Below are positions 1-64,000 of a DNA stretch of 64,000 nucleotides, in pieces. The stretch covers positions 310,001-374,000 of the forward strand of contig NW_026782182.1 of assembly GCF_031769215.1 (NCBI RefSeq), given 5' to 3'. Under the pieces are notes generated by a model. The model saw only the letters and a program-made list of their open reading frames with translations. It was not told the origin of the DNA and ran no database searches. Each line of letters begins with the position of its first letter. Positions within the stretch are counted from its first letter, which is position 1. Made by a program: the position numbers and the translations under genes. This DNA is from Ylistrum balloti (Eukaryota).

Positions 1-745
1 ATTGGTTAAGTCGATGTCTGATTTATTGGTTAACTCGATGTCTGATATATTGATGTCCGATATATTGATTAAATTGATGTCTGATATATTGGTTAAGTCG
101 ATGTCTGATTTATTGGTTAACTCGATGTCTAATATATTGGTTAACTCGATGTCTGATCTGTTGGTTAACTCGATGTCTGATATATTGGTTAACTCGATGT
201 CTGATATATTGATTAAATCGATGTCTGATATATTGATTAAATTGATGTCTGATATATTGGTTAAGTCGATGTCTGATTTATTGGTTAACTCGATGTCTGA
301 TATATTGGTTAACTCGATGTCTGATATATTGATGTCTGATATATTGATTAAATCGATGTCTGATATATTGATTAAGTTGATGTCTGATATATTGGTTAAG
401 TCGATGTCTGATTTATTGGTTAACTCGATGTCTGATATATTGATTAACTCGATGTCTGATATATTGATGTCTGATATATTGATGTCTGATATATTGATTA
501 AATTGATGTCTGATACATTGATTAAATTGATGTCTGATATATTGGTTAAATCGATGTCTGATATATTGATGTCTGATATATTGATTAAATTGATGTCTGA
601 TACATTGATTAAATTGATGTCTGATATATTGGTTAAGTCGGTTAAGTCGATGACTGATATATTGGTTAGGTCGGTTAAGTCGATGTCTGATTTATTGGTT
701 AAGTCGATGTCTGATTTATTGGTTAACTCGATGTCTGATATATTG
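1..745. repeat. 24-bp minisatellite (ATATTGGTTAACTCGATGTCTGAT) with 15-bp deletion variants; runs off the left edge
   Basis: Tandem unit read directly; the 2..844 ORF (MSDILVNS/MSDIL repeats) is its translation. Confidence 0.95.
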
Positions 746-1013
746 CTTAAATATACGGCTCTATACTTATTATTTGTGTGCAGTGAAACAGTGGCTCTAA
801 TGTTTGAATTTTTATGCTTCCGTGGAAAACATATGACAAAATAGTATTCAATAAAGCTCAAAGTTGAGAACATAGATGCAAGAATATAGTAGTACGTGAA
901 CACAGGAATAAACAAATACAAGAATTCGTAAATTCCAGAAAACTTGTTTATGTCAAAAGTGAATGTTCATTTGCCAGTTAATATCAAATACCCATTGCTT
1001 TTTTGTTTTTGTT

Positions 1014-1017
1014 TATA

Positions 1018-1048
<31 letters not shown>

Positions 1049-1051
1049 TTT
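1014..1051. repeat. (TA)n microsatellite followed by a T run
   Basis: Seen directly. Confidence 0.9.
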
Positions 1052-1442
1052 ACTATTTTACCATATTTTTATTTGAAAAATGAACGTGCAAATGATCAAG
1101 TTTTGAAATGAATTTTTTTCTCTTCATGTCGATTTCGATATTGTGGGCCTCTGAAGACAATACCACCATGTATGTTATTTGATTGTTTTCTACTTGAAAT
1201 ATTTTTACTTGTTGGCATTACAGGCACGGTACGAAATCCTCGAGTTATTTTGACAGTATGTTCAGATTCCTAGAGTCAAAGCCCCTAGATATAATGAGAG
1301 CCACAGATAATGTTATCCTTTGCATTCAAGTCTTCAGTTTTAGAGGGAGTGAAATAAATACTCTCTCCTTGTGTCATACCATCACGTCTGTCAGTGTAAT
1401 CATCTTCTATCAATAAACAGTCATAATTATTGTCAGTAGCAA

Positions 1443-2700
1443 TGATGACCACCATTTACACCGTGTTGTATATGGTCCTTAGATGGTGACCATTTAAACC
1501 GTGTTGTATATGGCCCTTAGATGGTGACCATTTAAACCGTGTTGTATATGGCCCTTAGATGGTGACCATTTAAACCGTGTTGTATATGGTCCTTAGATGG
1601 TGACCATTTAAACCATGTTGTGTATGGTCCTTAGAGGGTGACCATTTAAACCGTGTTGTATATGGTCCTTAGATGGTGACCATTTAAACCATGTTGTATA
1701 TGGCCCTTAGATGGTTTCTATTTAAACCATGTTGTGTATGGTCCTTAGATGGTGACCATTTAAACCATGTTGTGTATGGCCCTTAGATGGTGACCATTTA
1801 AACCATGTTGTGTATGGCCCTTAGATGGTTTCTATTTAAACCATGTTGTGTATGGCCCTTAGATGGTGACCATTTAAACCATGTTGTGTATGGTCCTTAG
1901 ATGATGACCATTTAAACCATGTTGTGTATGGTCCTTAGATGGTTTCTATTTAAACCATGTTGTGTATGGCCCTTAGATGGTGACCATTTAAACCATGTTG
2001 TGTATGGCCCTTAGATGGTGACCATTTAAACCGTGTTGTATATGGCCCTTAGATGGTGACCATTTAAACCATGTTGTGTATGGTCCTTAGATGGTTTCTA
2101 TTTAAACCATGTTGTGTATGGCCCTTAGATGGTTTCTATTTAAACCATGTTGTGTAGATGGTGACCATTTAAACCATGTTGTGTATGGTCCTTAGAGGGT
2201 GACCATTTAAACCATGTTGTGTATGGTCCTTAGATGGTGACCATTTAAACCATGTTGTGTATGGCCCTTAGATGGTGACCATTTAAACCATGTTGTGTAT
2301 GGTCCTTAGATGGTGACCATTTAAACCATGTTGTGTATGGTCCTTAGATGGTGACCATTTAAACCGTGTTGTATATGGCCCTTAGATGGTGACCATTTAA
2401 ACCGTGTTGTATATGGCCCTTAGATGGTGACCATTTAAACCGTGTTGTATATGGTCCTTAGATGGTGACCATTTAAACCGTGTTGTATATGGCCCTTAGA
2501 TGGTGACCATTTAAACCGTGTTGTGTTTAAATGGTGACTATTTAAACCGTGTTGTATATGGCCCTTAGATGGTGACTATTTAAACCATGTTGTGTATGGT
2601 CCTTAGATGGTGACCATTTAAACCGTGTTGTATATGGCCCTTAGATGGTGACCATTTAAACCGTGTTGTGTATGGCCCTTAAATGGTGACTATTTAAACG
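1443..2700. repeat. 38-bp minisatellite (GGTGACCATTTAAACCATGTTGTGTATGGTCCTTAGAT), about 33 copies
   Basis: Period 38 measured between GGTGAC at 1485 and 1523. Confidence 0.95.
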
Positions 2701-4000
2701 ATGTTGTGTATGGTCCATTCATGTTGTATATGACCCAATCATGTTGTATATTATCCAATCATGTTGTATATGGACCAATCATGTTGTATATGAACCAATC
2801 ATGTTGTATATGGACCATTCAGATGGTGACCATTTAAACCATGTTGTATATGGCCCTTATATATGGTGACCATTTAAACCATGTTGTATATGGACCCTTA
2901 TGATATATGACCATTTAAACCATGTTGTATATTATCCAATCATGTTGTATATTATCCAATCATGTTATATATGGGCCAATCATGTTGTATATGGACCAGT
3001 CATTATAAATCATGTTGTATATGGCCCAATCATGTTGTATATGAACCAATCATGTTGTATATGGACCAGTCATGTTGTATATGACCCAATCATGTTATAT
3101 ATGGACCAATCATGTTGTATATGGACCAGTCATGTATATGACCCAATCATGTTGTATATGGACCAATCATGTTGTATATGAACCAATCATGTTGTATATG
3201 GACCATTCATGTTGTATATGACCCAATCATGTTGTATATTATCCAATCATGTTGTATATTATCCAATCATGTTATATATGGACCAATCATGTTGTATATG
3301 AACCAATCATGTTGTATATGGACCATTCATGTTGTATATGACCCAATCATGTTGTATATGACCCAATCATGTTGTATATTATCCAATCCTGTTGTATATT
3401 ATCCAATCATGTTGTATATGGACCATTCATGTTGTATATGACCCAATCATGTTGTATATTATCCAATCCTGTTGTATATTATCCAATCATGTTGTATATG
3501 GACCAATCATGTTGTATATGACCCAATCATGGTGTATATTATCCAATCATGTTGTATATGGACCAATCATTTTGTATATGGACCAATCATGTTGTATATT
3601 ATCCAATCATGTTGTATATGGACCAATCATGTTGTATATGGACCAGTCATGTATATGACCCAATCATGTTGTATATGGACCAATCGTGTTGTATATGGAC
3701 CATTCATGTTGTATATGGACCATTCATGTTGTATATTATCCAATCATGTTGTATATGACCCAATCATGTTGTATATGGACCAATCATGTTGTATATGGAC
3801 CATTCATGTTGTATATGGACCAATCATGTATATGACCCAATCATGTTGTATATGGACCAATCATGTTGTATATGGACCAATCATGTATATGACCCAATCA
3901 TGTTGTATATGGACCAATCATCTTGTATATGACCCAATCATGTTGTATATGACCCAATCATGTTGTATATGACCCAATCATGTTGTATATTATCCATTCA
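2701..4000. repeat. 20-bp minisatellite (CATGTTGTATATGGACCAAT), derived from the adjacent 38-mer
   Basis: ATGTTG at 2701, 2721, 2741; shares CATGTTGTATATGGnCC with the 38-mer. Confidence 0.95.
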
Positions 4001-4642
4001 CGGTGGTGAGTTTCGGTATTTATTTTGCAGGACGTAGTAATCTCCTAACAGAGATTCCAATTGATCGTGCCTGACCAAACGAATGATGTGGTTTACATGT
4101 CATTTCTATCCCTTCATTGATGTACGCGGACTAAAATCATAATATCCTTTTGTGTTATGTGTTCATAGTATCATGAATGCCTCAGTGTTGGTGAAAAAGG
4201 TATCATTTATATTGAAATGTTTACTGATAAATAACTCGTCGTCATAACACTAGGTAAATTTATATATATCGACTTGACGAAAATAGGCGTTCTAACTTAT
4301 CGATGTTCCATCAAACTGCTTTCACGTTAAATGCGATCGATATAAACACTTTCCCTGTCAGCAGGAACGTGATGTATCAGTAACGTTAGTGACAGAGATG
4401 TAGGCAAAAAGACAAATAATTCAATAAAACGTAAAACAAACGCTTTAGACATTAAACCAACACTGTGAATGATGGTAGGATGTCCGTCAGTGGATGTTTC
4501 AATTATTTAACCACGGCCCTTGAATAGTCTAAACACTCATCGACACGTACAGCCTACGCGGCCAAAGCGATATCATCGTGGACGCCACTGTTCCATTGCA
4601 CTTTGATTTTAGTAGTCCGACATTAGTGTGTGTAAATCTTTT

Positions 4643-6985
4643 ACCTCAGCTGTAGAGTGACCCCATCATTAGTAGACACCGTCGTCATGTGACCTCAGCT
4701 GTAGAGTGACCCCATCATCAGTAGACACCGTCGTCATGTGACCTCAGCTGTAGAGAGACCCCATCATCAGTAGACACCGTCGTCATGTAACCTCAGCTGT
4801 AGAGTGACCCCATCATCAGCAGACACCGTCGTCATGTGACCTCAGCTGTAGAGTGACCCCATCATCAGTAGACACCGTCGTCATGTGACCTCAGCTGTAG
4901 AGAGACCCCATCATCAGTAGACACCGTCGTCATGTGACCTCAGCTGTAGAATGACCCCATCATCAGTAGACACCGTCGTCATGTGACCTCAGCTGTAGAG
5001 TGACCCCATCATCAGTAGACACCGTCGTCATGTGACCTTAGCTGTTGAGAGACCCCATCATCAGTAGACACCGTCATCATGTGACCTCAGCTGTAGAGTG
5101 ACCCCATCATCAGTAGACACTGTCGTCATGTGACCTCAGCTGTAGAGAGACCCCATCATCAGTAGACACCGTCGTCATGTGACCTCAGCTGTAGAGTGAC
5201 CCCATCATCAGTAGACACTGTCGTCATGTGACCTCAGCTGTAGAGTGGCCCATCATTAGTAGACACCGTCGACATGTGACCTCAGCTGTAGAGATACCCC
5301 ATCATCAGTAGACACCGTCGTCATGTGACCTCAGCTGTAGAGCGACCCCATCATTAGTAGACACCGTCGTCATGTGACCTCAGCTGTAGAGTGACCCTAT
5401 CACCAGTAGACACCGTCGTCATGTGACCTCAGCTGTAGAGTGACCCCATCATCAGTAGACACCGTCGTCATGTGATCTCAGTTGTAGAGAGACCCCATCA
5501 TCAGTAGACACCGTCGTCATGTAACCTCAGCTGTAGAGAGACCCCATCATTAGTAGACACCATCGTCATGTGACCTCAGCTGTAGAGAGACCCCATCATC
5601 AGTAGACACCGTCGTCATGTGACCTCAGCTGTAGAGAGACCCCATCATCAGTAGACACCGTTGTCATGTGACCTCAGCTGTAGAGAGACCCCATTATCAG
5701 TAGACACCGTCGTCATGTGACATCAGCTGTAGAGAGACCCCATCATCAGTAGACACCGTCGTCATGTGACCTCAGCTGTAGAGTGACCCCATCATTAGTA
5801 GACACCGTCGTCATGTGACCTCAGCTGTAGAGTCACCCTATCATCAGTAGACACCGTCGTCATGTGACATCAGCTGTAGAGTGACCCTATCACCAGTAGA
5901 CACCGTCGTCATGTGACATCAGCTGTAGAGTGACCACATCATCAGTAGACACCGTCGTCATGTGACATCAGCTGTAGAGTGACCCTATCACCAGTAGACA
6001 CCGTCGTCATGTGACCTCAGCGGTATAGTGACTCCATCATTAGTAGACACCGTCGTCATGTGACCTCAGCTGTAGAGAGACCCCATCATCAGTAGACACC
6101 GTCGTCATGTGACATCAGCTGTAGAGTGACCCCATCATCAGTAGACACCGTCGTCATGTGATCTCAGTTGTAGAGAGACCCCATCATCAGTAGACACCGT
6201 CGTCATGTAACCTCAGCTGTAGAGAGACCCCATCATTAGTAGACACCATCGTCATGTGACCTCAGCTGTAGAGATACCCCATCATCAGTAGACACCGTCG
6301 TCATGTGACCTCAGCTGTAGAAAGACCCCATTATCAGTAGACACCGTCGTCATGTAACCTCAGCTGTAGAGTGACCCCATCATCAGTAGAACCCGTCGTC
6401 ATGTGACCTCAGCTGTAGAGTGACCCCATCATTAGTAGACACCGTCGTCATGTGACCTCAGCTGTACAGAGACCCCATCATTAGTAGACACCGTCGTCAT
6501 GTGACCTCAGCTGTAGAGAGACCCCATTATCAGTAGACACCGTCGTCATGTGACCTCAGCTGTAGAGTGACCCCATCATTAGTAGACACCGTCGTCATGT
6601 GACCTCAGCTGTAGAGTGACCCCATCATCAGTAGACACCGTCGTCATGTGACCTTAGCTGTAGAGTGACCCCATCATCAGTAGACACCGTCGTCATGTGA
6701 CCTTAGCTGTAGAGATACCCCATCATCAGTAGACACCGTCGTCATGTGACCTCAGCTGTAGAGTGACCCCATCATCAGTAGACACCGTCGTCATGTGACC
6801 TTAGCTGTAGAGAGACCCCATCATCAGTAGACACCGTCGTCATGTGACCTCAGCTGTAGAGTGACCCCATCATTAGTAGACACCGTCGTCATGTGACCTT
6901 AGCTGTAGAGATACCCCATCATCAGTAGACACCGTCGTCATGTGACCTTAGCTGTAGAGATACCCCATCATCAGTAGACACCGTC
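4643..6985. repeat. 49-bp minisatellite (GACCTCAGCTGTAGAGTGACCCCATCATCAGTAGACACCGTCGTCATGT), about 48 copies
   Basis: Period 49 (4691 to 4740); near-identical units. Confidence 0.97.
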
Positions 6986-7904
6986 AGCATATGTCTGTTG
7001 TTATATGTCTCACGTGTTCCCAATTTTCCATAACAACAGGATTAAACAAATTTATTTTTCTCTTTGTATTTATTGTCCTTATAACCCAAACATTTTTTTT
7101 ATATTCTATATTTTTATATTCAGTGACATGAGACACACACAGGATATAGATAACAGAAGAACATCATCTGTAAGTTATCAACTATACAGTTCCGTCCATT
7201 GATAATTTGACAAAATACTTGGTGGTTATTTTGTCGTAACAGATAAGGCCTAGGTGAGAACATTTAATTTTAATAAGAATGAAATTCATGCTAAAAATAC
7301 AAACGTATGTTTAAATCGATGTACAGGGCAAAACGCCAGCTATTGGAAAGAGATACAAAAGGCATTCTTTATTCTTGTTTAAGTTATTTATGATGCTTAC
7401 GCTCTGTCGAATATATGAAGTTGGTAGTCTTAAAGGTTCATTTACAGAATAGGTCACGCAAGGACTGACTTAGGTACACGTGAACCAAATCAGGCAAGGA
7501 GCTATTAACAGGTAGATGATGTAGTCCTACTTATTCAAGGCTCACAGACTTTTTAGAATAGACCAATAAATATTCAAGCACGCTGTTATTACCTTTACTA
7601 CGAGTTTGTCATTCCATATGAGTTGAAAAGACGTCCTTGGACAGCCATGAATAATCTATAGCAAAGGGAAAAGTACCTACATGGATACCTTACGACTAGT
7701 GAATGTCACTGAAAATAGAAACAGAGTTGTGATTTAAACAAGGTAACGGGATTATATTTCACTTTTGTTCTTATTATCAGGCAGATTCCAATAAGTCTGA
7801 CTATCGACCAACACAAACATAACTAATGACAAATTACAGGAATTAAATATTGAAAACTCTCTGGTATTTAAATTCTAATTGGAGTTGACTACTGCGCATA
7901 GTAT

Positions 7905-10900
7905 ACAGTACACTGACCACACAAACAGTACACTGACCACACAAACAGTACAAAAACTGACCACAGAAACAGTACACTGACCACAGAAACAGTACAAAGA
8001 CTGACCACACAAACAGTACAAAGACTGACCACACAAACAGTACACTGACCACAGAAACAGTACAAATACTGACCACAGTACAAAGACTGACCACACACAC
8101 AGTACATTGACCATAGAAACAGTACACTGACCACACAAACGGTACACTGACCACAGAGACAGTACAAAGACTGACCACATAAACAGAACACTGACCACAG
8201 AAACAGTACACTGACCACACAAACAGTAAACTGACCACACAAACAGTACAAAGACTGGCCACACAAACAGTACACTGACCACATAAACAGTACACTGACC
8301 ACACAAACAGTACAAAGACTGACCACACAAACAGTACAAAGACTGACCACACAAACAGTACACTGACCACACAAACAGTACAAAGACTGACCACACAAAC
8401 AGTAAACTGACCACAGAAACAGTACAAAGACTGGCCACACAAACAGTACACTGACCACATAAACAGTACAAAGACTGACCACACAAACAGTACAAAGACT
8501 GACCACACAAACAGTACACTGACCACACAAACAGTACAAAAACTGACCACACAAACAGTACAAAGACAGACCACACAAACATTACAAAGACTGACCACAC
8601 AAACAGTACAAAGACTGACCACACAAACAGTACACTGACCACACAAACAGTACACTGACCACACAAACAGTACAAAGACTGACCACACAAACAGTACAAA
8701 GACTGACCACACAAACAGTACAAAGACAGACCACACAAACATTACAAAGACTGACCACACAAACAGTACACTGACCACACAAACAGTACAAAGACTGACC
8801 ACACAAACAGTACACTGACCACACAAACAGTACAAAGACTGACCACACAAACAGTACACTGACCACACAAACAGTACAAAGACTGACCACACAAACAGTA
8901 CAAAGACAGACCACACAAACATTACAAAAACTGACCACACAAACAGTACAAAGACTGACCACACAAACAGTACACTGACCACAGAGACAGTACAAAGACT
9001 GACCACATAAACAGAACACTGACCACAGAAACAGTACACTGACCACATAAACAGTAAACTGACCACACAAACAGTACAAAGACTGGCCACACAAACATTA
9101 CAAAGACAGACCACACAAACATTACAAAGACTGACCACACAAACAGTACACTGACCACACAAACAGTACACTGACCACACAAACAGTACAAAGACTAACC
9201 ACACAAACAGTACACTGACCACACAAACAGTACACTGACCACACAAACAGTACAAAGACTAACCACACAAACAGTACACTGACCACACAAACAGTACAAA
9301 GACTGACCACACAAACAGTACACTGACCACACAAACAGTACAAAGACTGACCACACAAACAGTACAAAGACTGACCACACAAACAGTACACTGACCACAC
9401 AAACAGTACAAAGACTGACCACACAAACAGTACAAAGACAGACCACACAAACATTACAAAAACTGACCACACAAACAGTACAAAGACTGACCACACAAAC
9501 ATTACAAAAACTGACCACACAAACAGTACAAAGACTAACCACACAAACAGTACACTGACCACACAAACAGTACAAAGACTGACCACAGAGACAGTACACT
9601 GACCACACAAACATTACAAAGACTGACCACACAAACAGTACACTGACCACACAAACAGTACAAAGACTGACCACACAAACAGTACAAAGACAGACCACAC
9701 AAACATTACAAAAACTGACCACACAAACAGTACAAAGACAGACCACACAAACATTACAAAAACTGACCACACAAACAGTACAAAGACTGACCACACAAAC
9801 AGTACACTGACCACACAAACAGTACAAAGACTAACCACACAAACAGTACACTGACCACACAAACAGTACACTGACCACACAAACAGTACAAAGACTAACC
9901 ACACAAACAGTACACTGACCACACAAACAGTACAAAGACTGACCACCACACAAACAGTACACTGACCACACAAACAGTACAAAGACTGACCACACAAACA
10001 GTACACTGACCACACAAACAGTACAAAGACTGACCACACAAACAGTACAAAGACAGACCACACAAACATTACAAAAACTGACCACACAAACAGTACAAAG
10101 ACTGACCACACAAACAGTACACTGACCAGAGACAGTACAGACTGACCACAAAAAAGAACACTGACCACACAAACAGTACACTGACCACATAAACAGTAAA
10201 CTGACCACACAAACAGTACAAAGACTGGCCACACAAACATTACAAAGACAGACCACACAAACATTACAAAGACTGACCACACAAACAGTACACTGACCAC
10301 ACAAACAGTACACTGACCACACAAACAGTACACTGACCACACAAACAGTACAAAGACTAACCACACAAACAGTACACTGACCACACAAACAGTACACTGA
10401 CCACACAAACAGTACAAAGACTAACCACACAAACAGTACACTGACCACACAAACAGTACAAAGACTGACCACACAAACAGTACACTGACCACAGAGACAG
10501 TACACTGACCACACAAACAGTACACTGACCACACAAACAGTACAAAGACTGACCACACAAACAGTAAACTGACCACACAAACAGTACAAAGACTGGCCAC
10601 ACAAACAGTACACTGACCACATAAACAGTACAAAAACTGACCACACAAACAGTACAAAGACTGACCACACAAACAGTTCAAAGACAGACCACACAAACAT
10701 TACAAAGACTGACCACACAAACAGTACAAAGACTGACCACACAAACAGTACACTGACCACACAAACAGTACACTGACCACACAAACAGTACAAAGACTGA
10801 CCACACAAACATTACAAAAAATGACCACACAAACAGTACAAAGACTGATCACACAAACAGTACACTGACCACACATACAGTACACTGACCACACAAACAG

Positions 10901-11010
10901 TACACTGACCACACAAACAGTTTACTGACCACACAAACAGTTCACTGACCACACAAACAGAACAATGACCACACAAACAGTACAAAAACTGACCACACAA
11001 ACAGTACAAA
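7905..11010. repeat. Mixed 20/24-bp minisatellite (ACAGTACACTGACCACACAA / ACAGTACAAAGACTGACCACACAA)
   Basis: Two interleaved unit lengths differing by an AAAG insertion; source of the many Cys/Val minus-strand ORFs. Confidence 0.95.
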
Positions 11011-13573
11011 GGTACATAGATAGTGGGACATAGGGTTAACGAAAGGTACTTAGAGAGTGGGACATAGGGTTAACCAAATGTACTTAGAGAGTGGAACAAA
11101 GGGTTAACCAAATGCATTTAGAGAGTAGGACATAGGGTTAACCACAGGTACTTAGAGAGTGGGACATATGGTTAACCAAAGGTACTTAGAGAGTGGGACA
11201 TAGGGTTAACCAAACGTACATAGAGAGTGGAACGTAGGGTTAACCTAAGGTACTTAGAGATTGGGACATAGGGTTAACCAATATTTAGAGAGTAGGACAT
11301 AGGGTTAACCAAAGCTACTTAGAGAGTGGGACATAGGGTTAACCAAAGGTACTTAGAGAGTGGGACATAGGGTTAACCAATATTTAGAGAGTAGGACATA
11401 GGGTTAACCACAGGTACTTAGAGAGTGGGACATATGGTTAACCAAAGGTACTTAGAGAGTGGGACATAGGGTTAACCAAACGTACATAGAGAGTGGAACG
11501 TAGGGTTATCCTAAGGTACTTAGAGATTGGGACATAGGGTTAACCAATATTTAGAGAGTAGGACATAGGGTTAACCAAAGCTACTTAGAGAGTGGGACAT
11601 AGGGTTAACCAAAGGTACATAGAGGGTGGGACATAGGGTTAATCAAAGGTACTTAGCGAGTGGGACAAAGGGTTAACCAAAGCTACTTAGAGAGTGGGAC
11701 ATAGGGTTAACCAAAGGTACTTAGAGAGTGGGACATAGGGTTAGCCAAATGTGCTTAGAGAGTGGAACAAATTGTTAACCAAAGGCATTTAGAGAATAGG
11801 ACATAGGGACCAAAGGTACTTAGAGAGTGGGACATATGGTTAACCAAAGGTACATAGAGGGTGGGACATAGGGTTAATCAAAGGTACTTAGCGAGTGGGA
11901 CATATGGTTAACCACAGGTACATAGAGAGTGGTACATAGGATTAACCGAAGGTACTTAGAGGGAGGGATATAGGGTTAACCAAAGGTACTTAGACAGTGG
12001 GTCATATGGTTAACCAATAGTACTAAGAGGGTGGGATATAGGGTTAACCAAAGGTACTTAGACAGTGGGTCATATGGTTAACCAATAGTACTAAGAGGGT
12101 GGGACAAAGGGTTAACCAAAGGTACGAGAGGGTGGTACATAGGGTAAACCAAAGGTTCTTAGAGAATGGTACATAAGGTTAACCAAAGGTACTTAAGGAG
12201 TGGTACATAGGGTTAATCAAAGGTACTTAGAGAGTGGGACATAGGGTTAACCAAAGGTACGTAGAGAGTAGGACACAGGGTTAACCAAATGTACTTAGAC
12301 AGTGGGACATATGGTTAACCAAAAGTACATAGAGGGTGGGACATAGGGTTAATCAAAGGTACTTAGCGAGTGGGACAAAGGGTTAACCAAAGGTACGAGA
12401 GAGTGGAACATAGGGTTAATCAAAGGTACTTAGAGAGTAGGACACAGGGTTAACCAAATGTACTTAGAGAGTGGGACATAGGGTTAACCAAAGGTACATA
12501 GAGAGTGGGACAAAGGGTTAGCCAAATGAACTTAGACTGTGGGTCATATGGTTAACCAAAGGTACATAGAGAGTGGGACATAGGGTTAACCAATGGCATT
12601 TAGAGAGTAGGACATAAGGTTAACCAAAGGTACTTAGAGAGTGGGACATAGGGTTAACCAATGGCATTTAGAGAGTAGGACATAGGGTTAACCAAATGTA
12701 CGAGAGAGTGGGACATAGGGTTAACCAAAGGTACTTAGAGAGTGGGACAAAGGGGTAACCAAAGGTACGAGAGAGTGGAACATAGGGTTAACCAAAGGTA
12801 CATAGAGATTGGGACATAGGGTAACCAATGGCATTTAGAGAGTAGGACATAGGTTTAACCAAAGGTACGAGAGAGTGGGACATAGGGTTAACCAAATGTA
12901 CTTAGAGAGTGGGACAAAGGGTTAGCCAAATGAACTTAGACAGTGAGTCATATGGTTACCAAAGATACTAAGATAGTGGGACATAGGGTTAACCAAAGGT
13001 ACTTAGAGAGCGGGACAAAGGGTTAACCAAAGGTACTTAGAGAGTGGGACATAGGGTTAACCAAAATTTTCTTAGAGAGCGGGACAAAAGGTTAACCAAA
13101 GGTTCTTTGAGAGTAGGACACAGGGTTAACCAAATGTACGAGAGAGTAGGTCATAGGGTTAACCAAAGGTACATAGAGGGTGGGATATAGGATTAACCAA
13201 ACGTACTAAAAATAGAGACATAGGGTTAACTAAAGGTACTTAAGGTGGAGCCATAGGGTTAACCAAAGGTACTTAAAGGCTGGGACATAGGGTTAACCAA
13301 AGGTACTTAAAGGGTGGGACATAGGGTTAACCAAAGGTACTTAGAGGGTGGGATATAGGGTTAACTAAAGGTACTTAGAGAGTGGGACATATGGTTAACC
13401 AAAGGTACTTAAAGGGTGGGACATAGGGTTAACCAAATGTACTGAGAGGGTGGGACATAGGGTTTACCAAAGGTACTTAGAGAGTGGGACATAGGGTTAA
13501 CCAAAGGTACTTAAAGGGTGGGACATAGGGTTAACCAAATGTACTGAGAGAGTGGGACATAGGGTTAACCAAA
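11007..13573. repeat. 34-bp minisatellite (AGAGAGTGGGACATAGGGTTAACCAAAGGTACTT), about 75 copies
   Basis: Period 34 (11047 to 11081); internal palindrome GGTTAACC; multi-unit block duplication 11121-11340 vs about 11387-11610. Confidence 0.95.
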
Positions 13574-15179
13574 ATAATAATCAATATCCGAATCAATAAT
13601 CAATACACGAACTAATTACTTTATTTAACGGATTTTACGTGTATCATTACAGCCTTTCAGTGGATGAGAACTAATAAATTCAACGATAAAATCTTTATAT
13701 ACTTCTCTCATTTACATTGTAATACACTCGTTAGATACGGTGTAAACATATAAATAGCAACATTGGGTAAAATTCATGTCACATGTTTAATGCCAATATT
13801 AGCACAGGGCTGTTCTGATGTCAAATTAATTTTTTATCTCAAGATGTTTAAAGATTAATATAACGAGAAATAATGGTATGTGTAAAATCATGATATGTGC
13901 TGTCACAATCAGTTCAGTAATAAAGGTAGGTGTACTACATGTAGGTAGTCAGCATATCATCGTCCTACAATGTTTGACTAGTACCTGTGTCCCGAAATTA
14001 CCGTTAGTCATTGTCACATGTCCCGAAATAAACTCTATATTTATCGATATTTTTATTTCAAGAAATAATGCAAGTTAAGACAATAAATAATGAAATACAC
14101 AGCAGACCTTTACCTTCATATGTGTGATTCTTTCTTCTTTATTTCGAAATATATTCACTTCCCTAGCTTGCTTATTAAACGTTATTTCTATATCCATATT
14201 CCCTCCCTTTTCATTTTTTCCCTACAGAAGCTAAAATTCTAGCAAATATTTAAAAATGGAAACGGATGGGTATCACGAAGTTAAACTCGTCTTGTCCGAA
14301 CAAGAGATGTGGATTAACAGTTGATTTTCAGGTTGTATACGTACCGTGTGTATGATAAAGAATATGAAAAAGCATGATTGAAGTAAAAAGGGAAAGAAAA
14401 TATCTGTTGATTATGATGTAAAAAAAGAACATATTTATTTGTTTGTTCATGAAATGTCAGCAAACTTTTTGTTTTGTTTTTATTTCTAGCAATTTCCGTT
14501 GAGCTTCAGTCTGTTTGATTGTTTCGTACATGCCATCACTTATTTCTATGTGTCCTGCAAAAATGTCATAAAGGAATGAATGCATGATAAATTTTCCCTT
14601 TCTTATTCTAGATTTACCGAAAAAACGAATTTCAAAGTCCGTGTCAAGCCACATCTGTTTCTTTATGAATTAAATAAGGTTAAGCTGTCGAACAGAAACT
14701 ACCAATATATACCATTTCCCCCTTTATTTCCTCCAGAAATGATGTTTATAAATAGAAAGGCATACTTAGCATACAAAGTTACTTTAGATGTTGAAATTAC
14801 ATTTCAGAATTAATAGTTATTAATTGGTTAACGCTGTTTGAGCATTTCATACAAAAAATCATAAATTTGCTAATTTGAAATGTTCTACATCTTCATTAGA
14901 CATATCATAGTTTAATACACTTCCTAATAAGGTATTAGGCTATGATCAGTACAAAAAGCTAAGCTAAGCCATGTAATTCTCTCGCGTTGTTGAAGTACGT
15001 TATGGCCCAAACCGGCCACCATACTTTTAAATCTACCTGTATGACACCCAACACTCTTGTAGTCGTCGTCTGCATGCAGACAGATCCCCTTCAGTGACCT
15101 ATTTGCTATGTGTCAATACACGATACAAGTATAGGTGAATGGCTTGGCTATTGCAAAATTCTCCCCAAGAGTGGTCAAC

Positions 15180-15188
15180 GGGGCGTGG
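15180..15188 (+). promoter_or_regulatory. GC-box (Sp/KLF-type GGGGCGTGG) about 70 nt upstream of the predicted stomatin start codon
   Basis: Motif match and position only; no transcript evidence. Confidence 0.25.
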
Positions 15189-15254
15189 AGTGCTGGGTAT
15201 ACCTATGTGTAGTCTTTAGATTTCAGGTAGGATACGGGGTAACGCTCGCTAGCA

Positions 15255-15282
15255 ATGTCGAGAATTGGAGCCATGGATGACG
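15255..15282 (+). CDS. Stomatin-like gene coding exon 1 (MSRIGAMDD, phase-1 end)
   Basis: GCAATG start context; perfect donor G|GTAAGT; phase matches exon 2. The least certain exon because it is short and not conserved. Confidence 0.6.
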
Positions 15283-18200
15283 GTAAGTGTCGCTCATACG
15301 AGCAACCCTTGTGAATTTATCAACAGTATATAAAAGCGATAAAATGATGGTTGCTAATCACAAAGAATACCGATAATACACGATGTAGCAGTGAAATATG
15401 TATATAAAGTGATAAACATCTATGGGACGTATATTGTATGTGCAATGTAAATGTCAACACGGAAAGTAACTTGTCCGGTGGGTATCACAAACTGTCTTAG
15501 TAGAAACGTAACGTAGACTTCTCGTATCGAATGGTTTTACCCATTTTGTAAAATGTCCTAATCATAGATTTATACCTTTATGTACCGTCAGATGACATTG
15601 TTAACATAATCTGCTTACGATTAATACGTACATTAGAACTGTGTTTCTGTTGATGCATGCCTCTAACGGACTCCAACGTTTATGTAGAGGGTTAGTATAC
15701 CACTGTTTCTTACTACATACCACTAATTTGTTTAAGGATGCAATATATGCACAAGGTCTGTAAGATATAAAAATCATTTACCGACTACAAACGAGGTATC
15801 TATCAAACAGGTCTGTCAACAAGCTAATGCCATCTTTAATTATGCATTTCTTTATTTCATCAATAAGATGTGCTTCCTTTTCCATAATGTAACACCCTTC
15901 TCATCAATAAAATCTGCTATCATACTTTCCATTACACTGTATGGAACATCCCTCCTCCTACCCTCATCCCCAGCATCAATAAGCTCTGCTTTCATCCTTC
16001 TATAATATAACTCCCTCCCCATCAATAAGATCTTCCACCATCCTATCTATAATATAACTCCCTCCCCATCAATAAGATCTTCCACCATCCTGTCTATAAC
16101 ATAACTCCCTCCCCCATCAATAAGATCTTCCACCATCCTGTCTATAATGTAACTCCCTCCCCCCATCAGTAAGATCTTCCACCATCCTGTCTATAATGTA
16201 ACTCCCTCCCCCCATCAATAAGATCTTCCACCATCCTGTCTATAATATAACTCCCTCCCCTTCCCCATCAATAAGATCTTCCACCATCCTGTCTATAATA
16301 TAACTCCCTCCCCATCAATAAGATCTTCCACCATCCTGTCTATAATATAACTCCCTCCCCATCAATAAGATCTTCCACCATCCTATCTATAATATAACTC
16401 CCTCCCCTATCAATAAGATCTTCCACCATCCTGTCTATGACTCCCTCCCCCATCAATAAGATCATTTGATATAACTTCCTCCCCATCAATAAGATCTTCC
16501 ACCATCCTATCTATAATATAACTCCCTCCCCATCAATAAGATCTTCCACCATCCTATCTATAATATAACTCACTCCCCCATCAATAAGATCTTCCACCAT
16601 CCTGTCTATAATATAACTCCCTCCCCCATCAATAAGATCTTCCACCATCCTATCTATAATATAACTCCCTCCCCTATCAATAAGATCTTCCACCATCCTG
16701 TCTATAATATAATTCCCTCCCCATCAATAAGATCTTCCACCATCCTATCTATAATATAACTCCCTCCCCATCAATAAGATCTTCCACCATCCTGTAACTC
16801 CCTCCCCCATCAATAAGATCTTCCACCATCCTGTCTATAATATAACTCCCTCCCCATCAATAAGATCTTCCACCATCCTATCTATAATATAACTCCCTCC
16901 CCCATCAATAAGATCTTCCACCATCCTGTCTATAATATAACTCCCTCCCCATCAATAAGATCTTCCACCATCCTGTCTATAATGTAACTCCCTCTTCCAC
17001 CATCCTGTCTATGACTCCCTCCCCCATCAATAAGATCTTCCACCATCCTGTCTATAATATAACTCCCTCCCCCCATCAATGATCTTCCCCCATCAATAAG
17101 ACCATCCTATATGTAACTCCCTCCCCCATCAATAAGATCTTCCACCATCCTGTCTATAATATAACTCCCTCCCCCATCAATAAGATCTTCCACCATCCTG
17201 TCTATAATGTAACTCCCTCCCCCATCAATAAGATCTTCCACCATCCTGTCTATAATATACCTCCCTCCCCCCATCAATAAGATCTTCCACCATCCTCAAT
17301 AACATCTATAATATAACATCCCCCCCCATCAATAAGATCTTCCACCATCCTGCCTATAATATAACTCCCTCCCCAATCAGTAAGATCTTCCACCAAGATC
17401 TTCCCCCCACCATCATGTAACTCCCCCTCCCAAATCAGTAAGATCTTCCACCATCCTGTCTATAATATAACTCCCTCCCCCATCAGTAAGATCTTCCATC
17501 ACCCTTTCTATAATGTAGCTCCCTCCCCCATCAATAAGATCTTCCACCATCCTGTCTATAATATAATTCCCTCCCCCCCATCAATAAGATCTGCTGTCAT
17601 TCGTCCTATAAGGTTACTCCTCCACCTTTATAAGCTGGGATATTTAACCTTAATTGTGTATGCTATATGGTGTCTCTTGATAAGCCCAGTAGTCCATTCA
17701 CATGCCGTTCATTATGCTATAGTAATCTGTTGTCTCTCTTGGCGTATTCAAGTTGTTAAAATGTATTTATTCTTATTTCTAATTAAACAGTATGTTATAT
17801 ACATCAATGTATATCAGATAATGAGTCACATGTCATGCAGGCTTACAGTACTTGTCTTTACTTACTCTGTTTGTGCATGTATGTGTGTTAGTAAATTGTA
17901 CAGTGTATATGTAATGTTTTCAAAAGTGGAGAATGCATGTATTCAAAAAATTTGCATGAAACTATGTATACTTACGAGTCCTGTAAATTTTCATACATAA
18001 ACCTAGACTATCTGTTCTCCCTTGATCTAATCTTAACTGACTTACCACAGAAATCAGTTATCTGTTTTCATGTATACTTTGTTTCACAAATTGCTTATTT
18101 AGGTTTCATTTGCAAATTTAAGCTTGAATCTACATCCCAGAGTATGGTTACATTTAATTGTTACTTGTGAATGTGTTATTGATGAGTTACATTCCAGAGT

Positions 18201-21200
18201 ATGGTAACATCTAATTGTTACTTGTGAATGTGTTATTGATGAGTTACATTCCAGAGTATAGTAACTTTTAATTGTTACTTGTGAATGTGTTATTGATGAG
18301 TGACATTCCATAGATAGGCTCCCTCTTCATTTAATTGGAAGTTTATTTGTTGTGTTTATCACCTCATGAACAGCCAGGGTCAGTAATGTGAAGAACAATA
18401 ACTCTTAAAGCAGAATTTACAGTATTTCCTTCTTCAGAATGATAGTTACCTTTGACATTTCATTAAATACTTTTAGAAAATGACCTTTGACATCACCTTC
18501 AGTGATGACTTTTGCCATGACCTTGACCTATGATGTTTTACCTTGTCTTGGCAATGATCTTGGAATGTACATTTTAGAACATGATTGACATATTAGAGAA
18601 ATTTGACGGGTAGAAACTTCTCTGATAAATGAAAGAATGAAGTAAAATACCATCATAGATGATACCTGCATTCTAGTTTCCTAAAAATTTGTTGAAGTTT
18701 TTGTTGTGAAACCTTAGACATTGCAATCTGCTCCACAAAGAGAACATAAGGAGGTTGTAAGTGATGCAGAGGAGGATAGCTTACACATCTACTAAATATT
18801 AGTTGTCATGCTAGGAAGGATTGATCACATGGCAGGCAGTATGGCATATCAGTTCCTGAATTGGATTTAGAAAAATATTCTCGCCTCATGCATAATCATT
18901 GTTTGTTACTGTCTGCAGGCAGACTGACAACAAACTCAATGGAACAAGTATTTTTATCATTGTCACCATGTGCATGATTGTAGGACAAATAAACAAAGCC
19001 TGTGAAATATATCCTGCTACAATTTTCAGTTGATATTTTTATGGTTGTACAACAATAATATGTGTATGTATATAGAATCAGTTATTATTTGTGCTGTAGC
19101 TTTCATTTGTCGTTGCAATGATACCAGTCTAGTTTGTTGTGATTGTTTTCTTGAAATCTATTATGTCTGGAGAGCGTTGTCTTGTTTCATCAGTTTTTGT
19201 TATGTTTACTCTCAAAGGAAAATATTGTCTTACCTGATGGTAGAATGGGATAGAAATGGAATACCAGTTAAATCTTCGAAATCTAAGCAGTATACCAATC
19301 AACATATGTCAAGGTCTGTTTTATTCCCGGAAGGAATGCATTGTAACTGAAATCTGACACCAGTGACACCTGAAAAGCATTCTATGATATAGAATATATA
19401 TTTGTATATATTCTACAATAAGGAAAACCAAAATGACAGCAATTATCACAGGAGGTTAAGGAAATAAAGAAAGTGGTTACTTCTATCAGGATTAGGTCAT
19501 AAACAAGAGTTCTCTGGGTGTGCCAGGGTGTGGAATAGAGTCTCTGCTACCTCTAGATTGGTCTTTCCAGGATTTTTCTGTTTTGATTTTTCACTTTTTC
19601 ATCTCGCTCTAGATATTATTGTGAGGAGGCTTTTTATTTTGTTTCTGTTTTGTTTTGTATTTGTCTGCTTTTTATATTTAAATGTCCAAATGAAAGCATT
19701 TGAATGACATTTCAGACAACCTGACGTTATAGTTATTATTCATTTTTTCAAAATAATCTTATTTACTGAAGTTCTTCAGTTGTAGGGGTTAAAGGAAATT
19801 AATTCACTTCTTTGTGGATGAGGAAAATGAAAATGAAATGTAAATCTTTGTGGTAAGAGGGACAAATTTTTAACGAAGGTTTATCCGTCTTGACCTGAAA
19901 CAGATTTTTTTAGGAAAAGCATATTCCAAGTTGCATAAAAATTATCCACATATATTCAGATGAAAGGATATTGGTCGACAATAACGGTCAATCGCAGAAT
20001 CCTTACACACCTGAGCAGACAACACACTGGCCACCTAAGGAACCAGTCGATGCACCAACCTATCGCTCCATAGAAATGCAGCAGTCTACCTCGTACCAGG
20101 CAAAGCCTTTTGACGAAAGTAAGATTTCAGTAGACGATTTCCTGAAATTTAGAATATCATCCCTTTTCACTTCACTGGTTAGTTGCCTCATTTTGCACTT
20201 GATTGTTATGGAATATATAAGCCCACCATCTGATGATGGTTAGCTATTCAAATTGCCCTGGGTCCGCAGTCTGTCATCTGTCCATCCAAAAACAGTATTT
20301 GTTATCACTATTTCTTAAAAAAAGCACTCAATGGATCACTCTCAAATTTCATATGTGTGTTTCCTTTGGGCTCTAGTTGTGCCCATGTAATTTTGGGACT
20401 GATCAGACAAACAAGATGGTCGACAGATGACCATCTTGGATTTTGACTTTGAAAATTGTCATCGCTATTTTTTGAGAAGTACTGGATGCATCTTTCAGAA
20501 ATTTCATATGTAGGTTTCTCTTTTTGCCTAGTTGTGCCTATTCAATATTGGGACTTATCAGAAAAACAAAATGGCCAACAGGCAGCCATCTTGGATTTTG
20601 TCGAGTAAAGATTGTTAGCCCTATTTCCTAAGAAGTACTGAAAAGATATCTGTCAAATTTCCTTCTTATGTTCCCTTTGTTCTCTCCTTGAACCGATTTG
20701 ATTTTGGGATTGATCAGAAGAAACAAAATGTCTTCAAGGTTGCCATTTTGGATTCGGCAGGTTAAGATTATCATCACTATTTCTGTAAAGGAATGTTCAA
20801 ATGTCTTATCATTAAGAGCAAAAACAGAAAAGAGAAGAAAAAAGAAGGGAAAAGAGCTAACTTTCAAAGAGCAAATAAAGATCAAACAATGGAAGGATCT
20901 CTCTGGGATCTCGTTTGACATTAAGCATGCCTGTTGAAGGAAAGGTCAAATTTCACTTTGTAAAAATGCCAACAAGCGAATTATAAATTTGATCTCTTTG
21001 TTCTGCAGTAAACCTGCCTGTCAAGAAAGGTCTCTGAGTCTGAATTGTTGACCCCTAAAACCTATTAACAGAATTAATCATATATTTATTATTTCCCTTT
21101 CAAGATGTTTCCATTTCTTGATGCTTCACTAATTAAGTGTTATCTTCAGACTGTGTGATTTATGATAGGAAAGTTCAGGTGTCCTTATTGCTTGTTAGGT

Positions 21201-24200
21201 TTTGCCAATTACAACATTTTGATTGTAACTGTAGGGTGAGGAACAAGCTATCATTAAAAATCTCCTTTGGCTTTTGAACATGATCTCTGCTCTTATCGTA
21301 TTTTTGTGTGTACATGTAAAATGCCTGATGTGAGTTTATTAATCTGAGAATAATGTGTGCTTGCCTTAAAATAAACTTAACATTTCATTAGCAGGCATTT
21401 AATATTACCATGGGCCATAACACAAAAAAACCTGTACATATTGACCTCATTACCATGGTAACCAGTTTCGTTGAAATGGGTTCACATGTTTAGGCAGAAA
21501 GACAAACAAGCTGATTCCAGAATACTCCCCCCACCACTAACTTAGTTCAGTAAGAAACAGCAATCTATAATTGGTATTATGATACTGGTGATATCACATC
21601 AGTATGGACTGTGCAATTTTTTCCTCCCCGGAGAATTTGGTTGCTTTTTTAACAAGGTCACTGTAACAAGTGAGTGGCTGGTTTCAGACAATCATTTGTT
21701 TGCCAATACAAAAGTAAATATGCTGTACTTAATGAGGAATCATACCAGCCTTTAAAACGGTTCAGTGTTATTATCGATTTCCTACTCAGTGGTTCTGAAA
21801 TCAATGGTCAGGTTATAATGTACCTGGTGATATAGTTTGACATTGTTAGATCTATCCTTAGCAACAATGGCCGACAACAACAGGTCTATTAAACATACAG
21901 ATTGTGCATACCAATGCTTTCTTTGTATCTGTATTGATGTCACTGTAATGCTACCAGTGGTGACATAGCTGGTAAATTGTAGCCATCATGGTGTCCATTT
22001 CTGTAATGACCGACAAACAGCCATATTACTGTTTTCCTCTGAAGATACTTTAACTGATTAAACTGTACTATTTTGTAATTAGTGTTTTCCAGACATTCCT
22101 ATTTGCTTGTGCTTGAATTTTCTGTAGACTTAAAATGAATAAGGCACTGAAACCGAGGTTTATGGTATCTATTTTTAGAAACAAACGTGACCAATGTTGC
22201 TATAGACAAAAAAAAAATCGTACAACTACTTGATTTAACCATTGTTGAGATATGAGTATATTTTATGTTGAAAGACACAAACCTGACTGAGTTTGATGTT
22301 GAGAGAAACAAACCTGACTGAGTTTGATGTTGAGAGAAACAAACCTTACTGTGTTTGATGCTGGGAGAAACAAGCCTGACTGAGTTTGATGTTGAGAGAA
22401 ACATACCTGACTGAATTTAATGTTGAGAGAAACAAGCCTGACTGAATTTAATGTTGGGAGAAACATACCTGACTGAATTTGATGCAGAAAGAAACAAACC
22501 TGACTGAGTTTGATGCTGGGAGCAACAAACCTGACTGAGTTTGATGCTGAGAGAAACCAACCTGACTGAGTTTGATGTTGAGAGAAACAAACCTTACTGT
22601 GTTTGATGCTGGGAGAAACAATCCTGACTGAGTTTGATGTTGAGAGAAACAAGCCTGACTGAATTTAATGCTGAGAGAAACAATCCTGACTTAGTTTGGC
22701 ACTGGGAGCAACAAACCTGACTGAGTTTGATGCTGGGAGAAACAAACCTGACTGAGTTTGATGTTGAGAGAAACATACCTGACTGAATTTAATGCTGAGA
22801 GAAACAATCCTGACTGAGTTTGATGTTGAGAGAAACAATCCTGACTGAATTTAATGCTGAGAGAAACAATCCTGACTGAGTTTGATGTTGAGAGAAACAT
22901 ACCTGACTGAATTTAATGCTGAGAGAAACAAGCCTGACTGAGTTTGATGTTGAGAGAAACATACCTGACTGAATTTAATGCTGAGAGAAACAATCCTGAC
23001 TGAGTTTGATGTTGAGAAAAACAAACCTGACTGAGTTTGATGCTGGGAGCAACAAACCTGACTGAGTTTGATGCTGGGAGCAACAAACCTGACTGAGTTT
23101 GATGTTGAGAGAAACAAACCTTACTGTGTTTGATGCTGGGAGAAACAATCCTGACTGAGTTTGATGTTGAGAGAAACAAACCTGACTGAATTTAATGCTG
23201 AGAGAAACAATCCTGACTGAATTTAATGCTGAGAGAAACAATCCTGACTGAGTTTGATGTTGAGAGAAACAATCCTGACTGAATTTAATGCTGAGAGAAA
23301 CAATCCTGACTGAGTTTGATGTTGAGAGAAACATACCTGACTGAATTTAATGCTGAGAGAAACAAGCCTGACTGAGTTTGATGTTGAGAGAAACATACCT
23401 GACTGAATTTAATGCTGAGAGAAACAATCCTGACTGAGTTTGATGTTGAGAGAAACAAACCTGACTGAGTTTGATGCTGGGAGAAACAAACCTGACTGAG
23501 TTTGATATTGTGAGAAACAAACCTGACTGAGTTTGATGCTAAGAGAAGCAAACCTGACTGAGTTTGATGCTGGGAGCAACAAACCTGACTGAGTTTGATG
23601 CTGAGAGAAACATACCTGACTGAGTTTGATGCTGGGAGCAACAAACCTGACTGAGTTTGATGCTGGGAGCAACAAACCTGACTGAGTTTGATGCTGTGAG
23701 CAACAAACCTGACTGAGTTTGATGCTGGGAACAACAAAATCCTAACTGAGGGAGACGGAATTGGCTATGATTGTATTGAGATATGTTAATTTATGCGATT
23801 TAGATAAAGCAGGTGTGTGAGAAGGATATGTTAATCAGTGGTGCGTTTCTAAATTCAGGTTCCTGGCTCGACAATGACATTTATCAGTGTTTATAATGCA
23901 ATTAACTTCTGATCTGAAAATCTTCATTGTTTCTATTGTTGTGGCACCTGAAAAATGTCAGGGGTGCTGAATTCACAACTACTAGGTGGACACTAAAAAA
24001 TCTTACCCTGTCAGATTTTGACAGCAGCTAGAGAGCTTAGCTTGACAAGATGTTTTGTTTGGTTTATCACTTTTCTTGAAAATCACGGGTAATGTTGAAA
24101 TTAGGTCACCTTGTAGTAGCTGATGACAACGTGAATGATAAACCGCAAACCGATACACTGCTATCTCAACTGTTAACAGCTAACCAGTTCACTGATATCT

Positions 24201-27200
24201 CAACTCTTAACAGCTAAACAGTTCACTGATATCTCAACTCTTAACAGCTGACCAGTTCACTGATATCTCAACTCTTAACAGCTAACCAGTTCACTGATAT
24301 CTCAACTCTTAACAGCTAACCAGTTCACTGCTATCTCAACTCTTTAACAGCTAACCAATTAACTCTTATGTTAGCTCTTTACCACTATGCAGTACATTGC
24401 TGTGTGTGACCAATTCACTGTTATGTCAACTCTTTACTGCTAATCACTACACTCCTACATGTACATCAATTCTAAACAATCATCGTAATGATCTCATTGG
24501 GAAATACCGTCTTTCCTGTTGCCATATAAAGTCGGATGTAGACTTACTAGTATATCCGTTTGTTCTGTTGTTTTTTAACCATATTCTTATTATTTAGAAA
24601 TATAACATTACTTAATTGGATTGACTAAGATTTATGTAGTGAATGTCGTCTATGAAGTAGAAGACAATTTTTATTTCAGAACACATGGTCTTATTCTTCT
24701 TGTACAGTTTTTTAACATATTGCCCATGTTTTATTGAATTTGAGTTTGGATTATGATTCTGTTGACATCTTTTTGTTTTTTAACATCTAACAAATTGACT
24801 GCTATCTCATCTCCAAGCCACTAACCAAATTCTGAGTATATTCACTGACTAAACACACTTGCTGTTAAATTCACCAAATTGATGTCTTAATTTTTCATCC
24901 ACATTATCTGTTGGTTCACTTTAAAGGAATTAGAGTATTTGTTGAAAGGTAGTATTGTCACGTGTAAGAGAGTATTTGTTTGTAATGCTTTTTCCTTGTC
25001 CTGACTACAAGTTATATAATGTCATGTCCTGCATAAGGTATCAGGTATATACACATTTTCAATAGGTTATGAATGATAAATAAAACAGGGCACTATTACA
25101 TAAACTGCTATTTTCATGCACTTGAACAAAGATGGACCGTTTAATTTATCCTGAATTAAGTGAATTGTATTTTGAAAAGATAACATACTAAAAGAAAACA
25201 AAAACTGAAAAATACATCCCACAATAATTCTATCTTAAATTTTCATTAGAAGATTTTATGATTTATTTCGATATATTTTCAATTTCTTTGGTCTTGCATT
25301 GTATTTAGCCCTATTTCTTTAATCAGAATCAATAAACATCCATTTTATTAAATCACACTTTTTATTTGGCTTAAATCCTTCAAAAAAGGGTAGGAACATG
25401 TGTATTTTTCTAGAAACTTTGATAGTCTGATATAGTATTGATTTGTACTTTATTAGCCTGAATAACCAGATACCACTTTTATGGGATACCACTTCTATGG
25501 GATACCCTTCTATGGGAAACCCCTTTTTTGGGATATCCCACCTAAGGGATACCCGTTCTATGGGATATCCCTTCTTTGGGATACCCCTTCTATGGGATAC
25601 ACCTTTTTTGGGATATCCCACCTAAGGGATACCCCTTCTATGGGATACCCCTTCTTTGGAATACCCCTTCTGTGGGATACCCCTTCTTTAGAACTGGCAA
25701 CACTTGTCAAACTTATTTATGTATATATTATTGTTTACAGGCAAACAACGGAACACTTATGCTTACAATGAAGAAGAGGCTTCCCTGGGATGTTGTGGAT
25801 GTATCCTGTGGGGATTTTCTATTTTCTTATTCGTAATATTCCTACCTTTCTCCCTCTGCATCTGTATGAGCGTGAGTACCGGTTATTGTGTATTCTCATT
25901 GTTAATTTTGATAAAGATAAATCTCATTTCTTTTACATTTTGATAGTGCTCTGATTGTCTGTGTAGTCTCAAACAAAAACCAGCTGACATTTATACCTTA
26001 ACATAAAAAATTCTGACACTGTGTAGTCTCAAAAAACAGATGACATTTATACTTTAACATAACAAATTCTGACACTGTGTAGTCTCAAAAAACAGCTGAC
26101 ATTTATACCTTAACATAAAAAATTCTGACACTGTGTAGTCTCAAAAAACAGCTGACATTTATACCTTAACATAACAAATTCTGACACTGTGTAGTCTCAA
26201 AAAACAGCTGACATTTATACCTTAACATAACAAATTCTGACACTGTGTAGTCTCAAAAAAAAACCCAGCTGACATTTATACCTTAACATAACAAATTCTG
26301 ACACTGTGTAGTCTCAAAAAACAGCTGACATTTATACCTTAACATAAAAAATTCTTACAATTGAAATGTCTGTTTTTACAAAACATTGATGTTACTCTGC
26401 TTGTTTCATATGGAAATATAGTTCTAGACATTAAGGCATAGAAAGGATTTTTTTAAAACTTTTCCAAAAGCAAATTGTTTAAACAGTTATTCATATCTTA
26501 AATATGATATTTGTGTAAGTTACTGCACTTGCTAATTTTTTTTCCATTATTGCCAGAAAAGGCTAATAATACAAGCAACATTTGCAGGATTAATGGAAAC
26601 AATGTATTTCTCAGTTCCATATTTATACAGCCCCTTTGTATATCTGTAAGGAAATATCACTGTGTTTTGAGATATATTTATATAATTCTCATGTATATCT
26701 ATAAGGAAATAAACAGCACATTTTTTACTTGCTTTCCAATGAATACAAGTATTTATTAAATGTGGAAGGTGATATTCTTTAGACTGGAGGAAAGTATTAC
26801 CTGGTCAGTAAACCCTAGTATGCACCTGAAAACAAGTCTACAATAGTTTTCGTTTTTTTTAATATGACAACAAATTGTACATCTGATTGGTAAAAAATTA
26901 CTGGATTGTTATATTCACCTGTGAGATGCCTGATGGAGATTTGGACGGATATGTTCACCATACATATACAGATTCTTGCCGCCGGTTTCTGTGTAACATC
27001 AAAATATAATTAGGTCTATGAGAGGTCTTTTGTCATATTCTGTTTTCCTGTGCTACAGGCCGTTTACACTTCTGCTTTAGAATCTTAATAAATTGCCAGA
27101 TCTGGATTATTCAGAGAAGATTCTTATGTAAATCTGTTTTGATTATGAACTCGTTTGACCGTTTATGAAATCTGGAGATGACAACAAATTGATGTCATTA

Positions 27201-30200
27201 ACTTTCAAAGATCCTTTTGTAGCTGTAGAGCCAGTATGACTCAAAACTGACATGGAACATTTCATTTTCTGTCATACATCTACATGTACATTGTATTAGC
27301 AATGAGTAATAGCTCATTTTTATTTCTTAGGTGATTCTAGAATTGTTCAAAATTTTTCATGATGGCTTGCTTCATCTTCCCTCTCCACAGACTAAGTGAA
27401 AAGAAAAATTCTTGTTTGATAAATCTCCTGCGAAATGGAAAACAGAGAGTGACTTTTCAAGATTTTGTGACATCTTGTATTCATTTGAGTTTTTATTAAA
27501 TCAACTCATTGTCTTCTGACTACATTTACAACATAAATAAGCTCTCAGTTTCTGTCTTGACTAGGAGCTGCACCAGGTGGTATGGCATTATCTCACCGCT
27601 TAATCTCCGTTGGATGAATTTGACTATGACATTGATATAATCTTTGTCTGCTTACAGATGGTGCAAGAATATGAAAGAGCTGTGATATTTAGGTTGGGAC
27701 GAATCAAGGCTGGCGGAGCGCAAGGGCCAGGTAAATTTGAACTTGTAGTCAAGAATATTTTGAAATTGCATACCAATTGGAAAAATGATGTCTTATCCTG
27801 GCAGTAGATTTACTACAAACATTATATAAAAGGACATATGTGACATAAAAATCTTCTTGGTAGTATGCTTGTAAGTATGTATTTATCTGACAGTAAGTGA
27901 TAAGCATAACCAGAAAAAGTGACCAGTATTTCTTTGTCCCACACCGACCACAAGGGTCCTGAATTTCTGTATTGTCCTTAGGGTTATGCATTATTTCTGT
28001 GTTGTCCCCAGGGTATGCACTATTTCTGTGTTGACCCCAGGGTATGCACTATTTCTGTGTTGTCCTCAGGGTATGCACTATTTCTGTGTTGTCCTCAGGG
28101 TATGCACTATTTCTGTGTTGTCCCCTGGGTATGCACTGTTTCTGTGTTGTCCCCAGGTTATGCACTATTTCTGTGTTGTCCCCTGGGTATGCACTGTTTC
28201 TGTGTTGTCCCCAGGGTATGCACTGTTTCTGTGTTGACCCCAGGGTATGCACTATTTCTGTGTTGTCCTCAGGGTATGCACTGTTTCTGTGTTGACCCCA
28301 GGGTATGCATTATTTCTGTGTTGTCCTCAGGGTATGCACTATTTCTGTGTTGTCCCCTGGGTATGCACTGTTTCTGTGTTGTCCCCAGGGTATGCACTAT
28401 TTCTGTGTTGTCCTCAGGGTATGCACTATTTCTGTGTTGTCCCCTGGGTATGCACTATTTCTGTAATGTCCCTGGGTATGTACTATTTCTGTGTTGTCCC
28501 CAGGGTATGTACTATTTCTGTGTTGTCCCCTGGGTGATATGTTTGTTGTCTTCAGGGTATGCACTATTTCTGTGTTGTCCCCAGGGTATTTCTGTGTTGT
28601 CCCCTGGGTATGCACTATTTCTGTGTTGTCCCCAGGGTATGTACTATTTCTGTGTTGTCCCCTGGGTGATATGTTTGTTGTCCACTGGGTGATATGTTTG
28701 TTGTCCCCTGGGTATGCACTATTTCTGTGTTGTCCCCTGGGTATGTCCTATTTCTGTGTTGTCCCCAGGGTATGCACTATTTCTGTGTTGTCCCCTGGGT
28801 GATATGTTTGTTGTCCCCTGGGTATGTACTATTTCTGTGATGTCCCCTGGGTGATATGTTTGTTGTCCCCTGGGTGATATGTTTGTTGTCCCCAGGGTGA
28901 TATGTTTGTTGTCCCCTGGGTGATATGTTTGTTGTCCCCAGGGTGATATGTTTGTTGTCCCCTGGGTGATATGTTTGTTGTCCCCTGGGTGATATGTTTG
29001 TTGTCCCCTGGGTGATATGTTTGTTGTCCCCTTGGTTAAAAGTGTGTTGTCCCCTGGGTGATATGTTTTGACCTGTTTAAGACAACTGATTATCTGAATT
29101 TTGTTGTATTTCAGGTATGTTTTTTGTCCTGCCCTGTATTGATGACATACAAAAGGTGGATTTGAGGACAAAGACATTCAACATCCCGCCACAGGAGGTA
29201 GATTTAGTTTGATCAGTTACATAAATCACTTATTCAATCAATGTTCCCTCACATATGATTCCAAATAACAGTGTTTATTTCTTTCCTCGTAGATCCTATC
29301 AAAGGACACAGTGACAGTGACAGTAGATGCTGTTATATACGCCTCTGTGTTTGACCCTGTCTTGTCTGTGTGTAATGTTACGAATGCCATGCAAGCGACA
29401 ACCCTCTTGTCAGCCACCACCCTGAGGAACGTACTGGGTACACACTCAATGGCTGAAATGTTACAAGAAAGGGAGTCCATTGCTACAACCATGCAGGTAT
29501 GTGTAATTATAACTGGCCTGGACAGTGACCAGTTACAAGTCTTGGAATATGTAACCTGAAGCATTCTTAGCAATCCATGAAAGATTTCTAATAAAACTAT
29601 TAACATGAAATTTAAGGATTTCTTCAATGGAAGGGAAAATACCTTGTGAAGATTCAATGGGTTTGGATAGATCCCTACCTCAGGCAGGTTCAAAATATAA
29701 CATCCTCCCCACCCCGTCCCCCTCTTTGACCCACTTGATATTTACCAGGATTCCTGACTTTCAAGTGTTGTCCTACTGAAAATAAAGCTTATCATTTGCA
29801 CCCTTCCATTACAAAACTTTTAATCAGGGAAATATTTCTGAACCAAAACCGATTCAGATCAAATTTTCTCAGATTTTACCATGGATTATGATATAGATAT
29901 ACTGATTGTGGACTAGGGATCATAGATGTGACTCCCCTTGATCGCAGAATGACTGTCTGGGTTGTCTTAAGGAAATTTAATATTATTCCTGAGCTTGGTT
30001 CTTTAGAAAAAGTTTAGGTTCTTTAAACAAACTATTATTTATGCTCTGTTCTATTGGTAAAAGTGATTGATATTACTTGTTATTGATTCATTGATTTCAT
30101 TCTTTTACATTTTTAGAGCTTGTTAGACGAAGCAACAAACCAGTGGGGAATCCGAGTTGAACGTGTGGAAATGTAAGTGGCAAATTTTAATTGAAGTAAT

Positions 30201-31173
30201 TTCATATGTGATCGTTACCCTTGATTTTTATTTGGAAATAGTGAAGTAATAGTATTGAAACAAGCTCTCCTGCTGTAAATTAGTCACTATTATTTTTTCT
30301 CCATCATTCTATCTTGTTGGTGTTGTGATATCACACTGATATCCTCGTGAAAACGTGAAATCTGTGATGAAATTTTTTTTCTGCTGTATTTAGAAAAGAC
30401 GTACGATTGCCCAACATGTTGCAGCGTGCTATGGCTGCGGAGGCTGAGGCAGCCAGAGATGCTAAAGCCAAGGTAATAAGCTTGTTATTTCTTTACTGGT
30501 TGGTGTCCTCAATATTTTTACTGGATGCTCTCTTGTAATTCATGTATCTAAAATCTCATACTGCAAGGTTAAGACAAAATTGAAGCATTAATATTTTCTG
30601 AATCTTGTCAACAAATGATATTTTATAGAGTCAGAAAGTTGGTACTGTTTATGAATAACATCAGCATAGAAAAATTGTTACAAAAATTTCAATATTGTTA
30701 AGATTTTAAAAGAAGTATAGGATGGTTTTGATCAAGAATTTCAATTGTTATGCAATGATCCTAAGGTAAAGTCTCTGTTAAATTTGACACTGCCCTGATT
30801 TGTACAAACCAAACACAATATTATATAGTTGGATCTGTCAACTGGGACTGACTTCCACCTTTTATGGTGTTACAAAGCTGTAGTTTTTTAGGTGTCAGCA
30901 CGATAATTTTTGGTATCAGAACAAGATACTGTATCTATTATAACAAAGAAATACATTCTTATCACACAGGTATTGGCTGCTGAAGGTGAACAGATGGCCT
31001 CTCGTGCCCTCAAGGAAGCTGCTGACATCATTTCTTCATCACCCACTGCCCTCCAGCTCCGCTACTTACAGACTCTTAGCACAGTAGCTGCAGAAAGAGA
31101 GTCTACCATCTTGTTCCCAATCCCAATAGATTTGATGAAAGGAATGGGAAAAGGTGGTGCAGTCCGCATGTGA
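15255..31173 (+). CDS. STOM: Stomatin / band-7 (SPFH) family protein, MEC-2/podocin-like, 9 coding exons, 1017 nt, 338 aa
   Basis: Spliced translation gives GCCGCIL-hydrophobic hairpin with conserved Pro (IFLPFSL), VQEYERAVIFRLGRI, GPGMFFVLPCID, VDLRT..F.IPPQEILSKD, TTLRNVLGT, WGIRVERVEIKDVRLP, LQRAMAAEAEAAR, AAEGE..ASRALKEAA, ALQLRYLQTL, STILFPIPID. All introns are GT-AG and phases close. The symbol is family-level; exact orthology is not established. Confidence 0.95.
15860..17592. repeat. About 47-48-bp purine/pyrimidine-skewed minisatellite (CTCCCTCCCCATCAATAAGATCTTCCACCATCCTGTCTATAATATAA) in stomatin intron 1
   Basis: Tandem units with a variable C-run; degenerate copies at both ends. 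Confidence 0.93.
18128..18311. repeat. 57-bp tandem repeat, about 3 copies (intron 1)
   Basis: GTTACATTCC at 18186 and 18243. Confidence 0.85.
19960..20118 (+). CDS. Stomatin-like gene exon 2 (159 nt, phase 1-1, P/Q/T/S-rich N-terminal segment)
   Basis: TTCAG| acceptor, A|GTAAGA donor, open frame DERILVDNN...KPFDE joining exon 3 in frame. Confidence 0.7.
20219..20915 (+). mobile_element. Degenerate non-autonomous Helentron/HINE (pearl/DINE-like) element in intron 2
   Basis: 5' hairpin GCCCACCATC-TGAT-GATGG followed by a GTCC/GTCT microsatellite-like tract; three internal ~155-bp repeats (GGGA.TGATCAGA...ATGG...CCAT.TTGGATT at about 20396, 20549, 20706); 3' imperfect hairpin GATCTCTCTGGGATC then TCGTT. 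Confidence 0.6.
22265..23750. repeat. 31-bp minisatellite (GAGAGAAACAAACCTGACTGAGTTTGATGTT), about 47 copies (intron 2)
   Basis: Tandem unit read directly; source of the minus-strand MFLSTSNSVR ORFs. Confidence 0.95.
24157..24360. repeat. 34-bp tandem repeat (ATATCTCAACTCTTAACAGCTAACCAGTTCACTG), about 6 copies
   Basis: Period 34 (24195 to 24229). Confidence 0.9.
25478..25690. repeat. About 16-bp quasi-palindromic repeat (TATGGGATACCCCTTC)
   Basis: About 13 degenerate copies, each with GGGATAYCC(C). Confidence 0.85.
25741..25871 (+). CDS. Stomatin-like gene exon 3 (Cys cluster plus membrane hairpin)
   Basis: TTTACAG| ... AGC|GTGAGT; SKQRNTYAYNEEEASLGCCGCILWGFSIFLFVIFLPFSLCICMS. Confidence 0.93.
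25957..26355. repeat. About 57-bp tandem repeat (CTGTGTAGTCTCAAAAAACAGCTGACATTTATACCTTAACATAACAAATTCTGACA), about 7 copies (intron 3)
   Basis: Seen directly; A-run length varies. Confidence 0.9.
27658..27730 (+). CDS. Stomatin-like gene exon 4 (73 nt)
   Basis: TTACAG| MVQEYERAVIFRLGRIKAGGAQGP G|GTAAAT. Confidence 0.97.
27959..29066. repeat. 29-bp minisatellite (CAGGGTATGCACTATTTCTGTGTTGTCCC) grading into a related 24-bp unit (CTGGGTGATATGTTTGTTGTCCCC) in intron 4
   Basis: Both units read directly; they interleave at about 28520-28850. Confidence 0.93.
29115..29197 (+). CDS. Stomatin-like gene exon 5 (83 nt)
   Basis: TTTCAG| GMFFVLPCIDDIQKVDLRTKTFNIPPQE |GTAGAT. Confidence 0.97.
29293..29496 (+). 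CDS. Stomatin-like gene exon 6 (204 nt)
   Basis: CGTAG| ILSKDTVTVTVDAVIY...TTLRNVLGT...IATTMQ |GTATGT. Confidence 0.97.
30117..30172 (+). CDS. Stomatin-like gene exon 7 (56 nt)
   Basis: TTTTAG| SLLDEATNQWGIRVERVE AT|GTAAGT. Confidence 0.97.
30394..30472 (+). CDS. Stomatin-like gene exon 8 (79 nt)
   Basis: TTTAG| (I)KDVRLPNMLQRAMAAEAEAARDAKAK |GTAATA. Confidence 0.97.
30970..31173 (+). CDS. Stomatin-like gene exon 9 (terminal, 204 nt including TGA)
   Basis: ACACAG| VLAAEGEQMASRALKEAA...ALQLRYLQTL...FPIPIDLMKGMGKGGAVRM*. Confidence 0.97.
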   Translation, partial: VLAAEGEQMASRALKEAADIISSSPTALQLRYLQTLSTVAAERESTILFPIPIDLMKGMGKGGAVRM

Positions 31174-31417
31174 TCAAATCATTGTACTCAGAGAGTGGTT
31201 TTTAAATAACAAAACATTTAATTCTAATTCATGTAAATATAGGCTGTAACTTTCTGCAATACACTGTATCTTACCGAGATATTTAAGTAAGTTGGTGCAT
31301 AATAGCGAAATGCTGTTAGAAAATTGAAAGATAGCAGGATTGCAGTGTCTTCAGATAAAGGGCAATAGCTTCTGAAATTGAGAGAAAAGTGTTTTGTTTA
31401 ATTAAATGGAAAAAAAC

Positions 31418-31423
31418 AATAAA
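31418..31423 (+). promoter_or_regulatory. Candidate polyadenylation signal of the stomatin-like gene (a second AATAAA lies at 32191..32196)
   Basis: AATAAA 245 nt after the stop, followed by a T/GT-rich tract (CTTTTTTGTGTG). Confidence 0.4.
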
Positions 31424-32241
31424 TGACAAACTTTTTTGTGTGATCACCACTATTCCACCAGTGACCTTTTGACCTTGATCCCCATACCATTTGTACTTCA
31501 ATCAATCAGCAGTGCCTCTTGCTCATTACAAAAGCCTTACAGAAGAGAGCATCAGCTGAAGAGTATTTGTAACATACAAGATTCCTTTTGTCACTGTGTG
31601 ATGTATAGATGTATATAAACTAACACCATGTTAATTTGACTATTAAATAGGTGTATGATATGTAGATAACATTTGTAATATCTTCAGTATCATTCCACAT
31701 TATTTGTATTGTTTGTTTAGTGGATAAGTATGAACTATGTATATTTTTGTAAACACATTGTAAAATACATTTGATAAAATTCATACATTGAATAAGTGTT
31801 ACTTAGTCTAGAACAATTCTATTTCGCATTGACTTTCAAATGAAAGTAAATGAATTTATTTGTAACACTGGTGAGAAAGAAGCAGTTTCTAGACTTTTCT
31901 CTTTGGCTCAGTCAGCAAAACAGTCGATCTTTTGTTTCAATCTCTGGCGGAGGTTTTGAAAAAACCAGGGACTTTGTTTTTTGCTTTTCATATGTTGAAT
32001 TTCATTTTGTATTATGTGAACATGACATGTTCTTACATACCAGGTAAAAACTCCAAAATAATTTAGTTTTAGTTTCCATCAAAATTTGATATTATTCTGA
32101 CACCTTTCACCGAGATAAGGTTATTTTCTTGGTAAGGATTTACTGTGATACCTTTTTTACTCTTCACTGTGTAGTAGTATTCAATGTAGAAATAAAACAA
32201 ATTAAAACCAGGTGTTGATGACTTGTTTTATATCACGGAAA

Positions 32242-34106
32242 ACAAAAACTTCACGACATGTTAGTGCTACAAAAACTTCATGACATGTTGGTGCTACAAA
32301 AACTTCATGACATGTTAGTACTACAAAAACTTCATGACATGTTAGTGCTACAAAAACTTCATGACATGTTGGTGCTACAAAAACTTCATGACATGTTGGT
32401 ACTACAAAAACTTCATGACATGTTAGTGCTACAAAAGCTTCATGACATGTTGGTGCTACAAAAACTTCATGACAAGTTAGTACTACAAAACCTTCATGAC
32501 ATGTTGGTGCTACAAAAACTTCTTGACATGTTGGTGCTACAAAAACTTCATGACATGTTGGTACTACAAAAATTTCATGACATGTTGGTGCTACAAAAAC
32601 TTCATGACATGTTAGTACTACAAAAACTTCATGACATGTTGGTACTACAAAAACTTCATGACATGTTAGTGCTACAAAAACTTCATGACATGTTGGTGCT
32701 ACAAAAACTTCATGACATGTTGGTGCTACAAAAACTTCATGACATGTTGGTGCTACAAAAACATCATGACATGTTGGTGCTACAAAAACTTCATGACATG
32801 TTGGTGCTACAAAAACTTCGTGACATGTTAGTTCTACAAAAACATCGTGACATGTTAGTACTACAAAAACTTCGTGACATGTTAGTACTACAAAAACTTC
32901 ACGACATGTTAGTACTACAAAAACTTCATGACATGTTGGTACTACAAAAACTTCATGACATGTTAGTGCTACAAAAACTTCATGACATGTTGGTGCTACA
33001 AAAACTTCATGACATGTTAGTGCTACAAAAACTTCGTGACATGTTAGTTCTACAAAAACTTCATGACATGTTGGTGCTACAAAAACTTCGTGACATGTTA
33101 GTTCTACAAAAACATCGTGACATGTTAGTACTACAAAAACTTCGTGACATGTTAGTACTACAAAAACTTCATGACATGTTGGTGCTACAAAAACTTCATG
33201 ACATGTTGGTGCTACAAAAACTTCATGACATGTTGGTGCTACAAAAACATCATGACATGTTGGTGCTACAAAAACTTCATGACATGTTGGTGCTACAAAA
33301 ACTTCGTGACATGTTAGTTCTACAAAAACATCGTGACATGTTAGTACTACAAAAACTTCGTGACATGTTAGTACTACAAAAACTTCGTGACATGTTAGTA
33401 CTACAAAAACTTCACGACATGTTAGTACTACAAAAACTTCATGACATGTTGGTACTACAAAAACTTCATGACATGTTAGTGCTACAAAAACTTCATGACA
33501 TGTTGGTGCTACAAAAACTTCATGACATGTTAGTGCTACAAAAACTTCGTGACATGTTAGTTCTACAAAAACTTCATGACATGTTGGTGCTACAAAAACT
33601 TCGTGACATGTTAGTTCTACAAAAACATCGTGACATGTTAGTACTACAAAAACTTCGTGACATGTTAGTACTACAAAAACTTCGTGACATGTTAGTACTA
33701 CAAAAACTTCACGACATGTTAGTACTACAAAAACTTCATGACATGTTGGTACTACAAAAACTTCACGACATGTTAGTGCTACAAAAACTTCATGACATGT
33801 TGGTGCTACAAAAACTTCATGACATGTTAGTGCTACAAAAACTTCGTGACATGTTAGTTCTACAAAAACTTCATGACATGTTAGTGCTACAAAAACTTCG
33901 TGACATGTTAGTTCTACAAAAACTTCATGACATGTTAGTGCTACAAAAACTTCATGACATGTTAGTACTACAAAAACTTCGTGACATGTTAGTTCTACAA
34001 AAACTTCATGACATGTTAGTGCTACAAAAACTTCATGACATGTTAGTACTACAAAAACTTCGTGACATGTTAGTACTACAAAAACTTCATGACATGTTGG
34101 TGCTAC
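32242..34106. repeat. 27-bp minisatellite (ATGTTAGTGCTACAAAAACTTCATGAC), about 69 copies, no indels seen
   Basis: The uninterrupted MLVLQKLHD repeat ORF 32258..34144 confirms constant unit length. Confidence 0.97.
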
Positions 34107-34680
34107 GTTTCTTCCTTATCAATAAGACAATCAGTACTTCATGAATGACAGCTAACTGACACAGAAGGTCGAGATCAGTAATAGAAATGGACACAAGATT
34201 GTGAAGTATCAAAAACCAACATTAAATACAATAAGCAGTGCTAAAACAGTAGTCCAAGGGAGATAATTCTTGTTGAAATGGCAAAATATGACCGTCTGAG
34301 TCGATTTCATTCAACTTCGTTTCAAAGGGATGTATTTATGACAAAAATAAAAGACACGGCTTTTTCTGATGAAGGAATACTAATTCATTTTGACATAAAT
34401 GATAGGTAGATCAAGGAAATTCAGTATTGACTGAGGTAACTCTGTAGCACCAATCCTTATCCACATCCATATCTGTCCAGTTTCGTACAGAAGCCTCCAG
34501 CTTGTTACAAAGCAATCTCAAGTGTAAAATTGTTACCTAAAACTTGTAGACTTTTAAAACAATTGACAGAGAAAGACTGGCATATTCCAGTGAGAAACGT
34601 CTCCGGGGAAAAGAAATGTCTTATTTGTGAATTTATAGGAAAGTTTCGGTCAATGTGGCCACAAATAGGGATCATCATAC

Positions 34681-34960
34681 TGTATCGCGAGGAACTGATA
34701 TCTATTATCGCTGACCGCAATGATCATGTAACTGTATCACGTGATACTGACGTCTAGTATCGCTGACCACAATGATCATGTGACTGTATCACGTGAGACT
34801 GACGTCTAATATCGCTGACCACAATGATCATGTGACTGTATCACGTGATAGTGATATCTAGTATCGCTGACCACAATGATCATGTGACTGTATCACGTGA
34901 TAGTGATATCTAGTATCGCTGACCACAATGATCATGTTACTGTATCACGTGATACTGATG
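34681..34960. repeat. 52-bp tandem repeat, about 5 copies, carrying ATCACGTGAT and TGACGTC palindromes
   Basis: TATCGCTGACC at 34706, 34758, 34810. Confidence 0.9.
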
Positions 34961-35176
34961 TGCCTAAAAAGAGGTGAAAATAAATATTATCTGACCAAAG
35001 AATTAGTTTAAAACAATCTCACCGTTTTGTTGTCTAATTTTCATTATTTCATAAACTTATTCGACTTTTTTACATATTTATCATTTGCGACTTTCGAGTA
35101 CAATTTATATATATGTATTATCAGCTTTAAAAATAATGAGGATTCAACAATGAAACGATTTCAAATCGAGACTGAG

Positions 35177-35229
35177 TATATTGACAAGAATCCGCCAAGA
35201 ACAGTTCTTGGCGGATTCTTGTCAATATA
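35177..35229. repeat. Perfect 26-bp inverted repeat with a 1-nt spacer
   Basis: TATATTGACAAGAATCCGCCAAGAAC-A-GTTCTTGGCGGATTCTTGTCAATATA. Confidence 0.95.
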
Positions 35230-37071
35230 GCTAGTTACTGGCTGTGTTATATCGTATGGGGCTACTTACCCTGAATCAAAAACATTGATACACAATACAA
35301 ATCATTAAAACACGTGGCGGAATTACTGTACTGAGCAGGCGTGTGTTTTACACAATTTTGTCACGATATGCTGTTTCTAAATCAACGTGTATTAAACCTG
35401 TGATGGCAATAATTTGTTTCTCTGTTTAAACTATTTAACATATGAGGGTTAGCGACTGGCCGAAATTACAGCAATCCGGTAGACTGCTGGAAATAAGAGG
35501 GCTACTCGACACGCTGAAATTCGAGTCGAGCTTTATTGCAAAAATGATGAATTAATAATGAACATGAAATTGATAGTATTTATTGATATTATTGTATTCA
35601 AAATAAGTCTCATCCTGATATATCAGAGTTACTTCCCTTCATTTAACTGCGCCATTGCATTTTTAATTAAGGAAGAGTTGCTTCCCTTACAACATTATGT
35701 ACCACTATTGCTTAGAGCCTAAATATTCCAATTTAAGAAGCACCTGACAAGAATCCAAAGCGACGGAAAGAAATCTCATAATCTAGATGGGGAGGTGCAT
35801 TAGTCACATGATTCAATATAGGACCTTTTTTCGGGAACAAAGGAATTATCTACACACGAACCATATAAACTTTGCTGAGTGTTAACTCTAGCAGCTTGAG
35901 GGAAAACCATGTGTTTAAACATTCCAAAAAGCCACCAAGACCTGTGAATGTTAAGTGCCGGGAATCATGGACGTACGACAGGGTTCACAATTTTATCCAA
36001 GAAGCCATAACAACTAGTGAAATATATGAAATTATCTTATTTTTGAAAAAGTAGGAATTACTGAAAATTATGATCGCGAACAGGTATGAAATATATTGCA
36101 AAATAAAAGACTCAAACTCGAACATAGTCATATGGCCGTTTAAATTTTAGAAACATACCTTTCTGAATTCTGACCTTCAAATGACAATTTTACTGGTTCT
36201 CAAATTTTTTTTAAATTTCACCACAGGCTCTTTACGTAATACGCCCATTAATATATAAATAATGGTGTACGATAACCGGAAGTAGGAGCACTGCTGCCAT
36301 TTAAAATTGTCATATCTAAAAATGAGCCTTACATTTCAACACTATTCGTGTTTAAAAATTTATTAACTTTATTAAGCGATAGGCCGTAATTTCGGACGTA
36401 AAAGCCGTTAAATAAATATATAAATAAATAAAGGCTGTTCAAAATTAATTCACTTTGGTAAAAAAGTATATGTCTTATAATTAATTAAAAAAAATTATAC
36501 AGCCAACCTCGATACACCAGCATTCTCGGCCCCTTCGGCTGATACACCAGCATTCTCGGCCCCTTCGGCTGTCAAGCTTATCGCTATACCATCTTCCATG
36601 TTCCAGGGGTGCAGAGAACGAAAGTGATTGTAACTCCTTGAGTATCGAGGATGCCATGGAACCTGTCATTGTAAAATTGAAGTATTTTGATTGGTTCCGG
36701 GAGAAAAAAAGCTGACCAATTACAGGCTGATACGCTCCCTTTGAAGATTACAATGATGGCAGTTAATTCAAAGGGGTAGTGTTTGAGATTAACACATTAT
36801 TGTATCTCTGTTTTCCTGTCTGTCTGCCTGTGGCAGACATTTCAGTGACATACCACTTTTCCTACGAGATCGTCGCACCATGACAGTTACGGGGACATAA
36901 GAAATATCATAACTTCTGATTGCTCCTTAAACATTCCATTCTTCTTTCGATAAATCGTAACACACCTTTGTCGGTTTTAGAACTTCCTTAAGTGGAGGTT
37001 GAGGTGGTGGTGATGTGTGTGGAGGGGTTACTATCTTAATCAGTCATTTGCTTGTTTTCATAAGTTGTTAT

Positions 37072-37072
<1 letters not shown>

Positions 37073-37116
<44 letters not shown>

Positions 37117-37142
37117 CATCCATATCCATCCATCTATCTATC
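37073..37142. repeat. (TATC)n/(CATC)n microsatellite
   Basis: Seen directly. Confidence 0.95.
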
Positions 37143-37854
37143 TGTTATGAATCGCCGATAATATGTCGCCTTTTGCAAATTAGTGTGAGAAGGTGACGTG
37201 AAGATAATTTCATAATTGTCCTCCATTATGAGGCAGATAACTACAAGAGGGTAGCGTATAGAAGGAACGTTATAATTACAAGTGTCAATAGTTGTCTGTG
37301 TGAAGAATTAGATATGACTTCTTATCACCTTTCGCTCGATTGACCTCTGGGAATCTTATAACACAGCGAGGAAATACAATTATCTCTTCCTAATCACTGG
37401 ACGGTCACGCCGGTGTCAACACTCCCCATATTTAGCACGTACAGATTCTGACGACTTTACGAAATCAGAATCGTTGATAGCATATTGGTTATTGTGATGT
37501 CCCGACACTAATCCTGGCTGATTCTTGCTGGAAATCGTCTGCGTTAGTATTTGAGGAAGGTCTTTGTGACATGATACTTCCAATTACAAACAGGAAGGCA
37601 ACTATCGTGTGTTGATTGTAATATAGTATAATCATGGATAAAGACGATATTGTTTGACAGTACATCAGCAATTTACTTAAAGGAGTTCAGCAGATATGTA
37701 ACTGACTTCTAAAAGAAATTTACAAACTATTGCTGCATTCTTTTTTTAATGCGTAACTAATCTAATATGTAGTCTACCAGAGGTTTAGAATTCATTGGGT
37801 GAGAACACCAGTTTTCTAAACCAAAGCCGATTAGTACCATTAGAAAAGTGAAAC

Positions 37855-38760
37855 TTATCTCATTATTACGAGTTACGTTATCTCGTTATTACGAGTAAAG
37901 CTATCTCATTATTACGACTTAAGTCATTTTATTGTTATTTAATTCATCACATGGGCAAACGTTTGAAATACATTGCCAAAATTGAGATATGATCTGTGAA
38001 GGATCTGAGTTCACAAACATAGGGGTTCCCACATTAGTCGCCTCTTACAACATGCAGTGCATATGCATAAGTTCGTGTTCATATCTCAAAAAGGCATAGA
38101 TCGTTAAGATTAATCAATTGTTTTCTCTTCAAAATCAGGTATGGATATGTTCTGTAATTTCAAGAAAAATATCCAAATCTTACTACAATACACGGAAAAT
38201 ATTCAAATATCATAGGTCGGATAATTGCTCGTTACCTAATTCATTGGAAATTTCCCAATTTTAGCATTGAAATGAAAAGTTACTAGTCATATCTATACCT
38301 CATTTTGAAATAGTAATATTCATCTTTTGATGTTAAAGACGACAGATGTTGGAGTTCTGTACTTTTCTGTTAATATGTATACATACTATTTTATAAAAGA
38401 GCTAAGTGTCTTTGGTCTTGAGGAGAAAAAAAATGTATAACCAAAAGGCGGGTGGTCCAGTTTACGGATGTAGACAAAATGTCCACATGCCAAACTTTGC
38501 ACCACGTCGATTCGCGCCGTACAGGGTTCTTAAAATAGCAATTTTCTCCATTTTGCAATAAATTAATAACGCTAAGGCTCAAATCACGCGAGAGAATCCT
38601 GGGTAAAAAGTATATGGTTCATACTACGTGAAAGAGATAGCTAGCTAACTCGTAATAACGAGATAAATTATGTCGTGATAACGAGATAACTTAAGTCGTG
38701 ATAACGATAAACTTATGTCGTAATATCAAGATAAACATAACTCATAATAACGAGATAGTT
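37855..38760. mobile_element. Foldback/MITE-like element bounded by inverted arrays of a ~23-bp unit (TATCTCGTTATTACGAG)
   Basis: Left array 37855-37923 and right array 38647-38760 in opposite orientation; 19-bp perfect reverse-complement match 37878-37896 vs 38648-38666; no TSD resolved. Confidence 0.5.
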
Positions 38761-40297
38761 TTTTATTTTTATTTTTCAAATAATACTATTCGGCTTTCTT
38801 AGCTTTCATAATTACTCTACATTCATACATGTGACAGACTGTATTTCTCTTATATCTTACACAAATAATTGATAAACACAACGTTGACCCAGCAACTGCA
38901 GTGTTGAGTATAACATACTTTCTGTGTGAATTATTGCCATATAAAGAACACAATAATCTCTTCGTCACTAGTTTTTGTGATAGTATGTTCCTGGATTCAG
39001 TACCGCATCGTCATGGGCAGACAAGCAACAGAATAAAGTATCATAATAATGTAACGTTGTCATTTCATTGTGAAGTTATAACAGTAAAGCTTACAATACA
39101 TTCATGTGGTGTTGTGCTTAACAAAATCTCATTTAAGGCGAAGCCTGATTCTCACGTTGGAATGAGGCATTGCATGATTTTGATATAGGGATAGCTTTTA
39201 GCGGAAGGTGTTTCAATGATGCAGAAAAGAACACGAGAGTTCCTGATCATATTATCTTTAAAGTGGTTGCTATGTATATGTTTATTTTGTTCAAATCTCC
39301 CTTCGATTCTGAACTCTGATCAACGTTTGATATGTTCCTAATTCGTGTGAAGGCCAGATATCATGATTATCTGATGGTGCCGGATACATTCGTTCACAGA
39401 GCGAATCTTGTCCGCGCACTACGGAGATAGTTAAATATAGAGAGTGGTACTTTTCGGGGAGTCGTGGAAACCTGGTAAAGTTGGGTCAACAGAATGTGGT
39501 CCAGGTGCAACTTTCACTATTGCATGTCTGAGTAAACTCTTCATGCGCGTTAGTATACGCAAATAAATAAAATATCGTTTCTGGCTAGAGAGATACGTGT
39601 CGCCATTTTTATTTTATGAGCGGCAAGGGTTTGTAATGCATGATAGCAAAGGTGTTTGAATTGTCTAGACCGCTTTGACATTTCACGAGATTTTTGCCAT
39701 GGTTATGTCCTTGAAATTGCTTTCACAGGCAATAATTTGGTCTGTCATAACACACCCTACAAATTAGAGTTTTCACCGACATATCTATCGCATCCAGTTA
39801 CGTTATTCATTATTTCATTTGTGAACAAATTTGGTGAGGAACGATGAAAAGCTGTCTGTGTGTGGGCAACACTACCAAGGAAAACAGAGATAGTGATTTC
39901 AAATGACAGATAAAATGTGTCTACTAACGCAATTTTACTACATATTGCATATCTTTATGCATTGTTTTTCAATTATCTCGACGTCGGTCGAGATGGTATC
40001 GAATAGAAATTTGATTTGAATAGTAATCCTCGGAATATACATTTATGAATATTTCATACATTTCTAACATTTCATTGGCTACTTTTTGACGTAATAAAAG
40101 TATTGGTGGTATATCGTACAAGATTTCACTCGGAATTTCAGATTATCTTACCTTTGCGTACAGCAGAGCAGCCTAGAGGTTACACACATGTCAGCAGAAT
40201 CTTATTCAAACTCACATTCGGTGATGTGAACGCAAAATGTGAACAAAAGAAAGATTGCACGGAGACATCTTATAAATAAAAAATATATATCGTATAT

Positions 40298-40337
<40 letters not shown>
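40298..40337. repeat. 40-nt poly-G homopolymer
   Basis: Seen directly. Confidence 0.95.
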
Positions 40338-40339
<2 letters not shown>

Positions 40340-40649
40340 ATGGAAGTATGATATTGATAATGCATATAAAAAGTTGTGTTTTGTGATGTGAGGTCTCGTT
40401 TGAATTGCATATCATAATGTCTTCTCAAGATTCAAATGAAGAGAATTATTTGAAATATACATTTTTATATATGTACTAAATCCTGTCATATGTCGTTGAT
40501 TTATCATTGTGTAGACTTATCGATCTTAGTAAGTACTCTAACCAAGGATCTCGTCGAAGTTATTTTTACCGTCCAATGAGAATACACCTTGATTTGATCC
40601 ACCAATCAAAATTTCAGCTTTATCAACAGTACTGAAACAAGTTTTTCTA

Positions 40650-40832
40650 AGTTATATGTATCACTCTGGTGGTCCCTGTTGGAATCATGCACTGTGTGTT
40701 CCTACTTTGGAATCAAAACGGAGTACCCGGAGAAAATCCACATGGTCCGGTAAACATCCCCACAATTTCTAGTCCGGAAATCGAACTGCGGATGTCTCTG
40801 TTGAAGGCGAGTGCTTTATCACCCGACCACCA
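40650..40832 (-). mobile_element. tRNA-headed SINE relic with V-domain core
   Basis: Minus strand has A-box-like TGGTCGGGTGAT (40818-40829), B-box-like GTTCGATTTCC (40776-40786), then GTGGATTTTCTCCGGGTACTCC (40720-40741) matching the conserved V-SINE core motif. Confidence 0.65.
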
Positions 40833-41102
40833 ATTAGATTGATGGCTTTTAGAAGCTTGAAGATTTACTGTCAGAATCCTATCATATCTCTGCTAGCAGT
40901 CATTGGAACAATATAGATTACTGAGTACGTAACGTGGAAACAGTATTGGAGGGTTAAGAATCATAGCCTGGACACATATCGAGTTCATTGTAAATAAGTA
41001 TGAAGTGTTTTACTATTTTACATTTAGCCATACACACAAGGACAGACAGTTTTCTCTCTTCTCAAGTCTGGAGGGAAAACACGATGAAACATAACCCATA
41101 GT

Positions 41103-44100
41103 CAGTGGCGTAGCGTCCGTGCATGCTTGCATGCTCAAGCATGCAAGAATAAAATTCGAGAAAACATGTTTTCTTTTTCTTGTTTATTAATCTATTTCCA
41201 TAATGTGCATGATTCTTTTCTCGCGATTTGTTTTATATACCGTTGCGACGATATATTCCGGAAACTTTCCAGGTTTCAAGTTTACTTTTATAATACCAGA
41301 CACACTTCCGTAACCAAGTTAACAAGCGCTTACATTTTCGAGATCATGTCGAAAAAGATAGAAGATTTTTTCAAAAAGGTTCCAAAGTCTGATGTTGAAG
41401 AGTCTTCGTCAAATATAGCCGAATCGCTTCCCGATGACAAATCAGACCCAGTCAAACTTCAGCAAGAACTAAAAGAAGGACCATGTTGTGTTGACCTAGC
41501 TTGCGAACAGTTAACAGATCAAATAAAGAAGAAAGTTTTGTTAGAGTCCTGGGATCAGTGGCTCGGTTTTCCCTTTCCACAAAGGTATTGGTTATTCGCA
41601 AATGAGAGTTTTAGAGTTCAGAAGGTTCCGGGTTCGAGCCCGGTCTTTCCCCATTCCTATAGTATTTCACAATTACTGTAAATAATGGCCTAGACATATC
41701 TAATATCATCACAAAGAAATAAATCGTCAACTAATAGAATTGTGTTACAAGTGTCTATACTATAACATCTATATTAGAGATATTACAGATAGGAGGCAAA
41801 ATGCGCATACACACGTTACACTAAAAACACATAATCTTATGCGTGTTTGTATTAGTGTTCTGTGCCTCATATCGGTATGTTTGTGGTTGAAATGTAATAT
41901 ACGGCTGTTTTCTACATTTTGTTTCAAATAATCAATTTAACAGCATTCGCCATTTGTTAAATATGCCAACTTGTTTCTTTTTCGTCTTATGAACAATTTG
42001 GCTCATATAAGAATACTTCTTGGAATTAAGAGAACAAAAATATGCAGCATTGAACTCAGGATCTTCTGAACACTAGACCGTCAGTTTAAGCGATTAAGCC
42101 GTCTGGTCACCGGCAATCCCAGTTCATCGACAGTTTCGTTACCATTACCCTAAGACATATTGTTTCTGTTATTCAAGGGTATTGTTAGCTCTTTTTCCAC
42201 TACCCTATGCATAATAAAAGATAACGATGATTTTATGAGCTTTTGCATTCATTAAGGATCATAAAGTACAACAAAATATGTGTCTAAACTACATGTATTG
42301 TAACAATACAGTTTCCTCATACTTATGGACGCTTATCGATAAAAAAATCAATGCTCTTTTTGTGTAGCTTTTTAAAAATATGATTTCAATAGATAAATAG
42401 AAAGGGTGAATTTAGATTTTAAATTCAGGAAAAAACATATCTAAACTATATGGATTTTGAAAAGGGCTGTAAGGATTTTGAAAAGGGCTTTACGTACGAG
42501 TTGAAACTAAAATTCAGCAGAAAAGTGAGTTAACGTATATAGAACCCGTCTGATGAAACATATATGGTTCATGATATAATACATGCTACTTCCGTACTAT
42601 ATATGCAATTTTAAAAGCGTTTTTCAAATAGATGATTTTACGTTGTTACATCATGTATTTGTACATGAAAATCGCTCAATAATTCTACATGCCACTTGCA
42701 TAAAGATTTGTGAGCATATCGAGTTAATCAACTAGTTTGATAAGTTTCATATTGCATGCTACATAGTCACTAGTGTAAGATTCTATTTATCACATACTAG
42801 GTATTAATGAGAATATAAGCTAATTCTCAGTGAATGTGATTTCATATTGATGATGTCGTATTCGGAATGTCCCTTTTGACTTATGCTCGGTACTTTTGTG
42901 TTTACATGTACTTACATACCAGTGTCTTTCTATTTCAGAAAAGTACATGGCCGCGAGAGAAGATTCAACTACACCTGGTTGAAAGAACATCCATGGATGC
43001 GCTATTCCGTCTCCAAGGATTCAGTTTATTGCGTGCACTGCTTCATATTTGGAGATAAGTCTGGAAAGGAGAGGCCATTCAGATCTCCAGTAGATGACTG
43101 GATCAACCTTTCCACTTACGTCAAGCGTCATGAAGCAGAGAACTCACCTCACCATGGCTGTCAGATTTCGGCGGATCATTTTATTGATATTATGACTGGA
43201 AAGGATGACTCAATTGTATCAAAACTCGACTCTTCTCACAAAGCAGATGTCAACAAAAACAGACACATATTGAAAAAGATAATCGAGGTGTTGCTGCTGT
43301 GTGGTCGGCAAAACATTGCAATCAGGGGGCACACTGAAGAAAAGAGCAATTTTTGGGCAATTTTGAATGTTCTGTGTGCAGATGATCTTGTGGTCCAAGA
43401 TCACATCTCCAACCCTAACGCGCAGTTAAAGTACACATCTCCAGATATCCAGAACGAATTAATTGAAATACTGGCGTCTCATGTCACCAAAGCAATTACA
43501 CTTCGAATTAAGGAGTCACCGTACATCGCCGTTCTTGCAGACGAATGTACAGACAAATCTACCAAAGAGCAATTGTCTGTCTGTGTGCGTTACCTTGATA
43601 CGACAGAAAACGGTGAAATATGTGTTAAAGAAGACTTTTTGTGTTTCATACATGTTAAGAGCATTAAGGGGGAGGACTTGGCTCCTGAAATCATACAAGC
43701 TCTTCGGAACTTTGGCCTGGACATTGCAAAATTAAGGGCTCAGGGGTATGATGGGGCATCGAACATGTCTGGAAAATTTCGCGGTGTACAGGCAATTATA
43801 AGACAAACAGCTCCGCATGCCACCTATGTGCATTGCAAGTCGCACCAGTTAAATCTTGCCCTTGTTCATTCCTCTTCCCAAGCCTGTGTACGGACCATCA
43901 TGGGAACGGTGCATGATATCGCTTTTGCTTTCGATTATTCAGCAAAGCGCTTGCAGTACTTCAAAAATGAGCTCCTCGGTGACCAAAACGCCAAAGATCA
44001 AATGGAGTCTAGGACCAAACTGAGAACACTGTGCGAAACGAGATGGTCTAGTCGTGCTGATGCCTTACACACGTTCAAGGCTTCATTCAGTGTCATCGTT

Positions 44101-45312
44101 AGTAGTTTGGAGGCGTTGAAGAACGACGGAGATGACAAAGCGGGTGGAAGATTGGCAGCAATTTTGAGGTTCGAGTTTATCATTGGGCTGGTCGTTACTG
44201 AACACATCCTCAGCGGCACTGTTGCGCTTTCCAACCATCTACAGTCAGTAGACTGCGACCTTATGGAAGCCGCCACTGAATGCAGGACTGTAATAAGTAT
44301 GCTCAGAAATGAACGAGCGGATGATGATGTTTGGAATGAGCTGTTTGACCAGGCTGTCGGCGTAGCCGCAGAATACGGTATTCAACCTTGCGTCCCGAGA
44401 CAAACTGGACGACAGCAGCAACGTGCAAACTACCAGATACCCGACCCAAGGCAATATTGGAAAGTTAGTCTGTTCTTGGTTTTTCTTGACCATTTGATCA
44501 CAGAGCTGGAGACACGGCTATTGGATAGCGAGGGTAGATTCAAAGCAGAGACGCTCTTCCCACGTAATCTTCAGCAACTCACTGACGATATTGTCAACGC
44601 AGTGTTTGATGCCTTTGAAGTAGACCTGTCCGACAAGGCGTCTTACCTGACGGAAGTTCGGCGATGGAGAACCAGATGGGTAGCCATTCCACTAAAGGAC
44701 CGACCAAGAGGTCTCTGCGAAATCCTGGATCGGACAAGTCGAGATCTATACCCAAACATTAGAAATATCTTTAGTGTACTTCTCTCAATGCCGACATCGA
44801 CTGCATCAGCCGAACGATCTTTCAGCTCGATGAGACGAATTAAGACCTACCTCCGGACAACAATGACGACAGAACGGCTGTCTGCTCTTGCTGTCCTCCA
44901 TACCCATCGGGACACTCAGGTTGACATAGATACTGTCATTGATGACTTCGCGGCAGCAAAGTCTCGAAAGTTGCAATTCGTTTAAACCAATACCGGAGGA
45001 TCAGAATGATGTCTTTTTGTGGTAGATAACCACTTTAAAATTTTTCGTAACTTTTTGATGTTTCATGGTACAATCTTCCCTTAAATCTACGTTTTAGATT
45101 GGTATTGTGTTGTATATTTCTTTATCTCATCTTTTGTATCGTAAAGTTGTTTTTGACAAATGTGAAAAGTGAGATTAAAATCTTTATAATCTTTATATAT
45201 GCTGGTCTTTTTAATAATTTCGAATGATTACAATGCTGTAATCAAAATACCTTCAGCTGCCGCCCCTGCACCCCCAAGCATGCAATTGAATGAAGGCCTC
45301 GCTACGCCACTG
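41103..45312 (+). mobile_element. Autonomous hAT-superfamily DNA transposon, 4210 bp, 13-bp perfect TIRs, 5-bp TSD (hAT5-like)
   Basis: TIRs CAGTGGCGTAGCG (41103-41115) and CGCTACGCCACTG (45300-45312); flanks ATAGT (41098-41102) and ATAGT (45313-45317); internal intact transposase. Confidence 0.93.
41346..44985 (+). CDS. hAT transposase, join(41346..41584,42939..44985), 761 aa; TTF-type zinc finger + DUF4371 + DDE/RNaseH + hAT C-terminal dimerisation domain (PRKRIR/THAP12- and ZMYM1-like family)
   Basis: Phase-2 intron AG|GTATTG...TTTCAG|A joins FPFPQR-KVHGRERRFNYTWLKEHPW..YSVSKDSVYCVHC; motifs LADECTD, QGYDGASNMSG, HCKSHQLNL, CETRW, SAERSFSSMRRIKTYLRTTM..ERLSALA; no stops or frameshifts. 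Confidence 0.92.
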
Positions 45313-46169
45313 ATAGTACTGCTGTCGTTATGAAAAAATGTGCATGTTCTTATTTCCTGCCGGAAGCTTCAAAATGTACCAAAGGCCAGGCATATTTGAA
45401 TATTTGACATTTGAATCACCATTCGGAATATCCCTCTTACATGGCTCCTGGTATTTCTCGAAGAACGGTGTTTTATAGTGATCAGTCCTGTCTAGTTGCT
45501 TACTTCATACACGAGAGGTAATTCTACACATAATTGTATGTATATTTATTGAGAATGTTATAGTTGTAATTGTTGATATTGATGTGTACTGAAGTCAACA
45601 GGTTACCGTGATGTATCAATTAAGTTTGGAATTAAATTGATTTCTTACCTATTTCAACTACGTAAAAAAGGATTCACAGCCACATTGACGATTCCTGTTT
45701 GAACATACAATGTACATGTACCAATTAACTCTTGCTTTTACAGGACCGAATGATTTACCTGATCGGTATTAATTCAGTATTATGAAATCACATACATTCC
45801 TTGGGGGTTAAGTTTCGTGGTTAAAAAGTCATTATTTCGTAGATATTTGATAGCGGGGATATATTTATCTCAATAAATGTATTCACTTTTAATATACTAA
45901 TGATAACAGTTCATGGAAATGAAATCGTGGTTAAGGGAATCCACGAAATCTACGAAAATTGAAAACGCACACAAATTAATAAGTTCACGGTAACACTGTG
46001 GTAGGTACATATAAGCATTAACGATAATGCTATGAGAGAGAAGGGGTCTTTCAGTTGGCAAGTGAATTTCACATTTTAATATTCGGGAACATTCCATGGA
46101 CGCCATTTGATCTAAATTGAGAAGAAGAAAAAAAACTCGTGCGATATGAAGTTTGGATGTTGCGTTATT

Positions 46170-46615
46170 GTTTACATGCTCTTCGTTTGAGAACGTGGCA
46201 TTTCTTAGATAGATCTAGATATACATTGTGAATGACTCCGGAAAGCAGCAGATCTTTCCGGAACACCTGCTCTTCGTTACAGAACGTGGCATTTTTGGGT
46301 AGATATACATTGTGAATGACTCCGAAAAAGCAGCAGATCTTTCCGGAACACCTGCTCTTCGTTTGAGAACGCGGCATTTTTTGATAGATATGCATTGTGA
46401 ATGACTCCGAAAAAGCAGCAGATCTTTCCGAAACACCTGCTCTTCGTTTGAGAACGCGGCATTTTTTGATAGATATACATTGTGAATGACTCCGAAAAAG
46501 CAGCAGATCTTTCCGAAACACCTGCTCTTCGTTTGAGAACGCGGCATTTTTTTGATAGATATGCATTGTGAATGACTCCGATAAAGCAGCAGATCTTTCC
46601 GGAACACCTGCTCTT
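46170..46615. repeat. 85-bp tandem repeat, about 5 copies, abutting the HINE element
   Basis: CACCTGC at 46264, 46349, 46434, 46519, 46605. Confidence 0.9.
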
Positions 46616-48378
46616 ATTAGGGCTTTTCACCATTTGGTGAAAAGACCTATTGTTTTTGTTATGTTTCTTATTATCATTGTTATTATTATTATTGTTATTA
46701 TTATTATTTTTCTTCCGAACTTTGTGGGTTCGTAATCTTTTAAACGGTAAAGACCACACCTAATATGTATTGACTATGTTATAGGTACATAATGGAAGGT
46801 GACGATGCAGATTTTTTAAGTAGGTCAAAAATCCAATATGGCCGGTATGACGTCATAAGTTAAAAACTTTAAAACGGCCGTAACTCGAAAACCGTTGAGT
46901 GTACAGAGTTTGTCCAATTATGTTATTTGTAGACAATTTCCTTATCTAACTTTTCCCTAGCCATTATAATACAAAATATGTCTAATAAAAAAGCTCGCTG
47001 TGGGGTTAATATTTGAAAATTTGAAAACAAATTTTTATTTTTTCAATTTTGATTTTTCTTCAAAATTTCTTTAACACATCGATGCAGAATGTCCTTCCGA
47101 TGAATTTAGTGATTTTAGTTTTTCTGTAACGTTTACCACTTCCGTTGTATGCCATTTTGAAAATTTCCTTTGATCTTTTAAAAATGCCGACAATTTGGAA
47201 AAACTCGATCTAGATCTTTACCAACGGTTTTTTTTTGGAATAATTTATCATCAGAAAAACAAAATGGCCGCCATGACGTCATATCCGATTTTACCTAAAA
47301 TGCCGTAACTCAAGAACTGTTTCAGCTAGTGACCTCAGTTTTAATCATATTATGTAAAATAATAAAAAAAAAACACTTTTCACAAGAAAAAAACTGGGAT
47401 CAAAGGTCAACTTCCGGTCTTTGGTAGGGGTCAAAGTTCAAAAGTGTTATTTCTGCAATGCCTTGAGTCTTGATATTTCATGTGTAAGATGTCTGATCAA
47501 TTATCTATCAAGATTGTTAATATAAATGACCTTGACCCACTTTCAAGGTCACAGGGGTCAATTATGTAAAAATCGTTAAATGGTAATTTCTCCATTGTTA
47601 AGAAATATTCTGTGGACATTTCCTGTCGAGTGATATAAGAGAAACGTACCTCAAAATTCAACTTCCGGTTTGCAGTAGGGGGTCAAAGTTGAAAATTGCT
47701 ATTAAGGGTACCAATCTTTGAAAAACTTCTGCTCAAATTCTGAAAGGCCTAGAGGCTCTATATTTCACACATATGAAGCATATGTAACTGGCAACGAAGT
47801 TTGATAATATAAATGACCTTGATCCACTTTCAAGGTCACAGATGTAAATTAACTAAAATTGTTAAATGAAAGTTTCTCAATTTCTAGAAGGCATACAATG
47901 ATGAAAATTGATTATAAACCTTCTATGGAGACTTCCTAGTGATTGTCATAAGGAAAACTTCCCTCAAAATGTTGACTTCCGGTTTCCCAAAGGGGTCAAA
48001 GTTCAAATATACAAAATAGGGTACCAGTGTTCAACAATCTTCTTGTCAAGTCTCACAAGGTCTAGAGAACTAATATTGGTGATATATTGATTATCAGATG
48101 TTACATTACAAGGCTTGCAAATATGAATAACCTTGACCGACATTCAAGGTCACAGTTGTCAAATATGTTTGAACCTTTAAAAAGTGTATTTCTTCGTTAT
48201 TATGTAGTTATATCTCCTTAACGTTTCAAGATTCAAAGTTCATCTTTGGATATGTTGTAGAGACTAACAAACAAGGAATCTTTCTCATATATTGTTATCA
48301 GGATAAATGTCAACTTCCGGTCAACTTGTCGCCACAGAAGTGAAAAGCCCGCCAAATTGTTAACAACAATTTCTAGTT
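46615..48378 (+). mobile_element. Non-autonomous Helentron-associated (HINE/DINE-1-like) element, about 1.76 kb
   Basis: Follows TT; sub-terminal inverted repeats GGGCTTTTCAC (46620-46630) and GTGAAAAGCCC (48340-48350); 5' hairpin CTTTTCACC-ATTT-GGTGAAAAG; (TTA)n microsatellite at about 46665-46710; internal repeats (ACTTCCGGT..GGGGTCAAAGTT; TGACCTTGA..TCAAGGTCA); 3' hairpin AAATTGTT-AAC-AACAATTT then CTAGTT. Confidence 0.8.
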
Positions 48379-51068
48379 CTATTTGTTCTTTTTCAAAGGC
48401 ATCCTAGTAAATTTTCTCTTTGTTCAAATTAACACCTGGTCGATTTTATGTTAAATTGTGAATTTGTTGACATGTTGTTATTCAATCTAGCCATAAGCTG
48501 GATGAAATGAAATTTTTACATATAATGAGTATTTTCTATACAGTTTGAAGTATTTTACACAGGCTAGATAGAAGATTAAAAAGTTCAGTCGTTTTCACTT
48601 GGGATGAGATAAACGACGGTTTGGATGCATTTCGAAATGAAATACCGCTTGCATAGTCAACATTCCAACCATTAGGATAAAATATTCCAGGTTAGATAAT
48701 GTACTTTAGTCTCCACGACCTTCACAATTGATCACTTATACAAATTAACATTGAGTCACTACCAGAGATAGCGAAGTCATAGGACCAACCCATAGGTCGA
48801 TATCAGGCGTACTCACCTATCACATCAGCTTACACCAGATAACAGGCTCAAATAACACAGGTTGAAGAACATGCACACTGAGTGAAACCTCAACTGTACT
48901 GTAAAATCCTATACGAGACAAATATCACTTCAATATACACTATTAAATCAGATAAGGTATTGGCTAAAGAACCGAAACTACACTGTGTTTACGTTAGGCT
49001 ACATTTCTTTATTTCACTTTACAGAATTTAACTAAACCTTTGTATTATAACCGAATAATTATCATAGTCAGGAACATCGCTTTACCTCTGATCCTAACCA
49101 GGGTGGTTTATTAAATGGTGTAATATTGAAACTATTCCGCTATTCAAGAAAATCGAACCAAACTGAAGTACGTGTCTTTTCTTGACTCCTATTAATTTGC
49201 TCGCATGTGGGCAGTGTGGGTAACTGGTCTTTTGGTGTTTGATTTTAAATTCGTCTCTGCACAACCTATGATTTCTTTACTTAATCAGTTCTATACCTTG
49301 TGTATTTATTAATTTCAGAAATACACTGCCGAGATCAAAAGCTATCTGTTGGCCTATTGCGGTTATCGTGTATGATTTACCTACTAATACGTGGTCAATG
49401 TTTCAGGATGTTTTCAGAGAGAAAAATATTTGTCTTTCTCCCTATGAGTTCAAGACACGACTTCGCCTCGTTGTTGTTAGCATAACGGAGGTAGTATATC
49501 ACAGCTGTGACACAAGTGTGACAATCTCTCCATTGCTGCTAAGTGGCGCTACCTTCAGTGACCGTTACCATGATACCCAGGATGAACCCAGATCAGAGGA
49601 ACATCGCTCCTGTGATTACCATAACAATAATTATCGTTAAGGACATCAGGCCTATCGCCGTTGTTGTGTAACATTCACATTAATGAAATACGTTTTTTTG
49701 CAATAATGTTTGGAATTTACAACCGTTTTGTACATGTTGATGGTGCTGTCATTGAACCATTGATTTAGTACCTGTATAAACCGGTGTCTGCGGTCAGCAA
49801 AGGGTTAAAACCATTCGTTATCCTTCTTTATGAGGTGAACATGAGTACCGCGCTGATGTTAGACATTTTATTCTGTTTCTTACTTTGATTCTATAAAAGG
49901 AGATCAGTTTCGTAAGCAAGAACGACATGTCAACAAAACAGTAATTTAAATTCAGGATCTGGACAAAATAAGAACCCAGCAATGATTTACTCACAAAAAA
50001 GAAAAATCTTGAAGGTTAAAAGTTAGGTTTAATTGAAGACATTTGGTAAATCTTGGTAAAATCCAGGTAGATAATGTCACGTTCTCAAATTGCAACAAGA
50101 TTGACGTAATAAGCCAGCTTTTCCCGTACATGATCGCACGTGACCAATACTGATTTCTCATTTGCAGGCTTCTGGCTTTCTCCTACCAGACGGTACACCA
50201 ACTAATTTCAAACATGCAGAAAAAAGAAGAGAAAAAAAGACAACAAAGCTGATACACTGTACATCTGTACCTAATCTGGCTCCTGTGATTTGGAATGAAG
50301 AATAAATTTCATCCATAACACACATAAGCAGTAAAAAAGTTCTTTTGTTATTTTATTTTTGTTTTTGTTGTTGTTCGTTTGTATTTTTGTTTTGTTTGTT
50401 TTTTTAAATAAATTCTGAACTTGTTCATTTATGAAAAATTCATACGGAGGTTAATTTGACACTTTGTTACGAATGAGATTAGTTATAGGACTGTTTCTGT
50501 GGAAAGTTTTTAATACTTGCATGATCTTGTCAACTTGTTAAAGTAGTAAAATAAAATCACTTCCGGTTCATAGGGATCCCTCTCATCTTCATTGTTTGAG
50601 AAAATAATGCTAATTTAAGGATACGAGTGCTTTGATATAATGCCGTTTTGTTTCGTTCCGCTTACTGCCAGCGTGTCTTAGTGTTAGTCTTTAATTTAAG
50701 TACATGCTTTCTTATTTCTTTGTATCGTGGAATCGCGTTATAATGCTTTAATGTTGACGGTTTATAGAGACCATGTTGGCCTTGCCAAGACACCACATAA
50801 ATCTTATTCAAACCACCAGTAACGACTTTAGAACGTACTGTTATGTTGCATACTAATTGTACCGTTTATTGGTTGTGATACCATGAACCCTTGCTGATGG
50901 GGTCACCATCGGGTTAATGAGTACACAGTCGAGGTAATGTTCCGGTAGGTCGTTTGTCACACTGATAGTAGTAAGTTAGATCTACAGAAAGTAATCATGA
51001 CTGTTGAAGCTAATTTGACATTATTTCCAGGCATACCAATCTCTTAACATTAAGATGTATTTCAGTGT

Positions 51069-51206
51069 NNNNNNNNNNNNNNNNNNNNNNNNNNNNNNNN
51101 NNNNNNNNNNNNNNNNNNNNNNNNNNNNNNNNNNNNNNNNNNNNNNNNNNNNNNNNNNNNNNNNNNNNNNNNNNNNNNNNNNNNNNNNNNNNNNNNNNNN
51201 NNNNNN
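51069..51206. other. Assembly gap (138 N)
   Basis: Run of N. Confidence 1.
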
Positions 51207-53016
51207 CATTCAAACAAGCGGAAGAAAACACAATCGTTTAAACAGAAACAAATCAACATCAATTCAAACTAATTATGGTTTTGCTATTTCAATATTAAAT
51301 CTTTCAGGTATAACTGCCGTTCCTGCCTGCTTCTCTGTAACTTGTCGGTGTACTATTTGAGAGCAATTAGATAAAAATCAGGCAAAGATAAAAGCCGTAA
51401 ATTTTGCAAGTGTACACACAGTAGTACTGTAGGACAAATATGATGAATGTAGGTTAAACAGAGAAAACGAGGTTGAAACAACAACCATTCTCAAAAATTA
51501 CCTTGTAAGTCTACAATGAAACGTGTGGGGCCGGTCTCCGTTACTTCCTTTCCATGATCATCAAGATAGCGCGAGTACAGGAAGTCAGGTGGTGAACCGG
51601 AAGCTACATCTCAATTCACTTAAGGTAATATACATGTACTCGTATATTTTTAAAAATATCCGAGAAGAATAACACGACAATATTGTCACCATGGTTAATT
51701 GTTAATTATATATTTTGTAAAGAAACACTTGAATTTATATCAGATCTATGCAGGGGGTTTCAGGAAATAGTAATGTTGGAAGATTATTGTTCCGGAAGCA
51801 ATACCACGGGTTGCCCATGAGGCGATGGAGGAACGCTTACCCGTCCGGGTTCTTGGTTCATATTCTTTTGTTTCCATTTTTTCCGGGTTTTTTTTACCTG
51901 TGTTCTCCTTTTTTTGCGATATTTTATGTCGACACCGTGGGACATAGAACATTTATCTGAATTACATATAGATCTTTATCGTTACCTTCTGTGTTTCTCA
52001 CCATTCGGGCATTCTCTTTTTTTTCTGGCCTCGCCTCCTTGAAACTTGTTGTCAGGAGCATTTACTGTCAATATTTTACAAATATCAGAAAAAGCACCTC
52101 TGCGTAATGAAAACCCGCTAAGTGTAACTCAAAATTAACGAGGAGAGAGGGGTTAATACGACTCCCTCTCAGCTTGTTGCGTGACAGAGACAAAAATACC
52201 AGATGTTCTGAAATCCCCTTCTGCATTATCGACAATATCTGTTATGTTAATCTAGGTAAAATCGAATTTGATATTCTAAAATGAGAACCGAGGCAGTACA
52301 AAAAGCGCACCAGGCATTCCACGAGCTTTGAAGACGTATTCTGTAAATAAGGAAAATTTCAAATTGAAAATATGGTAACGACCATAAAACCTCCCCATCG
52401 TGTCATCAGACTGTAGATCGTACTCCAAGAAACAACATGTTTCTCGGCGATAAGAATGTCGGTATCAACCCCAGACGGACATGCAATATATCGTTAGTTG
52501 GAGAGGCAGGAGTAGTTTAAAAACTTAGAATGGAAAATTCCCAATAGTGAGAATTAATTAATCATATTTGGCAAACAGATCATTTGCAGAAGGAAATGTA
52601 TGCCTTTCTGGAACAAGAGAGTGACAATATGTCTAAATGACGTGACCTGGTTGTGTACTTCATTCATAAGCACTAAGTATCAAACAGCATAATCTATATT
52701 TTTTACAGACAATGTATCTTTAATTTGTTATAATATCATACCAAATGTTTATTTTGACTGTTTGAAAAAATCTTGCAAATATTTTCTCATATAAAACTAG
52801 AGAAATGTTCCCAGTGGTTTCCATTCCTAAATGTAAATTGTATATCAACTGTCTATTGAGAGTTTCAAGCTCAGTCTTCCTCGTAAATTCTTACAATTCA
52901 GAACGCTGTTAGTACAAAGAATAACAAAATACTATTTCTGTGCGAAATACAGGGGCGGGTGTTCAACTAAACATAGTACTGTCATTTCACTTCCCGAGTG
53001 AACCTAAGATTGGTTC

Positions 53017-53164
53017 AATACATTGACACCGTGGTACATTTTGATACATTAACACCGTGGTACAACATTAACACCGTGGTACATTTTGATACATTAACAC
53101 CGTGGTACATTTTGATACATTAACACCGTGGTACATTTTGATACATTAACACCGTGGTACATTT
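53017..53164. repeat. 26-bp tandem repeat (GATACATTAACACCGTGGTACATTTT), about 5 copies
   Basis: Seen directly. Confidence 0.85.
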
Positions 53165-55899
53165 CCTAAGGAGGGATTACTATTGTGATACTGTGGTAAA
53201 TATTTCCATTCATTAGTTCGATACATTGACATCGTGATATGTTTCGTTAGACTGATTCGACAAGTTAATATCTGATACGTTAATGCCTCGGGATATATAT
53301 TTTTCACGTGCAGAAAACTTCATACGAGCCTCGGTATCGCGTGGACGTTAAACAAAGAACTAAAATAAAGTTAAAAAAAGAAAATTAAAGGAAAGAAGGA
53401 TTCATTTGTTGAGCCTATGATTTGTTTAATGTGTTCTACTTCGTTGTCGATGCCGTGATAGGTTTAACTTAACGGGAGATGTCCACAGATATTTGACGTC
53501 CAAAAATATCTGACGACAGATATTTGACGTCCACAGATATTTGACGTCCATAGTTCCACCGTTAAGATGGAGTTAGGAGTTTCTACTTGCTCTATAGTGA
53601 ACGTACCGATATTTTATCTGCGTCATACACAAGATAATGTTTCAATCATTATCTCTTGTCGCTTTCTAAACCACTGTTAAAATGTTTCTGCATCATAAGT
53701 TTATTTCCACAACAAACGAACATAAGTGCCTTACTTCAAAATGTACAGATTTATTGACAAATAATTCTCGTTCATGGTTTCCAGTTCCTGTTTGATCGCA
53801 GCCGCCATTAAAGCTGAAATCCCTGCAGACCGACGTTAGGGAAATGAGCTGACAAAACTGGATGTTGATAACGTTCTAACATCATACCTTTTTAAAACCA
53901 ATGCCATAAACAATTAAAGCGATCTTCAATCTGGAGTATTGCTAATTGAAAAACAACAGGACGAGACAATGACTGGTGCGCCCACATTGTGACGTCTATA
54001 TATGCATTGATTGGTACTTAACGGAGTTCTCGTTTCGTGAAATGTGCAGATCGTTTTGTTTCACTTTATAGTTTTATGATAACATCCATTTGTGATCTTT
54101 AATGTCATAAAAGATACGTTTATATTTCATTAAAGGAGTCTGCCGCGGCATTGTCTCCAACATAAAGAGGATAACAGATGTATCACTGAACTCTGTTGGT
54201 AACACCATTTATGTTATGTAACACTTTAAAAACAAAGTTAAGGGCAATCGAACCATAGAACGTTACAACGGAATCACAGTGCTGATCATTCCGAAGATTA
54301 AACAAAGACAAGCGTTAGCGCCTTTCAATATAAATTCAGAATTGGATGAGGTAGAGCCAGATAATGAATTAAACTGCATTGTGTCACTGTTTCATCTTTT
54401 TAGGACTCTTCAGTGATGTAAAGGGTATATCTTTTTTAAATCTAAGAGGTGACTCACGAAAATTCAAACTGACTGAAAGAAATTTCTCAATCTAGATATG
54501 GAATTGTCTTAGCCCCATTATTAAATTTCGTAGTTTTTACTTACTTGGCGTCTGTGTATTCTGAATCGTGCCACTAATTAAATGAATTAGAACGTGGCAT
54601 GAAGGTTAGGTAAACCTATGGAGAAAGAAAAATGGCTAGCACCTGAGATCTCGAAGATTTTATCAAAAGAAATACAGCTAAACAGCATGTTTCAATGCAA
54701 ATTCAAAATTATATACAGTAGAACCAAACTCGTCAGTGATACTAAAGATGTGTGAATCATAGTTCATGTTATACAAAATTAGTCCCTTAGCCTCTTAATT
54801 TACTTAAAGTCCGTTCTTAACATATACAGTCACTTCTGACTCTCAAAGTCGATTCTCCAAACTATTTCACTGTCTTCTGTCAAAGAAAAGCACGAACTAC
54901 GATATACCGCTCACACGTTAGATGTACCGCCAATCTCTACATCGTCATTTAAAGTCACTAATACACAAACAAGACGATTTAAATCTGTAACATTCAAACG
55001 AATAGCCACAGAAGTACAATAACCCATTTCTGTTTCAATTGATAAAAATCGCCAGTTAAACAGTAATAAAAAGATTATTACTGGCTGACCGACTCCCTCT
55101 GGACTTCCGGGTAACTTTATCAATAACACTTAAACACTGGTCACAAGCACGAGCTCACGCGCGTAAAAACGCGCGCATGTCATTCAAGCAGAGTTTTGCT
55201 CTGTAAATAACTGGAGAGATACCGAAGCAAAATGGCTGGTATGGGAGTAGAGTGCCATTAAAGAGACATATTGTCGGCCTTAATTATCGATACCAGATAT
55301 GAAGATCTAACAGGCGAGATAAGACAAGTGATTGCATAACGTTGTGATTGGTTGATATTCCAAAAGGATAATCATATAACTATGCAAGCGGCGCCCTCTA
55401 GGGACTGGTCCATCGGGAACGAGGCCATTTAGAGTAATGTCTGTCGGAGTCGTTAGGGCATATAATTCATTATCGGGCTCTTCCTCCATAACACATGGCC
55501 AGATATGGAAGTCCGAGGAAGAATTAAATTATATGGATTTGCCTTTGTTTTCTAAACCAGTTCAGTGATCTAGTGATGGATTTCAGGCCCTATGGGATGT
55601 ATATAAATATAGGGTCGAATACTCTGTTGTTTTATGGTTTAGTGTTTCTCCAGCTGTAACGATGATACTGATTTTGTTGTTCTTTGTCGGAATTATAAAT
55701 AATGCGTGATAGCTGAAAGACAATGCATGATATATCAGAATATGTATTGGACTTACCTGTGTTTTAATTCTATACACTATTGAAAACCTAACTTTTTATA
55801 ATGTCTTATCATAGATAATTGATATGGAAATAGAAATGAGATCCTTAGTCTCGTTCATTCTCTTCATTTAGGAACGTCAAAATATCTTTATGCTAAATC

Positions 55900-56085
55900 G
55901 TTCTTGCCACAAAACATTGTCGTCAAAATATCTGTATACTTGACCGTTCTTACAACAGACACTGTCGTCAAATATCTTTATATTCAATCATTCTTACAAC
56001 AGACACTGTCGTCAAATATCTTTATATTCAATCATTCTTACAACAGACACTGTCGTCAAATATCTTTATATTCAATCATTCTTAT
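55900..56085. repeat. 44-bp tandem repeat, about 4 copies
   Basis: TACAACAGAC at 55951 and 55995. Confidence 0.85.
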
Positions 56086-57039
56086 CACAAGAAACATAAT
56101 TTGATTGTCCTTAGAGTACCATTTGACAGTACCATCATAAGAATTTAACACGGAAACGTCCTTACCAAGACACTGGTTTTCAGTACAATTGACTTTTATC
56201 TATGAGATCTTCGTCGTCGTGGAGAGTTGAAATTCAAAACAACGAGCGTACCACTCATCACGAGTTTCAAGATCGTGTGTGGTTTTTGCAGTATAGTTTT
56301 TATTACGTAGGTATAATATATATAGTACAAAAGTCCTAAATTCTGTCTTATTTATAACAACATTCTGGAACTCTGAAACAACTCGTCTAAAACAGATTTC
56401 TATTTGCAAAGCCTATATCAAACGGTGATCCGGCAATGGATGATCTTGTTTCTGGCTTATCATTTGGTGGTTTTGTATTTTTAGGCCTTTTTACAATCCT
56501 CCTTTATTTCAAATTGTTTAAAAATTCGTTCCTGCAATATATATTTTCCTACATACGACCTTAATAAGTCAGCTGCTGTCGACCTTTAACCATGTTACCG
56601 CTTCACCAGCTGAGGAATGCTTTGACAATAAAAACGAAGAGAAGCAATAAAAGAGTTGTGTTGGTGAAAATTACAGAGCCTCGCCTCACACACAGAAATT
56701 TAACGGTCCCTTATTAGTAATTAGTGCCGTATATTATAACAACCCCCAACAGGGCGTTAACGCAGTATGGTATTCCGTCGTATCTCTTCACATAGCACCT
56801 GCGTCAGGCTTAAGATGTTGTAATTTTGACTAGAGTGACCTCCCCCGGGTGTTGAATTAGCATTCAAAGTGTCTATTTCATCGGCATGTTTATGTACAGT
56901 TAAGTCGACCTCATACGTAATTATATTTACAATCATAAAAAAAACACGATCCATATTTCTGACTGTATTTCCTTACCACGCGAGTGTAAACAGAACCATA
57001 GCGCCATGTACAAGTTCTGTACATTGTGTATACTGCTTA

Positions 57040-57425
57040 ACCAAAACGTCCGTACACAAAACTGTCTATATAGTTCATACACCACAAAAACCATCAGTTT
57101 CCGTACACCACATAATACTGTTTGTTACATCTGTACATTGTACAACACAATACTGCATGTTACGTCCGTACACCACACAACACTATTTGTTACATCTGTA
57201 CATTGTAAAACACAACACTTTATGTTACGTCCGTACACCACACAACACTGTTTTTACGTCTGTTCATCAAAAACGACTTCTATTACGTCCATACACACAA
57301 CACTAATGTTCGTTACATGAAACAAGTGTTGTTACGTCCGTACATTAAACAAGACTTCTGTAACGTCCGTAAACAACAATACTACCTGTTAAGCCAGTAA
57401 GTCACAGATGACTCTATGTTACGTC
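57040..57425. repeat. Old degenerate ~31-bp tandem repeat (GTTACGTCCGTACACCACACAACACT-like)
   Basis: Recurring TTACGTCCGTACA / TTACATCTGTACA motifs. Confidence 0.6.
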
Positions 57426-57915
57426 CACAGACTTAATATATCTTCATTCAGCAGAGAAGAATACGTACTTGAGCCATTATCATCTTTGTTGCCGTTGTCA
57501 CACATGAGTAAATATACTTGATCTGATACTTCCTCGTCTGATTCACCCTCCTAATTACTATACACTATCTCTGTAACTATGAAACGATGCCAGGCCATTG
57601 GTTTTAAAAATAGTCAAATTGATGCCAAGGCCAAATGTTTATAACATCTATTTACTTTGTAAAGTGGGCTGACTAATCAAAGTAATATCCGCAATCCCAG
57701 AACATCAAACAGATTATCAGAAATAAATGAATCGTGTTCTCACTAAGAGCTGATATTAAAAGATGTGTGCTGGACTTGGACATCAAAAGCTTTACCGAGA
57801 ATCTGACCGACCTGGCGGCCATTTCGACCATCAACGAGTGGAAACAGGAACCTTACCACCAGTGAGAGAGACGGAAAAGATTTCGGTTGTTACAAAACAA
57901 TTACAGGCAACTACA

Positions 57916-60900
57916 GGTAAACAATGATTACTGTAAGTTATCGTGAAAGGTAAACAATGATCACTGTAAGTTATCGTGGTAAACAATGATTACTGTAAGT
58001 TATCGTGGTAAACAATGATTACTGTAAGTTATCGTGAAATGTAAACAATGATTACTGTAAGTTATCGTGAAATGTAAACAATGATCATTTTAAGTTATCG
58101 TGGTAAACAATGATCACTGTCAGTTATCGTGGTAAACAATGGTCACTGTAAGTTATCGTGAAAGGTAAACAATGATTACAGTAAGTTATCGTGGTAAACA
58201 ATTATTACAGTAAGTTATTGTGGTAAACAATGATTACTGTAAGTTATCGTGAAATGTAAACAATGGTCACTGTAAGTTATCGTGGTAAACAATGATCACT
58301 GTAAGTTATCGTGGTAAACAATGGTCACTGTAAGTTATCGTGGTAAACAATGATTACTGTAAGTTATCGTGGTAAACAATGATTACTGTAAGTTATCGTG
58401 AAATGTAAACAATGGTCACTGTAAGTTATCGTGGTAAACAATGATCACTGTAAGTTATCGTGGTAAACAATGGTCACTGTAAGTTATCGTGGTAAACAAT
58501 GATTGTAAGTTATCGTGGTAAACAAACTGTAATTAACAGTAAGTTATTGTGGTAAACAATGATTACTGTAAGTTATCGTGGTAAACAATGATCACTGTAA
58601 GTTATCGTGGTAAACAATGATCACTGTAAGTTATCGTGGTAAACAATGATCACTGTAAGTTATCGTGGTAAACAATGATTACTGTAAGTTATCGTGGTAA
58701 ACAATGATTACTGTAAGTTATCGTGGTAAACAATGATTACTGTAAGTTATCGTGGTAAACAATGATCACTGTAAGTTATCGTGGTAAACAATGATCACTG
58801 TAAGTTATCGTGGTAAACAATGATCACTGTAAGTTATCGTGGACAATGGTCACTGTAAACAATGGTCACTGTAAGTTATCGTGGTAAACAATGATCACTG
58901 TAAGTTATCGTGGTAAACAATGATCACTGTAAGTTATCGTGGTAAACAATGATTACAGTAAGTTATCGTGGTAAACAATTATTACTGTAAGTTATCGTGG
59001 TAAACAATGATTACTGTAAGTTATCGTGGTAAACAATGACAGTAAGTTATCGTGGTAAACAATTATTACTGTAAGTTATCGTGGTAAACAATGATTACTG
59101 TAAGTTATCGTGTAAACAATGGTCACTGTAAGTTATCGTGGTAAACAATGATTACTGTAAGTTATCGTGGTAAACAATGGTCACTGTAAGTTATCGTGGT
59201 AAACTGTAAGTTATCGTGGTAAACAATGATACTGTAAGTTATCGTGAAATGTAAACAAACTGTAAGTTATCGTGGTAAACAATGATTACTGTAAGTTATC
59301 GTGGTAAACAATGATCACTGTAAGTTATCGTGGTAAACAATGATTACTATAAGTTATCGTGAAATGTAAACAATGGTCACTGTAAGTTATCGTGGTAAAC
59401 AATGATCACTGTAAGTTATCGTGGTAAACAATGATTACTGTAAGTTATCGTGGTAAACAATGGTCACTGTAAGTTATCGTGAAAGGTAAATAATGATTAC
59501 TGTAAGTTATCGTGGTAAACAATGGTCACTGTAAGTTATCGTGATAAACAATGGTCACTGTAAGTTATCGTGGTAAACAATGGTCACTGTAAGTTATCGT
59601 GGTAAACAATGATTACTCTAAGTTATCGTGGTAAACAATTATTACAGTAAGTTATTGTGGTAAACAATGATTACTGTAAGTTATCGTGGTAAACAATGAT
59701 TACAGTAAGTTATCGTGGTAAACAATTATTACAGTAAGTTATTGTGGTAAACAATGATTACTGTAAGTTATCGTGAAATGTAAACAATGATCACTGTAAG
59801 TTATCGTGGTAAACAATGATCACTGTAAGTTATCGTGGTAAACAATGGTCACTGTAAGTTATCGTGGTAAACAATTATTACAGTAAGTTATTGTGGTAAA
59901 CAATGATTACTGTAAGTTATCGTGAAATGTAAACAATGGTCACTGTAAGTTATCGTGGTAAACAATGATTACTGTAAGTTATCGTGGTAAACAATGATCA
60001 CTGTAAGTTATCGTGGTAAACAATGATTACTGTAAGTTATCGTGAAATGTAAACAATGGTCACTGTAAGTTATCGTGGTAAACAATGATCACTGTAAGTT
60101 ATCGTGGTAAACAATGGTCACTGTAAGTTATCGTGGTAAACAATGATTACTGTAAGTTATCGTGGTAAACAATGATTACTGTAAGTTATCGTGGTAAACA
60201 ATGATCACTGTAAGTTATCGTGGTAAACAATGATTACTGTAAGTTATCGTGGTAAACAATGATCACTGTAAGTTATCGTGGTAAACAATGGTCACTGTAA
60301 GTTATCGTGGTAAACAATGATTACTGTAAGTTATCGTGGTAAACAATTATTACAGTAAGTTATTGTGGTAAACAATGATTACTGTAAGTTATCGTGAAAT
60401 GTAAACAATGATCACTGTAAGTTATCGTGGTAAACAATGATTACTGTAAGTTATCGTGGTAAACAATGATCACTGTAAGTTATCGTGGTAAACAATGATT
60501 ACTGTAAGTTATCGTGAAATGTAAACAATGGTCACTGTAAGTTATCGTGGTAAACAATGATCACTGTAAGTTATCGTGGTAAACAATGATCACTGTAAGT
60601 TATCGTGGTAAACAATGATTACAGTAAGTTATCGTGGTAAACAATTATTACAGTAAGTTATCGTGGTAAACAATGATTACTGTAAGTTATCGTGAAATGT
60701 AAACAATGATCACTGTAAGTTATCGTGGTAAACAATGATTACTGTAAGTTATCGTGGTAAACAATGATCACTGTAAGTTATCGTGGTAAACAATGATTAC
60801 TGTAAGTTATCGTGAAATGTAAACAATGGTCACTGTAAGTTATCGTGGTAAACAATGATTACTGTAAGTTATCGTGGTAAACAATGATTACTGTAAGTTA

Positions 60901-61372
60901 TCGTGGTAAACAATGATCACTGTAAGTTATCGTGGTAAACAATGGTCACTGTAAGTTATCGTGGTAAACAATGATTACAGTAAGTTATCGTGGTAAACAA
61001 TTATTACAGTAAGTTATTGTGGTAAACAATGATTACTGTAAGTTATCGTGAAATGTAAACAATGGTCACTGTAAGTTATCGTGGTAAACAATGATTACTG
61101 TAAGTTATCGTGGTAAACAATGATCACTGTAAGTTATCGTGGTAAACAATGATTACTGTAAGTTATCGTGAAATGTAAACAATGGCCACTGTAAGTTATC
61201 GTGGTAAACAATGATCACTGTAAGTTATCGTGAAATGTAAACAATGATTACTGTAAGTTATCGTGAAATGTAAACAATGATTACTGTAAGTTATCGTGAA
61301 AGGTAAACAATGATCACTGTAAGTTATCGTGGTAAACAATGATCACTGTAAGTTATTGTGAAAGATAAACAA
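57916..61372. repeat. 29-bp minisatellite (GTAAACAATGATTACTGTAAGTTATCGTG) with a 33-bp (+AAAT) variant, more than 110 copies
   Basis: Seen directly; largest array in the window. Confidence 0.97.
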
Positions 61373-62749
61373 TAATAAAATGTTATAGGTATGACATGGC
61401 ATTATACCTAAGTTCGAGTACAAAATACACTGTCCAACACTTTACCTGCCTAACAATATCTGATCTAATGAAAAGATTTTAGAATCCAGCAAAATAGTCA
61501 TAGTAATAAAAAGGAAATACTATTGCTAAGCAACGCTTTTAAAGATATCGAGCGGGTAGTTATAATCAAATATCAACACACATTATTTATATTACTTCCA
61601 ACATACCCTAGTTAGTCTGTATGACGTGCAGCGGACACGTGTTTGTTCTTCAGTGAGAAAGTCTAAAAACATATAACCAAATATAACAGAAAGAACCGAG
61701 AACACACATTTAGATTTTTCCTTTTAAGGATTCCATAACAAGACAACTTGTCAAACCAAGATGAAATAATTAAAAAAAGATGGCATTTTTGACAAAACAT
61801 TGTCCTACTTGCTCCTTTAATCAACAGGGTAAGTATTGAACATTCATCACAAGTGGCAACACTATAAAGATAAACGTCAACATGCGGGTCATCGTGTTCA
61901 TAGTCGATATGAATGACATTCAGCAGCAGCACCATACAGTTTATGTTGTTAGTGAGTATAACCAACGAGTAGAACGCCTGCTCTAACGGAAACTACAGAG
62001 ACAGGAGTGTGTATACCATGAACAGATTGTATCCATTCTAATTAGCGTCGCTAAGTAAGCTCAGTCTAATATCACATACAAATACAAATGTCAACGTGAA
62101 TGTCTTCCTATCAGACAAATATTTCTGAATATACTACAACGTATACATAACTCGTCACACTGCAGCAATGTGCATCGATGTATTGTTTCTATCGCAGCAG
62201 TCCCGAGCCGCCGAAACTAGCCCAGTATTGGTACGATAATTACCGATAATTGCCGAGGTGGCCTCGGTTTTTGACGTGCCAGACGAATGAGATGTGAAAC
62301 GGATCTGACAGACAATATGGCAAAGCTCTTCCCTAAACATTGTACATACAAATCATCAACATAGATCCTGTTGTTACTGCGGCTTCAGCTGCTGTTGGTA
62401 AAGACTACGTATAGACATGTGCTGGGTAGGATATAATAATATGAACAGAATCTTGTGTCTATATCACTGGCATCATACTACTACAGTTCCTCAATGTTTG
62501 CCTATTTATTCCCACAAATGACCCATGTATGAACTTCCTCACTAATTGTATGACACCGTTAGGTATAATCCACGTTTGTGCCATACCATACTTTGTTTAT
62601 TATGCCTCTTCAATGCCTGTTTTTTCTCTATAGATATTGAACATCTTTCAAAATCGGTGTAACAACATCACACAAAAGTTGTAATAACGTCTTTCCAACA
62701 ACAATGATTCCAGGTATCATTGGTTAACCACCAAACTGTCTTAAAGTTT

Positions 62750-64000
62750 CACTTGTCACACAGGGCTGACTTAAACAGTGGGGGCACTTGTCACACAGGG
62801 CTGACTTAAACAGTGGGGGCACTTGTCACACAGGGCTGACTTAACCAGTGGGGGCACTTGTCACACAGGGCTGACTTAAACAGTGGAGGCACTTGTCACA
62901 CAGGGCTGACTTAAACAGTGGAGGCACTTGTCACACAGGGCTGACTTAACCAGTGGGGGCACTTGTCACACAGGGCTGACTTAAACAGTGGAGTGCACAT
63001 GTCACACAGGGCTGACTAAAACAGTGAGGGCACTTGTCACACAAGGCTGACTTAAACAGTGGGGGCAACTGTCAAACAAGACTGACTTTAACAGTGGGGG
63101 CACTTGTCACACAGGGCTGACTAAAACATTTGAGGACATTTGTCACACAGGGCTGACTAAAACAGTGGGGATGTTTGTCACACAGGGCTGACTAAAACAG
63201 TTGAGGACATTTGTCACACAGGGCTGACTAAAACAGTAGGGATATTTGTCACACAGGGCTGACTAAAACAGTTGAGGACATTTGTCACACAGGGCTGACT
63301 AAAACAGTAGGGATATTGTCACACGGGGCTGACTGACACTTGTCACACAGGGCTGAATAAAACAGTTGAGGACATTTGTCACACAGGGCTGACTAAAACA
63401 GTAGGGATATTGTCACACGGGGATGACTGACACTTGTCACACAGGGCTGAATAAAACAGTTGAGGACATTTGTCACACAGGGCTGACTAAAACAGTAGGG
63501 ATATTGTCACACGGGGCTGACTAAAACAGTTGAGGACATTTGTCACACAGGGCTGACTAAAACAGTAGGGATATTGTCACACGGGGCTGACTAAAACAGT
63601 TGAGGACATTTGTCACACAGGGCTGACTAAAACAGTAGGGATATTTGTCACACGGGGCTGACTGAAACAGTGGGGATGTTTGTCACACAGGGCTGACTAA
63701 AACAGTTGAGGACATTTGTCACACAGGGCTGACTAAAACAGTGGGGATGTTTGTCACACAGGGCTGACTGAAACAGTTGAGGACATTTGTCACACAGGGC
63801 TGACTAAAACAGTAGGGATATTGTCACACGGGGCTGACTAAAACAGTTGAGGACATTTGTCACACAGGCCTGACTAAAACAGTAGGGATATTTGTCACAA
63901 GGGGCTGACTGAAACAGTGGGGATGTTTGTCACACAGGGCTGACTAAAACAGTTGAGGACATTTGTCACACAGGGCTGACTAAAACAGTGGGGATGTTTG
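62750..64000. repeat. About 35-bp minisatellite (TGTCACACAGGGCTGACTTAAACAGTGGGGGCACT) shifting to an alternating two-unit (~70 bp) higher-order repeat; runs off the right edge
   Basis: Period 35 (62761 to 62796); after about 63110 units alternate ..TTGAGGACATT.. and ..TAGGGATAT(T)../..TGGGGATGTT.. Confidence 0.93.

What the first reader, a model, noticed from the sequence alone, without database searches (positions are those of the whole stretch)
41098..45317. Intact, recently inserted hAT transposon that made a 5-bp (not 8-bp) target-site duplication
Seen: perfect 13-bp TIRs starting with CAG, an unbroken 761-aa spliced transposase retaining the catalytic D/D/E motifs, CxxH, TRW and the dimerisation domain, and identical flanks ATAGT|element|ATAGT. 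The 8-bp flanks (CCCATAGT vs ATAGTACT) do not match. Established: canonical hATs (Ac, hobo, Hermes, Tol2) make 8-bp TSDs; a minor group with 5-bp TSDs (hAT5) is, as I recall, known mainly from cnidarian repeat libraries. Inference: this is a potentially active member of an atypical, little-studied hAT lineage with altered cut spacing, of mechanistic interest and a possible gene-transfer tool. Caveat: ATAGT begins with A and ends with T, so the data also fit a 14-bp TIR (TCAGTGG...) with a 3-bp TAG duplication.
Basis: partly seen in the sequence, partly recalled or inferred. Interest (0 to 1): 0.8.

Follow-up and report, generated by a model that had tools for sequence, protein, structure and literature searches.

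The report
Young scallop hAT5 transposon, 5-bp duplications
This is an intact, very young cut-and-paste DNA transposon of the scallop Ylistrum balloti that really does duplicate 5 rather than 8 bases when it inserts, but that habit defines the 'hAT5' group, described in 2007, so it is a new member of a known kind.

Summary
Observation confirmed. Window 41103-45312 is a 4210-bp element with perfect 13-bp inverted ends (CAGTGGCGTAGCG), flanked by ATAGT on both sides. It carries an unbroken two-exon, 761-codon hAT transposase gene.

The genome (Ylistrum balloti, 648 Mb) holds about 13 full-length copies differing at 2-22 positions per 4.2 kb. It also holds deletion derivatives of 146-1196 bp.
- Of 19 copies with both ends assembled, 18 have an exact 5-bp direct repeat, each a different sequence and none extendable to 6 bp.
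- Eleven uninterrupted satellite monomers next to one copy carry the 5 bases once.
- One 314-bp derivative sits at five loci, each with its own duplication, which shows recent mobilisation in trans.

Relatives in three other bivalves, a coral, a sponge and two unnamed assemblies share the end motif CAG[G/T]GG[C/T]GTA and 5-bp duplications. A cypriniform-fish relative with related ends makes 8-bp ones.

hATs with 5-bp duplications were named hAT5 by Kapitonov and Jurka in 2007. Other first readers of this scan also noted 5-bp hAT-like elements elsewhere in this genome; I did not check those notes. Verdict: real, probably active, new member of a known kind, moderate interest.

The parts
41098..41102 (+). 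left copy of the 5-bp target-site duplication (ATAGT)
41103..41115 (+). left terminal inverted repeat CAGTGGCGTAGCG
   Evidence: The boundary falls exactly at the terminal C, shown by the empty site of another copy.
41119..41146 (+). left subterminal motif cluster: two direct and one inverted copy of (T)TGCATGC, with GCATGC at 41121, 41129 and 41139. Candidate transposase-binding sites.
   Evidence: The same layout, with lineage-specific motifs, is seen at this end of eight of the nine related elements printed (the own-genome paralogous family C694 lacks it there).
41346..41584 (+). exon 1 (aa 1-79 plus two bases of codon 80); the first 47 residues are predicted disordered
41585..42938 (+). 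GT-AG intron. It contains a 21-bp tandem unit (42446-42487), of which this copy has one unit fewer than the other copies.
42939..44985 (+). exon 2 (aa 80-761 plus stop)
43030..43152 (+). zinc finger of TTF/BED type (C111, C114, H144, H151); probable DNA-binding domain
   Evidence: These residues are invariant or nearly invariant in 24 relatives.
43207..43785 (+). DUF4371 region, the N-terminal half of the RNase-H-like catalytic core, with D281 (43540-43542) and D351 (43750-43752)
43834..43845 (+). C379-x-x-H382 motif
44044..44046 (+). W449 of the CETRW motif, aligned with the CPTRW tryptophan of Hermes
44659..44910 (+). hAT C-terminal dimerisation domain with the catalytic E705 (44812-44814)
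45276..45283 (+). right subterminal copy of the TTGCATGC motif (AAGCATGC on the + strand)
45300..45312 (+). right terminal inverted repeat CGCTACGCCACTG
45313..45317 (+). right copy of the 5-bp target-site duplication (ATAGT)

Best explanation
Window 41103-45312 is one copy of a young, autonomous cut-and-paste DNA transposon of the hAT superfamily. It belongs to the 5-bp-duplication type that Repbase calls hAT5, and the host is the saucer scallop Ylistrum balloti.

Shown:
- A two-exon gene encodes a 761-aa transposase. It has an N-terminal zinc finger, an RNase-H-like DDE core (D281, D351, E705) interrupted by an all-helical insertion domain that carries W449, and a C-terminal hAT dimerisation domain.
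- The family has 13-bp inverted ends and exact 5-bp target duplications.
- It has multiplied recently, and it has mobilised its own internal-deletion derivatives.

Inferred from established hAT (Hermes) biochemistry:
- The zinc finger binds the subterminal TTGCATGC repeats.
- A transposase dimer or oligomer pairs the two ends and excises the element, leaving hairpins on the flanking DNA.
- The freed 3'-OH ends attack the two target strands 5 bp apart instead of 8 bp. Gap repair then yields the 5-bp duplication.
- The shorter stagger must reflect a different spacing of the two active sites relative to the bent target DNA. Which residues cause it is not known.

Whether this particular copy is active now is also not known. 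It has an intact frame, one private change (Q405H) and a 21-bp intron deletion.
For: Anatomy.

Protein family and fold:
- Pfam DUF4371 (6.5e-23) and Dimer_Tnp_hAT (7e-11).
- A profile of 24 relatives hits Hermes transposase at E=1e-5. It aligns E705 with the Glu of Hermes SERTFS and W449 with the Trp of CPTRW.
- AlphaFold model with mean pLDDT 80. The 12 best PDB matches are all Hermes, E about 1e-8 to 1e-6.

Family within the genome:
- 27-28 matches to each end in the own genome.
- 12 full-length copies differ at 2-22 positions per 4.2 kb, mostly private changes.
- The 761-codon frame reads through in 7 copies scanned by script (window, C904, C706, C238a, C238b, C158, C472). An eighth copy, C112, encodes the 761-aa NCBI model P0001.

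Duplication length:
- 18 of 19 two-ended copies have repeats of exactly 5 bp with varied sequence.
- 11 paralogous empty satellite monomers carry the 5 bases once.
- For the copy on C1027, empty sites on C937 and C913 lose homology exactly at the element tip.

Recent mobilisation: five loci carry the same 314-bp derivative (0-1 differences among the four 314-bp copies; the fifth is 315 bp) and two loci carry the same 164-bp derivative, each with its own 5-bp duplication.

Lineage-wide trait: elements in Mya, Mytilus, Mercenaria, the coral Oculina, the sponge Sycon, two unnamed assemblies and a second scallop family all combine ends of the type CAG[G/T]GG[C/T]GTA with 5-bp duplications.

Prior description of hAT5: PMC9004415 and PMC12730594.
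Against: - No direct evidence of transcription, excision or new insertion.
- No empty allele of the window's own site exists in this assembly.
- One copy (C112) has non-matching flanks (ATAAA / TACTA).
- D281 and D351 are assigned from motif conservation and their position on predicted strands, not from a residue-level superposition on Hermes.
Confidence: 0.9

Rival explanations
1. The true ends are 14 bp (TCAGTGG...CCACTGA) and the element duplicates only 3 bp (TAG).
For: In the window copy the inverted repeat can be extended by one base to 14 nt, because ATAGT starts with A and ends with T (pair I13).
Against: Across 18 copies the base next to the left end is T, G, A or C, and the base next to the right end also varies. 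The extra pair is therefore a coincidence of this one site. The empty site of the C1027 copy loses homology exactly at the 13-bp end. Satellite monomers show all 5 bases present once.
Confidence: 0.01
2. It is a canonical 8-bp hAT whose duplication has decayed, or the 5-bp match is chance.
For: Canonical hATs make 8-bp duplications (established knowledge). A related fish family does so as well.
Against: The copies are 99.5-99.95% identical, so the flanks have had no time to decay. Eighteen independent sites match for exactly 5 bp and never 6 or more. The chance of a match is about 0.0013 per site.
Confidence: 0.01
3. The family is real and young but no longer mobile, either silenced or lacking a functional source copy. 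The window copy would then be a dead, if undecayed, relic.
For: There are no expression or excision data. The window copy has a private Q405H change. Several copies are broken: C146 has a stop at codon 290, C102 has a 65-bp deletion, and C759 has a 2-bp deletion.
Against: Eight copies keep the full frame (seven by script; C112 via the NCBI model). Derivatives with identical breakpoints sit at several loci with 0-1 differences. One insertion is absent from near-identical duplicate or haplotype sequence. All of this points to activity within a very recent period.
Confidence: 0.3
4. The multiple identical copies are segmental duplications or assembly artefacts rather than transposition products.
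For: Some copies end at contig ends (C1290, C759, C472, C1027). One copy (C580) is riddled with about 60 small deletions typical of unpolished sequence.
Against: Homology between copies stops exactly at the inverted ends. Every copy has different flanks and its own 5-bp duplication. The flanks of the window copy are unique in the genome close to the site.
Confidence: 0.01

Closest known systems
hAT5 group of hAT transposons (Kapitonov and Jurka, Repbase Reports 2007; Putnam et al. 2007; RepeatMasker/Dfam class DNA/hAT-hAT5)
   Same: An autonomous element encoding a hAT transposase that makes 5-bp target-site duplications, found in invertebrates. The group is described as unusual for exactly this feature (PMC9004415, PMC12730594). 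The hAT5 label has been used for Lymnaea repeats (PMC6128900) and Hydra repeats (PMC12220107).
   Different: This is a new family from a scallop, with several intact copies that are close to identical. Co-clustering with the reference hAT5 transposases (hAT5-3_NV, hAT-13_HM and others in the tree of PMC12730594) could not be tested. I found no paper that describes the conserved end motif and subterminal motif layout reported here.
Hermes (Musca domestica), the structurally solved hAT transposase
   Same: Same overall fold (the 12 best Foldseek matches). The C-terminal catalytic Glu motif and the TRW motif align. The ends are short inverted repeats beginning CAG.
   Different: About 14% sequence identity. 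Hermes makes 8-bp duplications and lacks the DUF4371-type sequence signature. The zinc finger here is of TTF type.
Animal hAT lineages with DUF4371 (Tip100, Blackjack and Buster-like elements, and the host genes that NCBI uses for naming: ZMYM1, THAP12/P52rIPK)
   Same: Domain set DUF4371 plus a FAM200-ZBED5 RNase-like region plus Dimer_Tnp_hAT. In the published tree, hAT5 lies next to Blackjack and hAT6.
   Different: Those are 8-bp elements or immobile domesticated genes (established knowledge). This one is multi-copy, has inverted ends and makes 5-bp duplications. The NCBI names 'ZMYM1-like' and '52 kDa repressor-like' are best-hit labels, not orthology.
Related family in cypriniform fish (Triplophysa dalaica, Phoxinus phoxinus; loci L096, L098)
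   Same: 36-38% protein identity to the coral member. Related ends (CACGGCCGTAGCC) and the same subterminal layout of two direct and one inverted motif followed by an A/T-rich stretch.
   Different: It makes 8-bp duplications (AGTCTAGG and ATTAGTCC). On the unrooted tree it forms a single branch among 5-bp lineages.

Membership tests
hAT superfamily | Transposase with the C-terminal hAT dimerisation domain (PF05699) | tested here: met
   E=7e-11, above the curated cut-off. The same result was obtained for P0001.
hAT superfamily | RNase-H-like DDE core interrupted by an all-helical insertion domain, with a Hermes-like fold | tested here: met
   AlphaFold model with pLDDT 80. Foldseek ranks 1-12 are all Hermes at probability 1.00. 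A family profile hits Hermes at E=1e-5.
hAT superfamily | Conserved D, D, E, CxxH and RW motifs | tested here: met
   D281, D351, E705, C379, H382 and R448 are invariant, and W449 is nearly invariant, in 24 relatives. All are present in the window copy. E705 and W449 align to Hermes. The two Asp residues are assigned by motif and strand position only.
hAT superfamily | Short terminal inverted repeats beginning CAG or TAG | tested here: met
   13-bp perfect ends, CAGTGGCGTAGCG.
canonical hAT (Ac, hobo, Hermes, Tol2, Buster) | 8-bp target-site duplication | tested here: not met
   Exactly 5 bp in 18 of 19 copies, confirmed by empty sites.
hAT5 (Repbase) | 5-bp target-site duplication | tested here: met
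   The same holds in seven elements of other assemblies and in a second own-genome family.
hAT5 (Repbase) | Autonomous copies encoding a hAT transposase | tested here: met
hAT5 (Repbase) | Transposase clusters with the reference hAT5 sequences (hAT5-3_NV, hAT-13_HM, hAT-31_HM, hAT-33_HM) | not testable with these tools
Only the published tree topology could be read. No Nematostella or Hydra protein was among the 120 best hits of either protein search.
Transib/RAG-like transposons (also 5-bp duplications) | Transib/RAG1-type core rather than a hAT core | tested here: not met
   Pfam finds only hAT-type domains. RAG1 structures rank far below Hermes, with E around 0.05 and TM-score about 0.17.

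The most novel reading that the evidence does not exclude
The scallop family belongs to an old lineage, present in sponge, coral and bivalves, that keeps one end motif (CAG[G/T]GG[C/T]GTA), one subterminal layout and a 5-bp cut spacing. A fish branch with the same terminal layout makes 8-bp duplications. If so, cut spacing has switched within a single transposase family at roughly 35% protein identity. A near-identical, intact scallop copy and the fish element would then form a natural pair for mapping, by domain swaps and structures, what sets the stagger in hAT and RAG-like DDE enzymes. It might also yield a mollusc gene-transfer vector.
Probability: 0.45. Interest if true: 0.5.

Novelty: new member of a known kind. 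Interest (0 to 1): 0.3.

Why it matters
The 5-bp duplication is real, but it is the published hallmark of hAT5, so the finding does not change what is known about hAT elements. Its value is practical.
- It identifies a hAT5 family with several intact, almost identical copies and fresh non-autonomous derivatives. To my knowledge no member of this group has been tested biochemically, so this is a good candidate for a first activity assay.
- It gives conserved end and subterminal motifs across animal phyla.
- It identifies a related 8-bp lineage that could be used to find what determines cut spacing.
- An active mollusc transposon could also be useful for transgenesis in bivalves.

Tried and rejected
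- A single-sequence search of exon 2 against PDB sequences gave only weak, spurious centrin hits. A first attempt was out of frame. The profile search and the fold search then found Hermes.
- No empty allele of the window site exists in this assembly. The right flank is unique, and the left flank shows only an old repeat 270 bp or more from the site.
- The C1290 copy lies in a high-copy repeat of about 370 bp, but its right junction is beyond the contig end, so those paralogues say nothing about duplication length.
- The Pecten maximus relative (L094) has degenerate ends, and no duplication could be called.
- Two coral proteins (P0045, P0068) had no contig on record.
- A literature search combining the hAT-hAT5 label with bivalve terms returned nothing relevant.
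An outgroup from the same genome, and therefore a rooted direction of the 5/8-bp change, could not be obtained.
- Target preference is weak: a palindromic tendency R-Y-N-R-Y, with purine at position 4 in 15 of 18 sites (uncorrected p=0.0075). I do not treat this as established.
- The spliced window protein was joined only inside a local script, to count codons and compare it with P0001. It was not sent to any search or fold. Exons were searched by reference. The database protein P0001, from the C112 copy and differing at 6 residues, stood in for alignment and folding.
- The large representative-protein search and the complex prediction were not used, because nothing rested on them.
Full report
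**What is in the window.** The sequence reads ...AACCC ATAGT | CAGTGGCGTAGCG ... CGCTACGCCACTG | ATAGT ACTGC.... The element spans 41103-45312 (4210 bp). It has perfect 13-bp inverted ends, and ATAGT lies at 41098-41102 and 45313-45317. The 8-bp flanks do not match.

**The gene.**
- A 700-codon open frame (42883-44985) carries Pfam DUF4371 (6.5e-23) and the hAT dimerisation domain (7e-11).
- A protein search identified the host as the scallop Ylistrum balloti. It returned a 761-aa NCBI model, P0001, named 'zinc finger MYM-type protein 1-like', that comes from another copy of the same element.
- Mapping P0001 onto the window gives exon 1 at 41346-41584, a GT-AG intron at 41585-42938 and exon 2 at 42939-44985.
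- That is 762 codons with only the final stop.
- I joined the exons only in a local script, for this count. The joined protein was not sent to any search. P0001 (6 residues different) stood in for alignment and folding.

**The protein is a hAT transposase.**
- In 24 relatives, D281, D351, E705, C379, H382 and R448 are invariant.
- In the same relatives, W449 and the zinc-finger cysteines C111 and C114 are nearly invariant, and H144 and H151 are invariant.
- All of these residues are present in the window copy.
- The family profile hits Hermes transposase at E=1e-5. It aligns E705 with the catalytic Glu motif and W449 with the CPTRW tryptophan.
- An AlphaFold model (mean pLDDT 80) has Hermes as its 12 best PDB matches.

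**The family in this genome.**
- Each end finds 27-28 places in the 648-Mb assembly.
- Twelve full-length copies differ from one another at 2-22 positions per 4.2 kb, mostly by private changes.
- The window copy has 5 private substitutions (one of them is Q405H) and lacks one 21-bp intron repeat unit.
- The 761-codon frame reads through in seven copies scanned by script (window, C904, C706, C238a, C238b, C158, C472). The C112 copy encodes the 761-aa NCBI model.
- C146, C102 and C759 are broken.
- C580 shows about 60 small deletions that look like unpolished assembly.
- There are also internal-deletion derivatives of 1196, about 314 (five loci), 284, 164 (two loci) and 146 bp.
- The four 314-bp copies share one breakpoint and differ at 0-1 positions; the fifth copy is 315 bp. 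The derivative was therefore moved in trans several times after it arose.

**The duplication is 5 bp.**
- Of 19 copies with both ends assembled, 18 have a direct repeat of exactly 5 bp, never 6 or more.
- The 18 repeats have 18 different sequences. The chance of a match is about 0.0013 per site.
- The bases next to the ends vary.
- The one exception, C112 (ATAAA versus TACTA), also has 6 substitutions clustered in its last 420 bp. It is probably a recombinant or a mis-join.
- One 314-bp copy (C320) sits in a 177-bp satellite. The filled monomer reads TTTCCC-GTAAT|element|GTAAT-AAGGAAATGG. Eleven neighbouring monomers read TTTCCC-GTGAT-AAGGAAATGG, with the 5 bases present once.
- For the copy at the start of contig C1027, near-identical sequence on C937 and C913 lacks the element. 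Homology is lost exactly at the terminal base.
- No empty allele of the window's own site is in the assembly.

**Relatives elsewhere.** All of the following elements have ends beginning CAG[G/T]GG[C/T]GTA together with 5-bp duplications:

| Source | Locus |
|---|---|
| Mya arenaria | L089 |
| Mytilus edulis | L090 |
| Mercenaria mercenaria | L095 |
| Coral Oculina patagonica | L091 |
| Sponge Sycon ciliatum | L097 |
| Unnamed assembly | L092 |
| Unnamed assembly | L093 |
| Second scallop family, about 80% identical in DNA | C694 |

- Most also share a terminal layout. At the 5' end there are two direct and one inverted copy of a lineage-specific 7-8-mer, 18-45 nt from the tip, followed by an A/T-rich stretch. 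At the 3' end there is one copy about 30 nt from the tip. The 5' end of the C694 copy lacks this layout.
- In the scallop the motif is TTGCATGC. Six of the window's nine GCATGC sites lie in the element, four of them subterminal.
- I infer that these motifs are the binding sites of the zinc finger.

**A related 8-bp branch.**
- A family in the fishes Triplophysa and Phoxinus has related ends (CACGGCCGTAGCC) and the same terminal layout. Its protein is 36-38% identical to the coral member.
- It has 8-bp duplications at both loci examined (AGTCTAGG and ATTAGTCC).
- On a 38-protein maximum-likelihood tree, one change of state separates the fish branch from all eight 5-bp lineages.
- The midpoint root would make the fish state a reversal. 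Without an outgroup the direction is open.
- I could not fetch outgroup families from the scallop genome.

**What is already known.**
- hAT families with 5-bp duplications were named hAT5 by Kapitonov and Jurka (Repbase Reports 2007) and reported with the Nematostella genome. hAT6 and hAT7 exist too.
- The published tree places hAT5 beside Blackjack and hAT6 (PMC9004415, PMC12730594).
- The hAT5 label has been applied to repeats of Lymnaea and Hydra.
- The defining feature of the group is met here. Clustering with the Repbase references could not be tested.
- Two other first-reader notes in this scan mention 5-bp hAT-like elements elsewhere in this genome. I did not check them.

**Verdict.** The observation and the interpretation hold. 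The element is a young, probably still mobile hAT5-type transposon. It is a new member of a known kind. Its main use is as an experimental handle on cut spacing and as a possible bivalve vector.

Noticed in passing
window 1-34959 and 57916-63994: The window is packed with long minisatellite arrays with periods of 20-57 bp and up to 140 copies. Examples are 4643-6985, 7912-11011, 11007-13573, 22261-23738 and 57916-61360. The 628-codon open frame at 32258-34144 is an artefact of a 27-bp repeat present 69 times, not a gene.
   Followed up: partly
G000:C112:19557-23787 (loci L011, L038, L065): This is the only copy with non-matching flanks (ATAAA / TACTA). It has 6 substitutions clustered in its last 420 bp, so it is probably an inter-copy recombinant or an assembly mis-join. 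It is the copy from which the NCBI model protein P0001 was predicted.
   Followed up: partly
G000:C580:1114772-1118594 (L060): This copy has perfect ends and a 5-bp duplication, but about 60 small internal deletions and few substitutions. That pattern looks like unpolished long-read sequence rather than biology.
   Followed up: partly
L096:4412-8949 (Triplophysa dalaica) and L098:2610-8566 (Phoxinus phoxinus): The related 8-bp fish element is 87-96% identical in DNA between a loach and a minnow, and the proteins are almost identical on the tree. This suggests horizontal transfer, or very recent spread, among cypriniform fishes.
   Followed up: partly
proteins P0019 and P0047: Two proteins labelled as coming from a Sedimenticola sp. 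metagenome-assembled genome are 54% and 45% identical to this animal transposase. They sit on contigs of about 3.5 kb. This is probably animal (host) DNA binned into a bacterial genome.
   Followed up: no
L019/L044 (G000:C320, around 1257036-1257349): A 314-bp derivative lies inside a tandem satellite with a period of about 177 bp. The satellite's neighbouring monomers served as empty sites.
   Followed up: yes
L001/L081-L086 (G000:C1290:13740-14099 and paralogues): The C1290 copy is inserted into a repeat of about 370 bp. At least 40 other copies of that repeat, 91-93% identical, are present in the genome.
   Followed up: no
G000:C937:565406-573115, C913:2079-2683, C1027:146-750: The sequence flanking the C1027 copy occurs at 99-100% identity twice on C937, about 7 kb apart, and once on C913, without the element. 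This is a local duplication, or haplotype contigs, with presence/absence of the transposon.
   Followed up: partly
G000: C478:221198, C459:520660, C233:1523777, C98:1607140, C991:78344, C40:116555: Further long open frames (657-716 codons) with DUF4371 lie elsewhere in the scallop genome. They are probably other hAT families. Their ends and duplication lengths were not examined because no more DNA could be fetched.
   Followed up: no
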